Source of the DNA: an uncultured delta proteobacterium
GTDB taxonomy: Bacteria > Desulfobacterota > RBG-13-43-22
Direction: 5' to 3'
NCBI GenBank assembly: GCA_963790475.1
Contig: CAWBOS010000012.1
Coordinates: 1,344,001 to 1,408,000, forward strand
Length of the DNA: 64,000 nucleotides
In this document: piece by piece, positions 1 through 64,000 of the stretch
Position numbering within the stretch: position 1 is the stretch's first letter
How the letters are laid out: each line of letters starts with the position of its first letter
Translations under genes and position numbers: made by a program
Notes under the pieces: model-generated
Seen by the model: only the letters and a program-made list of their open reading frames with translations
The model's database searches: none
Told to the model about the DNA's origin: nothing

Positions 1-1016
1 CAGAGGAATTATTCGGCTACATTTTCAGGCCGGAGGAACGACTCAACATAAGTAATCTCTATCCTTCGGGCGTGGCTCGGGACATCATGAAAAAACTCCG
101 GGATGATGAATATGGAGGACCAGGAAAGCTTCCGGTCACCCGGGTCGAGATCCTTACGGCACTCGGAGAGCAGATCCCGGTCGAGATGACTGGAGCCATT
201 ATTTATGAGAATGGCCAGGAATCCGCAACCATGGGAGTCTATAACGACCTACGGGAAAGACTGACCTCCGAGAAAAAACTGCTGGAGGCCCAGTCTCAAT
301 TGGTTCAAGCGGAAAAAATGGCCTCCCTTGGACGATTGTCCGCCGGTGTGGCCCATGAAATCAACAATCCACTGACCGGGATCCTCCTGTATGGTAAGCT
401 GGTGAAAGAAAAAATTGGGAAAGACCATCCACTCCAATCAAGTTTAAACTGCATTATTGAAGATGTTGGGCGATGCCGGGATATCGTCAAAAACCTTTTG
501 ACTTACAGCCGTCAATCCACCACCTCCAGGGATCGTTTTTCTTTGAACGACCTGGTGGATGAGAGTCTTCGTCTGATTCGGGATCAAAAACTGTTTATTA
601 ACGTGACCATTCATAAGGATTTTTCCCAGGCGAGGATGCCGGTGAATGCCGACCGGAACAACATGAGCCAGGTGGTCATTATTCTGGTAATGAATGCTCT
701 GGATGCCATGAATAAAAAGGGGACTCTGACCTTGAAGACCTATCGGGATGATCGGCAGAAAAAAGGGTGCCTGGAAATATCAGATACCGGAACCGGCATC
801 CCTAAGGAGAACCTGTCCCGGATATTCGATCCGTTTTTTACGACCAAGGAACCGGGAAAAGGGACCGGTCTGGGATTAAGTACGGCTTATGGGATTGTCA
901 AAGATAACAGCGGTGATATTTTCGTCAAAGGAACCGGGCCAGGAGGGACCTCCTTTGTGGTGGAACTTCCCTTGGATCTCGATTCCCTGTATGTCGACCA
1001 GGAGATGATTGGATAG
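1..1016 (+). CDS. PAS sensor histidine kinase (5' partial)
   Basis: Frame open from base 3; H-box [11 protein letters not shown]-boxes DTGTGI and [15 protein letters not shown]. Confidence 0.9.
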
Positions 1017-1108
1017 CTGAAGTCCACTCATAAAAACGGAAGAAATTCCTAAAAGGAAAACAGTTTTTTATTTCGGCTTATTCCGGCCTTTATCAACCGA
1101 GGTGCAGT

Positions 1109-2584
1109 ATGATCGCAGTAACGGAAATTCAAACCCAGTACCCTCCAAAAATCCTGGTTGTGGACGATGAATCGCGTATCCGGGAGGCCTGCAAACTGGT
1201 TTTGGAAGAATGCGGTTATGAGGTGTCCATGGCTTCCAGCGGAATTCAGGCCATTGAAGGTGTCTCGGCGGAACATTTCGATATTATATTGCTGGATTTA
1301 ATGATGCCTGAGATGTCCGGCTTCGATGTGCTGGCCAGGATCAAAGCTTTGGATCCGGGTACTTTGGTCATAGTGATCACCGGCTACGCCACATTGGAGC
1401 ATTCGGTGGAGGCCATGAAAAACGGGGCCTTCGATTTTATCCCCAAACCGTTTTCCCCGGAACATCTTCGGGTAACGGTGGCCAAGGCCATCGAATACAC
1501 CCAGGCCCTGCGGGACATCGCCGACAGCCGTTCCAGATTGCGGGTCCTGGTCAACCACATTACAGACGGGGTCATGTGCACCAACCCCCAGAATCAGATT
1601 GTGCTGGCCAATCCCGCTTTTTTAAGGATGGTCGGCTGCCCGGCCCCTTCGGCGATTGGGTGGCAGATGGATGAAGTTGTTCTCTATCCGCAGATACGCG
1701 AAATGGTTTCCCGGGCCTTGAACATGCCCGAATCGGAGTTGTCGGAATTGACCGAGGAAATCACCCTCAACAGCAATAATCCTACGGAGGAGTTGGTTCT
1801 AAGCATTCGATGTGCGCCCTTTCGAGACCGCATAGGCCGGAATCTTGGGGTGATCACCGTCTTGCACGATATTACCGCCTTGAAGCGGATGGACCGGATG
1901 AAGTCGCAATTTGTATCCACGGTGAACCATGAAATTCAAAGCCCACTGAATACGGTGATGATGCAATTACAGGTAATCCTGGATGGGTTGGCAGGGGAAC
2001 TGTCGGAAAAGCAACGGACCATCCTCTCCCGGGTTTCACAAAAAATCAATAGCCTGTCCCGGATGGCCTCTGAACTGCTAGACCTTGCCAAGATTGAATC
2101 CGGTCTTATCTCTCTTGAACGGGAGCCTGTGAATATACTGACCATCATTCGTGATCAGGTGGCTTTTCACCAGCCTCGGGCCGAATCCCAAGCGATCCGT
2201 CTGGAAATCGATGCCCCGGAAGTCCTGCCCCCGGTAGTGGCCAACCGGCGAAACATGGAAGCGGTCTTATCCAATTTGATCACCAATGCCATCAAATATA
2301 GTCCGGATGGGGGTCGAGTCACGGTTTCAGCCGCCGTCGAGGCCGATTTTCTTTCTATCCGGATTCAGGATACAGGCATCGGCATCAACTCCGAAGACCT
2401 TAAATTAGTTTTTAATCAGTTTTACAGGGTAAAAAACGAAAAAACCCGATATATCAACGGCACGGGTTTGGGATTGGCTATCGTTAAAAGAATTGTTGAG
2501 TCCCATGAAGGACGTATTAAGGTAGAAAGCCGTCCTGGAGAAGGCAGTACTTTTACCGTTATCCTTCCTTTGGGGTCTGGCTGA
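1109..2584 (+). CDS. Hybrid REC-PAS-histidine kinase
   Basis: N-terminal receiver (ILVVDDE, LLDLMMP, KPF), PAS, HEIQSPL H-box, NAIKY/GTGLGL. Confidence 0.9.
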   Translation: MIAVTEIQTQYPPKILVVDDESRIREACKLVLEECGYEVSMASSGIQAIEGVSAEHFDIILLDLMMPEMSGFDVLARIKALDPGTLVIVITGYATLEHSVEAMKNGAFDFIPKPFSPEHLRVTVAKAIEYTQALRDIADSRSRLRVLVNHITDGVMCTNPQNQIVLANPAFLRMVGCPAPSAIGWQMDEVVLYPQIREMVSRALNMPESELSELTEEITLNSNNPTEELVLSIRCAPFRDRIGRNLGVITVLHDITALKRMDRMKSQFVSTVNHEIQSPLNTVMMQLQVILDGLAGELSEKQRTILSRVSQKINSLSRMASELLDLAKIESGLISLEREPVNILTIIRDQVAFHQPRAESQAIRLEIDAPEVLPPVVANRRNMEAVLSNLITNAIKYSPDGGRVTVSAAVEADFLSIRIQDTGIGINSEDLKLVFNQFYRVKNEKTRYINGTGLGLAIVKRIVESHEGRIKVESRPGEGSTFTVILPLGSG

Positions 2585-2631
2585 TCCTTTCTAATCAATC
2601 ACCAATTTATGAAAATCAGTAATACCCCGTA

Positions 2632-3483
2632 TTAAAATACTCCTTTCCGTTTCAAAAGAGGCACTGGGTCCACAAAATGGCGGGACAGCCAGGTTTTCAC
2701 TTCAGGCCCCTTCCAGGAAACCCCGATCAATTCAGTAAAATAATAGACAGGCAAATCGTACTTTTTCCGGAAGATTTCCGCAATCTTCGTTTGGGGCATA
2801 TCCAGGTTGGCCTGACACATCTGACAGGAGACCACTATAGCCTCGGCCCCGGCTTCCAGTGCCCTTTCATAAAGGCGTTGTACCAGGGTGTGAACAATAT
2901 CGGGCCGGGCGATGGTATGACTGGCCCCGCAGCAGTCGGTTTTGTAGGACCAGTCATGGACGGTAGCACCCAGAGCCTTTAAGAGGGTATCCATATTCTG
3001 GGGATTTTCATAGGAGATGGCGCCGGTGATCTTGGGAGGGCGGTTGGCCATACAACCATAGTAACAGACGACCGACAGATCTTTTAAAGGTTGTTGGACC
3101 TTGGCCTGTATCTGAGATAGCCGATCAGGCCGGCTTAAGAAATCCAAAAGGTCCCAGACCCTGGTCTTCCCGGTATAGGCATAAGGGCGATCTTCCCTTG
3201 GCCCCTTTTGGAGTTCATGGGCGGCGGTCTTTAAGCGATTGAAACACATGGGGCAGGGGACAACCATATCGAGCCCGATTTTTTCGGCCAAAGCCAGGTT
3301 GCGTCCCGGCAGAGCGACGGACAAAAATTCATTGGTATTGTGAGCGGCTGTGGCCCCGCAACAGGACCAGTCGGGGATTTCCACAAGATCAACACCTAAT
3401 TGCCTGCAAACATAGGTTATGGATTCCTGATAGTCCTTGGCTGTGGCTTCCAGGGAACATCCGGGGTAGTAAGAGACTTTCAT
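2632..3483 (-). CDS. hdrB: Heterodisulfide reductase subunit B
   Basis: YYPGCSL, WSCCGA, CPMC, YYGC, TDCCG, CQMCQANLD: two CCG domains. Confidence 0.92.
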   Translation of the reverse strand: MKVSYYPGCSLEATAKDYQESITYVCRQLGVDLVEIPDWSCCGATAAHNTNEFLSVALPGRNLALAEKIGLDMVVPCPMCFNRLKTAAHELQKGPREDRPYAYTGKTRVWDLLDFLSRPDRLSQIQAKVQQPLKDLSVVCYYGCMANRPPKITGAISYENPQNMDTLLKALGATVHDWSYKTDCCGASHTIARPDIVHTLVQRLYERALEAGAEAIVVSCQMCQANLDMPQTKIAEIFRKKYDLPVYYFTELIGVSWKGPEVKTWLSRHFVDPVPLLKRKGVF

Positions 3484-3503
3484 AAAAAACCTGAAATAAA
3501 AGC

Positions 3504-3534
3504 AGGCTATAGGCTATGGGCTATAGGCAATAGG
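3504..3534. repeat. Heptamer tandem repeat (GGCTATA/GGCAATA), inverted relative to 3951-3970
   Basis: aggctataggctatgggctataggcaatagg; reverse-complement units ccctatagcccattgcccc lie on the other side of the four-helix-bundle gene. Confidence 0.75.
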
Positions 3535-3562
3535 TTAAAAACAATAAGAAAAACTTTACAGA

Positions 3563-3934
3563 CTATGGTTGAAGAGATTTTTGTCTTGCCTGGATCAGCC
3601 GTCCGAGCATTTTGGCCAACTCTTCGCAATCCTGTTCGATTTTTTGGTAATCCTCTTCTGATAGATATCCAATATTGAAAGCAATCTCTACTTGTGTCCT
3701 CAACTCCGCAAGGGAACCCTTGGCCATAAAAAAGAAGCGTATGGAATCTCGGTCAGTATCGCGTTCGTCTCCTTCAGCGATATTGCTTGGGATACTTACA
3801 ACTGACCTCCTGATTTGATCTCGAAGAGAATAATCTTTGCTGATAGGCCCTGTGCTTGTAATTTGATATACTAATACCGCCAGGTCTTTGGACTTTTGCC
3901 AGACCATCAGATCCCGAAATCCTTTCCTCCCCAT
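3563..3934 (-). CDS. Four helix bundle protein (23S rRNA IVS / bAvd-like family)
   Basis: FRDLMVWQKS, DQIRRSVVSIPSNIAEG, AKGSLAELRTQ signature. Confidence 0.9.
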   Translation of the reverse strand: MGRKGFRDLMVWQKSKDLAVLVYQITSTGPISKDYSLRDQIRRSVVSIPSNIAEGDERDTDRDSIRFFFMAKGSLAELRTQVEIAFNIGYLSEEDYQKIEQDCEELAKMLGRLIQARQKSLQP

Positions 3935-3952
3935 CAGTATCTTCCTCTTCCC

Positions 3953-4537
3953 CTATAGCCCATTGCCCCTTTCAAATAAATCTTTTATTTCTCCAATCTT
4001 TTTAATTCGCCTCGGAATTAAATGGAGTCTCCCTTTTCGAGCCATCGTCCAGCCTAAACGCATCTCATCAAGGAGAGTGCCGTCTTTCATTTTTTGCAGC
4101 CAATCGCCGCTTTTAAGCATATAATTTCCGACCAGGCCGGTTTCAAAGACCCTTCCCCTTTTACGGATGTCTTCCATAAAAACTTGATGAAAGGCCAGGA
4201 CCTTGCCTTCCGCGGCTAGTCCTTTTTCTTTGACCACCGATTGTTTCAGAAAGTCCATGACTCCGGCAATGTCTATTTCATTAGGGCAGCGGGTGGTACA
4301 GGTTTCACAGGAAGCACAGACCCAAATGGTGGCACTCTCCTGGACCTCCTGTTTTAATCCCATCTGGATATAACGCATGACCTGATCCGGGTAAATATCC
4401 ATGGCAAAAGTAACCGGACAACCGTTGGTGCATTTACGGCACTGAAAACAAGCCGAAACCTTGATCCCACTTTCTTCTTCGACCTGGTTAAGAAAACCCG
4501 AGGCCATTTCAATACATGTTAGTTCCGGTTTTTCCAT
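3953..4537 (-). CDS. hdrC: Heterodisulfide reductase subunit C
   Basis: CFQCRKCTNGCP and IWVCASCETCTTRCP; adjacent to hdrB. Confidence 0.92.
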   Translation of the reverse strand: MEKPELTCIEMASGFLNQVEEESGIKVSACFQCRKCTNGCPVTFAMDIYPDQVMRYIQMGLKQEVQESATIWVCASCETCTTRCPNEIDIAGVMDFLKQSVVKEKGLAAEGKVLAFHQVFMEDIRKRGRVFETGLVGNYMLKSGDWLQKMKDGTLLDEMRLGWTMARKGRLHLIPRRIKKIGEIKDLFERGNGL

Positions 4538-4963
4538 AGGGATCCTCTACTAACCTTTTATCTCAAAATTATGTTATAATTTTGGAATCTAGTGCCAAGG
4601 CCAGGGGTTTTTTACCAGTTCTTTATTCATAATAATTTCTTTTCTTATTTTAGTACCAACAGCCAATTTAAGGCAAATAAAATCACATCCTTTGTGAGAA
4701 ATAGAGAAAGCTTCAATAAGCTTGTTCTCGATTTGATCGGAGAGCGGGAGTTTTAGATCCCTGGATAATGGTTTTCGCGAGAACATGGTGAAAAGACTTT
4801 TGGGAGAGTGGCTCCTTGTGTTATTTTAATTCGTTTAAACTTGAAAATGTAAAATGGCTCCTCAATTCCTATTGACAAATTACGTTCATTTTTGTTAATG
4901 ATTGTGAGCTTGTCCCAATTTGAACTATTTTTCTCTTGTGAAAATTACTTATAGGAGGGTACT

Positions 4964-5650
4964 ATGACTTTTATTGCCTTTGTCGAAGGCCCCCTGGTGT
5001 GGATTGCTTTTCTAACTTTCCTATTGGGAAGCGCTTTGCGCCTCCTCTTTTTCTTTACCTTAAGCAGTAAAAAAGACAAACCTATCTATCGTTTTTTCAG
5101 TTTGAAATGGATGCTTCTCTCCATTGTCCGCTGGCTTTTTCCGGCCAACGTAGATCTGAAAAAAAATCCCATCTTCTCCATCCTGGGCTATATTTTTCAT
5201 ATCTGTCTTTTGGCGGTCCCTTTGTTTTACAGTGCTCATGTGACCTTGTGGGAAGAAAGCCGCTTTAAATGGAAATGGTGGACCATGCCGGATTCCTGGG
5301 CTGATTGGCTGACCCTGATCTTGTTGGCCATCGCCGTCTTTTTTATCATCCGCCGAATCATTCTACCCAGTGTCCGGATTATTACCAACCCTTCCGATTA
5401 TCTGTTGATCGTCGTCTGCGCCTTGCCTTTCCTGACCGGGTATATTAACACCCATCCTGATGGGCTTGCTTATCAATGGATCACTTCGGCCCTTCCTATT
5501 TATGGCCAATACAGTAACACCATTCATATTATGAGCGCGGCCTTGATGTTGATCATCGTTCCCTTTACCAAACTCTCCCACTGGGTCCTTTTTTTCGTAT
5601 CCCGAGCGGTTACCGGGATGGAGTTTGGCAGAAGAAATTATCCCGTCTAG
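4964..5650 (+). CDS. tmcC: NarI-type membrane cytochrome b (TmcC/HmcE/DsrM-like)
   Basis: Hydrophobic helices with His pairs IFHI...SAHV and IHIM...KLSHW; RBS GGAGG. Confidence 0.75.
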   Translation: MTFIAFVEGPLVWIAFLTFLLGSALRLLFFFTLSSKKDKPIYRFFSLKWMLLSIVRWLFPANVDLKKNPIFSILGYIFHICLLAVPLFYSAHVTLWEESRFKWKWWTMPDSWADWLTLILLAIAVFFIIRRIILPSVRIITNPSDYLLIVVCALPFLTGYINTHPDGLAYQWITSALPIYGQYSNTIHIMSAALMLIIVPFTKLSHWVLFFVSRAVTGMEFGRRNYPV

Positions 5651-5680
5651 GCTCTGGTAATTAAAATGAAGGAGACATCG

Positions 5681-6973
5681 ATGTCCGAAAAAAGTCAATA
5701 TCCGGAAATCAGCATCAATCCCGAAGCGATAAGACAGGCCGTAGACAGCCGCATGAATGCCCGGCTGAAAATGTGGACCCGCATCTGCGCCCACTGCGGA
5801 CTTTGTGCCGACACCTGTCATTTTTATCTGGCCAAAAACAAAGATCCCAAGATGGTCCCGTCCTATAAGGCCCAAAAATTGAAAGAACTGGTCAAGAAAA
5901 AAGGCCGGGTGGATGAAAAATATCTTCAGTCACTATACGATATCGCTTTTGGAGACTGTACCGTTTGCCGTCGTTGCACCATGTACTGCCCGTTCGGTAT
6001 TGATATGGCTACTATGGTTTCCACTATACGGGGTATCCTGACTTCCCAGGGTATGGCTCCCAAAGGGCTAAAGGACGCCATCAAGAATTACCAGGAAACG
6101 GGCAACCAAATGGCTATCAGCGAAGAAGACTGGGTCGAGACCTTGAAGTGGATGGAAGAGGAACTTCAGGAGGAACTGCCCGGGGCGACCATCCCCATCG
6201 ATAAGGGGGGGGCCAGGATCATGTATACGGTCAACGCCCGGGAGCCCAAGTACTATCCTCAGGATATTCAACTGGCCGCCAAGGTTTTCCATATCGTCGG
6301 TGAGGATTGGACCCTGCCCAGCAAAATGGGCTGGGATGACACCAACCTGGCCATGTTTGCCGGAGATGCCAAAACCGCCGGGCATATTGTTCAATTGATT
6401 TATGACCGGGCCGTAGAATTGGGCGTCAAATATGTGGCTATAACCGAGTGCGGTCATGCCTACCGTTCCGTAGCCTTTGAGGGGCCGGTCTGGCTGGGTA
6501 AGGATTATCCCTTTAAAGTGGTCCATAGCGTCGAACTCTTCGCCCAATACATTCGAGAAGGAAGACTTAAATTCGACCGTAAGATTACCGAACCGGTTAC
6601 CTACCAGGATCCCTGCAATGTCTCCCGTAACGGAGGATTGTCCGGTGCGGCCCGCTATATTGTCAAGCATATTGCTGAGGATTTCCGGGAAATGGATCCC
6701 CACGGAGTCCATAATTTCTGCTGTTCCGGGGGCGGCGGGGCTATCCCAATGGGGCCCCCCTTTAAGAAACGCAGAATGGAAGCCGGGAAGGTCAAGGCTG
6801 ACCAGATCAAGGCCACCGGGGCCAAAATCGTCATCTGCCCCTGCCATAATTGTTACGACCAGGTTAATGATTTAAACAAGGAATACAATCTGGGTATCAA
6901 GGTCAAATCTTTCAAAGAGGTCTTTGAAGAGATCATGCACATCCCTGAGGAATTGAAAGCCAAGGAGGAATAG
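5681..6973 (+). CDS. tmcB: HdrD/DsrK-like Fe-S CCG protein (TmcB/HmcF-like)
   Basis: CAHCGLCADTC, CTVCRRCTMYCP, ECGH, QDPCN, CCSGGGG, CHNC. Confidence 0.8.
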   Translation: MSEKSQYPEISINPEAIRQAVDSRMNARLKMWTRICAHCGLCADTCHFYLAKNKDPKMVPSYKAQKLKELVKKKGRVDEKYLQSLYDIAFGDCTVCRRCTMYCPFGIDMATMVSTIRGILTSQGMAPKGLKDAIKNYQETGNQMAISEEDWVETLKWMEEELQEELPGATIPIDKGGARIMYTVNAREPKYYPQDIQLAAKVFHIVGEDWTLPSKMGWDDTNLAMFAGDAKTAGHIVQLIYDRAVELGVKYVAITECGHAYRSVAFEGPVWLGKDYPFKVVHSVELFAQYIREGRLKFDRKITEPVTYQDPCNVSRNGGLSGAARYIVKHIAEDFREMDPHGVHNFCCSGGGGAIPMGPPFKKRRMEAGKVKADQIKATGAKIVICPCHNCYDQVNDLNKEYNLGIKVKSFKEVFEEIMHIPEELKAKEE

Positions 6974-7039
6974 GAACGGGAATAAGAAATCTAAGATGTG
7001 ATTTATGTGAGCCTTTGGCCAGAGTCCAGGAAATCATTT

Positions 7040-7080
7040 AAGAGGTCGGTCCCGCCCAGGGCAGGAAGGACCTCTTTTGT
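7040..7080. terminator. Probable terminator between convergent genes
   Basis: aagaggtc...gacctctttt stem followed by a T run. Confidence 0.5.
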
Positions 7081-7123
7081 CTAAAAGGAATGGGGTGTCG
7101 CAAGAGGCTCCGAGATCAACGGA

Positions 7124-7522
7124 TCAAGCCGGGCATAACCTCCCGATGTTGGCAATGAGCTCTTCCGCTTCCGGCGGTTTTTCGATATAAGCTTCCGGTT
7201 CAGGGATGGACGCCCCATGGTAGCGGTCCAGTTCCCGGATGGAATGCAGGAAGGTTTTTTGGGAGACCGCTGAGACCATGATTATGGGGATGTGTTTGGT
7301 GGTTTCATCGGATTTTAAGTCCCGGTACAATTTAAGCCCACTTTCTTTCGGCATCATAACATCCAGGATAATCAGATCGGGCTTGTGTTCTTTGATCATT
7401 TTTAAGCCTTCTTCTCCATCCTTGGCCACCAGAGACTTATAGCCTTTGCTTTCAACCAGGGTAGAGATAAAAATCCGAATATCTATCTCATCATCCACCA
7501 CTATTATTTTCTTTTTCACCAT
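7124..7522 (-). CDS. Single-domain response regulator (DivK-like)
   Basis: IVVDDE, ILDVMMP, EKPP. Confidence 0.88.
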   Translation of the reverse strand: MVKKKIIVVDDEIDIRIFISTLVESKGYKSLVAKDGEEGLKMIKEHKPDLIILDVMMPKESGLKLYRDLKSDETTKHIPIIMVSAVSQKTFLHSIRELDRYHGASIPEPEAYIEKPPEAEELIANIGRLCPA

Positions 7523-7536
7523 TTTCCTCCCTTTAT

Positions 7537-8028
7537 CTACTTCCCTATTTTATCCAGTTGAAAATTTTTTTCCGGATATCGAATGGCCATGACGGTGCAA
7601 TGGGCGCGGCGGGCCACATTCTCAGCCGTACTGCCGAAGGTGATTCGATCCAAATCCGAACTGCCGGCGGCCCCGAGGACGATGAAATCCACGTTCTGGG
7701 CTCTTGCAAAACGGATGATCTCTACAAAGGGGACTCCTCCAACAACTTGAAATTCATAATGCTGGAAACCTCCCACCTTGGGTTCATACCGTTCTTTCAA
7801 ATTTTTCAAACTTTTTTCAATGAGTTCTTGAGAAATAAAGGCTTCTTCATTCCCTGGACATTGTTCATCAACGATGCTGCGCATATACTTATAAGGGGAA
7901 TGCAAAACATGAAGGATAAAAAGCCGGGCCTGATATTTTTCGGCTATGTCCAAAGCAGTTAAAAAGGCATAATCGGCGTCCTCCGAAAAGTCTGTACAGT
8001 AAAGAATCCTTTCATATTTTAGGGCCAT
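7537..8028 (-). CDS. Universal stress protein
   Basis: ILYCTDFS, IVLGAAG, FGSTAENVARRAHCTV. Confidence 0.9.
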   Translation of the reverse strand: MALKYERILYCTDFSEDADYAFLTALDIAEKYQARLFILHVLHSPYKYMRSIVDEQCPGNEEAFISQELIEKSLKNLKERYEPKVGGFQHYEFQVVGGVPFVEIIRFARAQNVDFIVLGAAGSSDLDRITFGSTAENVARRAHCTVMAIRYPEKNFQLDKIGK

Positions 8029-8108
8029 GGAGACCTCCTTCGATGTATAGATAATTCTATTTTAACATTTCAACCCTATGGGCGCAATGATGAAAAAACC
8101 TATTGCCT

Positions 8109-9272
8109 TTATGCACCGGTCATCCGGATCGGCAGGACTACCTGAAAAACCGATCCTTTCAGAGGTTCGGAATGGAAACGAATCTCACCGCCGTGCTCTC
8201 GAACGATTTTCTGGGATATCAAAAGACCTAAACCCGTTCCTCGGGATCCTTTGGTGCTGAAAAAAATATTGAATAATTTTTGCCGGATTTCCTGATCCAT
8301 TCCAATCCCGTTGTCCCCAACTTCCAATAAGATTTTCTCATCCGGCAACCGTCTGCTTTTTATTAAGACTTCCGGGTTTTGGATTGCAGTTTTCCCTAAG
8401 GTGCAGGCGTCGATGGCATTTCCGGTCAGATTGACCAGGACCACCTGAATGCCCTTCGGGTCCAGGTCAACCGGTTCCATATCCTGTTCCAGATCGAGCC
8501 TCAGGCCCACGCCTTGCTGTTGACATTGGGCGTGGAAAAGGTCAAAGACTTCCCGTATTAAGTCGTTGGGATTTACGGACTCCCGTTCGGGGTTCCGTTC
8601 ACGGCAAAAATTAAGGAGGTCCTGGGTTAACCCGGATATCTTTTCGATATTCCGTTCCACCATGTCCCATCCTTCCTTCAGATATTTCATTTCGTTACGT
8701 TCGAAACCCTGGTTGACCATATAGCGGCCTCCTTTAAGACCGCTTAAAATGTTCTTGATGGCATGGGCCAGACCGGCGACCGTTTCCCCGGTGGCCGCAA
8801 GACGTTCGGCCTGAAGCAGGTCTTTTTGCATTCGCTCCAATTCATCCTTGGCTTTTTTTACCTCAATCTTCAAATCTTCATTATATCTCCTAGCCAGTCT
8901 TTTCCAGGCCAATTTTTCTTCGGCCCGGCGTAAGGCCCAAAAAAGGGCTTCATCATGAATGGGTTTGGTGATAAAATTAGAGGCCTCCAGTTGCAGAGAT
9001 TTTATAGCCAGATCCATCTCTCCGTGACCGGTAATCATGATCACTTCCGTATCAGGATTGAGGGCTTTGATTCTCTGCAGGACCTCCAATCCGTCAATGC
9101 CCGGCATCTTAATGTCGGTAAGCACGATTGGAGGGTCTTCCTGCTGGAAGAATTCCATCCCCTGTTCTCCGTCAGCCGCGAGGATGACCTCATAACCGGC
9201 ATCCCGGAGAGAGAGGCCCAGGATTTTTCGGATTCCATCCTCATCATCAATCAATAGCAATTTGGGTTTCAC
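8109..9272 (-). CDS. Hybrid REC-histidine kinase
   Basis: LLIDDE, TDIKMP, GLAHAIKN, GTGLGL. Confidence 0.9.
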   Translation of the reverse strand: MKPKLLLIDDEDGIRKILGLSLRDAGYEVILAADGEQGMEFFQQEDPPIVLTDIKMPGIDGLEVLQRIKALNPDTEVIMITGHGEMDLAIKSLQLEASNFITKPIHDEALFWALRRAEEKLAWKRLARRYNEDLKIEVKKAKDELERMQKDLLQAERLAATGETVAGLAHAIKNILSGLKGGRYMVNQGFERNEMKYLKEGWDMVERNIEKISGLTQDLLNFCRERNPERESVNPNDLIREVFDLFHAQCQQQGVGLRLDLEQDMEPVDLDPKGIQVVLVNLTGNAIDACTLGKTAIQNPEVLIKSRRLPDEKILLEVGDNGIGMDQEIRQKLFNIFFSTKGSRGTGLGLLISQKIVREHGGEIRFHSEPLKGSVFQVVLPIRMTGA

Positions 9273-10396
9273 GACTTATCTCGGTTCTCAGCCGGTCTTC
9301 TTCCTAAGGGTTTAAGGGCGGGAAACTGAAGAATAAAGGTCGTTCCTGATCCCACCCGGCTATTGACCTGAATTTGTCCCTGGTAATCCCGGATGATCCC
9401 ATAGCTGATGGACAGACCCAGGCCCGTTCCTTGGCCGACCCCTTTGGTGGAATAAAAAGGTTCGAATATTTTTTCCTGGTTCTCTTTAGGAATTCCGCAC
9501 CCGTTATCCGTAAAATCTATTTTTACCCAACCATTTTCAAAAAAGGATCGAATCCGGATGATTTTTTCGGTGATATCCGGCTCCTCCAGGGCATCCCGGG
9601 CATTCATGGCCAGATTAATAAAAACCTGTTCCAGCCGGTTCAGGTCCCCGAGGATTGGGGGAAGGTCCGGGTCCAAATCAATAATGAATTTTATTTTTCG
9701 GAGTTCGATCTGTCTGCCTATGACGGTTAACATACCACTGATGGCTTCATTGACTTGAACCGCTGTTTTGTGGATTTCCGTTTTTCTGCCGAATTCCCTC
9801 ATATGGTTGATAATGCCTGAAGCCCGGTCAACTTGGGAATCAATCTCTTCGGCCAGGGTCTTGAGGGTTTCTTGTGGGATAGGCTGATTGTTTCTTAACT
9901 TTCTTAAGATAAAATTACTGCCGGTTTTGATTACGGTGAGGGGCTGATTCAACTCATGGGCCACTCCGGCCGACATTTCCCCCAGAGTGGCCATTTTACT
10001 GGCATGAGCCAATTGTTGTTCGTCTTGGATTTGTTCGGTGATATCATTGGTTATTATAATATAAATCAACTTATCCCCATAGACCCCGGGTGAACAACGT
10101 AAGTTTACGTAAAAGATGGAACCTTTCTTGTTTTTTTGTTTTAATTTTCCCAGAAATGTTTTTTTCTCTCTAAAAACCCGGAGAAGAACCTCCCGGAAAT
10201 CTTCAGAAACCAGATCAAAAAAGGGCTTCCCCATCAAATCGATTTTTTGATATCCGTAGAGTTTCAGGGCCATGATATTGGCATCCCAAATATGAAAAGA
10301 GAGTTGATCGACTATAAGAATAGGGCTGGGATTGCTGTTAAACAGCAGTCGGTAGGTTTCCTCCGGTTTTATCAGTTCTTCTTCCGGCATTTTCAT
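9269..10396 (-). CDS. PAS sensor histidine kinase
   Basis: Start placed at MKMPEE to avoid overlapping the upstream gene; GVAHELNQPL, NARDA, GTGLGL. Confidence 0.85.
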   Translation of the reverse strand: MKMPEEELIKPEETYRLLFNSNPSPILIVDQLSFHIWDANIMALKLYGYQKIDLMGKPFFDLVSEDFREVLLRVFREKKTFLGKLKQKNKKGSIFYVNLRCSPGVYGDKLIYIIITNDITEQIQDEQQLAHASKMATLGEMSAGVAHELNQPLTVIKTGSNFILRKLRNNQPIPQETLKTLAEEIDSQVDRASGIINHMREFGRKTEIHKTAVQVNEAISGMLTVIGRQIELRKIKFIIDLDPDLPPILGDLNRLEQVFINLAMNARDALEEPDITEKIIRIRSFFENGWVKIDFTDNGCGIPKENQEKIFEPFYSTKGVGQGTGLGLSISYGIIRDYQGQIQVNSRVGSGTTFILQFPALKPLGRRPAENRDKS

Positions 10397-10514
10397 GTAA
10401 TAGCACCTGCCGATTCCATTTCTCAGTTTTTGCCGAGCCCTCGATAAGTGATAACAGAAGGCGGGGAGACCCCTCGCTGGTCCAACCCCGACCTTCTTGG
10501 CAAAGCACTTTTTC

Positions 10515-12948
10515 CTACGCCCGCATGATGTACTGGGCCACACCGTTTCGATGAACCCGGGTGACCATGCCCTCATTGACCATTTCCTGCAAACCGTGAA
10601 TCATGCTGTCTTTTTCCCATTTGAGGGTATCCATTAATTCCTTAAGTTCAAAGTAGCGTTTGTCGGCACTCAGGATATTTTTCAAGCGGGATTTGGTAAA
10701 TTCTTCCTTCAGGATTCCCAGAAAGTCCTTGTCAAAGGCCAGGGCGTTCCGCTGATCCCCGGGATAGGTTTCTTCCCAGGGACGGCGCAGCGTAGCTCCG
10801 ACAACCCAGCGGACCCGGGCGTTATTCACTGTGGAGTAAATCCCGGCCAGTTTTTCCCGATTGGCTTCGGTTCTTTCAATCGGTCCCAGGGCATTGATCT
10901 GCTGGATAAAGCTTTCCACAGTGGCAATATAATCTTCGGGACGATTGAGGTCCGAATGGGCCAGGGCGATCCGCCTCCGGTCAAAACCGCTGAAACTAAG
11001 CAGTTTTTTAATCATGGTAACCCGGCTCCAGGTATGATCCAGCCCAAAGGAATGATGGCAGTCCTCCGGAGGACAGCCGATGAGTATCAGGCCATTGGCC
11101 CCTTCCAGAAAGGCGCGGGCCATGACTGCCGGATCCAATTGACCGATACAGCCGACCCTCAAAAGATAGAGTCGGGGATCGTATTTCAATCCTTTGACCC
11201 CGGCATTATCCGCAGCTGCCAATCCTCCCCAATTGCACCCGAAACCCATCACTTCATTTTCGGAAAGTTGTCTGGCCAGGGCGGTTACCCGGGCCTCTCG
11301 CTGGAGAGACGTGTTGTTCTGCAGGATCAGGGCATGGTAGGGGCAGGCCGCAGCGCAGGTCCCGCCGCCGGTGCAGACCATGGGGTCCACTGTTCTGGGA
11401 ATACCACCCCCCAACCCTTCCACCGGAGCGATGCCTCCGCAATGACAGATCTCCTTGCACAGTCCGCAGCCGACGCAGAGGGACTGGTCAACCGTGCAGA
11501 CCATCCGGGGGGCATACAGTTCCCCCTTTTTGTCTTTTTCCACAATCTCCGCGGTTTGTGAGGCCGCCCTCCGGCCCTGACGCAGGGCTTCATGGAGATC
11601 GCAGGGGTACCGGGCGCTTCCGGCTAGATACATGGGTTCCCGGCCGACTTGTTCAGGCCGGACCTTTTCCTGTTTTACTTCCAGGAATTTTCCTTCTTCA
11701 CAATCCAGCCCCAAGACGCGGGCCACCCGGGTCACCTCAACCCCTAAAGAGCGTTTGGGGGAAAGGATCAATTTGTCCCAGGGCAGTTCGTATTCCAGGT
11801 GATCTTTGGGATCGCAATAGGTCACAAAACCGGTCTGCACGGTGGGACGCAAGGTCCCGTCAAAGGGGATCCAACGGATTTTCAATTGGCGGCTTATGCG
11901 GCGCTCCTCAGCCGATAAAGGAACGGCCATCTGATGATTGTAAAACATGGTGATATCGACGTCCTTGCGTTTTTCAGCCATATACCGGGCCATGGACCAG
12001 GCACAACGGGAGGAAAGATAGGCAAATTCCGGGGTACCTGATTCATAATCATTGATCCAAAAGACGATTTTTCCGGAAGGGACACCATGAACCCAAATCA
12101 TCTCCTCGGTTTCGGTGTGACAGATCACCGTCTTTCCATCGTGGCCGAAACTAGTGCCCTGATTGAGCATCTGTCCATCCAGACAAGCGATAATGGCTCC
12201 CACTTCATAGGTCCTGGGGGGGCCGCCGTTTTCCTCATTGGAAAAGGTGACCGTATATTGTCCGGTCCGGCCTTTCAGACCGCTTAACTCTCCTACGGTG
12301 ATCCGACGGACAAAGGGGCTTTGGCTTACTTCCTCCATGATTTTCCGCAACCGTTCATAATAATGGCGTTCTCCCGGATAATGTTCATGAAGCATCCGGA
12401 TTTCATCTTCATATTCATCGGTCTGAACGGCAATGATGCAATCAATCTCCCGGCGCAGGAGTTCCTGGGCGGCCGCATAAGTGGCAATCCCTCCCCCGAG
12501 GATCATGACCGGACCATTAAAGGAGATCTTTTCCTGAGGAGTGAGTTCCAGGGTGTCCAACCCGGCTACGGCAGCGCGGATCAGCTTGGCCCCCTTCAGC
12601 GGCCATTTCTTCGGGAGAAAGGGTATGGACCGCAGCCACATGATCGCGCAGGTTGACCATGTCCACCTGTCCCTCGAAAAACCCTTCTTTCATCATTTCC
12701 TTTTCTATTTTACCCAGGAGAATCCGGGCTTCACAACCGGCCACAACGATCCGATTGATGCCCTTTTCTTGAACGGTTTCTTTTAGGCGGGCCAATCCTG
12801 GTCCCGTGCAGGCAAAGGGAATTATTTCCGTATAATTCACCAGGGGATCTTCCTGAACCAATTGCTCCAAAGCGGCAAGATCGACTGTGGATTCAATACG
12901 GCGATCGCACTTACACAGGAAGACCCCGATGTTATTTTGAGTATTCAT
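10515..12948 (-). CDS. hdrA: Divergent HdrA-like flavoprotein fused to an MvhD domain; one-base frameshift near 12590
   Basis: IGVFLCKC/VVAGCEAR N-terminus joins the GGGIA ORF if one G of a G5 run is removed (2433 nt, 810 aa); two ferredoxin motifs; MvhD motifs GCNW, RVGCIG, GCPPEDCHH. Confidence 0.75.
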
Positions 12949-12983
12949 AAAACCTCCTTCTTTCAACTTTTCAGGAATAAGGA

Positions 12984-13577
12984 TCATGATTTGGGAGTAT
13001 CAACGGATCCGCGAACCGCATCCAACCTGGCTTGCATGGCCCCGGTGGGGCAAACCGTGACACAAGAACCACAAGCCACACAGTCTTCTGATGTTTTACC
13101 AAAAGGTGTTCCAATAACCTTGTGGACCCCTCGGCCGATGGTGGTGATGGCCGATACACCCACCACTTCCCGACAGACCCGGACACATAACCCGCAAACC
13201 ATGCACTGCTCTTTAGGATTCTTGATTGTAAAACGGGAAGAAGTTACTCCATATTCGGCAGCCAGTGCCTGGATCTCTTTGCTGGCCGGACATTCGGCCA
13301 AGAGCATTTCCAATACCCAACGGCGGACATTTTTTACCCGATCACTGTCCGTTAACACCACCATCCCTTCTTTTACCGGATACATGCAGGAAATGACCAC
13401 CTTGGACCAATTCCCTTCCACTACTTCGACTACACATAATCGACAGCCGCCACTGGGCTCTACAGATTCATGATAACAGAGTGTGGGGATGTGTATCCCA
13501 TGTTCTCTGGCAGCGTCCAGAACGGTCCATTCGGGAAGAGCTTCCACTTCCTGTTCATTAATTTTAAACTTGAGCAT
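12984..13577 (-). CDS. NuoG-N/HoxU-like 2Fe-2S/4Fe-4S subunit
   Basis: IPTLC, GGCRLCVVE, CMVCGLCVRVC, CVACGSCVTVCP; no catalytic domain. Confidence 0.88.
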   Translation of the reverse strand: MLKFKINEQEVEALPEWTVLDAAREHGIHIPTLCYHESVEPSGGCRLCVVEVVEGNWSKVVISCMYPVKEGMVVLTDSDRVKNVRRWVLEMLLAECPASKEIQALAAEYGVTSSRFTIKNPKEQCMVCGLCVRVCREVVGVSAITTIGRGVHKVIGTPFGKTSEDCVACGSCVTVCPTGAMQARLDAVRGSVDTPKS

Positions 13578-13616
13578 ATTTCAAACCTCCTCTATTATAA
13601 AAGCCTGCCGATGGGA

Positions 13617-15479
13617 TCAAAAGACCTGCACGGCTTCAAATTTACAGGAATCCATACAAACACCGCAACGGATACATTTTTCGGCTTCGATCTGATGGGG
13701 TTTTTTCCTTTCACCGCTGATACATTTTTGGGGACAATTCCGGGCGCAAAGCATACAGCCGGTGCATTTTTCGGGATCGATTTGAAAGGTAATCAAATCC
13801 TTACATACACCAGCCGGACATTTTTTGTCGACAATATGGGAAACATATTCATCGCGAAAATACCGGATGGTGGTTAGAACCGGATTAGGAGCACTTCCTC
13901 CTAAGGCACATAAAGAACCGTCTTGAATGGCTTTGGCCAGACTTTCCAATTCATCGATATCCTCTAGACATCCCTCACCCCTGGAAAATCTTTCTAAAAA
14001 TTCAAGCATCCCTTTTAATCCCAATCGGCAGGGGAGACATTTGCCACAGGATTCATCTTCTAAAAACTTTAGAAAGTAACGGGCGATATCGACCACGCAA
14101 TCCTTATCGTCCATGACGATCATCCCCCCCGAGCCCATCATGGAACCAACTTTTGTTAGAGAATCAAAATCGACGGCCACATCTTTTAAGGAGTAAGGTA
14201 TGCATCCTCCCGATGGTCCCCCTGTTTGGACGGCTTTAAATTGATCCTTGCCTGGAATTCCTCCTCCGATATCTTCAACAATTCTTGAAAGGGGGACGCC
14301 CATGGGAACTTCGATTAAACCTACGTTTTTAACTTTCCCTACAAGTGAAAAGGCTTTTGTTCCTGTGCTGCTTGATGGTCCTATTTTGGAATACCACTCG
14401 CCGCCCTTGTCAATAATTACCGGAACATTGGACCAAGTTTCCACATTATTCAACACGGTGGGCCGATTCCATAATCCCCTTTCAACCGATCTTATATATT
14501 TAGCCCGAGGTTCCCCGGCCCTACCTTCAATAGAGGTGAACAGGGCTGTAGATTCACCGCAGACAAAGGCCCCGGCCCCACGGTTTATTTGAAGGTCAAA
14601 GTCAAAATCAGTTCCTAAAATATTCTTCCCCAACAGGCCTAAACTCCTGGCCTGATCTATGGCCCTAGCCAAGTTTTTAATCGCAATAGGATATTCGGCT
14701 CGGACATAGAGAAATCCTTGATTCGCCCCTATAGCGTATGCCCCTATCAGCATACCTTCTATAACGGCATGAGGGTCCCCCTCCATGATCGCCCGATCCA
14801 TAAAAGCTCCAGGGTCTCCCTCGTCTCCATTGCAAACCACATAGGCTGCCCCAGGGTTTGTTTTAAGAGCGTTTATTGCGGAACGCCATTTACGGCCGGT
14901 TGGAAACCCGGCACCTCCCCGCCCGCGTAATCCGGAGATCTCCATTTCTTTAATGACCTGGTCCGGGGTCATACCGGTTAAAGCCTTGGCAGCAGCCTGA
15001 TAGGCCCCGTTAATCAAGGCATCTTCTAATGATAACGGATCGATCAACCCCAAATTTCTGGTGGCGATCTTCTGCTGCATTTTATAAAAGGGAATGGAAG
15101 CCGAATCTTTGAACGTTGTGCCGTTTTCGCTATACAAAAGTCTTTCAATAACTTCGCCCTTAATAAGGGTTCGTTCAACAATTTCTGCAGCATCCTCCGG
15201 TTTCACATTTATATAGAAAAGATCCGCGGGGCTTATGGTTAACAAAGGACCTACCTTGCAAAAACCGTGACATCCCGTTTCTTTCGTCACGGGTTCAATC
15301 TTAATTTCCTGCCCCTTCGCTTTACAGGCTTTTTTAAGAGCGGCCACAACCTTATCCGCCCCTTGGGCGAGGCAGCCGGGGCCTAAGCAAACCCTTAATA
15401 CCGGCTGGTTTAGATCTAAATTGGCGATGGTTTGGTCTTTCAATGACTTGAGTTGTTCAATGTTTTCTACTTTATCCAT
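13617..15479 (-). CDS. nuoF: NuoF/HydB-type NAD(H)-binding flavoprotein
   Basis: GLRGRGGAGFPTG, NGDEGDPGAFMDR, GAFVCGE, ESCGKC, HIVDKKCPAGVC, C-terminal 2x4Fe-4S. Confidence 0.92.
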   Translation of the reverse strand: MDKVENIEQLKSLKDQTIANLDLNQPVLRVCLGPGCLAQGADKVVAALKKACKAKGQEIKIEPVTKETGCHGFCKVGPLLTISPADLFYINVKPEDAAEIVERTLIKGEVIERLLYSENGTTFKDSASIPFYKMQQKIATRNLGLIDPLSLEDALINGAYQAAAKALTGMTPDQVIKEMEISGLRGRGGAGFPTGRKWRSAINALKTNPGAAYVVCNGDEGDPGAFMDRAIMEGDPHAVIEGMLIGAYAIGANQGFLYVRAEYPIAIKNLARAIDQARSLGLLGKNILGTDFDFDLQINRGAGAFVCGESTALFTSIEGRAGEPRAKYIRSVERGLWNRPTVLNNVETWSNVPVIIDKGGEWYSKIGPSSSTGTKAFSLVGKVKNVGLIEVPMGVPLSRIVEDIGGGIPGKDQFKAVQTGGPSGGCIPYSLKDVAVDFDSLTKVGSMMGSGGMIVMDDKDCVVDIARYFLKFLEDESCGKCLPCRLGLKGMLEFLERFSRGEGCLEDIDELESLAKAIQDGSLCALGGSAPNPVLTTIRYFRDEYVSHIVDKKCPAGVCKDLITFQIDPEKCTGCMLCARNCPQKCISGERKKPHQIEAEKCIRCGVCMDSCKFEAVQVF

Positions 15480-15503
15480 TTTTTTCTCCTGTTAGGGGGC
15501 ATT

Positions 15504-15962
15504 CTATTCAAATTTCTTCAAATACCTTCTGACCGCATTTTGGGTGGCTCCCCCCAAATAATCGTCATCAACCATTACGACCGGAGCCAAGGCGCAGGCT
15601 CCCAGACAATTGACCGTTTCCAATGTGAACTTCAGGTCCGCGGTGGTGTGTCCTCGATCCACTCCCATATCTCTCTCTAAGCCTTCGGCAATACGCTCTC
15701 CTCCTTTTAAATGACAGGCTGTCCCGAGGCAAACCCTAATTTCATGCTCCCCTTTTGGTTCAAGGCTAAAAGATTTGTAAAAAGTGGCTACAGCATAGGC
15801 TTGGGTCAAGGGTACGCCTACATGGTCACAAACAAGGGTCATAGCTTCAGGGGAGATATAATTATAAGCAGCCTGGATGTCCTGCAGGAGAAAAATTAAT
15901 GATTCGGCCTTCCCCGGATGGCGTTCAATAATGTCATCAATATCTACATGTTCTTTGATCAC
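15504..15962 (-). CDS. nuoE: NuoE/HydC-type 2Fe-2S subunit
   Basis: VCLGTACHLKG, NCLGACALAP; GTG start with RBS GGAGG. Confidence 0.9.
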   Translation of the reverse strand: MIKEHVDIDDIIERHPGKAESLIFLLQDIQAAYNYISPEAMTLVCDHVGVPLTQAYAVATFYKSFSLEPKGEHEIRVCLGTACHLKGGERIAEGLERDMGVDRGHTTADLKFTLETVNCLGACALAPVVMVDDDYLGGATQNAVRRYLKKFE

Positions 15963-15991
15963 TGTTAGACCTCCTTAAATTTATCTTAATA

Positions 15992-17398
15992 GAGCCTTTT
16001 GCAAAACTTATAAAAACTGCATGATGAAATATATCAGCAGGCGGTTATCCCAGTCGATTTAGAAATTTTGGGTCTTTCTTAACGACGATAGTCAGATTTG
16101 AGACTTTGGTAACAATTTTCAGGCATAGTTCTCCTCCTGACCTGAACTTTTCACCCCGTTCTTTGAAAATTTACTCAGGAAGCCAACTTTATCAACTGAT
16201 CCGCAAAGAGCGCCAGGACGCCAAACATGAGATGGAGATTGACTTTCAAGGCTCCTCGGACCATGACATTCTTGGCACCGAACTCTTCTTTTAACCGGCT
16301 ATTGAACCGTTCTGATGCTGTCCTTCCATTAAATCTTCTGGCCTCGTGGGGAGCCATAGGGATCACATCCTTACCGCGGAAGTTCTTGTCGATAATGGGC
16401 ACATGTCCCAGAGCTCTGCTGATTGCATAGATAGATCCAGCGTCATAAGCGGCATCCATCAAATCATAAAGATAATCCACCTTGGAACTAGTCATCTTCA
16501 TTAACGGTATAGCGACCTGGCTGTCATGAAGCGATGCTGCGGTCAAGACGACACTCACCGGCAATCCGCAATCATTAACATCGGCATGGAGTTTATACCC
16601 GACCCAGGTCTCTTTGTACCCTTTGGAGTTCTTCTTGGTCCCTACGTCGCAGTAAACCGGCAATTCTTTTAAGGCCTCTTCAACTGATTGCTCTCGTTGC
16701 CTGGTCAAGCGTTTGTCTTCCTTGGAATCACGGAGTTCTCCCTTGACTGGACGTCCTCTCTTCTTCGGCGCAGGCTTTTCTTTTACAGGCTTCTTAGTCG
16801 GCTTTTCCCGACCTTCTATGGCCGTTGCGTCTCGGGATATATGACCAACCAGTTCCGGCTTTAAACAACGTTCCACCAGGGCTTCGTGAACTTTTTCGCC
16901 AAGCCCCCCTTCGGCAAACTCCGCAAAGGCCCTGGAAAAAGTGGCCTCAGAGGGAATGTCGGATACCTTTTCGAACCCGCAGATGCGTCTTACATTAGAC
17001 GTCGTTTTCAAATGTTCAATGGTTGATCTGGTGAAGGAATGGTTATAGACCGTCTTGGCCACAAAAGCCCGCGCTATCGCTTGGCGCTCAAGGATCTTCC
17101 TCCCCATCCACTGATTTAAAGAACTCCGGGGAACATATCTTTCAACCTCAACCAGTTCCAATATCGTCACCAGCCGTTCCTCTTTTTCAGTCAAAGGCTG
17201 TTCCCAACATTCTTCTAAATCGGAAAATAAACCTTGTTGCAATCTACCCCTTAACCATGATACTTTTTTCCAGAGCTTCATCGGTGTCTCCTGTGTTTTT
17301 TTGTGTTCTTTCTAAACATCATCTTAACACAGAACCACCGCTGAGGCTCACTCTTTATGCTTGTCTATTCCCTAAAAATAGACTTTTGCAAGAGGCTC
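15992..17398 (-). mobile_element. Intact insertion sequence (IS5/IS1182-like), 1407 bp
   Basis: Terminal inverted repeats GAGCCTTTTGCAAAACT / GAGCCTCTTGCAAAAGT; 4-bp direct repeat AATA at 15988-15991 and 17399-17402. Confidence 0.9.
16175..17281 (-). CDS. DDE transposase
   Basis: SRDATAI, GYKLH, LMDAAYD, RTASERFNSRLK; lies inside the inverted repeats. Confidence 0.92.
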   Translation of the reverse strand: MKLWKKVSWLRGRLQQGLFSDLEECWEQPLTEKEERLVTILELVEVERYVPRSSLNQWMGRKILERQAIARAFVAKTVYNHSFTRSTIEHLKTTSNVRRICGFEKVSDIPSEATFSRAFAEFAEGGLGEKVHEALVERCLKPELVGHISRDATAIEGREKPTKKPVKEKPAPKKRGRPVKGELRDSKEDKRLTRQREQSVEEALKELPVYCDVGTKKNSKGYKETWVGYKLHADVNDCGLPVSVVLTAASLHDSQVAIPLMKMTSSKVDYLYDLMDAAYDAGSIYAISRALGHVPIIDKNFRGKDVIPMAPHEARRFNGRTASERFNSRLKEEFGAKNVMVRGALKVNLHLMFGVLALFADQLIKLAS

Positions 17399-17456
17399 AA
17401 TAGAATTCAATAATACTTTACCGAAAAACAATTTTCATCTTCTTTAAACACTATCA

Positions 17457-17474
17457 TTGCAATAGAAGGGCCAA
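17457..17474 (-). promoter_or_regulatory. Sigma54 promoter of the nuoEFG-hdrA operon
   Basis: Minus strand TTGGCCCTTCTATTGCAA matches TGGCAC-N5-TTGCW. Confidence 0.75.
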
Positions 17475-17535
17475 CAAATTAACACTATGTTATTCTTTGT
17501 TTTATTTGTAGAGAGACTAGACTTTAGAATCTGCT

Positions 17536-17663
17536 TGAAACATTATTTGTTTCAGTTTATACATGAGAATATTGCTTTATTATTATTTTTTGGGGTATTT
17601 TTGATGGAAGTTATTATATTGGCATGAAATGTTTCATTGTAACATTTGAAACAAATTGAAACA
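17536..17663. promoter_or_regulatory. Putative enhancer (UAS) sites for the adjacent sigma54 activator
   Basis: Palindrome TGAAACA-N5-TGTTTCA plus further TGTTTCA/TGAAACA half-sites at 17630-17663. Confidence 0.55.
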
Positions 17664-17668
17664 AACAG

Positions 17669-19450
17669 CTAAATTAGTTCAAATTGCTTCATCTTGCGCC
17701 AGAGAGAAGTTCGGCTGAGACCTAAGAGGGCTGCAGCTTTTTCACGTCTTCCCCCGGTCCGGTTCAGGGCATTTTGGATGGTTTCGAGGTCGAGTTCCCT
17801 CCCTATTTCCGGTAGGTTTTCTATCTGCCGTTCCTGAAAGAATTCATCCATGGACGGGAGATTGTTAAGGAAAATGACAGGTCCTTTAACAAAGACATAA
17901 GCATGTTCCAAGACCCTTTCCAGTTCGCGCACATTGCCGGGCCAGGAATGGGTCATAAACAGCCGTAAAACCTTAGGGTCTAAGCCTCGGACCTCCTTTT
18001 TGTATTTTTTATTAAGGCGGGCCATAAAATGTTCGATCAGCAGGGGGATGTCTTCCCGGCGTTCTCGAAGAGGCGGGATGGTTATAGGCACGGTTCGAAG
18101 CCGGTAAAAGAGGTCTTCCCGAAAGGTGCTCTCTCTAAGGGCCTTGGCCAGGTCCCGGTTGGTGGCGCTGATGATCCGGGCCTGCATGTGGATCAATCGG
18201 GTCCCGCCAACCCTTTCAAAAACTCTTTGTTCTATAACTCTGAGAAGCTTCACCTGAAGTTCCGGTTTGAGTTCGCCTATCTCGTCCAGAAACAAGGTGC
18301 CGCCCCGGGCTAATTCAAAACGTCCAACCTTGGACCGAACCGCACCAGTGAAGGCTGCTTTTTCATGACCAAACAACTCCGATTCCAAGAGGGATTCAGC
18401 CAGCGCCGAGCAATTGACGGCGATGAAAGGGCCTTCCTTGTAAGGAGATTGACTATGAATAGCCCGGGCGATCAGTTCTTTCCCCGTACCGCTTTCTCCC
18501 TGGATAAGGACATTGACATCACTGGCAGCCAGGTCGGGGAGCATCTGAAATAGGCGAGTCATTGGAGCACTCTTGCCAATGATATCCGAAGGGAATGATT
18601 TGTGCGGAGAGGGTTCGAGGTTCTCATGCATTTCCATCAAAGGGCGGAAGGATTCCACAGCCCCGATGACCAGACCGCCGCGGTCCCGGACCACGCTGGT
18701 ATTGACCAGGACAGGGAGTTTGGTCCCTTTTTTGTCGAGCATCCGGACGTCCTGATCCAATCGGGTGATTCCTGTTTCCAGGGTAAGGCGTAATGGACAA
18801 TCCGACTGGCAGAGATCGGATCGGAAAATCTCCCAACAGAAACGCCCCAACACTTCGTCCTTCTGATAGCCTGTTATTTTTTCCGCGGTTTGATTAAAAG
18901 AAATAATCCGCCAGCGGGAATTAATGGTAAAAATACCCTCGGCCAATTGCTCTAATAGCGATTCGAAACCCAGGGTTGGCATTTGAGGTAATAAACCCGG
19001 ATCAGTGAAAGATCGCGGTTGAATAGCTGCGTAATCGGCATCCAAGAAGCTTACTATGACACCGATGACTTGTTTCCCCGGGCCGAAAATGGGATTGGCC
19101 GAGTAGAGGCAATTAAAAGAATTCCCCTGGGCGTCTTCGGCTCTGGCCGGCATATTTTGTGTACCATCTCCTTTTCCCAGGGCGTTATCCAGGGCGGATT
19201 GGGCTTCGGTTAAATAAGGTCCATGAAGTAGGTTTTCCAACAAAAAGTGTTCCCCGGGCATCATTTCCTGATTGAAGAGACGCCGGGCTGTTTCATTGGA
19301 ACCCATAATCCTGGATTTTCGATCCAGGACCACGGTGGCCTCTCCCGCCAGGAGGACTTGTGAACTTTCTTCCGCGCCGTTTTCTGGGTCGGATACCGGA
19401 TCATCCCTGGTTTGTTCGGAAGTGGGTTTTTTAATAATGTTGCTTTGCAT
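17669..19450 (-). CDS. Double-PAS sigma54-dependent activator (Fis family)
   Basis: GESGTGKE, ESELFGH, AAFTGA, LFLDEIG, WPGNVREL, C-terminal HTH; start uncertain. Confidence 0.92.
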   Translation of the reverse strand: MQSNIIKKPTSEQTRDDPVSDPENGAEESSQVLLAGEATVVLDRKSRIMGSNETARRLFNQEMMPGEHFLLENLLHGPYLTEAQSALDNALGKGDGTQNMPARAEDAQGNSFNCLYSANPIFGPGKQVIGVIVSFLDADYAAIQPRSFTDPGLLPQMPTLGFESLLEQLAEGIFTINSRWRIISFNQTAEKITGYQKDEVLGRFCWEIFRSDLCQSDCPLRLTLETGITRLDQDVRMLDKKGTKLPVLVNTSVVRDRGGLVIGAVESFRPLMEMHENLEPSPHKSFPSDIIGKSAPMTRLFQMLPDLAASDVNVLIQGESGTGKELIARAIHSQSPYKEGPFIAVNCSALAESLLESELFGHEKAAFTGAVRSKVGRFELARGGTLFLDEIGELKPELQVKLLRVIEQRVFERVGGTRLIHMQARIISATNRDLAKALRESTFREDLFYRLRTVPITIPPLRERREDIPLLIEHFMARLNKKYKKEVRGLDPKVLRLFMTHSWPGNVRELERVLEHAYVFVKGPVIFLNNLPSMDEFFQERQIENLPEIGRELDLETIQNALNRTGGRREKAAALLGLSRTSLWRKMKQFELI

Positions 19451-19724
19451 TACTTTGTGTTTCCCCAAACCACTTCTCTCGCCCGCTTTCTGCGGTCGTT
19501 CGAGCGCACTGAACACACAAAGGAATCATTATTCCGTTGCGTTTGAGAAGACTGCAATGGAAGCCTCTCGGCCTGCGGTATCCAAGGGTTCAGGCTTCCC
19601 CTTCGCTGGATGTAAAATAATTCCTGCGAAAGGGGAATGAAATGGATTATTCAGAAGCGATCCCTGATGGCTTCCGATTGACTCGGTGAACTCTGTGGGT
19701 TCTGCAAGAGATACAATTCTCTAA

Positions 19725-20009
19725 TTAAGATTGCCCTTTTTTATTCGAGGATCGGCTTAAAATTCGTTTCAGTTCGTCGTCTTCCAGAAAAGAAGAGACA
19801 TTCCAACAAAAGGCCCGGAGTTCCTGACTATCCAAGCCCGGTTGCAACAATCTCAGAACTTCCTGGTACCCCCGGGTCTTCACCAGGGTTACCACTTCTT
19901 TAAGTTCAATTATCGATGCTGAATCTCCATTTTGATGGGCTCTTTCATAAGCCTTACAAAGATTATTGACTCTGGTAACCGAACAGCGTTTGCAACTTCG
20001 ATCTTCCAT
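19725..20009 (-). CDS. Hypothetical protein with N-terminal CxxC
   Basis: 94-aa ORF with ATG, on the same strand as its neighbours. Confidence 0.5.
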   Translation of the reverse strand: MEDRSCKRCSVTRVNNLCKAYERAHQNGDSASIIELKEVVTLVKTRGYQEVLRLLQPGLDSQELRAFCWNVSSFLEDDELKRILSRSSNKKGQS

Positions 20010-20156
20010 AAGCCGAATCCTTTACCTTGGGGAATTATCAGGTTCTCTGAGGCATGGCGTAAATTATACACGGTGTAGGAGGCGGGGTCAAACAACTTTG
20101 ATGGACTTAATGCGATTTCAATATCAAATATCACAAATTTGTAGTCGGCTGCATGA

Positions 20157-20783
20157 TTATTTTGCAGATCCCACGGTAAAATTCCCGGCCTTGAGTTCTC
20201 TCAGTAGGTCGGCCTCCGTGTCGATATTTTTTTTAAAATCGGTCACCCAGGTTCCCAGGGCGCCGATCTCATGAGCGTCACTTCCGGCGGTTCCCGGGAG
20301 CCCCAGCCTTTCGGCTACGTTTCCGGCGACTTCGTTTTCTTTCTCCGTCACCCGGCCGTTTCTTATTTCAACCGCATCCACGAATTGCAAACTTTTCTTT
20401 TTACAAGCCTGATCCAGGGTCAGTCCCAGTTGGCCCACCCCGAACATCTTGAACCCGCGAAAAGGATGGGCGGCAATGGAAAATCCATTGACAGATTTAA
20501 CGATCTCGCTCAACTCCTGAATCGTGATGATTCCCAGAATATTGCTCTCAAGACCGAAAACAAGGACATCGCCCTGGGCGGTGGTGATTTCATTCCCTCT
20601 GAATATTCTGATCCCCTTATTTTCGGCCAATCCCACCACCTCATCCCAATCCCACATTACTTGATGTTCGGTGAGGCAAAAACCGTCCAGACCGATCCGT
20701 TTCGCCTCCTGAATCAGTTCCGCCGGATTGATGTTGCTGCAGGAAGAGCGGGGGTAGGTGTGAACATGAAGATCAATAAGCAT
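20157..20783 (-). CDS. PHP-domain metal-dependent phosphoesterase
   Basis: DLHVHT, LTEH, AAHPFR, GSDAH. Confidence 0.9.
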   Translation of the reverse strand: MLIDLHVHTYPRSSCSNINPAELIQEAKRIGLDGFCLTEHQVMWDWDEVVGLAENKGIRIFRGNEITTAQGDVLVFGLESNILGIITIQELSEIVKSVNGFSIAAHPFRGFKMFGVGQLGLTLDQACKKKSLQFVDAVEIRNGRVTEKENEVAGNVAERLGLPGTAGSDAHEIGALGTWVTDFKKNIDTEADLLRELKAGNFTVGSAK

Positions 20784-20794
20784 CGGCGGCCCTT

Positions 20795-21211
20795 CTATCG
20801 TTGTCGGCCGGCCAGAAAATCTTCCTGATCCAGCTCCGGGTTTTCTTTGAGGGCCTTGGACAAATCTCTGGATAAAACGGCCGAATTAAGGCACCGACCG
20901 CATTCAATGATGATCTCGGCCAGATGTTCACAACCCTTTCGGCCTATCTCTCTCATCACCTTTTTATCCCATTCCGCCTCCCGCAAGGATAACCCGACGG
21001 CTGCTGGAAGGACTGAAATGGCCTGGGGACACACGAAATTAGTATAGCGCTTCATATTTCCCTGAAGCCGCAGTATGGTTCCGTCATCTATCCGCACATC
21101 CATGGAAATTTCCATGCCGTAAATATGATCCTCCTGGATCCCGTTGAATCGAATGGTGTTGTCGTCCAGAAATTCAGCACCGACCACTTGGGTTCGTTGA
21201 AAGGTTATCAT
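20795..21211 (-). CDS. DUF2889-like protein
   Basis: F-x-R start, CPQA and GRKGCEHL motifs; similar to the neighbouring gene. Confidence 0.6.
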   Translation of the reverse strand: MITFQRTQVVGAEFLDDNTIRFNGIQEDHIYGMEISMDVRIDDGTILRLQGNMKRYTNFVCPQAISVLPAAVGLSLREAEWDKKVMREIGRKGCEHLAEIIIECGRCLNSAVLSRDLSKALKENPELDQEDFLAGRQR

Positions 21212-21221
21212 GTTTTTCTCC

Positions 21222-21713
21222 TTATAGATTCAAACCCTGCATAATGGGGCTGTCATCCTGGAACGAAATACAGCTTCTGACCAGACGGGGATTGGTTTTT
21301 AGCCTTTCCCGGAGAGCGGCCAGTTTTTTTTCAGGGTCAGTGACCTTTTCCCCGGCTTCGATCCCGGGCCGGGTGAAATGGAGGATGACGGCATTGCTGG
21401 ATTCCAATACCGCATCCATCAGTAAAGAGCATCCCGAGGCTCCTCCCAAAAGGCCGGCCAGGATTTTGCGAAGACCGGACCCGATGCTGACCCCCTCCAC
21501 TTTTTTAATCTGTTTCGAAGCGTTACGGCAGGAAAAAGGTGGAAATTTTTCCAGCCGGGCTTCCGCTTCAATGATTTCCAGTTCAGGAGGCTGGACGATC
21601 AACCGAATTTCCGCCTTAAGCAAATCGTCGGTAAGCCGCCAGGAAACACTCAGGTCTCCATCCGGCAGAGGTTCGACTTCAATCACCTTGTTGCGTAAAA
21701 AATGTAAGGTCAT
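21222..21713 (-). CDS. DUF2889-like protein
   Basis: FLRNK, SC, GGASGCSLL, SCISF motifs. Confidence 0.6.
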   Translation of the reverse strand: MTLHFLRNKVIEVEPLPDGDLSVSWRLTDDLLKAEIRLIVQPPELEIIEAEARLEKFPPFSCRNASKQIKKVEGVSIGSGLRKILAGLLGGASGCSLLMDAVLESSNAVILHFTRPGIEAGEKVTDPEKKLAALRERLKTNPRLVRSCISFQDDSPIMQGLNL

Positions 21714-23143
21714 CAGAACTCCTTATTTTTTTCAAGTCGTTCTTTTTGAATGTTTTTTAATTTCAGCCAGACCTCTTCCACCTGTTTGCGGGTGTCGGCG
21801 AGGGAACCGGAGTTGTCCACCACCAGATCACAATACCCTTTTTTTTCTTCCACGGGCATTTGAGAACGGATAATCTTCAAGGCCAGTTCTTCATTGATGT
21901 GGTCTCGTTCCATTAACCTTTTTAACTGGACTTTCTCAGGGGCATAGACCATCAGCAGATGGTCGAACATGGCCTGCATATGGGTCTCGATTAGAAGGGG
22001 AATCACGACTTGGATGATGGCTTGTTCCTTCCCTTGGGACAATTGTTCAACCTGCTCCGAATAAGCCTCTCCGATTCTAGGATGGGTGAAACTTTCCAGT
22101 TTTTTACGTTTTTCCATATCCCGGAAAACGATTTCCCTGAGTTTTTCCCGGTCCAGCGTTTTATCTTTGGCCAACACTTGTTTGCCGAAAAAAGAAACGA
22201 TATCCTCGTAGGCTGGTTTGCCCGGCTCCACGACCACCCGGCTCAGGACGTCAAAATCAATCATCGGGGCACCCAACTCTTCCAGCATTTTGGCCACGGT
22301 GGACTTTCCCGTTCCGATACTGCCGGTGACGCCCAACAGGAGGCGGCCGGGGTGTTGACGCTGGCGGCCCGATCTGGCTTCCGATTGATAGGCGGCGGGA
22401 AATTGGCCGGCAATATCGGCCTCGGCCCCGGCATAACTGATGGGATAGCGGATTCCTCTCCGGTAAAGGGCCTCCATGCCTCTTAGGGCCTTATCGACCA
22501 ACGAGGGTGGAAGGGCCATGACTAATTCATCATCCTGGGCGTGGCCATAACGCCTTTCACCGTAACAGGGTATGGTCAAAGAAGGTTTTCCGGTGAGATA
22601 ACAACGGGCGATGGCATCGGAACACGAGGATTCCCCCACACAAAAGAATTCCATGACTTCATAATCTTCAAATTGAAGGGAATTGATCAAAAGCATCATC
22701 TGGGCCGGATTGGCATAAATCAGGACCATATCCGGATCGAAGGGGTTATAGACCAGGGGCGCCATGACCACGGCCTCAAATTTACCGATCGGTATTCGGG
22801 GAACACCGTTTTCAAACTTTCTCCCATCAGCACGGCTTTTGGTCCAGACTATACTTCTAAAGGTTCCGTCTTTCATGTAATCCGCTATGTCAGCTAGGCC
22901 GATAATCGATGGGCACATGAGACTCATAAAATCATCAAGCTCAGCCCCCACCGTCCAATCGAAATTCCGGACCAGATTGATGAGCTGGCACAGGGTGGAT
23001 TTGTGCTTCATCCGGCGAATAAAAGCGATTTTACCAATGTCTTCTTTGTGCTCAAGCAGTTTGAAGGCCACGGGAAAGGATTTGAGCCGCATTAACTGCT
23101 CCATCCTGCGGATCGGTTTCTCCCAATCTCGGGTTGTGCTCAT
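21713..23143 (-). CDS. coaE: DUF169 domain fused to dephospho-CoA kinase
   Basis: N-terminus PVAFKL/LCQ/ESSCSD/PCYGER; C-terminus GVTGSIGTGKST, LDREKL, THPRI, PLLIE, DNSG. Confidence 0.8.
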   Translation of the reverse strand: MSTTRDWEKPIRRMEQLMRLKSFPVAFKLLEHKEDIGKIAFIRRMKHKSTLCQLINLVRNFDWTVGAELDDFMSLMCPSIIGLADIADYMKDGTFRSIVWTKSRADGRKFENGVPRIPIGKFEAVVMAPLVYNPFDPDMVLIYANPAQMMLLINSLQFEDYEVMEFFCVGESSCSDAIARCYLTGKPSLTIPCYGERRYGHAQDDELVMALPPSLVDKALRGMEALYRRGIRYPISYAGAEADIAGQFPAAYQSEARSGRQRQHPGRLLLGVTGSIGTGKSTVAKMLEELGAPMIDFDVLSRVVVEPGKPAYEDIVSFFGKQVLAKDKTLDREKLREIVFRDMEKRKKLESFTHPRIGEAYSEQVEQLSQGKEQAIIQVVIPLLIETHMQAMFDHLLMVYAPEKVQLKRLMERDHINEELALKIIRSQMPVEEKKGYCDLVVDNSGSLADTRKQVEEVWLKLKNIQKERLEKNKEF

Positions 23144-23321
23144 GTTGGTCTCCTATCATGAAAGCAGGCAAGAGGCGAGAGGCTAAGAGATAAAAGAATA
23201 AACAGTAAAGCTTTTATCTCCCCTTTTATCTTCAACCTTTTACCTCGATCCTCGTTCCTTCGGATTCTCGCCTTCTTCCAAGGCTTACTATATTCTCTTT
23301 CCCGGGGCAATGAAAAAAAGG

Positions 23322-23672
23322 TTAAAAATTAAAGACCTTGGCCTCCGCCGCCAGATCAATCAAATGTGGTCCGCCGTCCAGGACCATATTGGAAAAGAAT
23401 TTGGCCTCGTCCACCTGACGGGCCTCGGCACAGGGGATTCAGACCCCGATAGGGATCTCGTTTTCCACCAAATAGGGCAGATAATCATTCGGGCAATCCC
23501 CGGTTGCGGTTTTGACGGTCATGTCCCGTGATGAATCGGCCCAATTGACTCCGTCGTCAATGAAAAAAATATTCACCTTATGCCCTTTGGTATGGGCGAT
23601 TTTACCGAACTGAAAACATCTTGTTGCGCTATCCACAGAATCTTTGCTTAACACGAATAAGAAATTAGCCAT
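23322..23672 (-). CDS. DsrE-family selenoprotein (116 aa; Sec at TGA 23439-23441; UxxC)
   Basis: Reading through the TGA gives IGV-U-IPCAEARQVDE...KVFNF, completing a DsrE fold (FFIDDGV); SECIS-like hairpin follows the TGA. Confidence 0.85.
23403..23424 (-). other. Putative bacterial SECIS element
   Basis: GGCCCGTC-AGGTG-GACGAGGCC hairpin starting 14 nt after the UGA, with G in the apical loop. Confidence 0.65.
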
Positions 23673-23693
23673 CTTTCCCTCCAGACAATCTAT

Positions 23694-24875
23694 TTAAATG
23701 CTAACAGAATGCTTTTTAACGATTTCAGCTATATCCATCACCCGGAGGCTGTCGTCCAATGCCTCCGCCTTGACGGCGTCTTCAAGCATCTTGGCGCATT
23801 GGGGGCAGGCCACCGCTATGATCTCGGCCCCGGTTTCCAGGGCCTCCCGGACGCGGACCCGCGCCGGACTGTCTTCCCCCGGACCGATGATATCGGTAAA
23901 GAAGTTCCCACCGCCTCCGCCGCAACAAAAGGCATTTCCCTTATTCCGGCGCATCTCTATGAATTCAAGGCCGGGGATGCTCATCAATATTTCTCGCGGG
24001 GGCTCATAAATTTGATTGTGCCGGCCCAGATAACAGGGATCATGATAAGTCACCTTGGCGCGAAATTCAGAAAGGGTTATCTTTTTATCTTTGATCAATC
24101 CGGCCAGGATTTCCGTAAAGTGATAGACCTCAAAATTTCCTCTCAGTTTGGGATAATCCTTTCTAAAGGTGTTCAGAGCATGGGGATCCAGGGTGATGAT
24201 TTTTTTAACATCCATTTTTTTGAATTCCATGATGTTATTTTCGGCCAATTGAGTAAAAAGCCCGGTCTCTCCCAGGGCCTTGACCTCATTCCCGTCGCAG
24301 GTCTCCCGATGGCCCAATATACCCACAGACAAGCCGACAGCAGACAGCAGGCCCCCCACGTTGCGGGCCATCCTTTGCCCCACCTCATCATAAGACCCGA
24401 CACAACCGACATAGAACAGATATTCCTGATCGGAAAATTCTGGCAGTCCGGTTCCTTCGGCCCATTTCCCTCTCTCATCTTGTGGCAGCCTATAAGGGTT
24501 ACCGTTCACAGAAATGGCCTTGAAATAATCCCGGACCTGCGGCGGGATCTTACCCTCATTGACCAATTCCGCCTTGGTCTCCTGAAATATTTCCGGCAGA
24601 TAGTCCTTGAATCTCGGAAAGACACACTGCTCCTTGCAATTGTCGCAGGCGGCACAGGAATAAAGGATCTCGGCAAAATGGGGGCTGGTTTCTATCTCTC
24701 CGTTGAGCCAGGCCCTGATAAGCCACATCCGGCCTCCCGGTGAATAGGTGTCCCAACCGAAAGCCTTATAAGAGGGGCAATTGAAATCCACATAATCTTC
24801 GGGGAATTTACAATATCCGCACCGAAAACAGCGATGAACGATCTCGGCGTGTTCTATTTCATGGATGGCGGCCAT
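23694..24875 (-). CDS. Fe-S CCG-domain oxidoreductase (HdrD/GlcF-like)
   Basis: CFRCGYC, CAACDNCKEQC, YHDPCYLGR, CCGGGGG, ACPQC. Confidence 0.88.
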   Translation of the reverse strand: MAAIHEIEHAEIVHRCFRCGYCKFPEDYVDFNCPSYKAFGWDTYSPGGRMWLIRAWLNGEIETSPHFAEILYSCAACDNCKEQCVFPRFKDYLPEIFQETKAELVNEGKIPPQVRDYFKAISVNGNPYRLPQDERGKWAEGTGLPEFSDQEYLFYVGCVGSYDEVGQRMARNVGGLLSAVGLSVGILGHRETCDGNEVKALGETGLFTQLAENNIMEFKKMDVKKIITLDPHALNTFRKDYPKLRGNFEVYHFTEILAGLIKDKKITLSEFRAKVTYHDPCYLGRHNQIYEPPREILMSIPGLEFIEMRRNKGNAFCCGGGGGNFFTDIIGPGEDSPARVRVREALETGAEIIAVACPQCAKMLEDAVKAEALDDSLRVMDIAEIVKKHSVSI

Positions 24876-24876
24876 A

Positions 24877-26256
24877 TCAGTTTACCTCCCAATTTCCGGG
24901 ATTCATGATACCCTGGGGATCCAGGTTTTTCTTGACCATCTGAAGCAACTTCCTGGTGTTGGGGTCCATTTTATTAAGCGTCATCTTCTGTTCCATATAG
25001 TTGGGCTTCCACGGGATCCCGCCCATCTCCAGGGCGAAGGCGGTGGCCTCATCCAGAGCCGATTTCACCCTGGCCATCATGGCCGGATCGGCCCGGTTAA
25101 AGGCAAAGGAGATGCTGAACATCATGGAATGCCCTCCGGAGATCACCCTGGCCGAACTGGCATAGAGGACCTCGTATTTTTCCGCCAGTTCAATGACCTT
25201 GGCGGCATATTGCGGAAAATGCTCAATCAAGGTGATTGGCCCGGAATACTCGAATCCTCCCCCTCTGGGCACATCGGCAAAGGCGGCGATCCCGCGCTGT
25301 GGCATCTCCAAAAGGGTGTCTCTCAAAAACTCAATACCCATGAACCCGCCGTCTTTCGAATCGATAAATTCCTGGACCGCATCCCAGATCATCTTCCTTT
25401 TGAACTCGATTTCTTCTTCAGTATCACCGGTGAAATAGATAGTGATATGATAGTTGTCCTTGAACAAATAAGGTCGGGGTTGAAACCAGACATTGATATC
25501 TTCCAGCATTTCCAGGTGAGTGAGCTTGAAGAGAATCTCCGAAACCAGATCGACCCGATCGGTGACGAATAATTCCACTTCCCTGATTTTTTTGTTCGGG
25601 TAGAGCTTCAACCCCACTTTGGTCAGTATCCCAGTGGTGCCCAGCCAGCCTAAAAAGAGACCGGATAGGTCCGGGAGGGTCGGGCCTTTGGAAAACCAGT
25701 AAGGTCCTATGGAAGGGGAGCCGATTTTGCAAATGTCGCCCGTCGGCAGTACGACCTCCAGACCTGTCACCATGTCGGAGTTGAAGCCGTATTGCTGGGT
25801 CAGCCGGCCCTGACCATGCAAGGATACGTTGGCGGCAATGGTTGTGGTGGGTGGGGCATCCGGCAGGCTGTGTCGCAGATTGGGATGATGATCTTGAAGA
25901 AAGGCCTTGAGCATTCCTTGAGAGGTACCCCCTTCAACCACGGCGTAGCGGGCCTTGGCATTGACTTCTAAAATTTTGTTCATCCGTTTCATATCCATGA
26001 CGATGCCCCCTTTTAACGGGATCACCAGGCCGGTCAAGGACATGCCATTTCCCATGGGTACGACGGGGGTCTTTTCCCTGTTGGCCAACTGAACCACTTT
26101 TTGGACCTGCTCCGTTGTCTTGGGAGCCACGACATAATCCGGGAGGTGCGGGGCTAATACTCCGGGGTCCCGCGAATAAAACCACAGTTCTTCGGGTGTA
26201 TTAGAAACGCCTCGTTCGCCGACTATTTCCTTGAGAGACTTCAAAATATCGCTCAT
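24877..26256 (-). CDS. FAD-linked oxidoreductase (GlcD/D-LDH family)
   Basis: PMGNGMSLTG, GLEVVLPTG, GTTGILTK, DPQGIMNPG; start MSDILK. Confidence 0.88.
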   Translation of the reverse strand: MSDILKSLKEIVGERGVSNTPEELWFYSRDPGVLAPHLPDYVVAPKTTEQVQKVVQLANREKTPVVPMGNGMSLTGLVIPLKGGIVMDMKRMNKILEVNAKARYAVVEGGTSQGMLKAFLQDHHPNLRHSLPDAPPTTTIAANVSLHGQGRLTQQYGFNSDMVTGLEVVLPTGDICKIGSPSIGPYWFSKGPTLPDLSGLFLGWLGTTGILTKVGLKLYPNKKIREVELFVTDRVDLVSEILFKLTHLEMLEDINVWFQPRPYLFKDNYHITIYFTGDTEEEIEFKRKMIWDAVQEFIDSKDGGFMGIEFLRDTLLEMPQRGIAAFADVPRGGGFEYSGPITLIEHFPQYAAKVIELAEKYEVLYASSARVISGGHSMMFSISFAFNRADPAMMARVKSALDEATAFALEMGGIPWKPNYMEQKMTLNKMDPNTRKLLQMVKKNLDPQGIMNPGNWEVN

Positions 26257-26257
26257 T

Positions 26258-27286
26258 TTATACGGCCCCCCTTTCTTTTTCACCGATGGCCATCTTGCAC
26301 AGGTCAATGATATGAATGGGTTTTAAGCCTTTTTTTGACACCTTTTCCGATAAAGACGTCTGACAGGCCGGACAGTTAAAGACGCAATACTCGGCCCCTG
26401 TTTGCAACATATCCTCTATATTTCTCTGCTGGACATCGTCGGCTAATTTATATCCGGAAATGGAACGAAGAATTTCAGCACAGCAAAGGGCATTTTCTTC
26501 CTGATAGGTCCTGTCCGGAAGTTCAACCCCGATGAGATCCAGTATTTCTTTAACCAAATGGTGTTTGTCGGGTATCAGTCGGTTGGAACAAGGGCGTTGA
26601 TAAGCGGCTTTGATGTTGAGGGGCTTTATTTTGTCTTTTAGTTCCCGCAATCTTTCCAGCAAAAAATCCATGTAATAGATCGGCCTAAAGGGGACCTCCA
26701 ATCCATAAGCCGGAGCGATGGAAGTGAAGGTGCCGTAACATTCATCATGGAGGCAAATTACCTCTTTCACGCCCAGCTTGGCAAAATTTTCGATAACCAC
26801 GGGAAGTCTCTCTTTGATGACCGACATCTTAGCAAAATGGCTGTGAACGGCCGGGCACATGAACTCGGCCCCGAACACCATGGCCGAGGACACCTCATTG
26901 AAGATTTCGCCTGTGCCCAATTCGCCGAGGGCCGGGATAAAACAACAGGAGACGGCTTTGTCTTTCACAGCCCCAACCATCTGCTTTCCCTGCATCAGGG
27001 TCATATTGATCCACTGGTTAGTGATGGGCCTGGGAGCGGTATAGATCCCCTTTTCTTCCCGACGCTCTTCGATGAGATAAAAGGGATGATTACCTCGGGG
27101 GCAATATTCCTCACAGGCATAACAGGTGACACAGGCCTGCAGCACAGGGGAGTCTTCCCCTTTGACCACCTTCATCATCTCCGCGTGGGCTTCCTTGACG
27201 CCGAATTTCATATATTGGCATTTCACCAGGCAATCTGCAGTGGGACAGGTGGCACAGACATTTTCATTAAATTTTAACGCTGGCAT
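26258..27286 (-). CDS. Fe-S binding CCG-domain protein
   Basis: CATCPTADCLVKC, CVTCYACEEYCP, YQRPCS, LCC, CPAC. Confidence 0.8.
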   Translation of the reverse strand: MPALKFNENVCATCPTADCLVKCQYMKFGVKEAHAEMMKVVKGEDSPVLQACVTCYACEEYCPRGNHPFYLIEERREEKGIYTAPRPITNQWINMTLMQGKQMVGAVKDKAVSCCFIPALGELGTGEIFNEVSSAMVFGAEFMCPAVHSHFAKMSVIKERLPVVIENFAKLGVKEVICLHDECYGTFTSIAPAYGLEVPFRPIYYMDFLLERLRELKDKIKPLNIKAAYQRPCSNRLIPDKHHLVKEILDLIGVELPDRTYQEENALCCAEILRSISGYKLADDVQQRNIEDMLQTGAEYCVFNCPACQTSLSEKVSKKGLKPIHIIDLCKMAIGEKERGAV

Positions 27287-27376
27287 GAAAACCTCCTTTG
27301 GATTATTATGGAAAGCTGCTATCCCCTAAATTGTAGTAACCCCATCTTCCTTTATTCCTTAAAAAAAAACAAGAAA

Positions 27377-27402
27377 AACCTCCCTCTCCAAGAACGAGGG
27401 AG
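27377..27402 (-). terminator. Probable intrinsic terminator downstream of the MOSC gene
   Basis: Minus strand ctcccctcgttcttggagagggagg followed by long T runs. Confidence 0.5.
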
Positions 27403-27468
27403 TTCCCGCCTGGATTTAGGAAACAGGCTCCAAGGAAAGGGAGATAGAAAAAGGACACGGGGCGATGA

Positions 27469-27557
27469 TAGGCGACAGGCAATGGGCGAGAGGCTAAAGC
27501 TCAAAAGATTTTACTGATTATTCTTTAACTATAGCCAATAGCCTATAGCAATAGCCA
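27469..27557. repeat. Inverted heptamer repeat arrays (GGCAATG-type / TATAGCC)
   Basis: Same repeat family that flanks the four-helix-bundle gene, here with no gene inside. Confidence 0.6.
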
Positions 27558-27589
27558 TTATTCGTTAAATTCTATTTTCAAACTAAATC

Positions 27590-28030
27590 TTAACTGCTAA
27601 TTTGTATTACAGGGTCCCCAATTGTTATCTCTCCACTTTCAATGACTTTACAAAAAACACCATTGGTTGGTAAAAGCGAATATCCTTTGTAGTTGTAGGT
27701 ATGGGATTGAGAGGGGTCTTTTCCAACTTGAATAACTATAAGCCCGGCTTTCCCTATCTGTAATTTCGCCCCGCAGACCATAGAAGATAATTCGATTCCG
27801 CTGGTTCGGATATTTTCGGCAAAACTCCCGGGCTCCGCTTTCATGCCGGATTCCCGGAAAAGGTTTTGAACATCCTCTTCAGCCAGAAGACTGACCTCCT
27901 TTTCCGTGCCGGCATGGGAATCCCCCACCAGACCCCACCCCGTCTGGAGAAGTCCGGAGCCGATATTTTTTTTCGGATCAGATCGATTAAGACTGAGACA
28001 CACACCAAGAACTTTGCCAGTTTTTTTCAT
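27590..28030 (-). CDS. MOSC domain protein
   Basis: GLVGDSHAG, VSLL, PGSFAENI, GVFCKVIESG. Confidence 0.85.
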   Translation of the reverse strand: MKKTGKVLGVCLSLNRSDPKKNIGSGLLQTGWGLVGDSHAGTEKEVSLLAEEDVQNLFRESGMKAEPGSFAENIRTSGIELSSMVCGAKLQIGKAGLIVIQVGKDPSQSHTYNYKGYSLLPTNGVFCKVIESGEITIGDPVIQISS

Positions 28031-28052
28031 ATAAGATTCTTTCGATTGAGAA

Positions 28053-28814
28053 CTACTGGTTTCTTCCATACGGACAAATCCTCTTCAACCCCATCAGTTC
28101 ACAGACCCCTGACCCGGTTACTCCATAAATCAGGTAATTTTTCCGATAAGTTTGAATAAGCTCCATAATAGAATCAAAGGTTCCGTTGACGAAGGTCGTT
28201 CCGGTGATAAGTATTACCTCCGATTGTCGAACCAATTCCTCAATCATGGTGTTCCCATCCCAGATTTTCACCCCGAACTTAGTAGAAGTAATATTCTGTC
28301 GATTCAGGTCGGTAATTCTAACATTGTTCTCCCCAAAAGTGTGGACCAGGTTTTCGGCAATGGCCGGATTCATTCCTATGAGACCCACAGCAACTTTTCC
28401 CCAGTGTTCCAGAACATGAGCAGCAATTTCCTTGGCACATCTCTCGGGATCTTCATCCCGGCAATGAATGGTTTTCTCCACCACGTTCAAATGTTTCAGT
28501 ACGGCATTCAGGGTGGCCGTATAAATAGCTCGGTCTTTATTAGACCTGAGAGAACAGGTTAGTATTTCACCTAAGGTTCCAATGAATTCTCCAGGAGAAT
28601 CGGTAAAGGCCTGGGCTCTGGTTCCAAAAACCGTGGCTTCCACCATCCGTTCTTTTCCCACAATAATGGGAAAATCTCTCCTTCCCGGCTCTCCGATGGC
28701 CTCTTCCGGGGTCAAGGTTTTTACCAGAAGCGTGACTTGCGTGTCTTGGAGCTGATTTTCAGTGACGAGTTTTGTCAGTAGATCTTTTGAATGTTCCAAA
28801 AAAGGCTTTTTCAT
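28053..28814 (-). CDS. DUF364/Rossmann-like protein
   Basis: QAFTD, ATLNA, VGLIG, ITGTTFVNGT. Confidence 0.7.
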   Translation of the reverse strand: MKKPFLEHSKDLLTKLVTENQLQDTQVTLLVKTLTPEEAIGEPGRRDFPIIVGKERMVEATVFGTRAQAFTDSPGEFIGTLGEILTCSLRSNKDRAIYTATLNAVLKHLNVVEKTIHCRDEDPERCAKEIAAHVLEHWGKVAVGLIGMNPAIAENLVHTFGENNVRITDLNRQNITSTKFGVKIWDGNTMIEELVRQSEVILITGTTFVNGTFDSIMELIQTYRKNYLIYGVTGSGVCELMGLKRICPYGRNQ

Positions 28815-28904
28815 CCGAGTAACCCCTCATTAAGTCCTAAAAATATTTTTAATCCGCTGGTAGACAAGCCCATCCACTTCAGGTCAAGATCACAATGAGA
28901 CCAT

Positions 28905-29010
28905 TAATAACTAAATCCTTGTTAACAAGGTCTGTAATATCCATTATGCGAAGTCTGACATCCAATGCTTCTGCCTTGATGGGGTCTTCAAACATCTTGG
29001 CGCATTGGGG
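28905..29010 (-). pseudogene. C-terminal fragment of a CCG Fe-S oxidoreductase
   Basis: Translates PQCAKMFEDPIKAEALDVRLRIMDI, closely matching the end of 23694-24875. Confidence 0.75.
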
Positions 29011-29051
29011 GGTGATTTCTTTCCCTGGGTGTTTCCTTAAACATCCTAATT

Positions 29052-30014
29052 TTACCAAGCGGAAAAAGTCAATTTCGTCCCCGACATATTTAAAAGAAAC
29101 TGCTTAGGCATTTCTTTTTCCATATGCATGACGGCCTTGCGGCCGGTGCAGTGGGTGGGGACGACATAAGTCGGATTGAATTTTTTTAATTCCTCCGATG
29201 TCCGCCCAATAATGTGCTCGAAGGCCGGACCGGAAAGATGAAAACCGCCCATAACGGCATGGATTTGATTGATACCAGTGACATCGATGGCGTGGCGAAC
29301 CGTATTAACGATACCGGAGTGGGCGCAGCCGGAAAGAATGATCAGGCCTTTGTCCTTGAGATTCACGACCACTGAGGTGTCGTCTTCGATGGGGTCCCAC
29401 TTTTCCACGCCATTTTCCTCAAAATGGGCGGCGGCCATGCCTTTCTCGAAGTCCGTCTGCCGGGGGATTTCCCCTAAAAACAGCACCGCGTTTTCCAGAA
29501 GTGGAGCAGGGGCTTTACTTTCCACAACCTTAAAACCTGCTTGTTCAAGACCTTCCTTGGTCAACTTGGGAAAATAGATTTTCAATTGGTCACCGATTTT
29601 GATATATCGCGGTGTTTTAAAGGCGGCGGGGTGCAGGACCAGCGGGACTTCTTTCTTGGCGATCATGGTCCCGAATTTTGCAATACCGCCGGTATGGTCG
29701 CTGTGGCCATGAGAGAGGACCGCCGCCTCCACCTCTTTCATATCCACGCCAAGGGCCTTGGCATTGGCCGCCGCCCCCTCTTCTGAAAATCCGAAATCGA
29801 AAAGCAAAGTATGGGTCCGGTCATCCTTGGTTGTTTTTACAACGGCACAATAGCCGTGTTCGGCCAGAATGGAGGTCCGAATACTTCCCTCTTTTACCGC
29901 CGCCGCCCGGTGGATGATGTCGCTGTTGTCCCCAGCGGTTATTTCTATGTAATTATCCTGCAGGGTCAGGATTTCGCATTTGTCGACTGCAGTTAACGGA
30001 TATTGGGTCATCAT
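29052..30014 (-). CDS. MBL-fold metallo-hydrolase
   Basis: AEHG, LSHGHSDHTGG, GCAHSG, GGFHL, PTHCTG. Confidence 0.9.
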   Translation of the reverse strand: MMTQYPLTAVDKCEILTLQDNYIEITAGDNSDIIHRAAAVKEGSIRTSILAEHGYCAVVKTTKDDRTHTLLFDFGFSEEGAAANAKALGVDMKEVEAAVLSHGHSDHTGGIAKFGTMIAKKEVPLVLHPAAFKTPRYIKIGDQLKIYFPKLTKEGLEQAGFKVVESKAPAPLLENAVLFLGEIPRQTDFEKGMAAAHFEENGVEKWDPIEDDTSVVVNLKDKGLIILSGCAHSGIVNTVRHAIDVTGINQIHAVMGGFHLSGPAFEHIIGRTSEELKKFNPTYVVPTHCTGRKAVMHMEKEMPKQFLLNMSGTKLTFSAW

Positions 30015-30484
30015 TCAAATTCCCCTTTCTTTACTTCTTCTTAGTCAAATGCCATGTTGGTCTTTCAGACTTCCCAAACCTTGCCGATCAGGTCTCGCAC
30101 AGCTGACCTTGATTTCTTCCGCCATAATCCGTATCCTCCTTTTTTTGAGCTTTGGGTTAAATGGTCAGGAATAATCTTCCTTTTGTCTTAAAAATGCCTT
30201 GAAATTTACAGTTTTGTTGTCGGTCCTTTTCCGACTGCCGAATTCTGGAGTTCACTCGGGGGCTTTTGAGGTCCAAATGACAAGTCCGGGCACTACCCGC
30301 TGTTGTAAAAAAACGGTCACCGCTATTACCCGTGGTCCAGAAACTATTTCCACTGGTAACGCAAAGTTGGCGAAAAAGTACCCACGATTTTTCCGATCAG
30401 GCGATAGATTTCCCGTCTCTCATCATAGTCCTTTTCTGATTAAAATTAATCCCCAACAAAATTGCCTTAGGTTGGATGCCTATT

Positions 30485-31591
30485 CTATAAGCTATCTCTT
30501 TTCGGAAGGGTCAACCGGAAGGTACTGCCTTTTCCAGGTGTGCTTTGGACTGAGATCGTTCCCCCATGGGCCGTCATGATCGCTCTGGCGATAGCCAAAC
30601 CAAGCCCTGACCCTTCTCCTTTTCTATCGAGGCGACAAAAGGCATCAAAAACGCAATGCAAATCTTTTTCATGAATTCCGATTCCGGTATCCGACACTTC
30701 AACCAGGATGTCTGTTTCTCTATTTTGAAGGTGGACGGTCACCCTTCCCCCCGGATTCGTGTATTTTATGGCGTTGTCCAATAAATTCGTGAGGACCCGG
30801 TCCATCAGAGCAGCATCGGCCGAGATAACCGGCAGGTTTCCCTGGGCATATTCAAAAACCAATTGGATATTTTTTTTGTCAGCAGCCACGCGCATTATTT
30901 CCATCTGTTTTTCAAGCGCTTCCTCGAGGTTATATGAATCCAGCACAGGGGAAAGGTCGCTTCTTTCAACCTTTGAGAAATCAAGAAAATCCGATACCAG
31001 ACGCTGCAATTTTCGGGTTTGTTCCATGATCATCCTTAGATAATCCTTTTGTTTTTCAGTCAAAGACCCCACCTTTTCGGAAAGCATTCGAAGTAAATAA
31101 CCCTCTCCGATCACGATGGGGTTTTTCATATCATGGGCAAACATGGATAAAAAATTTTCCCTTTCCCTTTCCGTCTTTTTGATTTCCGTGATGTCCCTGA
31201 AAAGCTCCACCCCTCCCATGAAATTGCCTGAATCGTCAAATAAGGGAAAAATGGTAAAGGACAGGGTAATCCATTCACCATCTTTTCGTTTAAGGACAGA
31301 TTCCGTGGCGATTGAAGCGGTTCGCTGCTCGAAGGCGTGGGTATATAGAGGACAGGATTTGGGGTCGGATGAACCGTGGATTATTCCGAGATGAGGCTTA
31401 CCGAGAATATCTTTTTTTAAAAAACCAGTGATCTTTTCGGCTGCGGGATTAAAATCCAAAATAAGACCATCCTGGCCAACCAAGGAAAAACCAATAGGCA
31501 GATTAGCGGCGATGGTTTCATAAATGGAGGAGGCCGACAAATGAGAGGCCTTGAGGAATAAAGGATGATTTTGATAATCTTTTGTTTTCAT
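30485..31591 (-). CDS. PAS sensor histidine kinase
   Basis: PAS, AHDMKNP, NAIKY, GSGLGL. Confidence 0.9.
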   Translation of the reverse strand: MKTKDYQNHPLFLKASHLSASSIYETIAANLPIGFSLVGQDGLILDFNPAAEKITGFLKKDILGKPHLGIIHGSSDPKSCPLYTHAFEQRTASIATESVLKRKDGEWITLSFTIFPLFDDSGNFMGGVELFRDITEIKKTERERENFLSMFAHDMKNPIVIGEGYLLRMLSEKVGSLTEKQKDYLRMIMEQTRKLQRLVSDFLDFSKVERSDLSPVLDSYNLEEALEKQMEIMRVAADKKNIQLVFEYAQGNLPVISADAALMDRVLTNLLDNAIKYTNPGGRVTVHLQNRETDILVEVSDTGIGIHEKDLHCVFDAFCRLDRKGEGSGLGLAIARAIMTAHGGTISVQSTPGKGSTFRLTLPKRDSL

Positions 31592-31649
31592 AATATTATT
31601 TTCTAAGACCCTCCGGGTTTTAATGATGCCTGTTCAATCTTCTTTAATA

Positions 31650-32993
31650 TCATTCTTTAGAGGACGCATCGAAGGACTGTTTTTGCCTTCCTATCTCGGA
31701 TTCCTCGGCCGGGTGCGGGGCTGTAATCGGTTCGCTTTGGTTGTTTCTGAATTTTTCTATGATTTCACGTACCGTCAAACCTTCTTCGGCACGGTAAATG
31801 TCTACAAAATGGTCTTTCAACATGTAAAAGGCAATCTCTCCAATCTTGGGGGTAAAAACAATATCCAGCCGGTGCTTGACGACGGCATTAATGACCTTGA
31901 TCCCCACATGAATTCGTTCTTTTTCTTTAATAAACTCATTGTAATAGAAATCTTCGATCTCCAGGCTGTTGTTATCCAGCTTGAGAATAATGAAATAAGG
32001 GGCTCTTCCGAAATGCCCATAGACCTTCGAATCCAGTCCATTGATATCCTCTACAGGGATTATGATCGACCTATCTGTTTGTTTAGACGGTTCTATGTGC
32101 ACGAAAACCGATTCAATCCCATCATAGGTTCTCGTCACCATTTCTTCCACCTGGTCTGCCAGCGCATGAGCCTTAAATACTGTTAAGGAAGGGCTGGTAG
32201 TGATGATACAATCTACCATCTTGAAGGGACCGAACTGCCGGATTTTAACTCCGCTTACCCCCTTGACTCCCTTTAAATTAAAGAGCTTTTTTCCAATCTC
32301 ATTTTGCATCTGTGGATCGAGATTGGCATCCATCAAGATGAGAATAGGTGTCCAGATGCTCTTTAGGCCGAGGCGGAGAATAAACAGGGCGATAAACATG
32401 ACCACCACACCTTCAATATAGGGAACTCTGAGGAAGGTTAAAAAGAGACCGAATAAAACGACCAGAGCGATACCTATATCCAGAAAAGATTCAGAGGCGT
32501 TGGCCAACAGGGCTTTGGAATTGATATCCTTCCCTGTTTCTCTTTCCTTTTTGGCAATGAAATAAGCCGCGATCAGAGAGAGAACGGTAACCGAAACCGG
32601 CAGGGTCGGAAAGCTATGCCAAGGCGGGATGAGGAATAATTTTTTATATCCCTGATAGAGATTCTCAAATCCGGCCAGGGTAATTAGCACTCCGATAACT
32701 AGGGTTACGAAAGTCTCAGCCCGGTATAACCCGTAAGGAAATTTTTTACTTTTTTTTGCCGAAGCCAACCAAAGCCCCAGCCAGGAAGCAAGGATGGCCA
32801 CCAAATCGACGCTGCTGTGAACGGCGTCGGCTATCAGGATTCTGGAGTCCGACAGATAGCCTATTAAATATTTTCCGATGGCCAGGAAAAAGACCAAAAA
32901 AGAGGCGGCCAAGGCCACCTTCTGACCTTGCTTAAGCCTGTCGGTATGGTTTCGGACAATATCCATTCTTTCGCTTGAACCCTGTTTATTCAC
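31650..32993 (-). CDS. Cation diffusion facilitator fused to a NifB/NifX domain
   Basis: ADAVHSSVD, FPYG, six TM helices, VHIEP, then HFGRAPYF. Confidence 0.85.
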   Translation of the reverse strand: MNKQGSSERMDIVRNHTDRLKQGQKVALAASFLVFFLAIGKYLIGYLSDSRILIADAVHSSVDLVAILASWLGLWLASAKKSKKFPYGLYRAETFVTLVIGVLITLAGFENLYQGYKKLFLIPPWHSFPTLPVSVTVLSLIAAYFIAKKERETGKDINSKALLANASESFLDIGIALVVLFGLFLTFLRVPYIEGVVVMFIALFILRLGLKSIWTPILILMDANLDPQMQNEIGKKLFNLKGVKGVSGVKIRQFGPFKMVDCIITTSPSLTVFKAHALADQVEEMVTRTYDGIESVFVHIEPSKQTDRSIIIPVEDINGLDSKVYGHFGRAPYFIILKLDNNSLEIEDFYYNEFIKEKERIHVGIKVINAVVKHRLDIVFTPKIGEIAFYMLKDHFVDIYRAEEGLTVREIIEKFRNNQSEPITAPHPAEESEIGRQKQSFDASSKE

Positions 32994-33210
32994 CTTTTAA
33001 AAATTGACGGGTCAGAGGGGACCCGCACTGAGGGCAGTTTCTCTGAAAACAAGGGATTCCTGGTTTATGGGGAACCACAAGACGGCACTGGGGACAGATG
33101 CAGTTCGTGGGGGGTCCTTCTGACCCAATGCCTCCGGGGCCCCTTCCGCCGCCAAACCCTCGTCCTTTACCTCCCCTTTGTCGCCCGCCCCCCCTGAGCA
33201 TAAAGGGCAT
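32986..33210 (-). CDS. Small Gly-rich Cys-cluster protein
   Basis: CICPQC..HKPGIPC..NCPQCG; paralog of 40503-40709. Confidence 0.7.
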   Translation of the reverse strand: MPFMLRGGGRQRGGKGRGFGGGRGPGGIGSEGPPTNCICPQCRLVVPHKPGIPCFQRNCPQCGSPLTRQFLKGE

Positions 33211-33231
33211 GATGACCTCCTGTCCGCACTT

Positions 33232-33996
33232 TCATTTAAAAAGACGGTTTTTATCTACGGTAAGATTAATCTTTTTAACATTTTTTTTGAAAAACTGCAT
33301 TCCGCCACCTTCGCTGACGATTTGTAATATCCTCTCACTATCAAGGACCTCGATGCCGGAAAGCAACGTTACCGGAGTATCCCGGAAGGCCTTTGGTAAA
33401 AAAGGGGTGGAGGCCCCTAACAGGACGACCTCACGACAAGAGGCCGCAGCCTTTAAAAGTTTTTCGAGGGTTTTATTAATTATGGTGGTAGAAGTGATCA
33501 GGGCAACGTGACAACGAGGAAGCCAATCAAGAGCAGCCTCCTCCGAGAGAATTCCCGGTAAATCCCATTGCTCAAAAATGTGCAGGTATTTTACTCTTTT
33601 TTTCAGTTCAGGAACCAATGGGGCAAAATTTCCCACCATCCCCACCGTATCCTCAGAGGTTAGGTTGAGGAATTTCAGGATATCCCCTTCCTGAGCCCCA
33701 CAGGGTTGATAGTTGGACAGGGCATTGACGGTTGCCAATCCCACCGCCGCCTCTATTTTCTCATCTGAATCAAGCAAAGGTAAAAGATCCCCAGCCTTCC
33801 TCCCGGCCAGGGGACGAAGCCCGTGAAATACGGAGCATCCTCCAGGTAAGTCCTGCCGGAAGGTAAAGGCCACGCCGGTCCGTCCGGATTCGAGCTGCAC
33901 CGCCGTGTATCCCAGGCCGATACGCACATCTTTAACCCGATCTTCCCTGCCGCTTTCCTGCAGGGTTTGAATGATCTTTTTCGGAATGTCTGCCAT
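33232..33996 (-). CDS. DUF364 family protein
   Basis: RIGLGYTAV, GLATVNA, VGMVGNF, ITSTTIINKT. Confidence 0.8.
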   Translation of the reverse strand: MADIPKKIIQTLQESGREDRVKDVRIGLGYTAVQLESGRTGVAFTFRQDLPGGCSVFHGLRPLAGRKAGDLLPLLDSDEKIEAAVGLATVNALSNYQPCGAQEGDILKFLNLTSEDTVGMVGNFAPLVPELKKRVKYLHIFEQWDLPGILSEEAALDWLPRCHVALITSTTIINKTLEKLLKAAASCREVVLLGASTPFLPKAFRDTPVTLLSGIEVLDSERILQIVSEGGGMQFFKKNVKKINLTVDKNRLFK

Positions 33997-33998
33997 AT

Positions 33999-34130
33999 TT
34001 ATTCTCCGGCCCCTTTTCCTAGGTTCGAAACCAATTCCTGAAGACGTTCTTCCGCCTCCTGGACCATCTGCCTGAAAAGGTGGGCTATGGTCATTTCCTC
34101 CTTAATCAAAGCCGCTGCCTGCCCCATCAG
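33999..34130 (-). pseudogene. C-terminal remnant resembling nitronate monooxygenase/FabK
   Basis: LMGQAAALIKEEMTIAHLFRQMVQEAEE; no N-terminus present. Confidence 0.5.
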
Positions 34131-34689
34131 CGAATTCATCGTCAAAAGCAGCACTGAGAAGCTTTGGTACCATCTCGACGATATGAACTTTGACTGAGGA
34201 GTTGCGGGCCAATTCGTCCGCAAATTTCACACCTATAAAACCTCCTCCGAGGATGACCACTTGCTTTGCCTTTTGCGCCCTTTCCCGTAGAGCCGTCATG
34301 GCCGAAAGGCTTTTTTCAATGGCAAAGACGCCATCTCTCTCAACACCAGGGATAGGAGGAACAGCAGGCTTGCTCCCGGTGGCCAGGACGAGCCTCTCAT
34401 AATTGAGTTCCTGTTTCGATTCCAACGTAAGCTTTGAAGCTGCTGTATCCAGGGAAATCGCCTTGCTGATCATGATTTCTATGCCCGCCTTCTCTAAAGG
34501 CGCCATACCCATGATGTTCTGGGCCGGGTCAGACAGGGTGTGCATCATGTAAGGAATGGCACAGGGTATTACGCCATCGGCGATCTCCTTGATAACACAA
34601 ACTGACTTGTCGGGATAAACACTTTTAGCTGTAAGGGCCGTGATAACCCCCGCAGGTCCTCCACCAACGATGATAATATTGTAGTTCAT
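34102..34689 (-). pseudogene. Truncated FAD-dependent pyridine nucleotide-disulfide oxidoreductase
   Basis: GGGPAG, PCAIPY, LATGS, GGGFIG; ends at 195 aa, family is usually about 450 aa. Confidence 0.75.
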
Positions 34690-34812
34690 AATATTTCCCT
34701 TTTAGCTTTTTTATAAAACGATAAAAATCAAGATTTAAAAGTTAAAGATTTTAACCTCGGCAGACAGATTTATTAAATTAACCGAATGGATGGGCACCCT
34801 CCTTCATTCAAC

Positions 34813-35511
34813 TTAAATCTCCACCGCATCTCCTACCTTGAGAGGCAGAAAGTTCTCTCTAAAAGCCTGTTTGAAGTATTCTTGTGCCTCCGGGCCGGTA
34901 CAATGACAGGGGGCCACCCGCTTAACGCCGAGCCTTCGAAATTGATCGATAATGTTTTTTATTTTATGGGGTTGAGCTCCAAATAAATGAAATCCCCCCA
35001 TCACCAGATCTATCGGTCCTTCGATAAGAGAGGCCGCCCTTTGAACCCAGTGATCCACACCACCATGGGTACAGCCGAACAACAGGGACCAGCCTTGCTG
35101 TCCCTTAATCATCAAAGCCTGTTCGAGGAATCCGCCTTCGCCATTGACCAACCGGTGAATCCCTGGCAAAATTTCGCCTGTTTGTTTGTGGTTTGACGAA
35201 AGGTGAAAACCGTGATCCTGGAGCTGACGGCTAAGAATTGGGTCCAGCAACCCCGGTAACATCATGACTTCAGGGGATGTCTCTTCCAAGGCCATAATTC
35301 CTCTGGTGTGATCAAAATGACCATGGGATAGAAATATTTTTTTTATGCTCTGACGAGAGATATTCAACGTTTTAAGATTATTTCGGAGCTTATCCGGGTC
35401 CTCTCCTGTGTCGAACAAAATTTCAGGTTCATGAAGGAAACAGGAAAACCCCCAGCCCACCAGACAGCCGGAATTCGAAGTCGTTCCATCAAAAACAACG
35501 GTAAGCTTCAT
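34813..35511 (-). CDS. MBL-fold metallo-hydrolase
   Basis: LFDTG, LSHGHFDH, GCTHGG, GGFHL, PCHCTG. Confidence 0.88.
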   Translation of the reverse strand: MKLTVVFDGTTSNSGCLVGWGFSCFLHEPEILFDTGEDPDKLRNNLKTLNISRQSIKKIFLSHGHFDHTRGIMALEETSPEVMMLPGLLDPILSRQLQDHGFHLSSNHKQTGEILPGIHRLVNGEGGFLEQALMIKGQQGWSLLFGCTHGGVDHWVQRAASLIEGPIDLVMGGFHLFGAQPHKIKNIIDQFRRLGVKRVAPCHCTGPEAQEYFKQAFRENFLPLKVGDAVEI

Positions 35512-35574
35512 AGGGTTAAATAAGAAGAACCTCGGCGGAAAAGCACGAGGTTCTTCAGGGTAGGTGGTTAGTCA

Positions 35575-35904
35575 CTATTTAACATTTTGTTTTTCCAATT
35601 TTCCCAATCGTCGCTCAATAGAGTTGAGGACGTCCCTCAACGAAGAAGCCTCTTCTTTCACTTGAGAAGCTTCTTCTTCGCTGGTTGGGTTATAAGACGG
35701 AAAGAATCCCCGTCTCGCCCAGGGCCTTAAAAAATAACCCCCTAAACCTAAACCCATACCCAGAAGGCCTCGTCCCATTCCCCGGCCTCTTCCAAACCAA
35801 CCGGCACCAGCCGGGTTACGGAGAGCACCGGTACCGCAAAAACCGCGGCCTCCTCCTGTTTTTGGTCCCATTCCAGTGGGACCCGTTCGATCAAAACCTG
35901 GCAT
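35575..35904 (-). CDS. DUF5320-like protein
   Basis: MPGFDRTGPTGMGPKTGGGRGFC, Gly/Arg-rich linker, C-terminal coiled coil; RBS GGAGG. Confidence 0.8.
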   Translation of the reverse strand: MPGFDRTGPTGMGPKTGGGRGFCGTGALRNPAGAGWFGRGRGMGRGLLGMGLGLGGYFLRPWARRGFFPSYNPTSEEEASQVKEEASSLRDVLNSIERRLGKLEKQNVK

Positions 35905-36129
35905 AATGCATTCCTCCTTCTTTTTGCAAGGAGGATTATCTGATCCTCCCCACACAGTGAAAAATGTTACTGTCCGCAACAATGGTCGGTTGCGCACAGG
36001 GCGAACATTGACCACAACGATAAGGGTGAGGCACACAGGGCGAAAAGGCTTAAATGAAATTCAAAGAGTGTTTATCCCGTGTCGCCTCGGCCGCTTGTTA
36101 GCTGAATTTGTATGGACCTTAGTAAACAG

Positions 36130-36591
36130 CTATCGCCTTCTCCAGCCGCTCCAAGAAGGAAAACCGTTTTCATCCCGAAGTTTGAGTATTTCATCTCCTT
36201 TTTTAACTTCTGAAGCGATAATGGCTGGCTTACCTTCAAAGGTAATTCGTGAACCTTTGACCTCAACTTTGTCTTTCGGCAAGATCTTAATGTCCTGGTT
36301 TTCAATAAACCATCCTGGCCCCATATGAACAGATATTGTTCCCTTGTCGGTTTTTACAGTCATGTGAACACCGTAGGACATACCCTTTATTGGAGTAATT
36401 TTGTCAACCCTGATCACCTCTCCGCTGACGGTCTCAACGGTTTTCGGATTATACATTTTGCTGTAGGCAGTTCCCATCCCCCAGCCACCGTTGCCTTTCC
36501 ACCCCATCCCTCTTTGAGCAAAAGATTCGGTAGCGATAAGAAGGACGAGAATGGAAATTACCACTGCCAAAATTCCAGCATTCTTTTTCAT
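36130..36591 (-). CDS. Exported OB-fold-like protein
   Basis: Signal peptide; YNPKTVETVSG, VHMGPGWF, LRDENGFPSW. Confidence 0.7.
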   Translation of the reverse strand: MKKNAGILAVVISILVLLIATESFAQRGMGWKGNGGWGMGTAYSKMYNPKTVETVSGEVIRVDKITPIKGMSYGVHMTVKTDKGTISVHMGPGWFIENQDIKILPKDKVEVKGSRITFEGKPAIIASEVKKGDEILKLRDENGFPSWSGWRRR

Positions 36592-36632
36592 TTTAACCTC
36601 CTCTCTGTTGATAACTTTTGTCCACCTGATGT

Positions 36633-36797
36633 TCAGCTAACAAGGTGTATTTCTCCTGATCGGTGCGCAGTCATGCTGATCAGCCTTTTCATCTTTCCCT
36701 GGTTGGTAGGGCAAATGCTCAGGGGGAGATGGTCATGTTTTTCTAAGCGTTCTATAATTGTCCCGCATTTTAAATAGCCATATTCATATATCGGCAC
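36633..36797 (-). CDS. Degenerate FmdB-family zinc-ribbon protein (54 aa; not in the ORF track)
   Basis: GTG start, MPIYEYGYLKCG...ICPTNQGKMKRLIS; two of the four Cys are replaced. Confidence 0.55.
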   Translation of the reverse strand: MPIYEYGYLKCGTIIERLEKHDHLPLSICPTNQGKMKRLISMTAHRSGEIHLVS

Positions 36798-37238
36798 CTA
36801 AACTTCCTTTCGAGTCCTTTTGATAAAACCTTCAATAGCTTGACGCAGTGCGTCGCGGGCCAGAATGGCGCAATGCTGATGATCAGCCGGAAACACCGGC
36901 AGACTCTTGGCAATCTCTTTTTCATCAATATCCCAGGCTTCTTCCAACTCTTTCCCTTTGGCCAGGGCCGCGGCAATCGAGGCGCAGGCCCGGCTGACGG
37001 CACAGCCATTGACTTGAAATCGGGATTCAATAATCTTATTCCCTTCAACCCTTAAAGAGATCTCCATGGTATCACCGCAGGGACCGGTTACTTTTCCCAC
37101 ACTGTCCGGGTGATCCAAAATCCCTTCGTTATGAGGACCTAGCCAGAATTGGACAACCGGCCGGCATGAATCTTTTGTTGAATTGTCTTCTTGTGCCGCT
37201 CCAGGATGGGAAGAAAACCGGCTCGTCGCTATTGACAT
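36798..37238 (-). CDS. NifU/IscU-like Fe-S scaffold
   Basis: TGPCGDTM, GCAVSRACAS, HQHCAIL. Confidence 0.85.
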   Translation of the reverse strand: MSIATSRFSSHPGAAQEDNSTKDSCRPVVQFWLGPHNEGILDHPDSVGKVTGPCGDTMEISLRVEGNKIIESRFQVNGCAVSRACASIAAALAKGKELEEAWDIDEKEIAKSLPVFPADHQHCAILARDALRQAIEGFIKRTRKEV

Positions 37239-37259
37239 TTTTTTGGTTCCTTAGTTAAT

Positions 37260-38136
37260 TTATTCCTTGAAAAATTTTTCTTGAACTCTATCCCAAATCT
37301 TTTCGATTTCTCCCCCCAGGCCGCTCCCGTTCATTTCCGGAATGGTTTTTCCCTGGATCATGGCCTCAGTTACCACCGGGTCATAAGGGAGACGCCCGGC
37401 CAATCCAAGTCCTCTTTCTCGGCAATAGGTTTCAATTCGGTCGGTCATTTCCTGGTTCAGGTCATATTTGTTGATCAGGACCATTCCCGGGATATTGAAG
37501 TGACCGGCCAGATCGAGCACCCGGTTCAGATCATGCAGTCCGGAGAGAGTCGGTTCAGTGACGATCAAAACCCCATCCGCACCGGTGAGCGAGGAAATGA
37601 CCGGACAGCCAATACCCGGGGGGCCATCCACTAAAATCAAAGGCAGTCCTTTGGCCTCGGCTATTTCCTGGGCTTTGCCGCGAATCAGGGCTACTAGTAA
37701 TCCTGAATTTTCCTGTCCTGCACCCAACTGGGCATGGACCATGGGCCCGAAACGCGTTTCGGAAACAAACCATTCGCCGCATTGCGCTAAAGGGAAATCA
37801 ATGGCCCCGAAAGAACAAAAACGGACACACACGCCGCAGCCTTCGCAGGAGATCGGGTCTACCTGAAAGTCTTCGCTGATGGCTTCAAAACGGCACACTT
37901 CCCGACATCGACCACAATCGGTGCATAGTTCGGGGTGGACGACTGCCTTTCGTCCCCCCATGAACGCTTCCCTGCTTTGGACCTTGGGGGCAGAGCAACA
38001 AATGCAGATCCGGAGCGTCGACATCACAATCAACAAGGATTTTATTTGGGACTAAGGCGGCCAAGGCACCCACCAGGCTGGTTTTCCCGGTGCCACCTTT
38101 ACCGCTTAACACACATAATTCTTTTGTTTTACTCAT
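37260..38136 (-). CDS. MinD-like P-loop ATPase with ferredoxin insert; frameshift near 37988
   Basis: SGKGGTGKT/DCDVDAPDL joins CTDCGRC, CEGCGVC, DGPPGIGCPV if one base of a homopolymer run is removed. Confidence 0.8.
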
Positions 38137-38184
38137 AAGGTCTTTTTTGTTTAAGTATGCTGTTAATACAACTATTCTTATATC

Positions 38185-38258
38185 CCTCCCCACTTCCCTT
38201 TTTCAAAGGGAGGAGAAAATCCTCCCCCTTTGGGAAAGGGGGATTGAAAGGGATTTTG
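38185..38258. repeat. Palindromic intergenic repeat (CCCTTT..AAAGGG type)
   Basis: Two nested hairpins, ccctttttcaaaggg and cccctttgggaaagggg. Confidence 0.55.
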
Positions 38259-38271
38259 GGTTATATCCGTT

Positions 38272-39123
38272 TTATGATTTTTCTATCTGTCCCTTAATTT
38301 CCAAATAAAGTTTCTGAAATTGATCCCTTAACTCCGGTCGTATTTCAACAAGCGATTGTCCTTTGGCATAACCTTCGGCAATCCGGCGCTCAAAAGGTAT
38401 CTCCATCAGTAAAGGGATCCCCTGCGATTGCAGATAGGTCTGGACCTGTTTGTCCCCGATATCAGCCCGATTCAGGATCACGCCGCAGGGAATATTCAGA
38501 GTTCCCAGAGACGCTACGGCCAGCTTCAAGTCACATAGCCCGAAAGGGGTGGGTTCGGTCACCAGGATGGTGTAATCCGAGCCTTTGACGGTCTGAATGA
38601 CCGGACAGGAGGTTCCCGGCGGGGCATCCAGGATGGCCAGAGCGTCATTTTTTATACGTTTTTTAACCTCCCGGATCAAAGGGGGGGACATGGGTTCCCC
38701 GACGCGTAACCGGCCTTGGACAAAATGAACAGGTCCGGCCCAGCCTTCTTCTATTTCTCCCAATTCTTTCATGTCCGGTAGCAAGGCCTTTGGCTCACAG
38801 ACCAGAAAACACCCTCCACAGGCATGGCACATTTCAGGGAAGGTAAGGATCGTTTCTTTCCCTAACACCAGGATGGCCTTGAATTGGCAGAGCTGGGAAC
38901 AAGCCCGGCAATAGGTGCATTTTTTTTCATCGACCCTCGGGACCTGGAGATAAATCGTCTCTTTTTTTTCCCATCGGGTCTTCATGAAAATATGGCCGTT
39001 GGGGGCCTCCACATCACAATCCAGGAGTTGGACCGGTTCCTTTACAGACAAGGCCAGGGCTACGGCCACACTGGTCTTGCCTGTTCCTCCTTTGCCGCTG
39101 GCGACACTAATGATCACAGACAT
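38272..39123 (-). CDS. MinD-like P-loop ATPase with ferredoxin insert
   Basis: SGKGGTGKT, DCDVEAPN, CTYCRAC, CHACGGC, DAPPGTSCP. Confidence 0.88.
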   Translation of the reverse strand: MSVIISVASGKGGTGKTSVAVALALSVKEPVQLLDCDVEAPNGHIFMKTRWEKKETIYLQVPRVDEKKCTYCRACSQLCQFKAILVLGKETILTFPEMCHACGGCFLVCEPKALLPDMKELGEIEEGWAGPVHFVQGRLRVGEPMSPPLIREVKKRIKNDALAILDAPPGTSCPVIQTVKGSDYTILVTEPTPFGLCDLKLAVASLGTLNIPCGVILNRADIGDKQVQTYLQSQGIPLLMEIPFERRIAEGYAKGQSLVEIRPELRDQFQKLYLEIKGQIEKS

Positions 39124-40354
39124 TATCTCCGGTAATCAGGGTTTGATTCACATAATGGGCAATCAATTCTTCCGGACCCAGTTGAGGGGCTCCGGTCAAC
39201 ACCTTGATCCCCCGTTCATTAAAGAGGCTGACCGCCCTTTGGCCCATGCCCCCGGCGATAATCAGGTCAACCCCCTTTTCTCCCAGCCAACGGGGAAGGA
39301 GACCTGGTTCATGGGGAGGAGGGGTAATCATAACTTTTTGGATAATGTTTTTTCCTTGCAAATCAATGAGGGCAAATTGTTCGCAATGACCAAAGTGATT
39401 ACAAAGCATCCCCTCGGCCATGGGGATGGCGATCTTTACACTGTCAGACGTTGTATTGATAGAATTCATTATAGGTAAGACCTCCGTTATGGGTTGTAGG
39501 ACTTTTATTTGACTTTGGTTGGCGCTGGTTATTATTTTTTCAATAATTCCATCCAGGGCCTCTTTGACCGCAGGTGAAGGATTATGGAAGAGATAGGCCT
39601 CTCCCCGGTCTCCCATTTCCATCAGGCGGATATCAAAAGGAATGCTTCCCAAGAAAGGGACCTTCATGGAGACGGCTGTTCGTTTTCCCCCGTCTTTTTT
39701 AAAGATGGCCGATTCCTGACCGCAGTGGGGGCAGATGTATCCGCTCATGTTTTCCACCAATCCCATAATGGGCATATCGACCTGACGACAAAAATTGATG
39801 GACTTGCGCACGTCGGACAGGGAGATTTCCTGAGGCGTGGTGACGATGACCGCCTGGGCATCGGGTATGGTCTGGGCTACGGTCAGGGGTTCATCGCCGG
39901 TCCCCGGGGGTGAATCAATAATCAGGAAATCCAGGTCTCCCCAGATCACATCGGCTATAAATTGCCGGATGACCCCGATCTTCAGAGGACCCCGCCAGAT
40001 GGTCGGGGAATCCTTGTCAGGCATCAGCACTTCAATGGAAATCACCTTCAAATGATCATTGACGGGAATGGGAAAAATCCCATCTCTTTGTTGAAGGGGG
40101 GTCTGCTGCATAAGGCCGAGCATTCTTGGGATGCTCGGCCCATGCAGGTCCACATCCATAAGGCCAATCTTATAGCCTTTTAAAGATAATCCGGCGGCCA
40201 GGTTTACGGCCAGGCTGCTTTTCCCGACGCCTCCCTTGCCACTCATGACCAATAATTTGTGTTTAATGCGGGATAATGATTTAGCTATAGAGGCATCCTC
40301 CGCCCTCTGAGATTCATTCCCTGCATTAGAACCGTGTGCACAACTGCTGCTCAT
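39107..40354 (-). CDS. mrp: Mrp/NBP35 Fe-S carrier ATPase fused to a NifB/NifX domain (MrpORP-like)
   Basis: GKGGVGKS, WRGP, DSPPGTGD, ENMSGYICPHC, then HFGHCEQF...GDNVCDH. Confidence 0.9.
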   Translation of the reverse strand: MSSSCAHGSNAGNESQRAEDASIAKSLSRIKHKLLVMSGKGGVGKSSLAVNLAAGLSLKGYKIGLMDVDLHGPSIPRMLGLMQQTPLQQRDGIFPIPVNDHLKVISIEVLMPDKDSPTIWRGPLKIGVIRQFIADVIWGDLDFLIIDSPPGTGDEPLTVAQTIPDAQAVIVTTPQEISLSDVRKSINFCRQVDMPIMGLVENMSGYICPHCGQESAIFKKDGGKRTAVSMKVPFLGSIPFDIRLMEMGDRGEAYLFHNPSPAVKEALDGIIEKIITSANQSQIKVLQPITEVLPIMNSINTTSDSVKIAIPMAEGMLCNHFGHCEQFALIDLQGKNIIQKVMITPPPHEPGLLPRWLGEKGVDLIIAGGMGQRAVSLFNERGIKVLTGAPQLGPEELIAHYVNQTLITGDNVCDH

Positions 40355-40502
40355 AACTGAAACTCCTTTCAATTTTTCTTAGTGATAGATTTTTTTGAAT
40401 TATCATGTTTGGTTGAGTCCCACCCAGGGCGGAGTGAGAGGTGGCCCCTCCATGAGCGGGACTCATCCGGCGTTTGCCGGAAGGATATTTCTTTCTTTAA
40501 AG

Positions 40503-40709
40503 CTATCCCCGAACCATGGTGGTGCCGCATTTGGAACACGCTATGGTGTTGCAGGGCACTCCCCGGGCATGGGGGCTTTTATTGCCGCATTTGGGACAAA
40601 TACAATTTCCACCAGCACCCATGCCGGCACCTCCCCCCATTCCTCGTCCTGATCCGAGGCCTCCCCCAGAACCTTTTCCGGCCGGGCCGGTACCATCTCT
40701 TCTTGGCAT
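40503..40709 (-). CDS. Small Gly-rich Cys-cluster protein
   Basis: MPRRDGTGP, CICPKC..HARGVPC..CSKCG; RBS AGGAGG. Confidence 0.75.
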   Translation of the reverse strand: MPRRDGTGPAGKGSGGGLGSGRGMGGGAGMGAGGNCICPKCGNKSPHARGVPCNTIACSKCGTTMVRG

Positions 40710-40783
40710 AATTCCTCCTGTCTTCTATGATTCTTTAATGTTTTTTTCTTTTTTAATTCCACAATCCGAAATCCGAAATTTTA

Positions 40784-41146
40784 TTATCCCCAGTGCCCTT
40801 CGACATTCGGGGCATCGGCGAAATTGATTTTTCCTTGTTTATATTGATCGACTGCTTCTTTGATTTTTCCGGAAATTCCTATTCCCACATTCACTCCTGC
40901 GGCCTGGAGTACCTTGAAGGCCTTTGGACCGCAGTTACCGGTCAAAACTGTTTTTGCCCCATGTTCCACGACCGTTTGAGCGGCCTGAATCCCGGCGCCC
41001 TGGGGTAACTGCAGATTCTGCTTGTTTTCAATGATCTCCACCTTCATTGTTTCCGGATCGACCAATAAGAAAAATCCGGCCCGTCCGAAACGAGGATCGA
41101 TTTCGGAATCCAGCGTATTTCCTTTGGAACTGATGGCTATTTTCAT
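40784..41146 (-). CDS. NifB/NifX family protein (Orange protein-like)
   Basis: DPRFGRA, GAGIQAAQ, TGNCGPKAF. Confidence 0.88.
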   Translation of the reverse strand: MKIAISSKGNTLDSEIDPRFGRAGFFLLVDPETMKVEIIENKQNLQLPQGAGIQAAQTVVEHGAKTVLTGNCGPKAFKVLQAAGVNVGIGISGKIKEAVDQYKQGKINFADAPNVEGHWG

Positions 41147-41520
41147 GGTTTAGTTAATCCTTTTCTTCGACAAGTTTTTCCCCTCTGCCTTCCTTTTCCT
41201 CCCCGGCAGCAGGGAAGGTTCAATTTTCCACTTAAGTATTCTTTAATGATGGTATCCACTTCCCCATAAAGGGGGTAGGCCACCTGAATTCCAAAACGAT
41301 TCAATCCGTTTATGTCTTCAAGGCGAATACCGCCGCAGATCAATTGCCTTATGCCCAATTGTCTCAAATAAATTATTTTTTCATCCGGCCCCCAGTGGCT
41401 GATATCCAACTCTCTTTTATCCACCAGTTGGTTTTTCTCAATTTCCAGGACCAATAATTTCCTGGCACAATCCAGCCGTGGAGAGATTCGATCTAAAAAA
41501 ACCGGGATAGCCACTTTCAT
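41143..41520 (-). CDS. NifB/NifX family protein
   Basis: MKVAIP, RISPRLD, LICGGI. Confidence 0.82.
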   Translation of the reverse strand: MKVAIPVFLDRISPRLDCARKLLVLEIEKNQLVDKRELDISHWGPDEKIIYLRQLGIRQLICGGIRLEDINGLNRFGIQVAYPLYGEVDTIIKEYLSGKLNLPCCRGGKGRQRGKTCRRKGLTKP

Positions 41521-41546
41521 TATATTTACTCCTCTCCTATTATTAC

Positions 41547-41563
41547 TTCAAGAAGAGTGCCAA
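41547..41563 (-). promoter_or_regulatory. Putative sigma54 promoter of the orp-like operon
   Basis: TTGGCACTCTTCTTGAA: perfect -24 box, variant -12 box (GA instead of GC). Confidence 0.55.
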
Positions 41564-41629
41564 GGGACGGGAAGACTGGAGATGTGATCAATTGGAAGGG
41601 ACCATGGAAAATGTCGAATGCCAATTTAG

Positions 41630-41706
41630 GTCATTCCGGCGAAAGCCGGAATCCAGTAATTTTAATTAGTTGTGTTTTCCTGGACCCCGGCTTTCGCCGG
41701 GGTGAC
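41630..41706. repeat. REP-like palindromic element
   Basis: GTCATTCCGGCGAAAGCCGGAATCC plus an inverted copy; related elements at about 45170 and 61360. Confidence 0.8.
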
Positions 41707-41784
41707 GGTTCTTCATCCCAATTATTGATATGATTACCTTTGACTTATTGGGTAGCGATTAAGGACTTTGAAATTCAATAGACC

Positions 41785-41829
41785 TATTGCAAAATGCAAT
41801 AACTTTATTGCAAAACTGCAATTCGCAAT
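41785..41829. promoter_or_regulatory. Putative activator binding sites
   Basis: Palindrome TATTGCA-AAA-TGCAATA plus a second degenerate copy. Confidence 0.55.
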
Positions 41830-41840
41830 CAGGGGGAAAT

Positions 41841-43169
41841 TTAAGAAAGGTGTTTCAGCTTCCGCCAGAGGGTAGTGGGATGGAGGCCCAGGGCTTTGGC
41901 GGCCAGGGTGCGGTTGCCATGATATTTATCCAGAGTCTGTTGAATCAATTCCTGCTCTTGGGCCTTCAGTTTTTTTTCAAAAGGAATTTGAGAATCGCTG
42001 CTCTCGGAAGTTCCTCCTTGGATCTCCGGAGGAAGGTGAGAGAGTTGAATAGTGGACCCGTGACAAAGCACGAAGGCGTGTTCAATGATATTTTCCAATT
42101 CCCGGATATTTCCAGGATAATCATATTGCATCAAGATTTGAAGGACTTTAGGGGATACCAGGGTAATTTTTTTACCGGTTCGGAGATTGAATTTATTAAT
42201 GAAATGGTCGATCAAAATGGGAATATCTTCACGGCGTTCTTTTAATGTAGGCAGGTCGATCTGGATCACTTTGAGCCGATAATAAAGATCATCTCTGAAT
42301 GAACCTTCAAGGACCAGCCGTTTAAGATTTTTATTGGTGGCCGAGATCACTCGGGCCTTAACCGGCTTGCTGACATTGGAACCCAAAGGCTCATAGGTCT
42401 TTTCCTGAAGCACCCTTAACAATTTGGCCTGCACCGTCAGCGGAAGGTCACCTATCTCATCCAAAAACAAAGTTCCGGAATCGGCCTGGGCAAATTTCCC
42501 GGGTTTGTCTTTTTTTGCATCGGTAAAAGCCCCGCGAACATAGCCGAAGAGCTCGGATTCAAGCAGGGTTTCCGGCAGGGCGCTGCAATTGATGGCCACG
42601 AAGGGTTTTTCTTTTCGGGGACTTAAGTTGTGTATGGCCTTGGCCAGCAGTTCTTTGCCGGAACCGCTGGGTCCCTGGATGAGAACGGCGCTGTCACTTT
42701 GGGCAATGTCCGGGAGATTATTAAATATTTTCTGCAAGGCCTCACTTTTACTGATAATGTCCTTTAGGGTATATTGTTTGGTGATTTCTTTACGAAGGGC
42801 CTCGATGGGGCTTAAATCCCGGAAGGTTTCGACCCCGCCAATCATCCTGTCTTGACCGTCTTTCAGAACGGCGGTTGTTACACTGATGGGGATAACCTTC
42901 CCCTGGGCATTAAGAATATTAACCGGCAAGTCCACTACAGTCTTGCCGGTTTTCAGGGTTCGAGCCAGGGCACAGGATTCCTGACATATATCAGCCTGAA
43001 ATATTTCAAAACATTTTTTGCCGATCGCTTCTTCCCTGGAAAATCCGGTTATACTTTCTGCTGCCTGATTGAAGGAGGTGATCACCCGGTCTTTGTTGAT
43101 AGTAAAGACCCCTTCAGTAATACTGTCTAAGATGATTCTTAAAAAGGCAGGAGATGACTTCATTGTCAC
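41841..43169 (-). CDS. PAS sigma54-dependent activator (OrpR-like)
   Basis: GPSGSGKE, GAFTDA, LFLDEIG, YPGNIREL, HTH; Cys-containing PAS (CFE..ICQESC). Confidence 0.9.
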   Translation of the reverse strand: MTMKSSPAFLRIILDSITEGVFTINKDRVITSFNQAAESITGFSREEAIGKKCFEIFQADICQESCALARTLKTGKTVVDLPVNILNAQGKVIPISVTTAVLKDGQDRMIGGVETFRDLSPIEALRKEITKQYTLKDIISKSEALQKIFNNLPDIAQSDSAVLIQGPSGSGKELLAKAIHNLSPRKEKPFVAINCSALPETLLESELFGYVRGAFTDAKKDKPGKFAQADSGTLFLDEIGDLPLTVQAKLLRVLQEKTYEPLGSNVSKPVKARVISATNKNLKRLVLEGSFRDDLYYRLKVIQIDLPTLKERREDIPILIDHFINKFNLRTGKKITLVSPKVLQILMQYDYPGNIRELENIIEHAFVLCHGSTIQLSHLPPEIQGGTSESSDSQIPFEKKLKAQEQELIQQTLDKYHGNRTLAAKALGLHPTTLWRKLKHLS

Positions 43170-43362
43170 ATTATTATCGTTTTGGCGACCTTTTTCAAGT
43201 TCTTATTTTATCAAAAAAAACTAAAGTTGACTTATAATTTAATTGCGATAAACCCAGTTCATGGTATATATAAAAAAATAAACGTTAGATCTCTCCAGTT
43301 GTATCTGGAGGGGAGGCAGAACGGGGAAATCGCTCGATTGCTACCCATATTTAGGGGGATTT

Positions 43363-45057
43363 GTGTTTTTCAAAATAAGTCTTTATAGCGCATTGATTCT
43401 TTTCGGGATCGGGACCTGTATCAAGGTCATGATGTGGTTTCGAAAGAGGACTGGCGACCCGTCCGAAAGAATATCCGCGGGTAAACGCTTTTCCGAGGCA
43501 GTTAAAGGGATTTTCTCCGCGTTGTTCAGTCTGAAATTGTTTCGGTTGATCAAGGTCTGGTTCATGGAAATCCTGGTTCAAAAGCAGATCGGGCGGGAAG
43601 GATTTGTACGCTGGTTCATGCATTTTTGCATCGCTTACGGCTTTATCTCCTTGCTTTTAATGCATGCCCTGGATCGTTTCGTCAGCCAAAAACTGTTCCC
43701 CGGATACTATAGTCCGGAGTTGTCAGCCCTAAATCCAATCAATCCTTTCCTTTTTCTTAGGAACCTCTTCGGGGCCATGATGCTGGTAGGCTTGGCTATT
43801 GCCGCTTATCGCCGGATTTTTAATCGGACCATGCGACTGACTACTCGGTGGGTCGACATCTATGCTTTAATTATTCTGACTTTGATAGCTCTTTCGGGAT
43901 TTTTCCTGGAGGCCGCCAAAATTGTTTCCCACGAACGGTATGAAGAAATGGTTACTGGTTTTTCTTCCGTTTCCGATGAACAGGAGGCTGCGGCCTTGAG
44001 GGCCTATTGGGCCAAAGAATATGCTGTAGTGTTCCCTAATGCTCCCCTGATGGACGCTGCATCCATAGCCAAAGGACAAGAAGTTCATGTCAATAATTGT
44101 GCCTCCTGTCATTCCCGGCCGACCGCGGCCTTTGTGTCTTTTGGTCTGGCCAAAACGATCAGTCCTTTAGCCCTTACCTTGAGTCAGAAAAGCATCAGAG
44201 AGTCTCTCTTATATTTCCATTTCCTAGTCTGTTTTGTGGGCCTGGCCTTATTGCCTTTCACCAAATTTTTTCACATCCTGGTCAGTCCCCTGTCGCTTCT
44301 GATCAACGGGGTGATGGATCGGACTAAGGCCTCTCCCGCCAATATCGCCACGGTTCGGGCCATTGAACTGGACGCTTGTATGCACTGCGCCACCTGCAGT
44401 ATCCATTGTTCCGTGGGACCTATATACCAGCAAATCTCCAATATCAATATTTTTCCTTCTGAAAAATTATCGGCTTTAAACTCTTTGGTCTCAAAAAATG
44501 GCGCATCCCTTTCAGTTCTTCCGACAATAAGGTTGGGAGATTCAATCTGCACCCGGTGCTATCGCTGCACTGCCGTATGCCCGGCGGGTATTGTCCTTCA
44601 AGATCAGTGGTTCCATCTGGATAAAGATTTGACCAGTCTGGGAAGCCCTGAACCTTTCATTCAGTTACGAGACGCTGTTAAATCAAAATTTGATTCAGAT
44701 CGAAAAAAAGTCGTTATCCCCTTATCGACTTCAGGTAAGAAATTTATGCAGGGAGTGGGCCTTTCCAGCCAGGGCAGTACCTTTAATAATTGTTTTACCT
44801 GTATGACCTGTTCCAATGCCTGTCCCGTGGTGGTCAATTTTCAATATCCGAGAGAAAGTCTGGGATTGATGCCCCATCAGATCATGTACAGTCTTAAGTT
44901 TGGTCTGCAGGATAACGTCTTGGGAGCCGGGATGGTCTGGGACTGTCTGGGCTGTTATAATTGCCAGCAGAACTGCCCCCAGGGGGTCAGGGTGACGGAT
45001 ATCCTTTTTGAACTTAAAAATATAGCCTTTCAACGTGCCGGGGGTGAGAGGATTTAG
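43363..45057 (+). CDS. Membrane cytochrome b + heme c + 4x4Fe-4S (HdrC-like) fusion, copy 1
   Basis: NarI-like His pairs, CASCH motif in a loop, four CxxCxxCxxxC motifs, WDCLGCYNCQQNCP. Confidence 0.85.
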   Translation: MFFKISLYSALILFGIGTCIKVMMWFRKRTGDPSERISAGKRFSEAVKGIFSALFSLKLFRLIKVWFMEILVQKQIGREGFVRWFMHFCIAYGFISLLLMHALDRFVSQKLFPGYYSPELSALNPINPFLFLRNLFGAMMLVGLAIAAYRRIFNRTMRLTTRWVDIYALIILTLIALSGFFLEAAKIVSHERYEEMVTGFSSVSDEQEAAALRAYWAKEYAVVFPNAPLMDAASIAKGQEVHVNNCASCHSRPTAAFVSFGLAKTISPLALTLSQKSIRESLLYFHFLVCFVGLALLPFTKFFHILVSPLSLLINGVMDRTKASPANIATVRAIELDACMHCATCSIHCSVGPIYQQISNINIFPSEKLSALNSLVSKNGASLSVLPTIRLGDSICTRCYRCTAVCPAGIVLQDQWFHLDKDLTSLGSPEPFIQLRDAVKSKFDSDRKKVVIPLSTSGKKFMQGVGLSSQGSTFNNCFTCMTCSNACPVVVNFQYPRESLGLMPHQIMYSLKFGLQDNVLGAGMVWDCLGCYNCQQNCPQGVRVTDILFELKNIAFQRAGGERI

Positions 45058-45130
45058 TCGAAACATATGCTCGGTGTTCAGCGTTCACGTTGATTGAAAG
45101 TATTAGGCCTCCTCTTTATTCGATCTGGAA

Positions 45131-45296
45131 TGATGGACCCGCAAAGAGCCGTCGAAAATTCAATTTCGTCATTCTGGCGAATCCCGGATTATGTCCGGGG
45201 CAGGCTCTAGAATCCGGCAAATTTATCCCGCTGTTGGCGGGACTGGACCCCGGCTTTCGGCGGGGTGAAAGCGTTAGTGAATTTTTCCCAAGCTGT
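45131..45296. repeat. REP/MITE-like palindromic element
   Basis: gtcattctggcgaa...ctggaccccggctttcggcggggtga, related to 41630. Confidence 0.7.
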
Positions 45297-45330
45297 TAGA
45301 TTATCTGTGCGACCTTAGAGGATATCGATT

Positions 45331-46182
45331 ATGAAAATGTTATTGTTCCCCGGGTGCAAAGTCCCTTACTATGTCCCCCAATATGAAATCTCCAGCCGTT
45401 TGGTCCTTAATACATTCGGTGTCGAAATTGAAGATATCGAATTCAATTGCTGCGGATATCCCATCCGCTTTCTGGACTTCAAAGCTTTCCTCTTTTCCTC
45501 AGCCCGTAATATCGCCCTGGCCGGTGAAAAAGGGTTATCGATATTGTGTCTTTGCAAGTGTTGTTACGGGACCCTGCGATACGCGGATCTTTTATTGAAG
45601 CAACAGGTCGATCTTAGGAATGAAATCAATAGATTGTTGAAGGATGAAGGTCTCCGTTATCCGGAGCAGGTGGAAATAAAACATCTGCTAAACGTCTTTT
45701 ATGACGATCTCGGTCCGGAAAATATTCAGAAAAAAATTATCCGACCCTTTAAGTCCCTCAAGGTTGCCGCTCATTATGGATGTCATATTTTGCGTCCACA
45801 CGATGTGGTAAAATTTGATAGTCCGACGAATCCGACCAAATTTGAGAAACTCATCGAGGTGACCGGAGCGAAGAGTGTTGACTGGTCCCTAAGACTCCAA
45901 TGCTGCGGAGATCCCCTGAACGGGAAAAACGATACCTTGGCCCGGGAACTGGGGGAAAAAAAGATGAAATCCGCCGCACAGGCCGGGGCCGATTTGATTT
46001 GTGTCGGCTGTACTCATTGCCAGATGCAGTTCGATAAGATCGGAACTGCGATACGGGAACAGGATAAGGCCGAAACCGTGCCCCCGGCCCTTCTCTACCC
46101 TCAATTGCTGGGCCTGGGCTTGGGATTGGAGGCTGCGGCCCTGGGAATTGATCAATCCAGGTTGGATATTGCTGACCTGTAG
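45331..46182 (+). CDS. hdrB: Heterodisulfide reductase subunit B-like
   Basis: FPGC, FNCCG, HYGCH, QCCG, CTHCQMQFD. Confidence 0.88.
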   Translation: MKMLLFPGCKVPYYVPQYEISSRLVLNTFGVEIEDIEFNCCGYPIRFLDFKAFLFSSARNIALAGEKGLSILCLCKCCYGTLRYADLLLKQQVDLRNEINRLLKDEGLRYPEQVEIKHLLNVFYDDLGPENIQKKIIRPFKSLKVAAHYGCHILRPHDVVKFDSPTNPTKFEKLIEVTGAKSVDWSLRLQCCGDPLNGKNDTLARELGEKKMKSAAQAGADLICVGCTHCQMQFDKIGTAIREQDKAETVPPALLYPQLLGLGLGLEAAALGIDQSRLDIADL

Positions 46183-46534
46183 GGGGAGGTTTTGAGGAGA
46201 AAAGCTGCCTGGGTAATTGTATTAATCCTTCAACCGGCAATCATCAAGCGGTATCAAATTTTCTGGTCCCCTGTTCAAAACTTTATATGGCCTTAACCAA
46301 GATGCCCATCAACCTTGACATTTCATTTTGTGTTTTACACATTGACGCCGAATTTCAATAAACTGTTTTTTGTTCACTTAGAAACGGCCTCTCTATCTCT
46401 TTCAACTGATGGTGATCAGGTTTTTAGAAATGTATCAAATAAGTTTAGGTTTGAAACAAACCAAAGTCATTAGTTAGACTTGTGTTAGGTATCCATTTGC
46501 TCCTGTCGTTCTTTCTTTAAAAGGGGAGTGGTTC

Positions 46535-48229
46535 ATGCTCTTCTCAATCAGTTTATACACCGCCCTGATCCTTTGTGGAGCAGGGTTGATTTATAAAGTT
46601 CTCTCCTGGTTCCGATATCCGATAAACAATCATGCCCAACGGATTACAACAGCCGGAAGGGTTTCGGCCGCAGCCAAGGGGGTGATTTCCAGTCTTTTCA
46701 GTATCAAAATTCTTTCCATGATCAAAATTTTTTTCCTGGACGTACTTCTTCTGGCACGGCTCCGGAGAGAAAGCTTCCTTCGGTGGTTAATTCACTTGTG
46801 TATTTTCGGCGGTTTCATGTTCTTACTGCTGATGCATGCCTTGGACCAATATGTGACCAAGAAGCTTTTCAGTGAATATACTTCAACCTTGAATCCTTTT
46901 CTCTTTTTACGAAATCTTTTTGGGGCCTTGGTTCTGTTGGGGCTGGTCTTGGCTTTATGGCGGCGAATATCCGACCGGGTCATGCGTTTGACTACCCGGG
47001 GTGGGGATATCTATGCCTTGCTTCTTCTTTTCTTAATTATTCTTTCGGGTTTTTTATTGGAGGCTGTTAAAATCGTTTCCTATCAGCGATATGAAGAAAT
47101 GGTTTCCGAATATTCCTCCATATCCGATGAGAAAGAGGCCAAAGCTTTAAAAGCCTATTGGACTAAGGAATTTGCCGTAGTTTTTCCTCAGACCCCTTCT
47201 TTGGATTCCAGCACCCTGAAAAAAGGTCGGGAAGTCCATATCCTCAATTGTGCCTCCTGTCATTCAAAGCCTTCATCCGCTTTTGTATCTTATGGCTTGG
47301 CTAAGGGGATGAGTTCCATGGCTCTTGTTTTAAGCCGGAAAGATATCAGGGATTTACTATGGTATTTCCATTTCTTGGCTTCTTTTATCGGTCTGGCTTT
47401 ATTGCCTTTCACCAAATTTTTTCATATTTTTACCAGTCCCTTGGTGCTTTTGATTAACGGGGTAATGGACCGTGCCAAAGCCCTGCCGGCCAACATCGCA
47501 ACTATTCGGGCCATTGAGCTGGATGCCTGCACCAATTGCGCAATTTGCACCCAGCATTGTGCGGTCAGGCCGATCCTTCGGCACATCCCGAACTTAACTA
47601 TTTTGTCTTCAGAAAAATTGGGCGCTTTTAAATCCGTAGCTTTTCGAAAAAAAAATTTCCTCAAAAAACTCTCCCATTTTCAGGAAGGGGCTTCCATTTG
47701 TACCGGATGTTATCGAGGCACTATATACTGCCCGGTCAGCATTGACCTCCAGAATATGTGGTTTAATCTGAGAGAGAACTTGGACAGCCTGGGATGCCCA
47801 GAACTCTTTACCCGGACAAGAAATGCTTTCAAAATTAAATTTGAGGCCGAGAGTGGGAAAACCGTTTTTCCATTAACCAGTTCCGAAAAAAATTTCAAAA
47901 AAGAGATGGGTCTATCCTTCCAGGGCAGTACCTTTAATGCCTGTTTTACCTGCATGACCTGTTCTAATTCCTGTCCGGTGGTATTCAATTGTAAAAAACC
48001 TATGGAAGAATTGGGGTTACTGCCTCACCAAATCATGTATAGTTTGAAATTCGGCATTCAGGATAGCATCCTCGGGGCTGGAATGGTCTGGGACTGTCTG
48101 GGTTGTTATAATTGTCAGGAGAACTGTCCGCAAGGGGTCCGGGTGACGGATATACTTTTTGAACTGAAAAATTTCGCTTTTCAAAAGGCCAGGCATGAAG
48201 AGGACCAATCGAAAGTAACGGCTTCGTAA
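46535..48229 (+). CDS. Membrane cytochrome b + heme c + HdrC-like fusion, copy 2
   Basis: Colinear paralog of 43363-45057; one cluster motif altered (CTGCYRGTIYCP). Confidence 0.85.
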   Translation: MLFSISLYTALILCGAGLIYKVLSWFRYPINNHAQRITTAGRVSAAAKGVISSLFSIKILSMIKIFFLDVLLLARLRRESFLRWLIHLCIFGGFMFLLLMHALDQYVTKKLFSEYTSTLNPFLFLRNLFGALVLLGLVLALWRRISDRVMRLTTRGGDIYALLLLFLIILSGFLLEAVKIVSYQRYEEMVSEYSSISDEKEAKALKAYWTKEFAVVFPQTPSLDSSTLKKGREVHILNCASCHSKPSSAFVSYGLAKGMSSMALVLSRKDIRDLLWYFHFLASFIGLALLPFTKFFHIFTSPLVLLINGVMDRAKALPANIATIRAIELDACTNCAICTQHCAVRPILRHIPNLTILSSEKLGAFKSVAFRKKNFLKKLSHFQEGASICTGCYRGTIYCPVSIDLQNMWFNLRENLDSLGCPELFTRTRNAFKIKFEAESGKTVFPLTSSEKNFKKEMGLSFQGSTFNACFTCMTCSNSCPVVFNCKKPMEELGLLPHQIMYSLKFGIQDSILGAGMVWDCLGCYNCQENCPQGVRVTDILFELKNFAFQKARHEEDQSKVTAS

Positions 48230-48270
48230 AAAGTCCATCTGTCCAGAGCTTCGCGGGATTGCACTGGGGC

Positions 48271-48435
48271 CAGATACAATTTGACCGGATTGGAACAAAC
48301 CTGCTTGAACAGGGGGACACCCAGGCCGTCTTGCCTTCCCTTCTTTACCCTCAATTGCTGGGCCTGGGCTTGGGACTGGAGGCAGCGGCCCTGGGAATTG
48401 ATGAAAACAAAAAGGAGTTAAAGGGTCTGTTTTAA
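48271..48435 (+). pseudogene. hdrB: C-terminal remnant of a second hdrB
   Basis: QIQFDRIG...LLYPQLLGLGLGLEAAALGID; DNA nearly identical to 46091-46152. Confidence 0.85.
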
Positions 48436-48701
48436 TTCGAAAATATTATTCGTTGCTAAGTCCCGCAAAGTGAGATTCATCGAAATCCATTTTCATTGTT
48501 CGTGGTGCCCTCTTTAAGTTGAGTTTCCGTCTAATCAGACCAACGAGAAGGTCAATCAAGGGTTTTAATTTTAATCCGTGATCAAATGCGATGGAATTTT
48601 TTTGGACACTCCGATGGCAATAGCCGGTATATTTTTTGGCAGATGAAAATTTGGCGGGGCATTTATTGTCAGTACATCGCCCCCCTATCTTTGATGAATT
48701 C

Positions 48702-49319
48702 TTAACTTGTTATTAGAAAAATCCCGTAAGTGGCTCGAAGATTGGCAAGATAGCTGATTAATCTTCCGTTCTTATCCTTATCCTGGGTGTTGATGGCGGC
48801 CGATTTGATAATTCTAAATCCGACTTTTCTTGAAAATCGTTCAAAATCTTTGATCGTGATGACCCGTATATTGGGGGTATCATACCATTGATAGGGAAGT
48901 TGGGGAGTAACCGGCGCGTAACCTTTGACCATTAATTGCAGACGAACCTGCCAATGACTGAAATTGGGGAAACTGACAATCCCATTTTTACCGATTCGCA
49001 GAATAGATTGGATCAGTTGGTCCGGTTCGAAAACCTGCTGAAGGGTTTGACTCAGAATGACATAATCAAAGGCCTTATCCGGAAAATCGAGCACCTCGGC
49101 GTTGATATCTCCTTGAAGGACCGAGAGGCCCTTGGCAATGCAGCTAGCCACTTTTTCTTCTTCTTTTTCTATCCCCGTCCCCTCCACCCGCTGGTGTTTT
49201 TTTAGAAAATCAAGCAGATTTCCGTCCCCGCATCCGAGATCAAGGACCTTGGAACCCGTCTCAATCCAGGAGGCAATCAGTTGGAGGTCGAAACGAATCC
49301 CGTTGTTCTCAAATTTCAT
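48702..49319 (-). CDS. metW: Methionine biosynthesis protein MetW
   Basis: VLDLGCGDG, ILSQTLQ, VSFPNF, WYDTPNI; adjacent to metX. Confidence 0.92.
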   Translation of the reverse strand: MKFENNGIRFDLQLIASWIETGSKVLDLGCGDGNLLDFLKKHQRVEGTGIEKEEEKVASCIAKGLSVLQGDINAEVLDFPDKAFDYVILSQTLQQVFEPDQLIQSILRIGKNGIVSFPNFSHWQVRLQLMVKGYAPVTPQLPYQWYDTPNIRVITIKDFERFSRKVGFRIIKSAAINTQDKDKNGRLISYLANLRATYGIFLITS

Positions 49320-50469
49320 GATAGACACGGTCTAAAAATCCCTTGATCAAATCGGTCAAACGCTGGCTGGGCAGGAGAAAGGCATCATGACCCCATTCGG
49401 CTTCAATTTCACAGAAGCTGACATCCAGCCCGTTTTTTTTCAAGGCCCGGACAATGGCTTTGGATTGATAGGTGGGATAAAGCCAATCGGAGGTGAAGGA
49501 AACCACCAGGAATTTTGCCTGGGACTTGGAAAAGGCCCGAACGGTCGATCCACCGTCGTGCTGCAACCCCAGCTCGAAATAGTCAGCGGCCTTGGTGATG
49601 TATAGAAAAGAATTGGCATCGAACCGTTCCACAAATTTGGTCCCTTGGTAGCGCAGGTAGCTTTCCACCTGGAAATCAGCGTCGAAATTATAAGAAAAAT
49701 CATTTTTATCCTGAAGCCTGCGCCCGAATTTGAGGCGCATGGATTCGTCGGAAAGATAGGTGATATGTCCGATCATCCGGGCCACGGCCAGACCCAGTGA
49801 CGGCTTTTTCCCCGAATAATAATCTCCTTTATTCCAGTTGGGATCGGCCATGATCGATTGCCTGGCCACTTCGTTGAAGGCAATGGCCAGCGCCGAATGC
49901 TTAGTGGTCGTTGCCAGGGGTATGGCCGAGGAGACCATTTCTGGAAATCGGATCGCCCAATCCAGGACCTGCATCCCTCCGATAGACCCTCCAATAACCG
50001 AGAGGAGTTTTTTGACGCCGAGATGGTCAAGGAGATGTTTTTGGGCTGTGACCATATCGCCAACGGTGACTACCGGAAAATCCAGTCCGTAAGGTTTGTC
50101 GCCTTGGGGATCGTGGGAAGAAGGCCCGGTGGAGCCCATACAGCTGCCCAGGATATTGGAACAGATGACGAAGTATTTATCGGTATCAATCCCTTTCCCC
50201 GGACCGACCATATTATCCCACCACCCCGGCTTGGGATCCTCCGGGGAGTAATAACCGGCGGCATGGGAGTCCCCGGAAAGGGCATGGAGGATCAGGATTA
50301 CGTTATTCTTTCTAAAAGTTCCATAGGTTTCATAAGCCAGGGTTATTGGTCCCAGACGGGTACCGCATTCCAGAACCAACGCCTGGGGCGGTTCGGCAAA
50401 GGTGAAATATTTTTTCTCCACCAACCCTACTGAAATGCCCTGGGGGTCATTTTCAATATATTCGCTCAA
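49309..50469 (-). CDS. metX: Homoserine O-acyltransferase
   Basis: HALSGDSH, GWWD, GGSIGG, WGHDAFL; TTG start overlaps the upstream stop. Confidence 0.92.
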   Translation of the reverse strand: MSEYIENDPQGISVGLVEKKYFTFAEPPQALVLECGTRLGPITLAYETYGTFRKNNVILILHALSGDSHAAGYYSPEDPKPGWWDNMVGPGKGIDTDKYFVICSNILGSCMGSTGPSSHDPQGDKPYGLDFPVVTVGDMVTAQKHLLDHLGVKKLLSVIGGSIGGMQVLDWAIRFPEMVSSAIPLATTTKHSALAIAFNEVARQSIMADPNWNKGDYYSGKKPSLGLAVARMIGHITYLSDESMRLKFGRRLQDKNDFSYNFDADFQVESYLRYQGTKFVERFDANSFLYITKAADYFELGLQHDGGSTVRAFSKSQAKFLVVSFTSDWLYPTYQSKAIVRALKKNGLDVSFCEIEAEWGHDAFLLPSQRLTDLIKGFLDRVYHEI

Positions 50470-51728
50470 CGGGGCAGCCCTTCCAAGGCCTGGGCGAGGT
50501 CCTGGCAAAGGTCTTCGGCATCCTCGATCCCGACGGATAAACGGATCATATCCGACCCAATCCCCAGGCTATGCCTGGTTCTCTCATCAAAGGAAACATA
50601 TTGGGAAGATGCCGGATGGATCACCAGGGTTTTACAATCGCCCAGATTGGCTAATTGATAAATCAACCGCAGACCGGAAATAAATTTAAAGCAAGCCGCC
50701 TGATCTTTTAAGCCGAAGGTAATCATGCCCCCGAACCCTTTACCTTGAAATTCTTTCGCGGCTACAAGGTGGGAAGGACTTTCTATAAAGCCCGGATAGT
50801 TAATCCAGGTGACCTCAGGTCTGCTTTTTAGATACCCGGCTAAAAGGGAGGTGTTTTTCTGGATCCGTTCCAGTCGCAAGGCCAGGGTATCCAGTCCCAG
50901 TATGGTCAGATAGGAATGAAAAGGAGACTGGGTCGTGCCGAAGTTGATATGGTATTCCCGCCAGATCTTATCCAGAAAGGCCAGAGGGCCTTTGCGATCA
51001 AGAAAGGGTTTGAAATCGGGGAACCGATCCCCGGACCAGTCGAATTTCCCTTGATCGATCACCACTCCTCCCACGGCGGCTCCATGGCCACTCAGATATT
51101 TGGTGGTGGAATGGATGACCACATCGGCTCCATACTCAAAGGGACGGCACAGGTATGGAGTGGCCAGGGTATTGTCCACAATCAAAGGAATCCCCCCCTG
51201 ATGGGCTATTTGGGCAATCTCCCTGATGTTCGGGACATCCAGCTTGGGGTTGCCGATGGTTTCCACAAAGACAAACCGGGTTTTTTCATTAACCGCCTCG
51301 GCGATGGCTTTGGTATTGGTCGGTTCGACCATCCGGGCGGTCAGGTTGTATTTGGAAAACACCTTGTTAAAAAGCATATAGGTGGACATGAACAGAGAAT
51401 TTCCGGTGATGAACTCGTCCCCGGCCCGGAGTAAAGCCATACAGGTGTTGGCCACGGCGGCCATGCCGGAGGCCATGACAATGGCCCCCTGGCCCCCTTC
51501 CAATAGAGTCAACTTGTTTTCCAGAACACGGTTGGTGGGGTTGGTCAAGCGCATGTAAATGTGATCGGTTGTTTGCCCGGCAAAGGTCTGGCTTAGATTC
51601 TCGGCGGTCGGATGGAGGTGTGAAGCAGTCTGGAAGATGGGGGGCAGGGTTGCCCCTTCCCAGGATTCCGGAGATTGTCCGGCGTGGATGACCTGGGTAT
51701 CAAAGCGATAGGAATTTTTAGGGGCCAT
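50466..51728 (-). CDS. metY: O-acetylhomoserine sulfhydrylase (Cys/Met PLP enzyme)
   Basis: YMRLTNPT, ASGMAA, VDNT, HSTTKY, ANLGD, RLSVGIE. Confidence 0.85.
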   Translation of the reverse strand: MAPKNSYRFDTQVIHAGQSPESWEGATLPPIFQTASHLHPTAENLSQTFAGQTTDHIYMRLTNPTNRVLENKLTLLEGGQGAIVMASGMAAVANTCMALLRAGDEFITGNSLFMSTYMLFNKVFSKYNLTARMVEPTNTKAIAEAVNEKTRFVFVETIGNPKLDVPNIREIAQIAHQGGIPLIVDNTLATPYLCRPFEYGADVVIHSTTKYLSGHGAAVGGVVIDQGKFDWSGDRFPDFKPFLDRKGPLAFLDKIWREYHINFGTTQSPFHSYLTILGLDTLALRLERIQKNTSLLAGYLKSRPEVTWINYPGFIESPSHLVAAKEFQGKGFGGMITFGLKDQAACFKFISGLRLIYQLANLGDCKTLVIHPASSQYVSFDERTRHSLGIGSDMIRLSVGIEDAEDLCQDLAQALEGLPR

Positions 51729-51772
51729 GATTGATTACCTCCGATTTTTCGGTTCGTCCGGGGTAGGACTTT

Positions 51773-52153
51773 TTAATAAACGAAAATAGGATTAAAAACT
51801 TTGCAATTCTTACATACCTGAATTTTTTCGTTCCAGCTTTTATGAACTACTCCTTGGCAAAGGGTGCCGGAGATAAACCAGCACAAATGACCGGTCTTAA
51901 ACCTCCAGGCCGGACAATTTTTTTTCCTTTCCGATGGGCAACTTTTTTGGACCCAGCAAGGTTGAAGAGTTCCCTTCCCGAATATTTGACGAGAGATTAA
52001 AAAGAGAACCTGGCGTTCCACATTTTCAGGAACATTGCGCCATCCTTGTTCATAACTGCTGACGGCCTTGATTGAAGTAATTAATAATTGAGCTAATTCT
52101 TTTTGGGTCAGCCTTAATTTTTTCCGGTAATAAACCAGTTTTTCACTATCCAT
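51773..52153 (-). CDS. XRE-family regulator with Cys-rich (two-CW) C-terminus
   Basis: LTQKELA..SYEQG HTH; CW..CP..CPAW..CW..LC..CKNC. Confidence 0.8.
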   Translation of the reverse strand: MDSEKLVYYRKKLRLTQKELAQLLITSIKAVSSYEQGWRNVPENVERQVLFLISRQIFGKGTLQPCWVQKSCPSERKKNCPAWRFKTGHLCWFISGTLCQGVVHKSWNEKIQVCKNCKVFNPIFVY

Positions 52154-52194
52154 AACAGGACCAAATATAAGGGGCTAAAATTTATTTCAAGACA

Positions 52195-52223
52195 AAAGTA
52201 CCACAGTGTGGCACTCCTGTCAA
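52195..52223 (-). promoter_or_regulatory. Sigma70 promoter with a palindromic operator in the spacer
   Basis: TTGACA-17 nt-TACTTT with extended TG; palindrome GTACCACAGTGTGGCAC at 52198-52214. Confidence 0.7.
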
Positions 52224-52255
52224 CAGAAAAAAGGCGAGCGTCCTATAATGTCTTG

Positions 52256-52412
52256 ATCTCCCTCATCGAGTGCTTATAAGGGGAAGCTCGACCTGTGAGG
52301 CATGAGTGGTGTTTCGCAGCAGACGGATCTTAGGTGCCGGGGTGATAACCGGCGTATCAAAATTTTCGGAAAGGTTTCCGGGAGACCTGGTTGGAATGGC
52401 CGGGCTTTTTCT
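52256..52412 (+). ncRNA. Candidate structured small RNA (family not recognised)
   Basis: TATAAT at 52244, 5' TCTCCC pairs with 3' GGGAGA, internal hairpins, terminator-like end. Confidence 0.35.
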
Positions 52413-52468
52413 CGTGGTTTTCTTGTTTGATTAAGTTCTCGTCTCCACCCGGAGACGTTTTTTCAGTT

Positions 52469-52741
52469 TCAGCCCCCGGTATTGGGCTCTTCCTGAATAT
52501 TTAAGGGAGGCGGAATTAAAGGATTTGTGTATCCGGTTTTTTCCCTGGAAGGGGCCATTGGAGAAGAGAAGAGGTTACCGGAGGAGGTTGCATGGGGTCC
52601 ATTTTGATCAAATTCCTTCTGGGTCTCCGGCGGGGCAGGAAAGGGAGTCTTTTTCTCCCGAGCAAAGAGAGAGACGGCCAAAAGAAAAATAAGAAGAATA
52701 GCCCATAACAGAGTATTAAATAATTTTATAAAAGATTTCAT
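52469..52741 (-). CDS. Hypothetical exported Pro-rich protein
   Basis: RBS GGAGAGG, signal-peptide-like N-terminus. Confidence 0.5.
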   Translation of the reverse strand: MKSFIKLFNTLLWAILLIFLLAVSLFAREKKTPFPAPPETQKEFDQNGPHATSSGNLFSSPMAPSREKTGYTNPLIPPPLNIQEEPNTGG

Positions 52742-52930
52742 ATCCTCTCCTTGACCCAAGACTTGATCTGCTTTTTATTTGGCACTTGCCCGACAGAAAC
52801 GAGTTTTCCATTAATCAGCAAGGCCGGGCTTCCCATTATACCATAGGAAGCAATCTTCTTGACATCGGTAACATGTTCCAGATCGGCGGTCAAGTTCAAT
52901 TCGTTCAGGACTTCCATAACCCGGTTGAAA
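52738..52930 (-). pseudogene. Thioredoxin-like (small redox-active disulfide protein) remnant lacking CxxC
   Basis: DLEHVTD..YGIMGSPALLINGK; the N-terminal CxxC region is missing. Confidence 0.6.
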
Positions 52931-52993
52931 ACAGTTCGGTAGCCATCTTTTCCTCCTGAGTTCATGGCGTGGGGTTCTCTGTTCAAGTCTAAT

Positions 52994-53172
52994 TAGTTTC
53001 CATCCGGGAACGGTCCTTTTTCGCCCTGGCTGTGTCAATCTACAGGATTGTTTGTGCGGCGTACCCATGTACGCCTCCGTGCAATCCCTTGATTTCCTTG
53101 CCAGGACAAAAAATTCCTCGTTTCCGAATTGGAACCAATAGTTTCACATCCGTTATTTCCGGATGAGAACTA
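52994..53172. mobile_element. MITE-like element
   Basis: Terminal inverted repeats TAGTTTCCATCCGGGA / TCCGGATGAGAACTA, internal palindrome ggcgtacccatgtacgcc, no coding capacity recognised. Confidence 0.6.
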
Positions 53173-53190
53173 ATTAGTATAGTGAGTTTA

Positions 53191-53218
53191 TTGACATAAT
53201 ACAAAAAAGTATTACTTT
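53191..53218 (+). promoter_or_regulatory. Sigma70-like promoter for moaD with an overlapping palindrome
   Basis: TTGACA-16 nt-TACTTT; TAATAC-A6-GTATTA palindrome. Confidence 0.5.
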
Positions 53219-53280
53219 AAGAAAGTAAATAGAATTAAATATAAGAATAAATAATACCCTTAAACTGATTGATGACCTTA

Positions 53281-53523
53281 ATGAAGATTCAATTAAAACT
53301 TTTTGCCTCTTTGACCCGATTTCTACCTGATCAAAAAGACTCCGGTTTTTCCAACCTGGTGGAGATCGATAAAGGGACGACGATTGAGGAATTATTGGAC
53401 CATTTAAAGATCCCTCGGGAACAACCCAAGATCATTTTTTTAAACGGCATTCATGCCGAAGGAACAACGGTTCTGAAGGAGGGGGACCGCCTGGGGATTT
53501 TTCCACCACTGGCCGGCGGCTAA
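53281..53523 (+). CDS. moaD: MoaD/ThiS sulfur carrier
   Basis: LKLFASL ... IFPPLAGG C-terminal Gly-Gly. Confidence 0.88.
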   Translation: MKIQLKLFASLTRFLPDQKDSGFSNLVEIDKGTTIEELLDHLKIPREQPKIIFLNGIHAEGTTVLKEGDRLGIFPPLAGG

Positions 53524-53716
53524 ATAAAAACCATCCTTTTCCTTCTTGAGCTTGTCCGTCATTAATGTCAAATAAGACATATTGACAAAGTAAATTCATT
53601 CCTCTTATGATTGTCGTAATCCATAAAAGCAGGTTCACCTGAAAGTGTGATGGCTTTTAGAGATTCATTTTCCTGTATCTCCCAAGTATTAACTCTAACC
53701 GAGAAGGAGGTTCTTC

Positions 53717-55453
53717 ATGGAAAAAATTCTGAGAATCGATATGGGGGCGGAAGGCGGTCCAAAAATCAATGAAGTTCCGGTTGGGGATTATGCCGGATTG
53801 GGAGGCCGGGCCATGACCTCGACCATTGTAGCCAAGGAAGTGCCCCCGACCTGTCATCCCTTGGGGGCCGACAATAAATTGGTGATTGCCCCGGGTCTGT
53901 TAAGCGGGACTGCGGCAGCCATGTCCGGCAGGTTATCGATCGGATGCAAAAGCCCTTTGACCGGCGGCATCAAGGAAGCCAATTCCGGAGGCCAGCCCTC
54001 ACAGGTCCTGGCCCGCCTGGGCTATGCGGCCATCGTTCTTGAAGGAAAACCGAAGGACGAAACCTTGTATAAAGTTTTCATCAACAAGGATGGTGTAAAA
54101 ATTCAACCCGACAATAGTCTGAAGGGTCTCCCTAATTACGACCTGATTGAAAAAATGAAGACCCAATACGGGGATAAAATCGCCTGTATCTCCATCGGGC
54201 CGGCCGGTGAAATGAAGCTGGCCGCGGCTTCCATTGCCTGTACGGACATGGAACTGAGGCCAACCCGGCATGCCGGCCGCGGCGGGGTTGGTGCGGTCAT
54301 GGGTTCCAAAGGGGTAAAGGTAATCGTCCTGGACGATACCGGGAAGACCATGCGCTCTCCCAAGGATCCGGAAAAATTCAAAGAGGCCTCAAAAGCATGG
54401 GTCAAAGGATTACAGGGCCACCCGGTCACCGGCCAGGGTCTGCCGGCCTATGGAACGAATGTCTTGACCAATATCTTGAACGAAGCTGGCGCTTATCCGA
54501 CTTATAATTTCAAAGAAGGCCGATTTTCCGGTGCCGCCAAGATCAGCGGGGAAACCCAGGCCGAATTGGAGACCGCACGGGGAGGGCTGGCCACCCATGG
54601 CTGCCACCGGGGTTGCATCATTCGCTGCTCCGGCACCTATAATGACAAAGACGGCCATTTCCTGACCAAGCAGCCGGAATATGAAACAGTCTGGGCCCAC
54701 GGAGGGAATTGCGGCATCGATGACCTGGATGCCATTGCCCAAATGGATTTCCTGGATGATAATTATGGATTGGACACCATTGAGATGGGAGCCACCATCG
54801 GCGTGGCTATGGAGGCCGGCCTGTTAAAATTCGGTGACGCTCAAGGGGCCATTAATCTGATTAAGGAAGTGGGAAAGGGGACTCCTTTAGGCCGGATTTT
54901 AGGTAGCGGTGCGGCGGTGACCGGCAAGGTTTTTGGTGTTGAACGGATTCCGGTCGTCAAAGGCCAAGCCATGCCGGCCTATGACCCCCGGGCTGTCCAG
55001 GGCATCGGGGTGACCTATGCTACCAGTCCCATGGGGGCCGACCATACGGCCGGCTATGCCGTGGCCACCAATATTATGAATGTCGGCGGTCAGGTAGATC
55101 CTCTTAAACCAGCAGGGCAGATCGAGCTTTCCCGGAATCTGCAAATCGCCACGGCGGCCATCGATGCCGTCGGTATGTGTCTGTTCATTGCCTTTGCCGT
55201 TCTCGATCAGCCGGAGACCTTTCAGGCCCTGCTTGATATGATTAATGCCTTTTACGGTCTGAATCTGACGGGCGATGATGTGACCGCCCTGGGAAAATCA
55301 ATCCTTAAGAACGAAAGGGACTTTAATCTCCGGGCCGGTTTTACCGCCCAACAGGACCGTTTGCCGGACTTTTTCAAAAAAGAGCCGGTGGCACCACACA
55401 ATGTCACCTTCCAGGTTAAAGATGAGGAGTTGGATCAGGTTTTTAACTGGTAA
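53717..55453 (+). CDS. aor: Aldehyde:ferredoxin oxidoreductase (tungstopterin family)
   Basis: KSPLTGGIKEANSGG, GRGGVGAVMGSKG, CHRGCIIRC, EYET, DNYGLDTIE. Confidence 0.93.
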   Translation: MEKILRIDMGAEGGPKINEVPVGDYAGLGGRAMTSTIVAKEVPPTCHPLGADNKLVIAPGLLSGTAAAMSGRLSIGCKSPLTGGIKEANSGGQPSQVLARLGYAAIVLEGKPKDETLYKVFINKDGVKIQPDNSLKGLPNYDLIEKMKTQYGDKIACISIGPAGEMKLAAASIACTDMELRPTRHAGRGGVGAVMGSKGVKVIVLDDTGKTMRSPKDPEKFKEASKAWVKGLQGHPVTGQGLPAYGTNVLTNILNEAGAYPTYNFKEGRFSGAAKISGETQAELETARGGLATHGCHRGCIIRCSGTYNDKDGHFLTKQPEYETVWAHGGNCGIDDLDAIAQMDFLDDNYGLDTIEMGATIGVAMEAGLLKFGDAQGAINLIKEVGKGTPLGRILGSGAAVTGKVFGVERIPVVKGQAMPAYDPRAVQGIGVTYATSPMGADHTAGYAVATNIMNVGGQVDPLKPAGQIELSRNLQIATAAIDAVGMCLFIAFAVLDQPETFQALLDMINAFYGLNLTGDDVTALGKSILKNERDFNLRAGFTAQQDRLPDFFKKEPVAPHNVTFQVKDEELDQVFNW

Positions 55454-55476
55454 CCATTTGTTTTAAACTTTCCAGG

Positions 55477-55506
55477 GGGAGGTCTTTCTGAGGCCTCCCT
55501 TTTTTC
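55477..55506 (+). terminator. Intrinsic terminator after aor
   Basis: gggaggtc-tttctga-ggcctccc followed by a T run. Confidence 0.7.
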
Positions 55507-55518
55507 TTGTGCAACCCT

Positions 55519-56117
55519 ATGGAACAGTCTCTTTATCTGACTCTGAGGAAAAACAATCTTCATCATTTTTTCCCTTTATTTCAACAAGGGGTTATTGTAA
55601 AGATCTTGACCGGCTGGACTATCAAGGATCTGCTTTCCCTTCATCTGGAAATACCCCCCGAATATGTGGAAAACAGGATTCAAACTATTTTTCTGGACGG
55701 GAAAGCCGTGGATGATTTGGGGGAAGCGAAGGTCCGGGACGGATCGATCCTGGCCCTTTCCGCAGCCATGCCAGGTCTGGTAGGGGCCACCTTGCGCCGA
55801 GGAGGCGCTTTTGCCTCTTTGCGCCGATCGATTACTTTTTCGGAAGGTGGCGAGGCCGATCCCTCAAAAGGAAGGCCGGATTGTTTTAAAGCTCTTTCAA
55901 CCTCCTGGTGCCGGAATTAGGCCCCCATTTATTGGCTAAAGGGATTTGGTTGAAAGGAAAAGATCTCAATCGATTTCTCGGGGGATTAAAAAAGGATTTT
56001 TGGGAGGAATGCCGGGAAGTGGTGAGAAACGGACAAAAAATCGAAAGGCCGTTTGATCCGTCTGAATTGAATTGTGAGAACGACCCCTTGGTATTCTTGC
56101 AGATTACTGCCAGATAG
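55519..56117 (+). CDS. Hypothetical protein with ubiquitin-like motif; split by two +1 homopolymer shifts near 55866-55897
   Basis: IQTIFLDGKAVDD..ALSAAMPGLVGA; removing one A and one T gives a 198-aa ORF (..RIVLKLFNLLVPELGP..). Confidence 0.6.
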
Positions 56118-56146
56118 ATCTTCGAAAGAGGAAGGCGGAACAGTCG

Positions 56147-56536
56147 CTATGGTTCAATCACCGCACACCGGCCGCGATTTTTAGCTTTACGAACCAGTTT
56201 TTGGTCAAAGGTATAAAATGCCCGACAGCCCTGGGATACAGCCAAATGTAGGGCATCGGCAAAATCCATTCCCTCGGAATACCACTTTAAGGCTGTTCCC
56301 ATACGATTCGGACTGGAAAGGGTCACATTCGGCAGACCGCAGAGTTTTAGAAAGGCCTCATAAATGTCTGTCGGAGAGAAACCGTAGGCGTAACGAAGAA
56401 ACCATTCGGTTTCAAGAAAGACTGTTTCAGGAATGAGAAGGTGTTCCTTCTTGAATACCGACTCCGCTTTCGCGGCCTGCCCGGGATCATCATGGGTCAG
56501 GAGACGAACCAGGATATTGGTGTCAACGCCGGTCAC
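56147..56536 (-). CDS. vapC: PIN-domain toxin VapC
   Basis: VDTNILVR, LETEW, DFADALH, TFD. Confidence 0.9.
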   Translation of the reverse strand: MTGVDTNILVRLLTHDDPGQAAKAESVFKKEHLLIPETVFLETEWFLRYAYGFSPTDIYEAFLKLCGLPNVTLSSPNRMGTALKWYSEGMDFADALHLAVSQGCRAFYTFDQKLVRKAKNRGRCAVIEP

Positions 56537-56786
56537 GTTTTACGGCCCTTGCGCCTTTTTTAATGGCATCTTCCATCTCTTCAAGAGATTTAGCTTTTCC
56601 TGAATAGGGAAGGCAAGAGGCCACATCCCGGAGGGAGGTCTCCGGAAATGCCGATATCGGTTTGAGGAGAATGCCCTCATCGGTTTCGATGGTTTGAAGC
56701 TCCTGTCCCGGCTCCCAGCGCCGCCGCGTGCGTAATTCCTTGGGGATGATTACCTGGCCTTTGCTGGAAAGTCTTGTGATTTGCAT
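56523..56786 (-). CDS. AbrB/MazE-family antitoxin
   Basis: LSSKGQVIIPKELR; overlaps the toxin start. Confidence 0.9.
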   Translation of the reverse strand: MQITRLSSKGQVIIPKELRTRRRWEPGQELQTIETDEGILLKPISAFPETSLRDVASCLPYSGKAKSLEEMEDAIKKGARAVKRDRR

Positions 56787-57033
56787 AGAGTTTCTCCCTG
56801 GTAAGAAAAAAGTAAGATAATGGTATCACCTGAGTCGGGGGCTGTCAAGAAGAATTGACAGGCTGCTTTTCACCCTTCCTCACTCGAATCATTTTTCCGA
56901 GGCAATGGCTGTAGGCACACCATGGAAATTTCAACTAAGGCAATAGATATCAGAAAAGAAGAATCAAGAATATATCATGGGAATTCTTAATTTTTTTAAC
57001 ATTCGTATTTCATTAATTGGAGCAAAAAAAATC

Positions 57034-57062
57034 TTGACACCCAATTAAAAATATTTTACTTA
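57034..57062 (+). promoter_or_regulatory. Sigma70 promoter
   Basis: TTGACA-17 nt-TACTTA immediately before the riboswitch. Confidence 0.6.
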
Positions 57063-57066
57063 TAAA

Positions 57067-57118
57067 CAGGGATGGAGTCCCCCCTGAAAATCGCCGAAGT
57101 CGAGCTAATGACTCCTAC
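57067..57118 (+). ncRNA. Fluoride riboswitch 1
   Basis: GGGATGGAGTCCCC..AATCGC..GCTAATGACTCCTAC, the crcB-motif consensus. Confidence 0.88.
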
Positions 57119-57161
57119 TGCGCAAATCATTGCAGCAGTGGGGCCATTAGGAGTATTGATG

Positions 57162-57190
57162 AACCCGCTGCCAAGCGGGTTTTTATTTTT
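57162..57190 (+). terminator. Leader terminator of riboswitch 1
   Basis: aacccgct-gcca-agcgggtt followed by T runs. Confidence 0.75.
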
Positions 57191-57249
57191 GGGGGAAGAA
57201 GGTCTTCTTTAAAACCCATTTTCTTCTAAAATATATTGGAGATTGTAGA

Positions 57250-58407
57250 ATGGAAGATCAAATTATATCTTTGGTCCTCTGGGCGCTCATCTTTGTTGCC
57301 GGTTTTTTTTCGGTTGAACTGGGCCTGTCGGTGGCCATCATTGAAATGTCTCTGGGTGTCATTGGTGGAAACTTTTTAGGGCTCCATCCCACCCCCTGGA
57401 TCACCTACCTGGCCGGATTCGGCGGCATCCTCTTGACCTTTCTGGCCGGGGCCGAGGTGGATACTCAGGTCATGAAAGCCAAATTCAAAGAAAGTTTTCT
57501 AATCGGGGCCGTATCCTTTCTGATCCCTTTTTTAGGGGCCATGTTCTATGCCCATTATCTCCTCGACTGGTCCTGGCCGGCCGCCGAAATCGCCGGGATT
57601 GCCCTTTCCACCACCTCCCTGGCCGTGGTCTATGCGGTCTTGGTGGAAACCGGCCTGACCAATACCGAAATGGGCAAGATCCTCATGGCCGCCACCTTTA
57701 TTACCGACTTGGGAACAACCTTGGCCCTCACCCTGCTTTTCTTGGAATTCAACTGGTTCACCCTACTCTTTCTGGGAGTCTCAGCCTTGCTCATCCTGAT
57801 TATTCCCAGAATCTATCCCTGGATTTGCCGGAGGTACGGCGACCGGGTGATCGAACCGGAGATTAAATTTCTTTTTCTCATCCTCGTTATTTTTATGTTT
57901 TTCGCCAAAATCGGGGCCAGTCATGCCATCCTGCCGGCCTTTGTCCTGGGTCTGGCCATGTCCAAAAATTTTATGAAGAACCGGACCCTTCAACACCGAC
58001 TCCGGGTTGTGGCCTTTGCCATCATCACCCCCTTTTTCTTTATCAACGGTGGAATGAACATCTCTTTAAAATTGCTTTTATTGAATTTGGGTCTGCTGGT
58101 CCAGATGTTTCTGGTCAAACAAGTGACCAAAATAGTAGGGGTCTATCCCTTGGCTAAAAAATATCTCCCTGAAAATGCCATGTACACGACCCTGTTGATG
58201 AGCACGGGTCTGACCATGGGGACCATCTCTTCAGTCTTTGGATTAACTGCCGGTATTATCAATCGGGCTCAGTTCTCCGTCTTGGTGGCCGTTGTCGTTT
58301 TGAGTGCCATCATCCCCACCTTCATCGCCCAGAAATGGTTTGAACCCAAATATGAATTACCCAACTTGAATGGTTTATCTGCAACCTCAGAAAATTTAGA
58401 AGAATAG
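57250..58407 (+). CDS. Cation:proton antiporter (CPA2-like)
   Basis: About 12 TM helices; LTFLAGAE, LSTTSLAVV, ATFITD, PFFF. Confidence 0.88.
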   Translation: MEDQIISLVLWALIFVAGFFSVELGLSVAIIEMSLGVIGGNFLGLHPTPWITYLAGFGGILLTFLAGAEVDTQVMKAKFKESFLIGAVSFLIPFLGAMFYAHYLLDWSWPAAEIAGIALSTTSLAVVYAVLVETGLTNTEMGKILMAATFITDLGTTLALTLLFLEFNWFTLLFLGVSALLILIIPRIYPWICRRYGDRVIEPEIKFLFLILVIFMFFAKIGASHAILPAFVLGLAMSKNFMKNRTLQHRLRVVAFAIITPFFFINGGMNISLKLLLLNLGLLVQMFLVKQVTKIVGVYPLAKKYLPENAMYTTLLMSTGLTMGTISSVFGLTAGIINRAQFSVLVAVVVLSAIIPTFIAQKWFEPKYELPNLNGLSATSENLEE

Positions 58408-58416
58408 GAGGTGTTT

Positions 58417-58857
58417 ATGTTTAAAAAATTACTGGTGGCTTATGATGGATCCGAGGATTCCAAAAAGGCCCTGGAGATTGCCCTGGAATTATCCAAAAAG
58501 TTTGGTTCGGAAGTCCATCTACTTACCATCATCGAACAGCTCCCTCATTATGCGGCTACCATCGGTGAGGTGAAAGAGGCCCTGGCTGAGATCACCAAGG
58601 AGATAGAAAAGGAGCAAACCCTGGTCTGTGAGGCCACCCGGGAACAGGGGATTGACATTAAATGCCGGATCCTGCCCGGACATGAAGTGGAGGCCATCAT
58701 CGCCTATGCCCAAAAGGGCAACTTTGATGCCTTGCTATTGGGGCGTAAAGGCCGGTCCGCCATCCTTCACACCAAAAGCGGCAGTACGGCCGTTCAAGTG
58801 TCCACCCATGCTCCCTGTACGGTCATCCTGGCCCAGGCTGAGAAGAAAAAGGAATGA
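58417..58857 (+). CDS. Universal stress protein
   Basis: LVAYDGS, LLGRKG, GSTA..HAPCTV. Confidence 0.9.
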   Translation: MFKKLLVAYDGSEDSKKALEIALELSKKFGSEVHLLTIIEQLPHYAATIGEVKEALAEITKEIEKEQTLVCEATREQGIDIKCRILPGHEVEAIIAYAQKGNFDALLLGRKGRSAILHTKSGSTAVQVSTHAPCTVILAQAEKKKE

Positions 58858-58914
58858 GTAATTGGAAAAATTCTCTTGACCGATGGCATTGTGATGAATA
58901 TTAGAATTTAATAA

Positions 58915-59018
58915 GGTGATGAAGTTCACCGGAACCGCTTTCTTTTAATTACCGATAGGTTTAAAGAAAGCTCATGACTTCTACTTCAAAATATATGGGG
59001 TAGAAGTTTTTTATTTTT
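58915..59018 (+). ncRNA. Fluoride riboswitch 2 with terminator
   Basis: GGTGATGAAGTTCACC..AACCGC..GCTCATGACTTCTAC; compensatory GAAG/CTTC pseudoknot; terminator acttctac..gtagaagt followed by T run. Confidence 0.85.
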
Positions 59019-59225
59019 AAGGCCTGTAGAATCTTAGATGAAAAGCGATGATTTGAACAAATTTCGCAAATAAGAAACCTTATGAGGATCAAAGGGCCAA
59101 AAGAAAATTCGGATTGGTTGAAATGCCATTAGGATAAGCGATAGGCTGCCCTGGATGTCCTATGATAAAAAGTGATTCCCGATCTCCTATTCTATTTATT
59201 AAATCAAAAAGAACAATCGCTTCCT

Positions 59226-59708
59226 ATGATCTATTATTGCCCCTTCTGCTGGTTTGAATCTTCAATGCCTTTTGAGACCTGCCCCCGCTGCCGGCAGGAT
59301 CTTACCAAATTAAAGGACATGGATTATGCGGAACGTCTGGCTCTGTCCTTGCGGCACCCCGAGCCGGAGACCCGTTATCGAGCCGCTCACATCCTTGGAT
59401 TATTGAAGGCCGTAAAAGCCATCCCCGCTTTAATTCAGGCGGCTCAAGAAACGGGGGACCTTTTTTTACTTCAGAAAATCGCTTGGGCCTTGGGAGAAAT
59501 GAAAGATCCCGCCTCCTTGGCGCAACTCATGAATTTTTTAAAACATCCTTCATTTATAATTCGTAAAGAAGCTGTTCAGGCCCTTAGCAAACTGGGTGGG
59601 AAACAAGCATTAGAGGCTATATCGACTTCCTGTTCCGACCCCATTGAATCGGTTAGAGAAGCCGCCAGAGAGATTATTAAAAGGATGCAGATAACCAAGA
59701 CAGAATAA
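59226..59708 (+). CDS. Zinc-ribbon + HEAT/PBS-lyase repeat protein
   Basis: YCPFCW..CPRC, then repeats RYRAAHILG, AWALG, RKEAVQAL, VREAA. Confidence 0.8.
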   Translation: MIYYCPFCWFESSMPFETCPRCRQDLTKLKDMDYAERLALSLRHPEPETRYRAAHILGLLKAVKAIPALIQAAQETGDLFLLQKIAWALGEMKDPASLAQLMNFLKHPSFIIRKEAVQALSKLGGKQALEAISTSCSDPIESVREAAREIIKRMQITKTE

Positions 59709-59947
59709 AGAAATACCCGTACGCATCGAAACAATGAATTTTCAACTATCGGAGAAAAGTCTCGCTATTTCAAGATCAGCATTCGTCCAGCTAATTATGG
59801 CAGATAAGATAACGGCAATTGAAATGGGCAATACAAAACACCGGAAAATATGTTTATTTCTTATTTCAGCCCCTTTGCCCATAACATTCCGAATTCCAAG
59901 ATATTTAAATTATTTTAAGTGAGACTCCCTGTCTAAAAATTCTTCTT

Positions 59948-60571
59948 TTATTCTTTTACTTTGCTTAAATTGAATTGGTACCGGTCAAAATAATATTTTA
60001 GGATCAGTGTACCTATTATTCCGATGCCTGCTCCGGCAATCACATCGCTCAAAAAATGCGCAGTTATAATTATCCTGCTTATACCAATAGCCCCAGCCAT
60101 GATAAATAGCGGTATTCCCCAACGGGGAAAAAGGATTGTCAATGCAGTGGCAAGTGAAAATGCGGTTTGAACGTGGCCGGAAGGAAAGGATGTTATTTCA
60201 TAAAGGTGACCAAAGTAATCAAATCCAAAACGACCGAGATTAAATAAATCAACAGGGCGATGACGTCCGGCTATCCATTTCAATAAAATGGTGAAGATTC
60301 CGGTAATACTAAGAGAAAGGAAAACAAAAAGAAATCGTGCCGCATAGAGATTATTTTTGTAAATAAAACGAAAAAATAAATATAAAATTAGACTGGCAAC
60401 AAAATACCAGGTTGCAATGCCAAAAGTCGTGATTACTTCGGCCCATTTTTTTATAGCAGGGCTTAACGTCAGACAATATTTCATTAGGGAAATATCCCAA
60501 AATAAATAAGAAATGACTGTCAATATTAAACAAGTTGCAAAGACCGGTGTTGCGATCCATCTTTTTTTCAT
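59948..60571 (-). CDS. PAP2-family membrane phosphatase
   Basis: KWIAGRHRP, SFPSGH, SRIIITAHFLSD. Confidence 0.9.
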   Translation of the reverse strand: MKKRWIATPVFATCLILTVISYLFWDISLMKYCLTLSPAIKKWAEVITTFGIATWYFVASLILYLFFRFIYKNNLYAARFLFVFLSLSITGIFTILLKWIAGRHRPVDLFNLGRFGFDYFGHLYEITSFPSGHVQTAFSLATALTILFPRWGIPLFIMAGAIGISRIIITAHFLSDVIAGAGIGIIGTLILKYYFDRYQFNLSKVKE

Positions 60572-60863
60572 GGTTTTACTCCCCGATAATCAATGTATTT
60601 CAAGATTTCGTTGCCGGATATTATTACGTGCATAAGAAGAATCATCATCTTTTGATGGTGTTGATGTAGCCTTTTCCCAGAGGCCAGCATTTATGCCCTC
60701 TCCTTGTGGGTGATCATTGGCTTTTTGATCTCAGCCACGGATCTGAAGATTCTCACGTATTGGTCACGGCCGGGCTTTCTGCCTTTTTATTTATTTTTTT
60801 GCGTGTAAGACAAGAAGTGCAAAGAAGAAAACCTTGATGGCCCGGGAAACCCTTTAACTCAAT

Positions 60864-61315
60864 TCATCCAACCTTTGATGGTTTTGCTTTGCGCAAACGT
60901 TTCGTGGTCTCCTCCAGCTGGCCCTTCTGTTTTAAGCGTGTCAACTCCTCAGGAGTTTCCTGAAACCCTTCCAGGGCGTTGAAAAACCGGTCCAGGGGAT
61001 CACCCTGAGAGGTGGGGACTAAAAAGATATGCGTGTGGGTATCCTTCGGCCCCGGGCATACATGCAGACAAAACCCGGTAGGAAGGTTTGCATGATTTTT
61101 CCGGCGACCACTTTGGCCACCCTGAAAAGGCTCTCTGTTTCTTCCACGGTGAGGTCATGCCACCAGGGGACATGTCTTTTGGGAATGATCAGGCAGTGGC
61201 CCTCGGCCAAAGGATTAATATCCAGTAAACCCAAAGACAGATCATCCTCATAGACGATATGGGCCGGCGCCTTCCTGGCAATGATATCACAAAAAACGCA
61301 CTTTTCTTCCGGCAT
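60864..61315 (-). CDS. HIT family hydrolase; -1 homopolymer frameshift near 61038
   Basis: CVFCDI, DINP..GHCLIIPKRH; adding one C restores IPHTHIFLVP and extends the ORF to 150 aa. Confidence 0.78.
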
Positions 61316-61344
61316 GACAAATCTCCATTAAAGATTAAAGGTTA

Positions 61345-61501
61345 GAGGTTCATGAAAAGTCGTCACCCCGGCGAAAGCCGGGGCCCAGGTGAATTATAAC
61401 TTACTTGAAAACACTGGATTCCGGCTGGAGTCTATCCCGCACTTGATGCGGGACCGGAATGACTTAATGTGGGTTTCGGCGACTTTTTACGAGTTCATCA
61501 A
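61345..61501. repeat. REP/MITE-like element
   Basis: gtcaccccggcgaaagccgggg..ccggaatgac with end gactttttacgagttcatca. Confidence 0.75.
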
Positions 61502-61569
61502 GGTCAACGGGCTCATTTCCACTTGTTTAACTGACGGGACCAATTACTTGGGGTATTTTTACTCCCATT

Positions 61570-63324
61570 TCAGGCAGATATTTTTTGCTGTATGTGAATC
61601 AGCTTTTCCTTGATTTCAGCCATTTTCTTTTCCTCTTCAACAAGAACGGCCCTTTGTTTCTCAACCGCCTCCTCGCCCTTCGATCTCTGACTCAGGCCTT
61701 TTTCTATGGCCTTTGATATCCCTTCCATGGTGGCCTCAATCCTTTGGAGCATCTCCCATCTGAAGGTAAGCTTACTCTTATCCAGTCTTTCTTCAAAGTC
61801 AGAACCAATTCTGGCGGACTGCCTGTCGATCACCCCCTGGAGGTATTCCTTCATCTTCTTCTGCATGATCTTTTCGCCGATGAACTTCGGCCGCAACAAG
61901 GTCAGCGACGAGGCCACTATCTCAATCCCTCCCGGCTGCTCCTTGAATTTATAGTAAAACCTGGACTTCGATGACCAAATGGCCTCGGCCTTAACGATAT
62001 CGACGGGAACGGCGAAGAGTTCCGCCGAGAAATTAAGGAGGGCGTCCACGGTTTCATCGATCTTGCTAATAAATCTCTTGCAGGACGTCTCAAATGCTTT
62101 TGACAGTTTCTCATCCTCAAGGCCGCGCCAGGCCATAAAGGCCTGTTTGACTTCGACGACAATTTGCTCTTCAAGACGCCGCTGAATCTCCTTCAGGGAC
62201 AGGCCCGAATACTCTTTGTAGCGGCTTTCAATGTTTCCTGACACTTTAAAAAGCAACTCCTGTCTGAAGGCCTTCGTGTCTTCATCCAGGACGTTCTTTA
62301 TAATATTTTTCGTGGCGCCATCCAGCAGCAGGTAGAAGTCATCTTTTTCAACCAAAATCTCTTCCTTTTTATTCTCGAAAATTTTGATCTTCTCTTGCAG
62401 CTCCTCTAAAGGCGTTGCTAGTGATTTCATCTCCAGTTCAAGTTTGAACAAGGCTTGAGAGAGGAGCCGAAGGAGGTTGTTGGTCACGGAAAGGAGCAGA
62501 ACTTTGCCCTTTTCCTGCATTAGAAAGGTATTCAGGATATGTTCAAATTCGGGGAGAAAACTTTTCTCCAGGAATTCCTTTGTTCCGGACAATTTACCCT
62601 GAAGGGCCCATTTGGCCGAAATGGGGAAAATCTTGACTTCGCTGCCCAACGACTCCTCAATAATGGTCCTGGAGAATGAAATGGATTCGTTAAGGTCTTC
62701 GGGACCGACATAATCGGCCTTATTCTGCAGAAAGAATATCCGGTTGGAATATTCTTTTACATCCTTTAAAAAATTAAGCTCGGCCTTGCTGACCGGCTGA
62801 TCGACGGAGAGAAGAAACAGGGCGGCATCCGACTTAGGTAAGTACTGATAAGCCACATCGGTGTTGTGCTCATATACCGAACCGACACCGGGGGTGTCGA
62901 TCAACCGGACCCCGTCTTTTAGATAGGTTGAAGGATAGGCTATGACGACTTCCTGCACCTCTTTTTCATTTTTTGGATTTCCTTTTTCGGTTACATATTG
63001 GGGGAGACTTGCCGGTTCAATCTCAGTCACCCGGCCGTCATTGAAATAAACATTGATATTTACGGTTTCGCCGTATTTAAGAATCGTGGCAATAGAGGTA
63101 AGAGGCACGATAGCTGTGGGCAATATTTCCGCCCCAAGGAGGGCATTGATCAGGCTGGTCTTCCCTCTTTTAAACTGTCCCAGAACAACCAGGTTAAAGA
63201 CATTATTTTGAATTTTATCCCTGAATTCTTCATAGAGGCCATTGGTATTCATTTCGATGGTTCCCATGGAGTCGATGCAGGTTACGAGTTCTTCTTTAAG
63301 ATGCGCGTAGTTATCGAGAACCAT
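61570..63324 (-). CDS. Bacterial dynamin-like GTPase
   Basis: G1 GQFKRGKT, G2 PLT, G3 DTPG, G4 NKAD, long helical C-terminus; RBS GGAGG. Confidence 0.9.
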   Translation of the reverse strand: MVLDNYAHLKEELVTCIDSMGTIEMNTNGLYEEFRDKIQNNVFNLVVLGQFKRGKTSLINALLGAEILPTAIVPLTSIATILKYGETVNINVYFNDGRVTEIEPASLPQYVTEKGNPKNEKEVQEVVIAYPSTYLKDGVRLIDTPGVGSVYEHNTDVAYQYLPKSDAALFLLSVDQPVSKAELNFLKDVKEYSNRIFFLQNKADYVGPEDLNESISFSRTIIEESLGSEVKIFPISAKWALQGKLSGTKEFLEKSFLPEFEHILNTFLMQEKGKVLLLSVTNNLLRLLSQALFKLELEMKSLATPLEELQEKIKIFENKKEEILVEKDDFYLLLDGATKNIIKNVLDEDTKAFRQELLFKVSGNIESRYKEYSGLSLKEIQRRLEEQIVVEVKQAFMAWRGLEDEKLSKAFETSCKRFISKIDETVDALLNFSAELFAVPVDIVKAEAIWSSKSRFYYKFKEQPGGIEIVASSLTLLRPKFIGEKIMQKKMKEYLQGVIDRQSARIGSDFEERLDKSKLTFRWEMLQRIEATMEGISKAIEKGLSQRSKGEEAVEKQRAVLVEEEKKMAEIKEKLIHIQQKISA

Positions 63325-63374
63325 ATATGGACCTCCTATCACTTTCTATTGGCAGGGGTCGTTTTGTTTGTACA

Positions 63375-63459
63375 AAAAATAAAAAACTCCTACCAAAGGC
63401 TTCTTTGGTAGGAGTCATTAGTCCCGGTTTATCGAGACGGTTGAGCGAACTCCATCGCT
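63375..63459 (-). ncRNA. Fluoride riboswitch 3 with terminator
   Basis: Minus strand AGCGATGGAGTTCGCT-CAACCG..ACTAATGACTCCTAC; terminator actcctaccaaag..ctttggtaggagt followed by T run. Confidence 0.9.
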
Positions 63460-63495
63460 TGATTAAAATCTATTTTACCCTATTTAGGTAGAATG

Positions 63496-63524
63496 AGTAT
63501 AAAATAAGACCGATGTGGGGTCAA
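63496..63524 (-). promoter_or_regulatory. Sigma70 promoter
   Basis: TTGACC-17 nt-TATACT upstream of riboswitch 3. Confidence 0.65.
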
Positions 63525-63810
63525 GGAAAAAAAGCGAATGAATTAAACCAGGCACGGCTCAAAATATTATCATAATCGCCATATTATGTCGACGAATCGG
63601 GCGGATTAAAGGAGAGAGCGTCTTGCCCATTTTAGATATTTTGTTATTATGTCAAACTTTGGGTGCTTTTCTAAAATTTTACTTCAAAAAGATTTAAGGA
63701 CGGAATTTGTCCGATGCTACTCGATTTAGTCAAGGTAGTCAACAATGTCTCCCCTTGATGACGGAGGAGAAAGGTGTTATGAAATTGGATGGATCATCAG
63801 GGGAAAAAAA

Positions 63811-64000
63811 TTGAAAATACTGCTTATATACCCCTATTTCCTGGAGAAGCGGGTGCATGAGGAGGAGATCGGTATGGTTCCGATCGGTCTCTACTACGTG
63901 GGGGCGGTTCTAAAAGAGAACGGCTACGACGTAGAGATCCTCAACTGGCACCGCATCCATGAAAACCCCCAAGATATGGAAGCGGTTTTAAGAGAGAAGA
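63811..64000 (+). CDS. Probable B12-binding radical SAM protein (3' partial)
   Basis: MKILLIYP..PIGLYYVGAVLKENGYDVEIL N-terminal pattern; only about 63 codons visible. Confidence 0.65.
   Translation, partial: MKILLIYPYFLEKRVHEEEIGMVPIGLYYVGAVLKENGYDVEILNWHRIHENPQDMEAVLREK

Follow-up and report, generated by a model that had tools for sequence, protein, structure and literature searches.

Eight genes run in one direction over positions 20157-27286 of the window (the 64,000-nucleotide stretch of DNA from an uncultured delta proteobacterium that was analysed here) and raise the question of whether they encode a single pathway. From the sequence alone, they had been read as one unit in which oxidation of an organic substrate is coupled to a thiol/persulfide carrier. 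All eight open reading frames were found on the minus strand with intergenic distances, in transcription order, of 1, 1, 21 and 178 nt, a 1-nt overlap, 10 and 11 nt. The co-directional run, with gaps mostly of 21 nt or less, is therefore real. Pfam domains above the curated cut-offs are CCG (both chains), FAD_binding_4 with FAD-oxidase_C, DsrE, DUF169 with CoaE, DUF2889 (both proteins) and PHP.

Conservation of the gene run

The run was compared across 80 loci anchored on DUF169, which are the best 80 of 236 loci and have near relatives among them. None of these 80 best loci shows the gene order of the window and none holds all eight genes. The FAD/CCG trio was observed in three loci and DsrE in three others, never together, and so the single eight-gene pathway does not hold up. 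DUF169-CoaE, DUF2889 and PHP occur without the trio in 77 of the 80 loci (33 of the 36 with flanks of 6.5 kb or more on each side) and likewise without DsrE in 77. It is very probable that the run consists of two independent things, namely a four-gene core made up of DUF169-CoaE, DUF2889a, DUF2889b and PHP, and the trio plus the selenocysteine-containing DsrE protein as neighbours.

The closest three relatives (L001-L003, 88-93% identity) have DsrE directly before DUF169 while the trio is absent at this site, which makes the trio the variable piece. An intergenic spacer of 178 nt (23144-23321, minus strand), whose counterpart in these relatives is 166-175 nt long, was rejected as a module boundary on the same ground. 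The sequence-only reading had split the run at this spacer and named independent occurrence of the two halves as evidence against itself; the right half does occur independently, although the break does not lie at the spacer. Folding of the spacer was not above shuffles, promoter and terminator scans remained at chance level and no sigma-54-like site was found. An Rfam search of the region and of seven of the 80 loci gave no match, and there is no tRNA gene within the 64-kb window. Plasmid searches returned one distant DUF169 and no match to the FAD subunit or DUF2889a. An Atlas search without DUF169 clusters gave GGGtGRT, at 0.90, as its sole lead.

The four-gene core

The four genes of the core form a conserved unit that is kept together across many anaerobic bacteria. 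DUF2889 and PHP adjoin DUF169-CoaE in 63 of the 80 best loci, downstream of the anchor in 29 and upstream in 34, and in 47 of the 51 loci with full flanks. The core thus occurs in two gene orders, with DUF2889a before DUF2889b in 62 of 62 loci. DUF2889b and PHP are joined in one open reading frame in 28 of 65 extracted loci, and PHP-family domains were present on all 120 longer DUF2889b homologs among the matches listed. On a tree of 71 fusion proteins the order or fusion state changes six times, yet the gene association persists. As an example, one locus (L024) combines a kinase fusion of the order-A clade with a DUF2889b-PHP protein of the fused type. Pairwise identities across the four proteins are also correlated (rho 0.65-0.87 over 54 sequences, a statistic which ignores the species tree). 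Exceptions among the 80 loci include L008 and L015, which are without PHP, L042, which is without DUF2889, L029 and L059, which are without both, and L058, in which only a fragment is present.

Most hosts of the core belong to the Desulfobacterota, and the adjacency was also observed in bins of Spirochaetia, Armatimonadota and Bacillota. The flanks are otherwise variable between loci and no client enzyme family was found to travel with the core among the flanks of the scanned loci. At least 38 of the 80 loci have acyl-CoA enzymes encoded in the flanking DNA, a count uncontrolled for background in genomes that are rich in such genes.

The DUF169-CoaE fusion (476 aa; 21713-23143, minus strand) carries an N-terminal Cys-rich DUF169 domain and a C-terminal dephospho-CoA kinase domain, and CoaE follows DUF169 in 79 of the 80 best loci. 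The kinase scores 182.9 bits against the TIGR00152 equivalog cut-off of 65.55 and lies below the PRK03333 cut-off (167 against 215). Residues G274, K280, D298, R302, H354 and R413 are invariant in all 71 fusions. By equivalog score and catalytic residues, this domain is a predicted dephospho-CoA kinase. The alanine of the D-A-D motif found in the E. coli and Aquifex enzymes is replaced by phenylalanine in 68 of the 71 fusions, giving the D-F-D variant of the window, and by leucine in the other three. Judged from the motif, this replacement may signal a changed substrate.

The four cysteines of the DUF169 domain (C52, C77, C174 and C193) are kept in 71 of 71 fusions. Its predicted model has a pLDDT of 96.8, and the best fold match is weak (Z 4.2, rmsd 5.4, 166 aligned residues) and may reflect a common arrangement. 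Most of the weak fold matches are thiolase or ketosynthase enzymes with Z of 4.2 or less and rmsd of about 5 Å. The domain appears to be without a solved structural relative, as no sequence relative was found in the PDB and Foldseek with the model returned nothing at E 0.001 or better. An internal repeat found no support (probability 0.4%, within shuffles). Elsewhere, a distant DUF169 gene precedes an acyl-CoA ligase gene and another DUF169 is fused to MaoC domains.

The PHP protein is short (208 aa; 20157-20783, minus strand). Residues H6, H8, C15, H40, E65, H106, R109, D169 and H171 are invariant in 64 of 64 sequences and D72 is present in 63 of them. By our own mapping, the metal site has C15 in place of Asp and D72 in place of His. 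The metal ligands and the phosphate-binding arginine assign this protein to the PHP metallophosphoesterase superfamily. It was rejected as a Cv1693-like 3',5'-nucleoside bisphosphate phosphatase (NF041577) because its score of 36.2 bits is far below the cut-off of 400 and because some stretch of about 95 residues in the solved homologs has no counterpart in its alignments, so that the nucleotide-binding insertion domain is absent. In RNase AM the insertion domain binds AMP; pAp, which is hydrolysed by Cv1693, is a by-product of CoA. The best PDB profile match was PsfC, a non-hydrolytic PHP enzyme.

DUF2889a (163 aa; 21222-21713) and its paralog DUF2889b (138 aa; 20795-21211) lie on the minus strand between these two genes. 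DUF2889a has R7, D29, E104, R143 and C148 as invariant residues, and D28, C61, C94, H96 and C104 are conserved in DUF2889b. The DUF2889a model shows a beta-meander-plus-helix fold, similar to that of IscU, the lipoate-ligase C-domain (LplA-C) and FMN-binding domains, with a degenerate metal site. It matches human ISCU2 with Z 7.4 and rmsd 3.0 over 94-96 residues, within the range of a possibly common arrangement, and is tied with the matches to FMN-binding domains and to the C-domains of lipoate ligases (Z 6-7.5). Residues D28, C61, C94 and H96 of DUF2889b lie, by aligned ranges, roughly at what we take to be the IscU ligand positions; these putative ligands are conserved in DUF2889b and degenerate in DUF2889a. 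Profile comparison of DUF2889 with IscU-like proteins by hhalign gave no match (probability 0.2%, with a shallow four-sequence profile). For DUF2889b, no PDB sequence relative was found, Foldseek with the model yielded no hit with E of 0.001 or less and there is no invariant Ser/Thr acceptor. A published guess of a "clathrin appendage" fold for DUF2889 does not fit the alpha/beta model.

The FAD/CCG trio

The trio comprises a ferredoxin and CCG protein (CCG1, 342 aa; 26258-27286), a VAO/PCMH-family FAD oxidoreductase (459 aa; 24877-26256) and a second ferredoxin and CCG protein (CCG2, 393 aa; 23694-24875), all on the minus strand. For the FAD gene the ATG at 26256 is the most probable start, since 113 of the 120 closest homologs are 459 aa long and the others 455-468 aa. 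The trio is read as a flavoenzyme of VAO/PCMH-like type in its own right, with Fe-S proteins as partners. It was observed near the core in L053 and in L065/L077, which belong to two other branches among the 80 best loci, and it lies on the opposite strand in L065/L077. Identity to L065 is 88% for the FAD subunit, 73% for DUF169 and 56% for CoaE, and therefore the trio has another history than the core.

Two activities had been proposed for the trio and neither is borne out. A C-terminal His/Glu metal motif is the mark of 2-hydroxyacid dehydrogenases. The FAD subunit has no histidine after residue 376, carries G-G-I-P-W-K-P-N at the site of this motif and scores 111 against 568 bits for the GlcD/LctD equivalog; its PDB matches of the VAO/PCMH and LctD types score alike (90-94 bits). 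Heterodisulfide chemistry of the HdrB/HdrD kind calls for two intact CCG motifs per chain. The C-terminal motif is intact in both CCG proteins, and the N-terminal one is altered in CCG1 and degenerate in CCG2. A Cmh-type p-cresol hydroxylase in Desulfobacula was also considered and found no support in the literature consulted.

The DsrE-like selenoprotein

The DsrE-like protein (116 aa; 23322-23672, minus strand) had been called a selenoprotein, and our analysis upholds this call. Reading through the in-frame TGA at 23439-23441 places Sec78 in a U-x-x-C motif. The Pfam DsrE domain spans residues 4-116 across this codon, and all three DsrE relatives found retain both the TGA and the reading frame behind it. 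A bacterial SECIS-like hairpin (23403-23424, minus strand) with a 5-nt AGGUG loop follows 22 nt after the UGA and agrees with the bSECIS model, which specifies a loop of 3-9 nt with G in one of its first two positions, a distance of 16-37 nt from the UGA and an upper stem of 4-16 bp (PMC13188914). By its folding energy alone the hairpin did not stand out from shuffled sequences (z -0.92 to 0.28). Its codons are under synonymous constraint: 7 of 7 are identical in the four sequences, whereas elsewhere this holds for 32 of the 85 codons of invariant residues. In addition, another UGA read-through gene lies nearby in the relative L001. DsrE, together with MOSC and DUF364, is a neighbour of the core in the clade of the window.

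Function of the core

For the core, we infer every substrate, reaction and physical contact. We see about an even chance that its function is directed at coenzyme A. Our preferred explanation, held somewhat short of that, is a unit which maintains the CoA pool by salvage or repair, with the trio and DsrE separate from it. The hosts would be anaerobes living on acyl-CoA catabolism. The PHP enzyme, with DUF2889b as its partner, would take the 3'-phosphate off a CoA derivative or pAp, work at the thiol or acyl end would fall to the Cys-rich DUF169 domain and the putatively metal-binding DUF2889 pair, and the fused kinase would re-phosphorylate the product to CoA. The trio would be a mobile flavoenzyme in which the VAO/PCMH-type FAD subunit passes electrons to the two ferredoxin/CCG subunits, and both it and Sec-DsrE would be core neighbours in a small clade only. 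The CoA role is favoured by the PHP protein, in which the metal ligands and phosphate-binding arginine described for RNase AM/Cv1693 are retained, by the pAp hydrolysis of Cv1693, by the invariant kinase residues, by the acyl-CoA enzymes in the flanks and by the acyl-CoA ligase and MaoC associations of other DUF169 genes. Against it count the low score of the PHP protein as a pAp phosphatase, the missing insertion domain, the two exchanged ligands and the PsfC match. The exact cycle is rather doubtful; a kinase and a phosphatase together could amount to a futile cycle. It is unlikely, though conceivable, that the core is a new CoA-editing machine, which would remove the 3'-phosphate from damaged or specialised CoA, process the thiol or acyl group at a metal centre in DUF169, a domain of unsolved fold, with the DUF2889 pair feeding this centre in the manner of IscU, and re-phosphorylate the product, or that it makes an unseen CoA variant, with the trio as an occasional redox client. 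What survives of the sequence-only reading, besides the selenocysteine call, is the joint action of kinase and PHP on a CoA-like molecule, which agrees with the strong linkage of the four right-hand genes and the recurrent DUF2889b-PHP fusion.

Other explanations account for parts of these data. The core might serve metal, Fe-S or sulfur trafficking or assembly, with the DUF2889 proteins as IscU/SufU-like scaffolds or sulfur acceptors, the four-Cys DUF169 domain as client and a housekeeping CoaE fused to it. The ISCU2 match of DUF2889a, the presumed ligand positions of DUF2889b, the four invariant DUF169 cysteines and the DsrE, MOSC and DUF364 neighbours are consistent with this role. We nevertheless find it unlikely, since the fold match is tied with other domains, profile similarity to four IscU-like proteins is absent, no cysteine desulfurase occurs among the labelled recurring neighbours (78 of 110 families scanned) and the PHP fusion is left unexplained. 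Quite unlikely is a core that builds a modified CoA or loads a CoA-derived group, in which DUF2889 would be a carrier, DUF169 a transferase and PHP would clear the nucleotide by-product. The FMN-binding and lipoate-ligase matches of DUF2889, the Phe/Leu replacement in the kinase and the thiolase/ketosynthase matches of DUF169 point in this direction, whereas the low Z of the latter may reflect a common arrangement, DUF2889b lacks an acceptor Ser/Thr and no accompanying client family was found.

The fusion could also be a plain housekeeping dephospho-CoA kinase, adjacent through co-regulation to a separate unit formed by the other three genes. It passes TIGR00152 (183 against 66 bits), and L029 and L059 have the DUF169/CoaE genes without the other core genes. 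This account is improbable because the adjacency survives the swap in gene order, extends to the Spirochaetia, Armatimonadota and Bacillota bins and sits in variable flanks, unlike a housekeeping locus. Least probable by far is one eight-gene pathway in which oxidation by the trio is coupled to Sec-DsrE or a CoA-like cofactor as the thiol/persulfide carrier. The tight co-directional spacing and the three trio-bearing loci in two other branches speak for it, as do FAD and DUF169-CoaE homologs found twice on equal-sized contigs of at least 5 kb (12375 and 26417; shifted controls gave a mean of 0.12 and reached 2 in 3 of 400), and the trio is probably near the core in two close relatives as well. 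Against it stand the absence of trio and DsrE from nearly all of the 80 best loci, DsrE without the trio in L001-L003, the opposite strand of the trio in L065/L077 and the single clearly intact CCG motif per chain.

The four-gene core may thus be an undescribed system that maintains or modifies coenzyme A, and no description of it was found in the literature searched. Two families of unassigned function, DUF169 and DUF2889, gain a strong and testable context from two independent fusions, one with a CoA kinase and one with a phosphoesterase. Most hosts are Desulfobacterota in which fatty acids and aromatics are mineralised via CoA thioesters and in which the maintenance of the CoA pool has received little attention. 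Tests are practical because the cultured Desulfatibacillum alkenivorans DSM 16219 carries the full core. With the eight-gene reading corrected, the trio and DsrE are to be studied separately from it.

Comparison with known systems

The trio shares the FAD_binding_4 and CCG domain types with GlcDEF/LctD and HdrB/HdrD and differs in that its equivalog scores are far below the cut-offs, the His/Glu metal motif is absent and each chain has a single CCG motif that is clearly intact. A closer likeness in make-up is the heterotrimeric flavoprotein BzS1_12970/80/90 of anaerobic benzene degraders, also an operon of PCMH-type FAD and cysteine-rich Fe-S subunits in sulfate reducers (PMC13416013). Compared by subunit make-up, that complex has two FAD subunits and one CCG subunit where the trio has one FAD and two CCG subunits, and the trio was therefore not assigned to this type. 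The DsrE-like protein agrees with the DsrE-like selenoproteins of Desulfovibrio vulgaris, likewise a deltaproteobacterium, in carrying Sec in a DsrE-family protein (PMC1794560); nothing essential was found to differ, and it adds a member to this group in a gene setting new to it.

Within the core, DUF2889 weakly resembles IscU/SufU scaffolds, the lipoate-ligase C-domain and FMN-binding domains in its beta-meander plus helices, and DUF2889b adds conserved Cys, His and Asp residues. Unlike IscU/SufU, it forms a paralog pair, with no profile similarity to these scaffolds and no desulfurase among the labelled neighbours. The PHP protein has the His/Glu/Asp pattern of the trinuclear site and the H-x-x-R phosphate arginine of Cv1693 and RNase AM, but it is only 208 aa long without the insertion domain, uses Cys and Asp for two of the ligands and belongs to a family often fused to DUF2889b. 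The kinase shares the P-loop, the catalytic Asp, the lid arginines and the H-P and P-L-L motifs with CoaE (TIGR00152; PDB 2if2 and 1vhl) and differs from it in the fusion to DUF169, in D-F-D instead of D-A-D and in its DUF2889 and PHP neighbours.

Linkage and gene order of the core

The eight ORFs occupy 20157-27286 of the minus strand, coordinates that were checked in the window. In transcription order the first five are spaced by 1, 1, 21 and 178 nt; an overlap of 1 nt and gaps of 10 and 11 nt follow. Every domain call made in the sequence-only reading lies above the Pfam cut-offs. Within this run, the DUF169-CoaE fusion (21713-23143), DUF2889a (21222-21713), DUF2889b (20795-21211) and PHP (20157-20783) form a four-gene CoA-kinase module that is real and strongly conserved. 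A single genome scan anchored on the DUF169 domain gave 236 confirmed stretches, of which the best 80 were kept; these come mainly from Desulfobacterota bins, with others labelled Spirochaetia, Armatimonadota and Bacillota. Across these loci, matches to in-frame queries were observed for CoaE (79), DUF2889a (69, including the spurious L044, later excluded), DUF2889b (67), PHP (66) and DsrE (3). DUF2889 and PHP both adjoin the anchor in 63 of the 80 loci. They lie downstream of it in 29 and upstream in 34, a group that takes in L058 with a DUF2889a fragment only; of the 51 loci with full flanks, 47 have both beside the anchor. Among the DUF169-anchored loci, PHP is absent from L008 and L015, DUF2889 from L042, and both from L029 and L059. 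DUF169-CoaE is apparently frameshifted or split in the L059, L044, L009 and L077 bins, through assembly error or decay.

DUF2889a and DUF2889b are paralogs (hhalign 99.4%), the former preceding the latter in 62 of 62 loci. Of the 65 loci with an extracted DUF2889b, 28 have it joined to PHP as a single ORF, and PHP-family domains were found in all 120 of the longer DUF2889b homologs listed (120 of 349). CoaE is present on 119 of the best 120 DUF169 homologs listed (search range 261-833 aa); remote DUF169 relatives are mostly stand-alone. Two acyl-CoA ligases, DUF2889a, DUF2889b-PHP and DUF169-CoaE are consecutive in Desulfatibacillum alkenivorans DSM 16219, and on a Cupriavidus plasmid a DUF169 gene precedes an acyl-CoA ligase. 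An acyl-CoA enzyme family occurs in the flanks of at least 38 of the 80 loci (raw count), the family labels coming mainly from a scan of 78 of the 110 family representatives.

Other neighbours were also noticed. A metallo-beta-lactamase-fold gene in the window (29052-30014, minus) is 40-45% identical to the gene directly after DUF169-CoaE in six loci of the upstream gene order (L040, L042, L056, L069, L070 and L079), and may therefore be an accessory core member. After PHP, one lineage (L010, L013, L017, L020, L022, L023, L034 and L035) has a 4HBT thioesterase, in most cases a NUDIX hydrolase, and a glycerophosphodiesterase, in keeping with a CoA-turnover theme. Immediately upstream of the core, the unfused clade of the upstream order (L041, L052, L058, L061 and L066) has an acetyl-CoA hydrolase/transferase gene. 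A 94-aa ORF (19725-20009, minus) with C-x-x-C, one further Cys and no Pfam match is conserved at 83-86% in L001 and L003, ahead of a sigma-54 activator. A DDE transposase (16175-17281, minus) between this activator and NuoE/NuoF-like genes is missing there in L001. Upstream, an IscU/NifU_N-like gene (36798-37238, minus) amid Fe-S/MinD-type ATPase and NifB/NifX-like genes is part of a broader metal/sulfur-handling region.

Conserved residues and proposed role

All 71 fusions have the CoaE catalytic residues unchanged, and the Ala position of D-A-D is occupied by Phe in 68 of them and Leu in 3. In DUF2889b, D28, C61, C94, H96 and C104 are conserved in at least 65 of 66 sequences. DUF169 retains C52 in 99, C174 in 98, C193 in 82 and C77 in 54 of 105 diverse sequences. 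Its predicted model (pLDDT 97) gave nothing at Z >=5 against 48,161 chains, the weak matches being mostly thiolase/ketosynthase. The top profile match of the core PHP is PsfC, an oxidative enzyme. Membership of the pAp-phosphatase equivalog was excluded on the equivalog test. With two substitutions, the core PHP retains the metal ligands of RNase AM and Cv1693 together with their Arg (PMC9410882); pAp is a CoA-metabolism by-product hydrolysed by Cv1693 (PMC8268124).

Core linkage and residue conservation are direct observations, and we favour CoA-pool maintenance as the role of the core, for which we infer all of the chemistry and binding. PHP and DUF2889b would take off the 3'-phosphate, DUF169 and the DUF2889 pair would use metal centres to act on the thiol or acyl end, and CoaE would regenerate CoA. 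As a rival, the core could be a metal/Fe-S trafficking unit. The predicted DUF2889a model (pLDDT 89) matches IscU with Z 7.4 and rmsd 3.0 over 94-96 residues, a score tied with lipoate-ligase C-domains and with FMN-binding domains near; such values may reflect a common fold only, and a profile match between DUF2889 and IscU-like sequences is absent. The core could also be a cofactor- or carrier-modifying system, or its kinase could be housekeeping with the other genes as passengers. A quick tree was made from the 71 fusion proteins of full length, with 9 short members of the family excluded; order and fusion state change 6 times on it and the genes remain together.

The trio and the selenocysteine DsrE

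The sequence-only reading had joined all eight genes in one pathway coupling oxidation of an organic substrate to a thiol/persulfide carrier. This is not supported, since the complete trio and DsrE each occur in 3 of the 80 DUF169-anchored loci and the trio is missing beside DsrE-DUF169 in L001-L003, the closest relatives of the window. All three trio loci belong to the 36 whose flanks reach 6.5 kb or more on both sides. In L053 a trio paralog (44-52%) is upstream, with DUF364, CoA-transferase and amidohydrolase genes between, and in L065 and L077 trio orthologs (69-88%) are on the opposite strand, the L077 copy being frameshifted. L065 also has a putative C_GCAxxG_C_C redox protein (L065:11613-12014) in the space that separates DUF169-CoaE from the convergent trio. 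The gene orders DUF364-MOSC-DsrE-DUF169 (L001), MOSC-DsrE-DUF169 (L002) and histidine kinase-DsrE-DUF169 (L003) indicate that the trio fills a position between MOSC and DsrE that is empty in these relatives, and insertion is likelier than loss. Two close-homolog pairs (P0010/P0272 and P0013/P0276) are on contigs of identical size, where shifted controls gave 0.12 matches on average, and the trio plus core layout is therefore probably common to a few close relatives; a third same-size match is 2399 nt and cannot hold both genes.

The selenocysteine assignment of DsrE (23322-23672, minus) was upheld: an in-frame TGA (23439-23441) has to be read through, which gives U-x-x-C, and the TGA and downstream frame are also present in L001-L003. 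The hairpin that follows has the geometry of a bSECIS, the bacterial Sec-insertion hairpin, as defined in PMC13188914. Its codons are identical in 7 of 7 cases against 32 of 85 elsewhere in four sequences (naive p 0.001, which is optimistic because these are related), and its folding energy is unexceptional. DsrE-like selenoproteins are a family already known (PMC1794560). A peroxiredoxin with an in-frame UGA, probably Sec, was observed at L001:6584-7306, and a short window ORF (30045-30125, minus) resembling its first 12 residues is probably a deletion scar.

In the trio, the FAD subunit (24877-26256) has 2168 homologs at E <=1e-60 among 8000 scored candidates, the best 120 at 85-96% identity. 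Its top PDB matches are VAO/eugenol oxidase/PCMH enzymes, and LctD and glycolate oxidase score about the same. Hydroxyacid dehydrogenases carry a C-terminal His/Glu motif, which this subunit lacks. As a GlcD candidate it fell below the GlcD cut-off. Hydroxyacids and phenolic or benzylic compounds are equally likely as its substrate. In each of the two ferredoxin/CCG chains (26258-27286 and 23694-24875) a dicluster ferredoxin domain accompanies a single clearly intact CCG motif, an arrangement more in keeping with electron transfer than with disulfide cleavage of the HdrB type.

Comparison with known systems

The four-gene module is apparently undescribed: no description was found among the full-text matches listed from open PMC/bioRxiv, and subscription journals and most supplements may mention the locus. 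The passages on DUF169 in PMC5322559, PMC8762117, PMC4001038 and 10.1101/648329 name it only in passing, as do those on DUF2889 in PMC4520260. For the trio, the nearest described arrangement found is the BzS1 heterotrimer, whose stoichiometry (PMC13416013) is opposite to that of the trio.

Follow-up and report, generated by a model that had tools for sequence, protein, structure and literature searches.

The locus considered here raises the question of what a membrane cytochrome b does when a heme c attachment motif is built into one of its loops and a tail of Fe–S motifs leads from it towards an HdrB-like partner, and in which direction electrons would then pass. It lies in a 64,000-nucleotide stretch of DNA (the window), the host of which is described as a sulfate-reducing bacterium. 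Cytochromes b of the NarI/HdrE type, coupled to HdrD/HdrBC-like modules, have a central role in how methanogens, sulfate reducers, syntrophs, and mycobacteria conserve energy, and HdrC–HdrB is a textbook pair. An earlier note had read the two genes as an HdrA-independent membrane heterodisulfide reductase.

Gene 1 occupies positions 43363–45057 of the plus strand and encodes a cytochrome b/c–FeS fusion protein of 564 aa, recognized from the ORF list and from Pfam and NCBIfam matches. Its GTG start is supported, because the homologues align from residue 1. The protein matches the Pfam profile PF02665 (Nitrate_red_gam) with 35.7 bits (cut-off 22.9), as well as several Fer4 dicluster families, e.g., PF13183 with 65.8 bits. 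The score against the NarI equivalog TIGR00351 (20.2 bits) is far under the cut-off of 105.55; therefore, gene 1 is not the nitrate reductase gamma subunit itself. Hydropathy analysis revealed five strong transmembrane (TM) segments (residues 3–25, 81–103, 128–150, 165–188, and 281–305), and the predicted layout is a five-helix cytochrome b of the NarI/HdrE type with the N terminus outside, followed by a cytoplasmic Fe–S tail. The NarI-type His pairs seen earlier are H87/H101 on TM2 and H286/H304 on TM5; all four residues are kept in 67 of the 67 full-length genome-derived homologues. By its fold and His pairs, the protein can be classed as a NarI/HdrE-type diheme cytochrome b with predicted heme binding.

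The counts of charged residues (K+R/D+E) are 12/5 and 4/0 in the inside loops of gene 1, compared with 2/2 and 8/10 in its outside loops. The Fe–S tail comes after TM5, and the loop between TM4 and TM5 therefore falls on the opposite side of the membrane. Both the charge bias and the position of the tail predict that this loop is periplasmic and not cytoplasmic, a point on which the earlier reading depended. The topology agrees with that given for NarI and EMO in the available part of the EMO preprint. The AF2 model of gene 1 has a pLDDT of 90.8, and its closest solved structure is the mycobacterial EtfD 9ojn_A (Z 24.1 with 330 residues aligned over model residues 1–429; Foldseek E 4.4e-6), while NarI 1q16_C is aligned with a Z of 10.7.

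The membrane domain is followed by four CxxCxxCxxxC motifs (residues 339–349, 396–406, 477–487, and 528–538), which make up two dicluster domains, the last one HdrC-like, just as had been described from the bare sequence. The first 2x[4Fe–4S] domain (44365–44592, plus strand; C339/342/345/349 and C396/399/402/406) is recognized by PF12838 over residues 339–410 and by the conservation of its Cys residues. Its counterpart in EtfD is the dicluster domain of that protein, the structural alignment reaching model residue 429. The second 2x[4Fe–4S] domain (44770–45042, plus strand; C477/480/483/487 and C528/531/534/538) was identified from its structure and from TIGR03290, which it matches with 60.9 bits over residues 475–558 (cut-off 160). 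The PDB HdrC profile matches it with an E of 1.3e-20, and the Z values are 13.6 to 7bkb_C and 13.2 to 5odc_C. We call this domain HdrC-like and not HdrC, because its score is under the equivalog cut-off, though it has both the motifs and the fold.

Gene 2 (45331–46182, plus strand) encodes an HdrB-like protein of 283 aa with two CCG domains. It matches PF02754 CCG in two stretches (73.6 bits) and the methanogen HdrB equivalog TIGR03288 with 217.7 bits, under the cut-off of 345.15, and it is aligned to PDB HdrB 8rvu_b with an E of 3.3e-50. All ten cluster Cys residues of the solved HdrB are matched in gene 2, with conservation assessed in 78 neighbours. The protein thus appears HdrB-like rather than an HdrB equivalog, and the label “heterodisulfide reductase” would be an extrapolation from its sequence. 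The two genes are separated by a spacer of 273 bp (45058–45330), which contains pieces of a short dispersed repeat; 40–59-nt pieces of it were found at eight other genome sites by blastn against the genome. Gene maps of the relatives show a much shorter spacer, the genes abutting, overlapping, or lying no more than about 150 nt apart. The downstream hdrB pointed out in the earlier note is a lasting companion of gene 1: it adjoins the gene 1 homologue in 72 of the 74 related loci with enough downstream DNA.

The soluble loop of about 90 aa that had been noticed between TM helices is the 92-aa loop between TM4 and TM5 (residues 189–280; 43927–44202, plus strand), delimited by hydropathy and charge counts. 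Its CASCH sequence, C246-A-S-C249-H250 (44098–44112, plus strand), is a putative heme c attachment motif according to translation and conservation, and the loop also holds the invariant Met196 (43948–43950) and Trp216. The conservation of CxxCH, which had been named as a check, is complete. The motif is found at an equivalent position in all 120 close homologues among the matches listed, in 59 of 59 aligned sequences (57 cluster representatives of 520–620 aa and both window copies), in all 88 rows of alignment A1, where identity goes down to 29%, and in all 67 full-length genome-derived homologues, which keep M196, C246, C249, and H250 (invariant across the 67 loops of alignment A2) alongside the four His residues of the membrane domain. 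The two middle residues of the motif vary freely in all homologue sets. Exact C-x-x-C-H spacing with free middle residues is the signature of heme c attachment. Given this fixed place in every homologue set, with the middle residues free, the motif is not a chance occurrence.

The fold of the loop is less telling. The loop-only model has a pLDDT of 85.3, and VIA-align found no significant structural match for it: the best Z is 4.0, to TFIIB, and cytochrome c domains reach non-significant Z values of 3.1–3.6 (3.4–3.6 for CcoP of the cbb3 oxidase). Foldseek with the same model returned nothing at E <= 0.001. Since neither of these comparisons is significant, neither a cytochrome c fold nor a new fold can be claimed. 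A weak profile echo of cytochrome c is seen with 3vrd_A (E 0.0074, profile positions 203–247), and an atlas search for look-alikes of the loop returned only NarI-annotated clusters of its own family, with scores of 0.75–0.84.

Members of the family were detected in 70 of the 401 sampled genomes of the phylum Desulfobacterota, and also in Spirochaetota MAGs. They occur in three cytoplasmic contexts: stand-alone, with GlpAB, and with HdrA–MvhD–MetVF. An HdrA-like gene lies 3' of hdrB in 28 of the 59 related loci for which 4 kb or more of downstream sequence is available; these neighbours have HdrA2 scores of 836–936 bits, and mvhD and metV/metF are often found further along. In ten loci, all in one supported 11-row clade, the pair is directly preceded by glpA–glpB; the GlpA neighbour scores 580.7 bits (cut-off 552.8) and the GlpB neighbour 567.1 bits (cut-off 345). 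Neither hdrA nor glpAB adjoins the window pair or its counterparts in the closest relatives, and the window genes have no etfAB neighbour. The description “HdrA-independent” therefore suits the window clade but does not extend to the family. Single-chain fused forms of 711–716 aa (P0179, P0189, and P0229) unite the same TM and CxxCH module with two CCG domains. A search with P0179 over the 401 genomes yielded mainly the two-gene family, matching residues 1–420, and no clear full-length fused locus. As the hdrA and glpAB contexts vary, the module appears to be a reusable membrane anchor or wire, in which HdrB need not be catalytic.

A paralogue of gene 1, also of 564 aa and 61% identical to it, is located at 46535–48229 of the plus strand (ORF and Pfam; 35.0 bits against PF02665). 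It retains CASCH, the Met residue, the four His residues, and 15 of the 16 Fe–S Cys residues, C402 being replaced by Gly. The paralogue belongs to a different subclade from gene 1 and shares 87% identity with the L014 protein; the C402G replacement is common to this subclade (L014 and L016) and for this reason is not a sign of decay. Its own hdrB is reduced to a remnant of the last ~54–59 codons (48253–48432, plus strand), which was recognized by tblastn (78% identity over 54 aa), blastn (blocks of 89% and 91% identity flanking the gap), and translation, and which is short of ~770 bp compared with the intact gene in L014. Elsewhere in the window, a TmcC/TmcB-like pair is located at 4964–6970. 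dsrA (615 bits) and DsrC (129 bits) were identified in the host genome, as were two proteins of the cytochrome c3 family.

Upstream of gene 1, a divergent gene for a sigma-54 activator is located at 41841–43169 of the minus strand. Scanning of positions 43170–43362 with the -24/-12 consensus revealed no sigma-54 site, and the 40 matches across the window are no more than expected by chance (46.8). One good site with a single mismatch (41548–41562, minus strand) precedes an orp-like operon. A conserved sigma-70-like -35 element and an extended -10 element are common to the upstream regions of five relatives, and these sequences point to a sigma-70-like promoter upstream of gene 1. Co-regulation of gene 1 by the sigma-54 activator was dropped as an idea, since sigma-70-like elements were found instead of a -24/-12 site.

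The architecture of gene 1 without the c-type heme is already known from HdrF and from the EMO/EtfD structures. Proteins combining TM, HdrC, and HdrB parts were named HdrF in 2009; HdrF1/F1' of Desulfobacterium autotrophicum are presented in the available text as two genes linked to glpAB (PMC2702500), a linkage that the GlpAB-linked clade of the present family resembles. The likeness to EMO/EtfD includes the five-helix NarI-like cytochrome b with its N terminus outside, the cytoplasmic dicluster domain, and the HdrB-like (CCG/NCB) module. In the accessible part of the EMO preprint, only b hemes are described, one in MsEMO and three in SaEMO, and the HdrB-like clusters pass electrons on without disulfide cleavage; the HdrB-like module of SaEMO has lost one Cys, and its substrate site is blocked. 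In contrast to EMO/EtfD, the window HdrB is a separate polypeptide, an extra HdrC-like dicluster domain is present, no etfAB is adjacent, and a 92-aa loop, predicted to be periplasmic, with invariant CxxCH and Met lies between TM4 and TM5. The window pair does not have the single-chain layout with one dicluster domain that defines the EMO/EtfD/HdrF type; its structural kinship to EtfD is strong (Z 24.1).

HdrDE is a quinol-type oxidizing and disulfide-reducing redox loop. According to the available part of the EMO preprint, it consists in Methanosarcina of the diheme cytochrome b HdrE and of the cytoplasmic HdrD, which has two CCG motifs in addition to two cubane clusters and is equivalent to HdrC plus HdrB. 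The window pair likewise combines a diheme-type cytochrome b with HdrC-like and HdrB-like parts, but the points of fusion differ: HdrE and HdrC are joined and HdrB is free in the window, whereas HdrE is free and HdrC and HdrB are joined in Methanosarcina. Moreover, the window protein is bacterial, has an extra dicluster domain and the loop with the putative heme c, and scores under the equivalog cut-offs. In each of DsrMK, TmcBC, and HmcEF, a cytochrome b resembling NarI is partnered by a CCG protein of the HdrD kind, the presumed reductant of DsrC; periplasmic cytochromes c feed electrons to Tmc and Hmc (in part from PMC2702500). These complexes have separate cytochrome c subunits (DsrJ, TmcA, and HmcA), whereas the window protein has one putative heme c site inside the cytochrome b loop; its matches to TmcC (18.5 bits) and HmcF (19.3 bits) are weak.

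QmoC, which has HdrA-like flavoproteins as partners, also contains an HdrC-like dicluster domain fused to a NarI/HdrE-like cytochrome b, and it is the best NCBIfam match of gene 1 (NF038018, 68.1 bits with a cut-off of 300, covering residues 469–558 only). However, the domain order is reversed, the HdrC-like domain coming first in QmoC, and Qmo has no HdrB, no c-heme loop, and no second dicluster domain. GlpC, with two cubane motifs and two CCG motifs, delivers the electrons of GlpAB to the membrane quinone pool, and the module takes its place 3' of glpA–glpB in the ten related loci mentioned above. GlpC is not known to have a cytochrome domain. The window pair scores 30–38 bits against GlpC profiles (cut-offs ~278–280) and, unlike GlpC, is not adjacent to glpAB. 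Systems of the coupled kind include HdrDE, DsrMK, Tmc, Hmc, Qmo, and EMO/EtfD, and in those described ones that could be checked the membrane subunit carries b hemes only. No description of a CxxCH loop in such proteins was found in the literature searched, many subscription papers lying beyond its reach.

We propose, giving it about an even chance, that genes 1 and 2 encode a two-subunit transmembrane electron wire similar to DsrMK, HdrDE, or TmcBC. The ligands would be H87/H304 for the proximal heme b and H101/H286 for the distal heme b, while heme c would be covalently attached at C246/C249 next to the distal heme b, with H250 as an axial ligand and M196 as the likely sixth ligand. From TM5, the path would lead to the two dicluster domains with four cubane [4Fe–4S] sites on the cytoplasmic side, where the HdrC-like last domain would dock HdrB, the presumed carrier of two non-cubane clusters. 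Electrons could thus be exchanged between the HdrB site in the cytoplasm and the outer face, where the ports would be a menaquinol site near the distal heme and/or periplasmic c-type cytochromes acting through heme c. Menaquinol or a reduced periplasmic cytochrome c would be oxidized outside and a disulfide or trisulfide carrier such as DsrC would be reduced inside, and such turnover would add to the proton-motive force. This job is the most likely one, because no dehydrogenase is adjacent, the Cys set of HdrB is full, and dsrA and dsrC are present in the genome. Sister clades, in which the module is linked to GlpAB or HdrA–MvhD–MetVF and HdrB more plausibly relays electrons outward, speak against the wire; the loop without a significant fold match, a split ccsBA locus, and the HdrB and HdrC scores under their cut-offs were also counted against it. 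More tentatively, the loop heme c may be a built-in periplasmic port leading from the pool of periplasmic cytochromes c, and possibly from menaquinone, to the cytoplasmic HdrB site.

The same structure might do the opposite job, which we regard as possible but doubtful for the window pair: it would serve as a membrane anchor and exit for the electrons of a dehydrogenase encoded elsewhere, the HdrB clusters only relaying them as in EMO/EtfD or GlpC. Electrons would then flow from the cytoplasm to menaquinone and/or, through heme c, to periplasmic cytochromes, possibly drawing on the proton-motive force. Such an exit is suggested by the ten loci of one clade with the module directly after glpA–glpB, by the HdrA-like gene directly after the module in 28 of 59 loci, often with MvhD, MetV, and MetF next, and by EtfD as the nearest solved structure, with its relaying clusters in EMO. 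The HdrF genes beside glpAB or etfAB are interpreted likewise, as a membrane exit for dehydrogenase electrons, in the available text of PMC2702500. However, the window clade has no adjacent partner of the glpAB or hdrA kind, and the glpA–glpB genes of the host genome are already followed by their own soluble HdrC-like and HdrB-like pair, which makes it unlikely that the window module is the GlpAB anchor there. The full set of ten Cys residues in the window HdrB, compared with the one lost in SaEMO, points the same way but discriminates weakly.

It is improbable, in our view, that CxxCH is not a covalent heme c site, with H250 (and M196) binding a third, non-covalent distal heme, or with the Cys pair serving in the periplasm as a metal site or as a disulfide, either redox-active or structural. 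The absence of a significant cytochrome c-like match for the loop model would fit this, and so would the extra stacked heme b which, according to the available part of the EMO preprint, SaEMO has at the distal position without CxxCH. In addition, the only ccsB–ccsA (System II) locus of the genome, on contig C15, is split by several frame changes into alternating frames in this assembly; a second PF01578 gene adjoins hemA and is probably not a cytochrome c synthase. However, 11 of 12 congeners have an intact ccsB, and an assembly error seems likelier, because a real break would disable the other cytochromes c of the genome. The exact spacing of the motif in every sequence compared, the predicted location of the loop on the side where heme attachment occurs, and the weak cytochrome c echoes (3vrd_A and CcoP) also argue for heme c. 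Finally, a decaying or inactive locus, as the repeat pieces in the spacer, the shortened hdrB of the paralogue, and the frame breaks in ccsBA might suggest, is very improbable, since both 564-aa frames and hdrB are open with every invariant residue intact and the apparent sigma-70-like promoter with its extended -10 element is conserved.

What is new in the two-subunit wire proposed here is an invariant heme c motif on the predicted outer face of a widespread family. If the heme is real, the protein would be a compact b2c-type transmembrane wire and a candidate membrane link for several as yet unassigned electron routes in Desulfobacterota. In a bolder form, by analogy with the twin heme of the Syntrophus EMO, heme c and the distal heme b would be a coupled pair gating reverse electron flow driven by the proton-motive force. 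If the loop heme does act as a periplasmic port, one polypeptide with HdrB would replace the separate cytochrome c subunits of the Tmc, Hmc, and Dsr complexes. In the HdrA–MvhD–MetVF clade, it would give a bifurcating flavin-based Hdr and methylene-tetrahydrofolate reductase a link to the membrane and the periplasm, which would bear on how methyl-THF oxidation is coupled to energy conservation in complete-oxidizing sulfate reducers.

The cytochrome b/c-FeS fusion protein is encoded by a 564 aa ORF with a GTG start (gene 1; 43363..45057, plus strand), which is followed in the same direction by hdrB (gene 2; 45331..46182, plus strand; 283 aa). The Pfam family of nitrate-reductase-gamma/NarI cytochromes b (PF02665) matches gene 1 with 35.7 bits against a threshold of 22.9; several 4Fe-4S dicluster families match it as well, and two CCG domains (PF02754, 73.6 bits) were found in gene 2. 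With NCBIfam models, the last 90 residues of the gene 1 protein score 60.9 bits for HdrC (equivalog cut-off 160) and 68.1 bits for the QmoC N-terminus (cut-off 300), and gene 2 scores 217.7 bits for HdrB (cut-off 345). As these scores lie well under the equivalog cut-offs, the two proteins are related to the methanogen and Qmo proteins without being their orthologues. The architecture read in the earlier note, namely NarI-type His pairs, a CxxCH motif in a loop of about 90 aa, Fe–S motifs with an HdrC-like end and hdrB next, is seen in the ORFs, in the Pfam and NCBIfam matches and in the structure models. The feature is genuine and its conservation strong, and its architecture is a variant form of already known membrane modules.

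Hydropathy analysis of gene 1 revealed five strong membrane segments (residues 3-25, 81-103, 128-150, 165-188, and 281-305) and an amphipathic stretch (50-72). The charge counts predict a cytoplasmic location of loops 26-80 (12 K+R, 5 D+E) and 151-164 (4 K+R, no D+E) and a periplasmic location of loops 104-127 (2 K+R, 2 D+E) and 189-280 (8 K+R, 10 D+E). TM5 precedes the four Fe–S motifs, and HdrB lacks an export signal; the Fe–S tail is therefore placed in the cytoplasm, and the 92-aa loop preceding TM5, with its CASCH motif (residues 246-250; 44098-44112, plus strand), on the predicted outer face. The reading in the earlier note depended on this loop not being cytoplasmic, and both the charges and the position of the tail predict it to be periplasmic. 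The His pairs H87/H101 (TM2) and H286/H304 (TM5) are placed as in NarI, where a proximal and a distal haem each have two His ligands, and in the predicted topology the loop exits beside the distal haem. The same N-out, C-in five-helix topology is described for EMO and NarI in the relevant part of 10.64898/2026.08.18.745454.

The AlphaFold2 model of gene 1, built from an 88-row alignment of its homologues, is confident (pLDDT 90.8, pTM 0.85). In exhaustive structural alignment, model residues 1-429 match the Mycobacterium smegmatis EtfD (9ojn_A; Z 24.1, 330 residues aligned), residues 448-562 match HdrC (7bkb_C and 5odc_C; Z 13.6 and 13.2), and residues 1-326 match NarI (1q16_C; Z 10.7); Foldseek agrees, finding 9ojn at E 4.4e-6. 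The protein thus consists of an EtfD/EMO-like membrane-plus-dicluster core and an extra HdrC-like domain. Exhaustive alignment of a model of the loop alone (pLDDT 85.3) revealed no significant structural neighbour, the best being TFIIB (Z 4.0), and Foldseek found no match for it. The cytochrome c domains of the cbb3 oxidase subunit CcoP (Z 3.6 and 3.4) and cytochrome c555 (Z 3.1) are below significance, and the alignment profile weakly touches a flavocytochrome c haem subunit around CxxCH (E 0.0074); these cytochrome c likenesses are hints only.

Conservation of the motif in homologues, on which the earlier note had made its reading depend, is complete. Of 8000 candidates scored in a word-indexed search, 750 were relatives, and CxxCH stands at the identical position in 120 of the 120 matches listed. 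An exhaustive search of 50%-identity clusters gave 141 representatives at E <= 1e-30; when all 57 representatives of 520-620 aa were aligned with the two window copies, C246, C249, H250, the putative sixth ligand M196, H286, and H304 were kept in 59/59 sequences, and H87 and H101 at 97-98%. In the 88-row alignment, which reaches down to 29% identity, H101, M196, W216, C246, C249, H250, H286, and H304 are among the invariant columns (CxxCH, 88/88), as are most Fe–S cysteines. All eight haem-related residues and 15 of the 16 Fe–S cysteines are kept in 67/67 full-length homologues translated from species genomes; three sequences, all from a single subclade, have Gly in place of the remaining cysteine, C402. 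No family member without CxxCH was seen at the searched similarity level in these four sets, so the CxxCH loop defines the family. The two residues between the cysteines vary widely (AS, AQ, AE, LD, MG, and others), as would be expected of a haem c attachment site and not of a chance or structural motif.

The pairing with hdrB extends far beyond the window, since hdrB lies directly 3' of the gene 1-type gene in 72 of the 74 related loci whose downstream DNA spans 900 nt or more; in the other two, the main ORFs are fragmentary. The window HdrB aligns with a solved archaeal HdrB (E 3e-50) and has all ten cysteines for two non-cubane clusters (C9, 40, 41, 75, 78, 151, 191, 192, 227, and 230). In single-chain relatives of 711-716 aa, a single dicluster domain and a pair of CCG domains share the polypeptide with the same CxxCH membrane domain, and such fusions support the view that gene 1 and hdrB are functionally linked. 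The D. autotrophicum genome paper (PMC2702500) named a comparable protein, HdrF (TM + HdrC + HdrB), encoded beside glpAB or etfAB and in one case by two separate genes; its passage on HdrF does not mention c-haem. For EMO, only b haems are reported where its cofactors are described (10.64898/2026.08.18.745454). The relevant passages of PMC10553843, PMC5109826, PMC5947623, and 10.1101/2021.09.25.461819 do not describe the CxxCH loop motif, and literature searches, within the library covered, found no description of it; therefore, the c-haem loop may be new to the literature.

The main caveat on the putative haem c concerns its maturation: the sole ccsB-ccsA (System II) locus of the assembly (contig C15, ~87.8-90.0 kb) lies in pieces in alternating reading frames, and the other PF01578 gene adjoins a sirohaem-synthase-like gene and hemA. 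Among 12 sampled congeneric genomes, 11 have ccsB intact as a single open frame of 455-502 aa. The broken locus can be explained either by an assembly error or by real loss; a local assembly error seems more likely, since real loss would disable the other c-type cytochromes of the host too.

A paralogue of gene 1 (46535..48229, plus strand; 61% identical) keeps every key residue except for C402G. The same replacement, by which cluster motif two loses its third cysteine (CxxCYRG..YCP), is common to the related loci L014 and L016, so a 3Fe-type cluster is possible at that site; the pattern in this subclade points to a putative 3Fe-type or differently liganded cluster rather than decay. The paralogue shares 87% identity with the L014 protein and did not arise as a recent tandem duplicate of gene 1. 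In L014, an intact hdrB follows the orthologue of the paralogue, and then a response regulator and a histidine kinase, while in the window a deletion of ~770 bp has left only about 54-59 codons from the 3' end of this hdrB (48253-48432, plus strand). The 273 bp spacer between gene 1 and hdrB (45058-45330) holds 40-59-nt repeat pieces found at eight other genomic sites, suggesting that a small dispersed repeat or MITE-like element has inserted there; relatives have the two genes abutting, overlapping, or at most ~150 nt apart.

The nearest relatives (L011, L012, L013, and L043) have the same flanks as the window locus. Upstream, on the minus strand (36801-43169), are genes for a NifU-like protein, two MinD-like Fe–S ATPases, MrpORP (544 bits), two small NifX-like proteins, and a PAS/sigma-54 activator (41841-43169) divergent from gene 1; metW-metX and an O-acetylhomoserine sulfhydrylase gene lie downstream of the module. 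We take the orp-like operon and its activator to resemble the orange-protein (ORP) cluster and sigma-54 regulator of Desulfovibrio vulgaris. Control of gene 1 by this activator was considered and dropped: a sigma-54-like site precedes the orp-like operon (41548-41562, minus strand), none was found ahead of gene 1, and the sigma-70-like -35 and extended -10 elements there are common to relatives, so there is no sign of such control. We read the synteny of this flank with gene 1 as inherited.

The 6.3 Mb host genome encodes dsrA (615 bits), a dsrB-like gene, DsrC (129 bits), and cytochrome c3-family proteins; therefore, the host is a sulfite/sulfate reducer. Behind its own glpA-glpB (contig C15, ~280.5-285.1 kb; L006) come genes for a soluble HdrC-like protein (192 aa) and an HdrB-like protein (288 aa), a pair that is apparently a split GlpC without any membrane domain. 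More Hdr-type modules are found in the window at 2635-6970 and 10518-15962: HdrB-like, four-helix-bundle, and HdrC-like genes on the minus strand, a TmcC/HmcE-like cytochrome b and a TmcB/HmcF-like CCG protein on the plus strand, and an HdrA/MvhD-like fusion (708 aa) with NuoF- and NuoE-like genes. An IS5/IS1182-family transposase gene (16178-17281, minus strand) separates the NuoE-like gene from a sigma-54 regulator.

A one-genome-per-species scan found at least 557 relatives of gene 1, of which 80 were kept. Almost all belong to Thermodesulfobacteriota/'Deltaproteobacteria' (Desulfobacterales, Desulfarculaceae, Syntrophobacterales, and Syntrophaceae), besides several Spirochaetota/Leptospirales MAGs; Desulfocarbo indianensis (Desulfarculaceae; L019) is a cultured carrier. 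Even sampling of the phylum gave a match at E <= 1e-60 in 70 of 401 genomes and 38 of 254 genera, including 13/13 genomes of the window's own family.

Clustering of neighbouring ORFs, family scans, and a quick maximum-likelihood tree indicated three kinds of module context, which follow the gene tree. The HdrA-linked clade comprises 31 rows (SH-aLRT 99), 24 of them with a ~930-1050-aa HdrA-like gene after hdrB, and MvhD, MetV (DUF5981), MetF, NuoF-like, or formate-dehydrogenase genes often come next. Across the 80 related loci and the window, MvhD is present in 11, MetV in eight, and MTHFR in ten; the run of hdrA, mvhD, metV, and metF downstream of the module (L046, L061, L062, L069, L076, L035, and others) suggests a putative membrane-anchored methylene-tetrahydrofolate reductase/Hdr complex in Desulfobacterota. 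The GlpAB-linked clade (11 rows, SH-aLRT 96) spans two phyla and holds all ten loci with glpA-glpB 5' of the pair: L064, L071, L080, and L081 of Spirochaetota/Leptospirales MAGs and six Desulfobacterota loci. GlpA and GlpB of L064 both score above equivalog cut-offs, and this gene order shows the module apparently standing in for GlpC. The third context, with no adjacent dehydrogenase, includes the window's own clade of seven rows (support 100). The earlier description of the system as HdrA-independent thus applies to part of the family, as an HdrA-like gene follows hdrB in 28 of the 59 loci whose downstream sequence reaches 4 kb or more.

In the best-supported reading, electrons would pass from the outer face to the cytoplasm through haem c, the distal and proximal haems b, four cubane clusters, and the two non-cubane clusters of HdrB. 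In the stand-alone clade, the module would oxidise menaquinol and/or a periplasmic cytochrome c, using the electrons to reduce a disulfide or trisulfide carrier in the cytoplasm. We hold such a DsrMK/HdrDE/TmcBC-like role with evenly balanced confidence, favouring it because of the stand-alone clade, the dsr-positive genome, and the fully liganded HdrB. The GlpAB- and HdrA-linked clades suggest instead the main rival, a rather doubtful reading with the same structure and the reverse role, in which the module would be the exit wire for an unlinked dehydrogenase and HdrB would relay electrons, as in EMO/GlpC. Any reading of CxxCH as something other than a covalent haem site seems improbable, given its conservation and free middle residues. 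Haem attachment and the function of gene 1, including the preferred DsrMK/HdrDE/TmcBC-like role, are putative. Since the three contexts follow the tree, the module appears to have been reused as a membrane end-piece for differing cytoplasmic redox enzymes.

Follow-up and report, generated by a model that had tools for sequence, protein, structure and literature searches.

Among the closest described systems are the fluoride riboswitch (crcB motif, RF01734) regulons, such as the E. cloacae FRM operon ppaC-uspA-eno-gpmA-crcB; in this strain uspA rises 120-fold and eno 176-fold with fluoride (available part of PMC5533749). In the locus described here the aptamers are of the same class and the ON design is likewise terminator-based, and the logic of inducing a universal stress protein (Usp), an enolase and ion transporters is also shared. 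In the part of PMC11139923 that is available, Na+/H+ antiporters are the commonest riboswitch-associated class after the exporters and are treated as pH homeostasis genes that offset acidification, and enolase is often under riboswitch control. The present locus differs from the known RF01734 regulons in that there is no exporter behind any of its four switches, in a genome without crcB, and in that it includes a dynamin-like GTPase and a Zn-ribbon/HEAT-repeat protein, with a P-loop ATPase in relatives. In the literature searched, no report linked a dynamin to fluoride riboswitches, and neither the Zn-ribbon/HEAT protein nor the P-loop ATPase was found with them. The locus is probably a genuine fluoride regulon island, in which three transcriptional ON riboswitches in the window (the whole 64,000-nucleotide stretch of DNA analysed) and a fourth 10 kb downstream induce the antiporter and Usp, the dynamin, the Zn-ribbon/HEAT protein and an enolase.

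Exactly three Rfam matches are present in the whole 64-kb window at the gathering thresholds of Rfam 15, all of them to RF01734, for which the gathering score is 34 bits. These are the three crcB-motif aptamers of the original prediction, and all score above the threshold. They are listed here with a fourth that lies beyond the window.

57059..57124, + strand: fluoride aptamer copy 1 (RF01734, 34.5 bits; the lowest-scoring copy)
58906..58990, + strand: fluoride aptamer copy 2 (RF01734, 45.4 bits)
63402..63468, - strand: fluoride aptamer copy 3 (RF01734, 46.1 bits)
G000:C12:1417987-1418051, 10 kb past the window end: fourth fluoride aptamer (RF01734, 49.5 bits)

These four are the only RF01734 matches in the whole genome, all on contig C12, and form four separate switches within 17 kb. 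The fourth would drive a second enolase, which shares 80.6% identity with the other copy in the genome, and the leader of this switch contains a CPA2 stub of 48 aa and a remnant of ChrB_N. Neither this aptamer with its extra enolase nor the standing of the dynamin as the most consistent riboswitch partner was part of the original prediction.

The P3 loop of copy 2 is extended by a 22-nt insert, and the pseudoknot strands of this copy are GAUGAAGU...ACUUCUAC where the other copies have GAUGGAGU...ACUCCUAC. This replaces a G-C pair with an A-U pair, as had been proposed, and the pair is G-C in 39 of 45 aligned aptamers, A-U in 6 and unpaired in none. The terminator 3' arm of copy 2 (GUAGAAGU) is altered to match, and the ortholog of copy 2 in a relative (G003) has the same compensatory change. 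Paired cells make up 98.4% in the 45-aptamer alignment, a value matched by none of 500 shuffles and compared with at most 58.1% in slid registers, and changes on both sides are seen at 7 of the 13 pairs. In copy 1, which clears the threshold by just 0.5 bit, P1 contains an A.C mismatch and P3 is weak, with only two Watson-Crick pairs. This suggests that the switch of the antiporter may be impaired. The counterparts of copy 1 upstream of CPA2 genes score 47.6 bits (G014), 46.7 bits (G003) and 44.1 bits (G018).

All three aptamers lead into a terminator-like hairpin and T-run (63416-63385, 58976-59008 and 57161-57182), so that the leader terminators claimed for the three copies are all present. 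The region overall shows no enrichment of such sites, with 11 found and 10.3 expected from shuffles. The three leader terminators are located exactly at the aptamer 3' ends and, with stems of 14, 13 and 9 pairs, are among the top four sites listed, one other also having 9.

57105..57190, + strand: copy 1 expression platform, with a hairpin sequestering the aptamer 3' strand followed by a distinct terminator (57161-57182) and T-run
58976..59018, + strand: intrinsic terminator of copy 2, overlapping the aptamer 3' strand; 13-pair stem and TTTTTATTTTT, fold z = -5.4
63375..63416, - strand: intrinsic terminator of copy 3, overlapping the aptamer 3' strand; 14-pair stem and TTTTTATTTTT, fold z = -6.4
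63496..63524, - strand: promoter-like site of the dynamin leader, TTGACC, 17 nt, TATACT (consensus match only)

In copies 2 and 3 the aptamer strand GACU(C/U)CUAC doubles as part of the terminator stem. The fold of the copy 1 platform contains both hairpins (z = -4.5), and when it is folded without the aptamer 3' strand, GCAGUGGG pairs with the terminator 5' arm CCCGCUGC as an antiterminator, consistent with a putative ON switch. The promoter-like site matches 10 of 12 consensus positions and is the best in the region.

The genes behind the switches belong to the families originally named, with Na_H_Exchanger, Usp, CPxC...CPxC Zn-ribbon with HEAT_2, and Dynamin_N all matched.

57250..58407, + strand: CPA2-type cation/proton antiporter, 385 aa (Pfam Na_H_Exchanger, E 4e-37)
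58411..58857, + strand: universal stress protein (Pfam Usp, E 8e-29)
59226..59708, + strand: Zn-ribbon (CPFC...CPRC) and HEAT-repeat protein, 160 aa from the ATG shared by orthologs (HEAT_2, E 8e-24)
61019..61315, - strand: HIT-family gene downstream of the dynamin (HIT, E 3.5e-16, profile positions 3-73 only)
61570..63324, - strand: bacterial dynamin-like GTPase, 584 aa (Dynamin_N, E 1e-28)

Orthologs of the Zn-ribbon/HEAT protein begin at the same Met, and its Nitrospirota counterpart has Zn_Ribbon_1 and HEAT_2; in metagenome loci the gene follows the dynamin in six cases and a riboswitch in one. The HIT gene is frameshifted near codon 93. In relatives it encodes 144-153 aa through ...IPHTH..., where the window copy leaves frame, possibly as a homopolymer sequencing error.

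RF01734 is found in 13 of the 21 genomes of the family, with two to three copies each in G014, G003, G018 and G005, and the layouts switch-to-dynamin, switch-to-CPA2-Usp and switch-to-Zn-ribbon/HEAT recur among them. Eleven of the 21 have the CPA2 clade, all of them with a riboswitch, and it is absent from the eight family genomes without one. Outside the family, 25 genome loci have a relative of the dynamin at 55-94% identity, two of them without upstream sequence. All 23 that can be evaluated have a fluoride aptamer upstream on the strand of the dynamin, within 200 nt in 18, at the operon head in 4 and with an IS element between in 1. Of 80 metagenome loci, 8 do not include 150 nt of upstream sequence, and in 64 of the remaining 72 an aptamer is upstream of the dynamin, within 250 nt in 59 and only at 1.3-2 kb in 5. 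It was not found in the other 8 of the 72, 6 of which are long-branch sequences at 49-51% identity. The first gene after the 92 aptamers in these metagenome loci is the dynamin in 59, CPA2 in 20, CrcB in 1 and another gene in 12. As loci were picked by dynamin similarity, these counts describe how often this dynamin has a switch and not the reverse, and near-duplicates among the metagenome loci mean that they overstate the independent cases. The usual order is switch-CPA2-Usp-switch-dynamin, to which MFS, HAD-like, enolase, Zn-ribbon/HEAT or P-loop ATPase genes are added. The module occurs widely among Nitrospirota MAGs and in metagenomes from sediments, some Nitrospirota copies having crcB-DUF190 within the same operon. 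Relatives and members of another phylum have the same gene families under fluoride riboswitches, which supports the claim of a coordinated fluoride-response module; the island is a conserved fluoride regulon in a local, crcB-less version.

The dynamin clade of the family is placed among Nitrospirota-labelled sequences, and the module has probably been exchanged between phyla. It could be argued from this that the island is a decaying relic of horizontal transfer in this lineage, in which some switches, above all copy 1 with its mismatches, regulate nothing useful. Gene debris lies behind the fourth switch, a frameshift disrupts the HIT gene, and five relatives have broken dynamin and CPA2 genes. 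Damage to island genes is common within the family: G005 and G014 have a split dynamin, in G018 an IS element lies between the dynamin and its switch, G006 and G012 retain no more than dynamin fragments, and CPA2 is broken in G003 and G018. Such breaks could reflect relaxed selection or long-read homopolymer errors. However, in the window the CPA2, Usp, Zn-ribbon/HEAT and dynamin genes are intact, promoter-like boxes, aptamers and terminators are kept, the changes in copy 2 match across three strands, and the base composition of the island is unremarkable. A relic is therefore unlikely, and a working regulon is the preferred reading.

There is no CrcB or CLC gene in the 6.5 kb that holds the three switches, as originally predicted. 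In the genome as a whole (completeness 100%, contamination 9.68%) there is no match to CrcB (PF02537) and one CLC gene, on contig C10, so that the absence of a recognised exporter is supported with this qualification. The nearest solved structures to it are CLC-F fluoride/proton antiporters, with 141 bits to 6d0j and 61 to ClcA. This short CLC might be a constitutive, unrecognised exporter, leaving the island to supply only accessory stress functions. The same subtype is present in 8 of the 21 family genomes (including G000, G003, G004, G005, G010, G014 and G015) and in two crcB-less, island-bearing Nitrospirota genomes (G021 and G025), and riboswitch control applies to only about 30% of CLC-F genes (PMC11139923, available part). 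Such a role is nevertheless rather unlikely. Of the three signature motifs that the available part of PMC11139923 gives for CLC-F (GNNLI/GMGLI, GREGT/V and GEVTP) the gene carries none, reading GHGTEKV, GKEGP and GGIVTP instead, with Ile for the Glu of GEVTP. It has no riboswitch nearby, all four genomic matches being on C12, and the subtype is missing from five riboswitch-bearing family genomes and two island-bearing Nitrospirota genomes.

Those same genomes bear on the claim that the CPA2 antiporter itself exports F- or HF, or couples fluoride exit to H+ or K+, in place of Fluc/CLC-F in this lineage. CrcB is found in 1 of the 21 family genomes and none of 16 family CLC reading frames has GREG[TV] or GEVTP. 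Riboswitch-bearing G009, G011, G019, G020 and G006 have neither CrcB nor any CLC, and in four of these five the sole riboswitch precedes the CPA2 gene; two of five island-bearing Nitrospirota genomes (G022 and G023) also have neither. A CPA-type gene follows the switch in 11 of the 13 riboswitch-bearing family genomes, and the sole family genome with crcB behind a switch has no CPA2 of this clade. The antiporter is also atypical. It scores 105.8 bits against the NCBIfam CPA2 model, under the cut-off of 238.3, and while the nearest solved structure is NapA (5bz3, E 5.5e-9, aligned over residues 15-359), it has TD at the position of the NapA DD motif, with TD in 26 and ND in 10 of 36 relatives.

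The antiporter shares the Na_H_Exchanger fold with NapA and other CPA2 Na+(K+)/H+ antiporters. Against export, D153 and K294, invariant in the riboswitch-linked clade, align with the ion-site residues of NapA. This fits cation/proton exchange and not an anion site. CPA2-Usp is also in one operon with crcB-DUF190 in four loci (L048, L097, L115 and L116) and beside it in three (L091, L098 and L107). The two are therefore not redundant, and the antiporter is no substitute for CrcB in those Nitrospirota and metagenome loci. The available part of PMC11139923 likewise regards such antiporters as pH homeostasis genes. Incompleteness of the MAGs could hide an exporter; completeness is 93-100% in the family. 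Fluoride export by the antiporter is on this evidence quite unlikely, and this half of the original proposal is not upheld; its other half, offsetting HF-driven acidification, agrees with the reading in that paper. Because the cation-site aspartate is kept and the antiporter co-occurs with CrcB, the sequence favours a role in pH/cation homeostasis.

In contrast to NapA and CPA2 antiporters, the island protein lacks a KTN domain and invariably has a separate Usp gene as its partner. The Usp gene starts 4 to 10 nt after the antiporter stop codon, the pair is kept in most loci, and four Usp residues (G109, G112, G122 and S123) do not vary among 15 sequences. A predicted complex of the two scored 0.38, with 0.00 for the best of three controls, at least 84% of contacts in agreement between runs and a partner pLDDT of at least 75. 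Of 80 solved complexes 58 reach the mark used, as do 2 of 110 mismatched pairs; only 7 of the 80 do so with a score of 0.60 or less, as do both mismatches. The prediction thus weakly supports physical contact.

The dynamin is single copy, with no paralogue in the genome at E below 1e-4. Its P-loop GQFKRGKT, DTPG and KAD motifs are invariant in 18 orthologs. The structure model is of moderate confidence (pLDDT 68.2, pTM 0.60), with the presumed membrane-binding tip (residues 443-482) unmodelled. The best Foldseek matches, which are full-length, are to Nostoc BDLP (2j69, E 6e-16, TM 0.63) and mycobacterial IniA (6j72/6j73, TM 0.63-0.68), at 16-18% sequence identity. The GTPase domain and long helical stalk are shared with both, and the size is similar to that of IniA, a stress-induced membrane-remodelling protein. 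The island dynamin differs from these in passing no NCBIfam model and in being under a fluoride riboswitch, which predicts a defined chemical inducer; to our knowledge, no bacterial dynamin has one.

Metal-fluoride complexes trap GTPases with GDP, and dynamin-family G domains are trapped by GDP and AlF4-. The gene might on this basis be an extra, buffering copy of a fluoride-sensitive GTPase and not a membrane-repair factor. Its G motifs are intact, and making more of a fluoride-inhibited enzyme is documented for enolase and pyrophosphatase (PMC5533749 and PMC11139923, available parts). This is very unlikely, however, as the genome has no other dynamin to back up, and the helical stalk and conserved aromatic tip are kept across orthologs at 55-94% identity, which argues for selection on the full mechanochemical protein. 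The gene is matched in PADLOC by LeoA (E 1.2e-17) and LeoBC (E 1.3e-14), which raises the question of a Leo-type anti-phage defence system beside the riboswitch by accident. Such matches reflect what dynamins have in common; only one such gene is present, without a LeoBC partner, its neighbours are fluoride-response genes and not defence genes, and the linkage to aptamers, seen at all 23 genome loci and at 64 of the 72 metagenome loci that can be evaluated, makes accidental adjacency scarcely credible.

In the preferred reading of a fluoride regulon, the aptamer 3' strand of copies 2 and 3 would enter the terminator when there is no fluoride, and in copies 1 and 4 it would be held in a hairpin, letting the separate terminator form. 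With fluoride present, the pseudoknot would retain the 3' strand and transcription would read through, as expected from the riboswitch class. The CPA2-type antiporter and its partner Usp would most likely counter the acidity and disturbed cation balance that follow HF influx, the Zn-ribbon/HEAT protein is probably an adaptor, and the second enolase, outside the window, would replace the fluoride-inhibited enzyme. The BDLP/IniA-like dynamin most likely acts in membrane remodelling or repair under fluoride stress, and would represent a new, testable component of the fluoride response.

A conserved fluoride regulon is present in the source genome (G000), which has no crcB. The analysis establishes the riboswitches with their covariation, the families to which the genes belong and how they are linked, while a response to fluoride and the role of every protein are inferred from these. 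A Rfam scan of the whole window at gathering thresholds (34 bits for RF01734) returned three matches in total, each of them to the fluoride riboswitch family RF01734. The three riboswitches of the original prediction therefore all score above the family cut-off:

57059–57124, plus strand: fluoride riboswitch copy 1, before the CPA2 antiporter and Usp genes (34.5 bits, a marginal pass)
58906–58990, plus strand: fluoride riboswitch copy 2, before the Zn-ribbon/HEAT gene (45.4 bits)
63468–63402, minus strand: fluoride riboswitch copy 3, before the dynamin gene (46.1 bits)

Each of these aptamers is followed by a hairpin and a T-run. The terminator stems of copies 2 and 3, of 13 and 14 pairs respectively, reuse the aptamer 3' strand GACU(C/U)CUAC, which is the ON design usual for this riboswitch class. 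In the predicted three-hairpin fold of copy 1, a long hairpin takes up the aptamer 3' strand and the terminator stands apart beyond it. When the 3' strand is withheld from the fold, GCAGUGGG pairs with the terminator 5' arm and forms an antiterminator. Fluoride-bound aptamer would withhold its 3' strand, letting GCAGUGGG occupy the terminator 5' arm, and the folds thus suggest ON logic for copy 1. This is the weak copy, as P1 contains an A.C mismatch and P3 has just two good pairs; its counterparts in relatives score 44–48 bits.

The base pairing of P1, P3 and the pseudoknot is conserved in 98.4% of 571 cells across 45 aligned aptamers, whereas sliding the registers gives no more than 58.1%, and 7 of the 13 pairs have changed on both sides. 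The compensatory change proposed for copy 2 is borne out in this alignment, the pseudoknot pair being G-C in 39 of the 45 aptamers, A-U in 6 and unpaired in none. A search of sequencing runs for the region found no RNA run and four DNA metagenome runs, the best containing 0.49 of the sampled words.

The riboswitch is found in 13 of the 21 genomes of the family, four of which besides G000 have two or three copies. Eleven of the 21 have the CPA2 clade, every one of them with the riboswitch, and the clade is missing from all 8 riboswitch-free genomes; as these genomes are kin, the counts are descriptive only. The gene arrangements behind the switch in the relatives (G003 to G020) are as follows:

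Switch before CPA2-Usp: G020, G010, G004 and G003 (broken in G003)
Switch before a second CPA2 type: G011, G009, G019, G014 and G018 (broken in G018)
Switch before Zn-ribbon/HEAT: G003
Switch before dynamin-HIT: G003, G014 (split), G005 (split), G018 (IS element between) and G006 (remnant)
Second switch of G005: before a third Na_H_Exchanger gene

In G014, one CPA2 gene is preceded by a pair of complete fluoride riboswitches (contig C12, extracted locus L025 6964–7169) separated by 77 nt, the first of them being of the copy 2 type (GAAG/CUUC) with its own terminator-like hairpin. In G018 only a 5' fragment of a copy-2-type riboswitch is left, joined to the next aptamer. The IS element of G018 (contig C95, L040 2740–3952) is an opposite-strand transposase gene between riboswitch and dynamin, and the first codons of the dynamin are clipped.

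The linkage extends beyond the family. Relatives of the dynamin at 55–78% identity were found at 21 further genome loci, nearly all in Nitrospirota/Thermodesulfovibrionales MAGs. Eighteen of these loci were scanned with Rfam and carry 26 fluoride aptamers, with a same-strand aptamer upstream of the dynamin in 18/18; in 14 it is directly before the dynamin and in 4 it heads a CPA2-Usp(-crcB-DUF190)-dynamin operon. Of the remaining three, which were too large for that scan, one has its aptamer 70 nt before the dynamin, and in the other two the sequence ends at the gene. A covariance model built from the 45 aptamers was run on 80 metagenome loci containing dynamin relatives (49–86% identity), of which 8 have less than 150 nt of upstream sequence. 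Among the 72 evaluable loci, which were chosen through the dynamin and include several near-duplicates, the aptamer is within 250 nt in 59, only 1.3–2 kb upstream in 5 and absent in 8. Six of these last 8 dynamins are the most divergent sequences, on long branches. The usual gene order is switch-CPA2-Usp-switch-dynamin, with MFS, a small HAD-like gene, enolase or Zn-ribbon/HEAT behind it, and crcB-DUF190 lies inside the 3-kb flanks of 9 metagenome loci. The recurrence of these arrangements in the family and in the Nitrospirota and metagenome loci agrees with the co-conservation expected of the island.

In a midpoint-rooted dynamin tree, made after removal of the 13 rows out of 106 that had internal stops or a match of less than 540 aa, the family clade is nested among Nitrospirota-labelled rows. 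Identities of up to 78–81% across phyla suggest that the dynamin gene has passed between them. The regulon is probably mobile; the island is not marked by its base composition.

No match to CrcB (PF02537) was found in G000, a genome that is 100% complete with 9.68% contamination, while the same search was positive in 11 of 14 named control genomes. Likewise, tblastn of G000 with Nitrospirota CrcB and DUF190 found nothing. The original prediction saw no Fluc or CLC exporter in the 6.5 kb of the island; in the whole genome there is no Fluc and one CLC, which is on another contig and lacks the CLC-F signatures:

L001 1231–2679 (contig C10 of G000): CLC gene, with GHGTEKV, GKEGP and GGIVTP

The marks of a fluoride CLC, as described in PMC11139923, are GNNLI/GMGLI, GREGT/V and GEVTP. 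None of the three is present, yet among solved structures this CLC is closest to CLC-F (141 bits to 6d0j vs 61 bits to ClcA). None of the RF01734 matches in the genome lies near it. The same short CLC subtype (450–486 aa) is seen in Nitrospirota genomes (loci L162, L163 and L165), and two phyla therefore have genomes with this CLC and no crcB.

CrcB was found in one of the 21 family genomes, G015, directly behind the sole riboswitch and with DUF190 after it. CLC is present in 10 of the 21, and neither GREG[TV] nor GEVTP occurs in any of 16 reading frames examined. Five genomes with the riboswitch (G009, G011, G019, G020 and G006; completeness 93–100%) have neither CrcB nor CLC, and two Nitrospirota genomes with fluoride sensors are likewise without a recognisable exporter. 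The candidate exporters are the CLC that lacks the CLC-F signatures, the CPA2 antiporter (or the CPA2-Usp pair) and an MFS transporter.

Copy 1 is followed by a 385-aa Na_H_Exchanger protein with the transmembrane domain of that family (PF00999, 128.3 bits, cut-off 26.2), and then by Usp, which starts 4 to 10 nt past the antiporter stop. The antiporter scores 105.8 bits against NCBIfam TIGR00932, under the cut-off of 238.3, and none of the CPA2, Usp, Zn-ribbon/HEAT, dynamin or HIT proteins passes an NCBIfam curated model. Electrogenic CPA2 antiporters have a paired Asp-Asp motif, and electroneutral exchangers have N-D. The nearest solved structure is NapA (E 5.5e-9), whose I-D-D corresponds to I-T-D in the window antiporter. 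Of 36 relatives linked to the riboswitch, 26 have T-D and 10 have N-D, with no paired Asp-Asp; the second Asp and one Lys are invariant. Going by the residue roles in NapA, cation/proton exchange would fit better than anion export, because the carboxylate is conserved. In several loci CPA2 would be co-transcribed with crcB, which argues against redundancy with Fluc.

The Usp motif of the ATP-binding type is G-2x-G-9x-G(S/T). The island Usp has both the domain (PF00582, 101.4 bits) and this motif, with G109, G112, G122 and S123 invariant. Complex prediction gives weak support to a contact between CPA2 and Usp, with a score of 0.38 against 0.00 for the best of 3 controls, at least 84% contact agreement between runs and partner pLDDT of at least 75. 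Of 80 solved complexes, 58 reach this mark, as do 2 of 110 mismatched pairs, with only 7 of the 80, plus both mismatches, reaching it at 0.60 or under. No fused CPA2 forms were found among proteins of 675–2000 aa; a fusion with Usp, at about 540 aa, would be shorter than this range. The most likely role of the pair would be in pH and cation homeostasis.

Copy 3 is followed by a 584-aa dynamin-family GTPase (Dynamin_N, PF00350, 100.5 bits, cut-off 27) with an AGGAGG ribosome-binding site, and then by the HIT gene. The dynamin is single-copy in G000, and its domain has the G1 to G4 motifs, of which GQFKRGKT (P-loop), DTPG and KAD do not vary among 18 orthologs. The predicted structure (pLDDT 68.2, pTM 0.60) combines a GTPase domain with a long bundle of helices. 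The best full-length Foldseek matches of this model, whose pLDDT is only 68.2, are BDLP (2j69, E 5.8e-16, TM 0.63) and IniA (6j72/6j73, TM 0.63–0.68; 0.63/0.68 for 6j73_A), and it shares the helical stalk/neck fold of these solved bacterial dynamins. The stalk tip, residues 443–482, which is the presumed membrane-binding part, is unmodelled (pLDDT below 50), and W450, F456, F460 and P464 are invariant there. The most likely role of the dynamin would be in membrane remodelling or repair. More than 120 public clusters at 64% identity or above to the dynamin have generic names only. A defence system of the Leo type (LeoA with LeoBC) was considered and rejected, there being a single dynamin gene in G000 and only weak, generic PADLOC matches.

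The HIT gene is interrupted in the window:

61019–61315, minus strand: HIT gene, with a frameshift in a short C-run near codon 93, ending at 98 aa

Its relatives are 144–153 aa and contain ...IPHTH(L/I)F...; the window copy goes out of frame before IPHTH and so lacks a complete HIT domain with the histidine motif. The frameshift may be a homopolymer sequencing error. A second broken HIT copy is present on the same contig (G000:C12:1185438–1185909).

Genome-wide, RF01734 has four matches in G000, on one contig only, the fourth being 10 kb past the window end:

G000:C12:1417731–1418051 (L006 9731–10051), minus strand: fourth fluoride riboswitch and leader (49.5 bits)

The first gene behind it is a second CPA2 paralogue reduced to a 48-aa stub; then come a C-terminal ChrB_N remnant, an intact enolase and RND (OEP/AcrB) efflux genes. 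With the stub and the remnant ahead of the intact enolase, the leader resembles a deletion scar. This enolase is 80.6% identical to a second one elsewhere in G000. Fluoride switches are already known to precede additional enolase copies (PMC5533749, PMC11139923), and here the most likely role would be enzyme replacement.

Copy 2 is followed, after a 208-nt leader, by a 160-aa protein that combines a CPxC...CPxC zinc ribbon with HEAT repeats and would most likely act as an adaptor; the protein atlas has only generic HEAT-repeat clusters for it. The gap between riboswitch and gene is 114 nt in the window (59112–59225) and 987 nt in G003 (contig C14, L027), where there is an extra 293-aa prenyltransferase-like (alpha-alpha toroid) gene. 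Two further genes are found in loci outside the family:

L068 2759–3532, L078, L079, L102, L066, L087 and L086; L045 5747–6535: P-loop (STAND-like) ATPase of about 257 aa, with weak ATPase_2/nSTAND6 matches
L070 2090–2533, L081 4876–5319 and L046 6211–6654: 147-aa protein

There is no NCBIfam match for the ATPase. In 7 metagenome loci its gene comes immediately behind the dynamin, under a fluoride riboswitch of its own, and in some loci it is upstream of Zn-ribbon/HEAT. The 147-aa protein is behind a fluoride riboswitch in 2 metagenome loci and has no Pfam or NCBIfam match, nor a PADLOC match for the one copy tested. With tblastn, neither had a homologue in G000 or the family loci. A 156-aa HAD-like protein (L045 6912–7382 and many metagenome loci) is a frequent island member and resembles the P-domain of P-type ATPases. 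It recalls orf5249 of the E. cloacae FRM fluoride operon, a small 'divalent cation transporting ATPase' (PMC5533749). The G000 copy (G000:C12:947908–948375, 66% identical) is outside the island and without a riboswitch.

The PAP2 gene (59948–60571, minus strand) was rejected as a conserved island member, having no match in 14 family or 80 metagenome loci. Just upstream of the island (56147–56786, minus strand) is a 129-aa PIN-domain gene overlapped by an 87-aa upstream frame, which together look like a toxin-antitoxin pair of the VapBC type. An aldehyde:ferredoxin oxidoreductase gene (53717–55453) adjoins the PIN gene.

Fluoride riboswitches are an established class, and antiporters, Usp and enolase are known to be linked to them (PMC5533749, PMC11139923). 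The dynamin, Zn-ribbon/HEAT and P-loop ATPase genes were not found as fluoride-riboswitch genes in a literature search that did not extend to the tables of genes in Baker et al. 2012 or in Stockbridge et al. 2012, where a dynamin may be listed. No literature combining the fluoride riboswitch with Nitrospirota was found, and that on the fluoride riboswitch and GTPases, judged by titles and abstract starts, held nothing on a dynamin link. The Zn-ribbon/HEAT protein, the 257-aa P-loop ATPase and the 147-aa protein lacking Pfam and NCBIfam matches can be counted as additions to the fluoride regulon.

The exporter question raised by the original prediction is sharpened, since several genomes in two phyla have sensors and no recognisable exporter. 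At least five family and two Nitrospirota genomes have kept their fluoride sensors in this state, which calls into question Fluc or CLC-F as an obligatory first line of defence. One tentative explanation, which we consider possible and rather less than probable, is that the dynamin, the T/N-D CPA2 antiporter and Usp provide exporter-independent tolerance through cation/proton exchange and GTP-driven membrane remodelling, or that one of them moves fluoride itself. If so, cells without Fluc and CLC-F would survive fluoride by this system. The purpose of bacterial dynamins is largely open, and here one subfamily is positioned behind a riboswitch of known ligand in more than 80 loci and at least two phyla. 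This linkage offers a concrete inducer and phenotype for the study of bacterial dynamins, and fluoride would, if the explanation is true, be the first defined chemical inducer for any of them.
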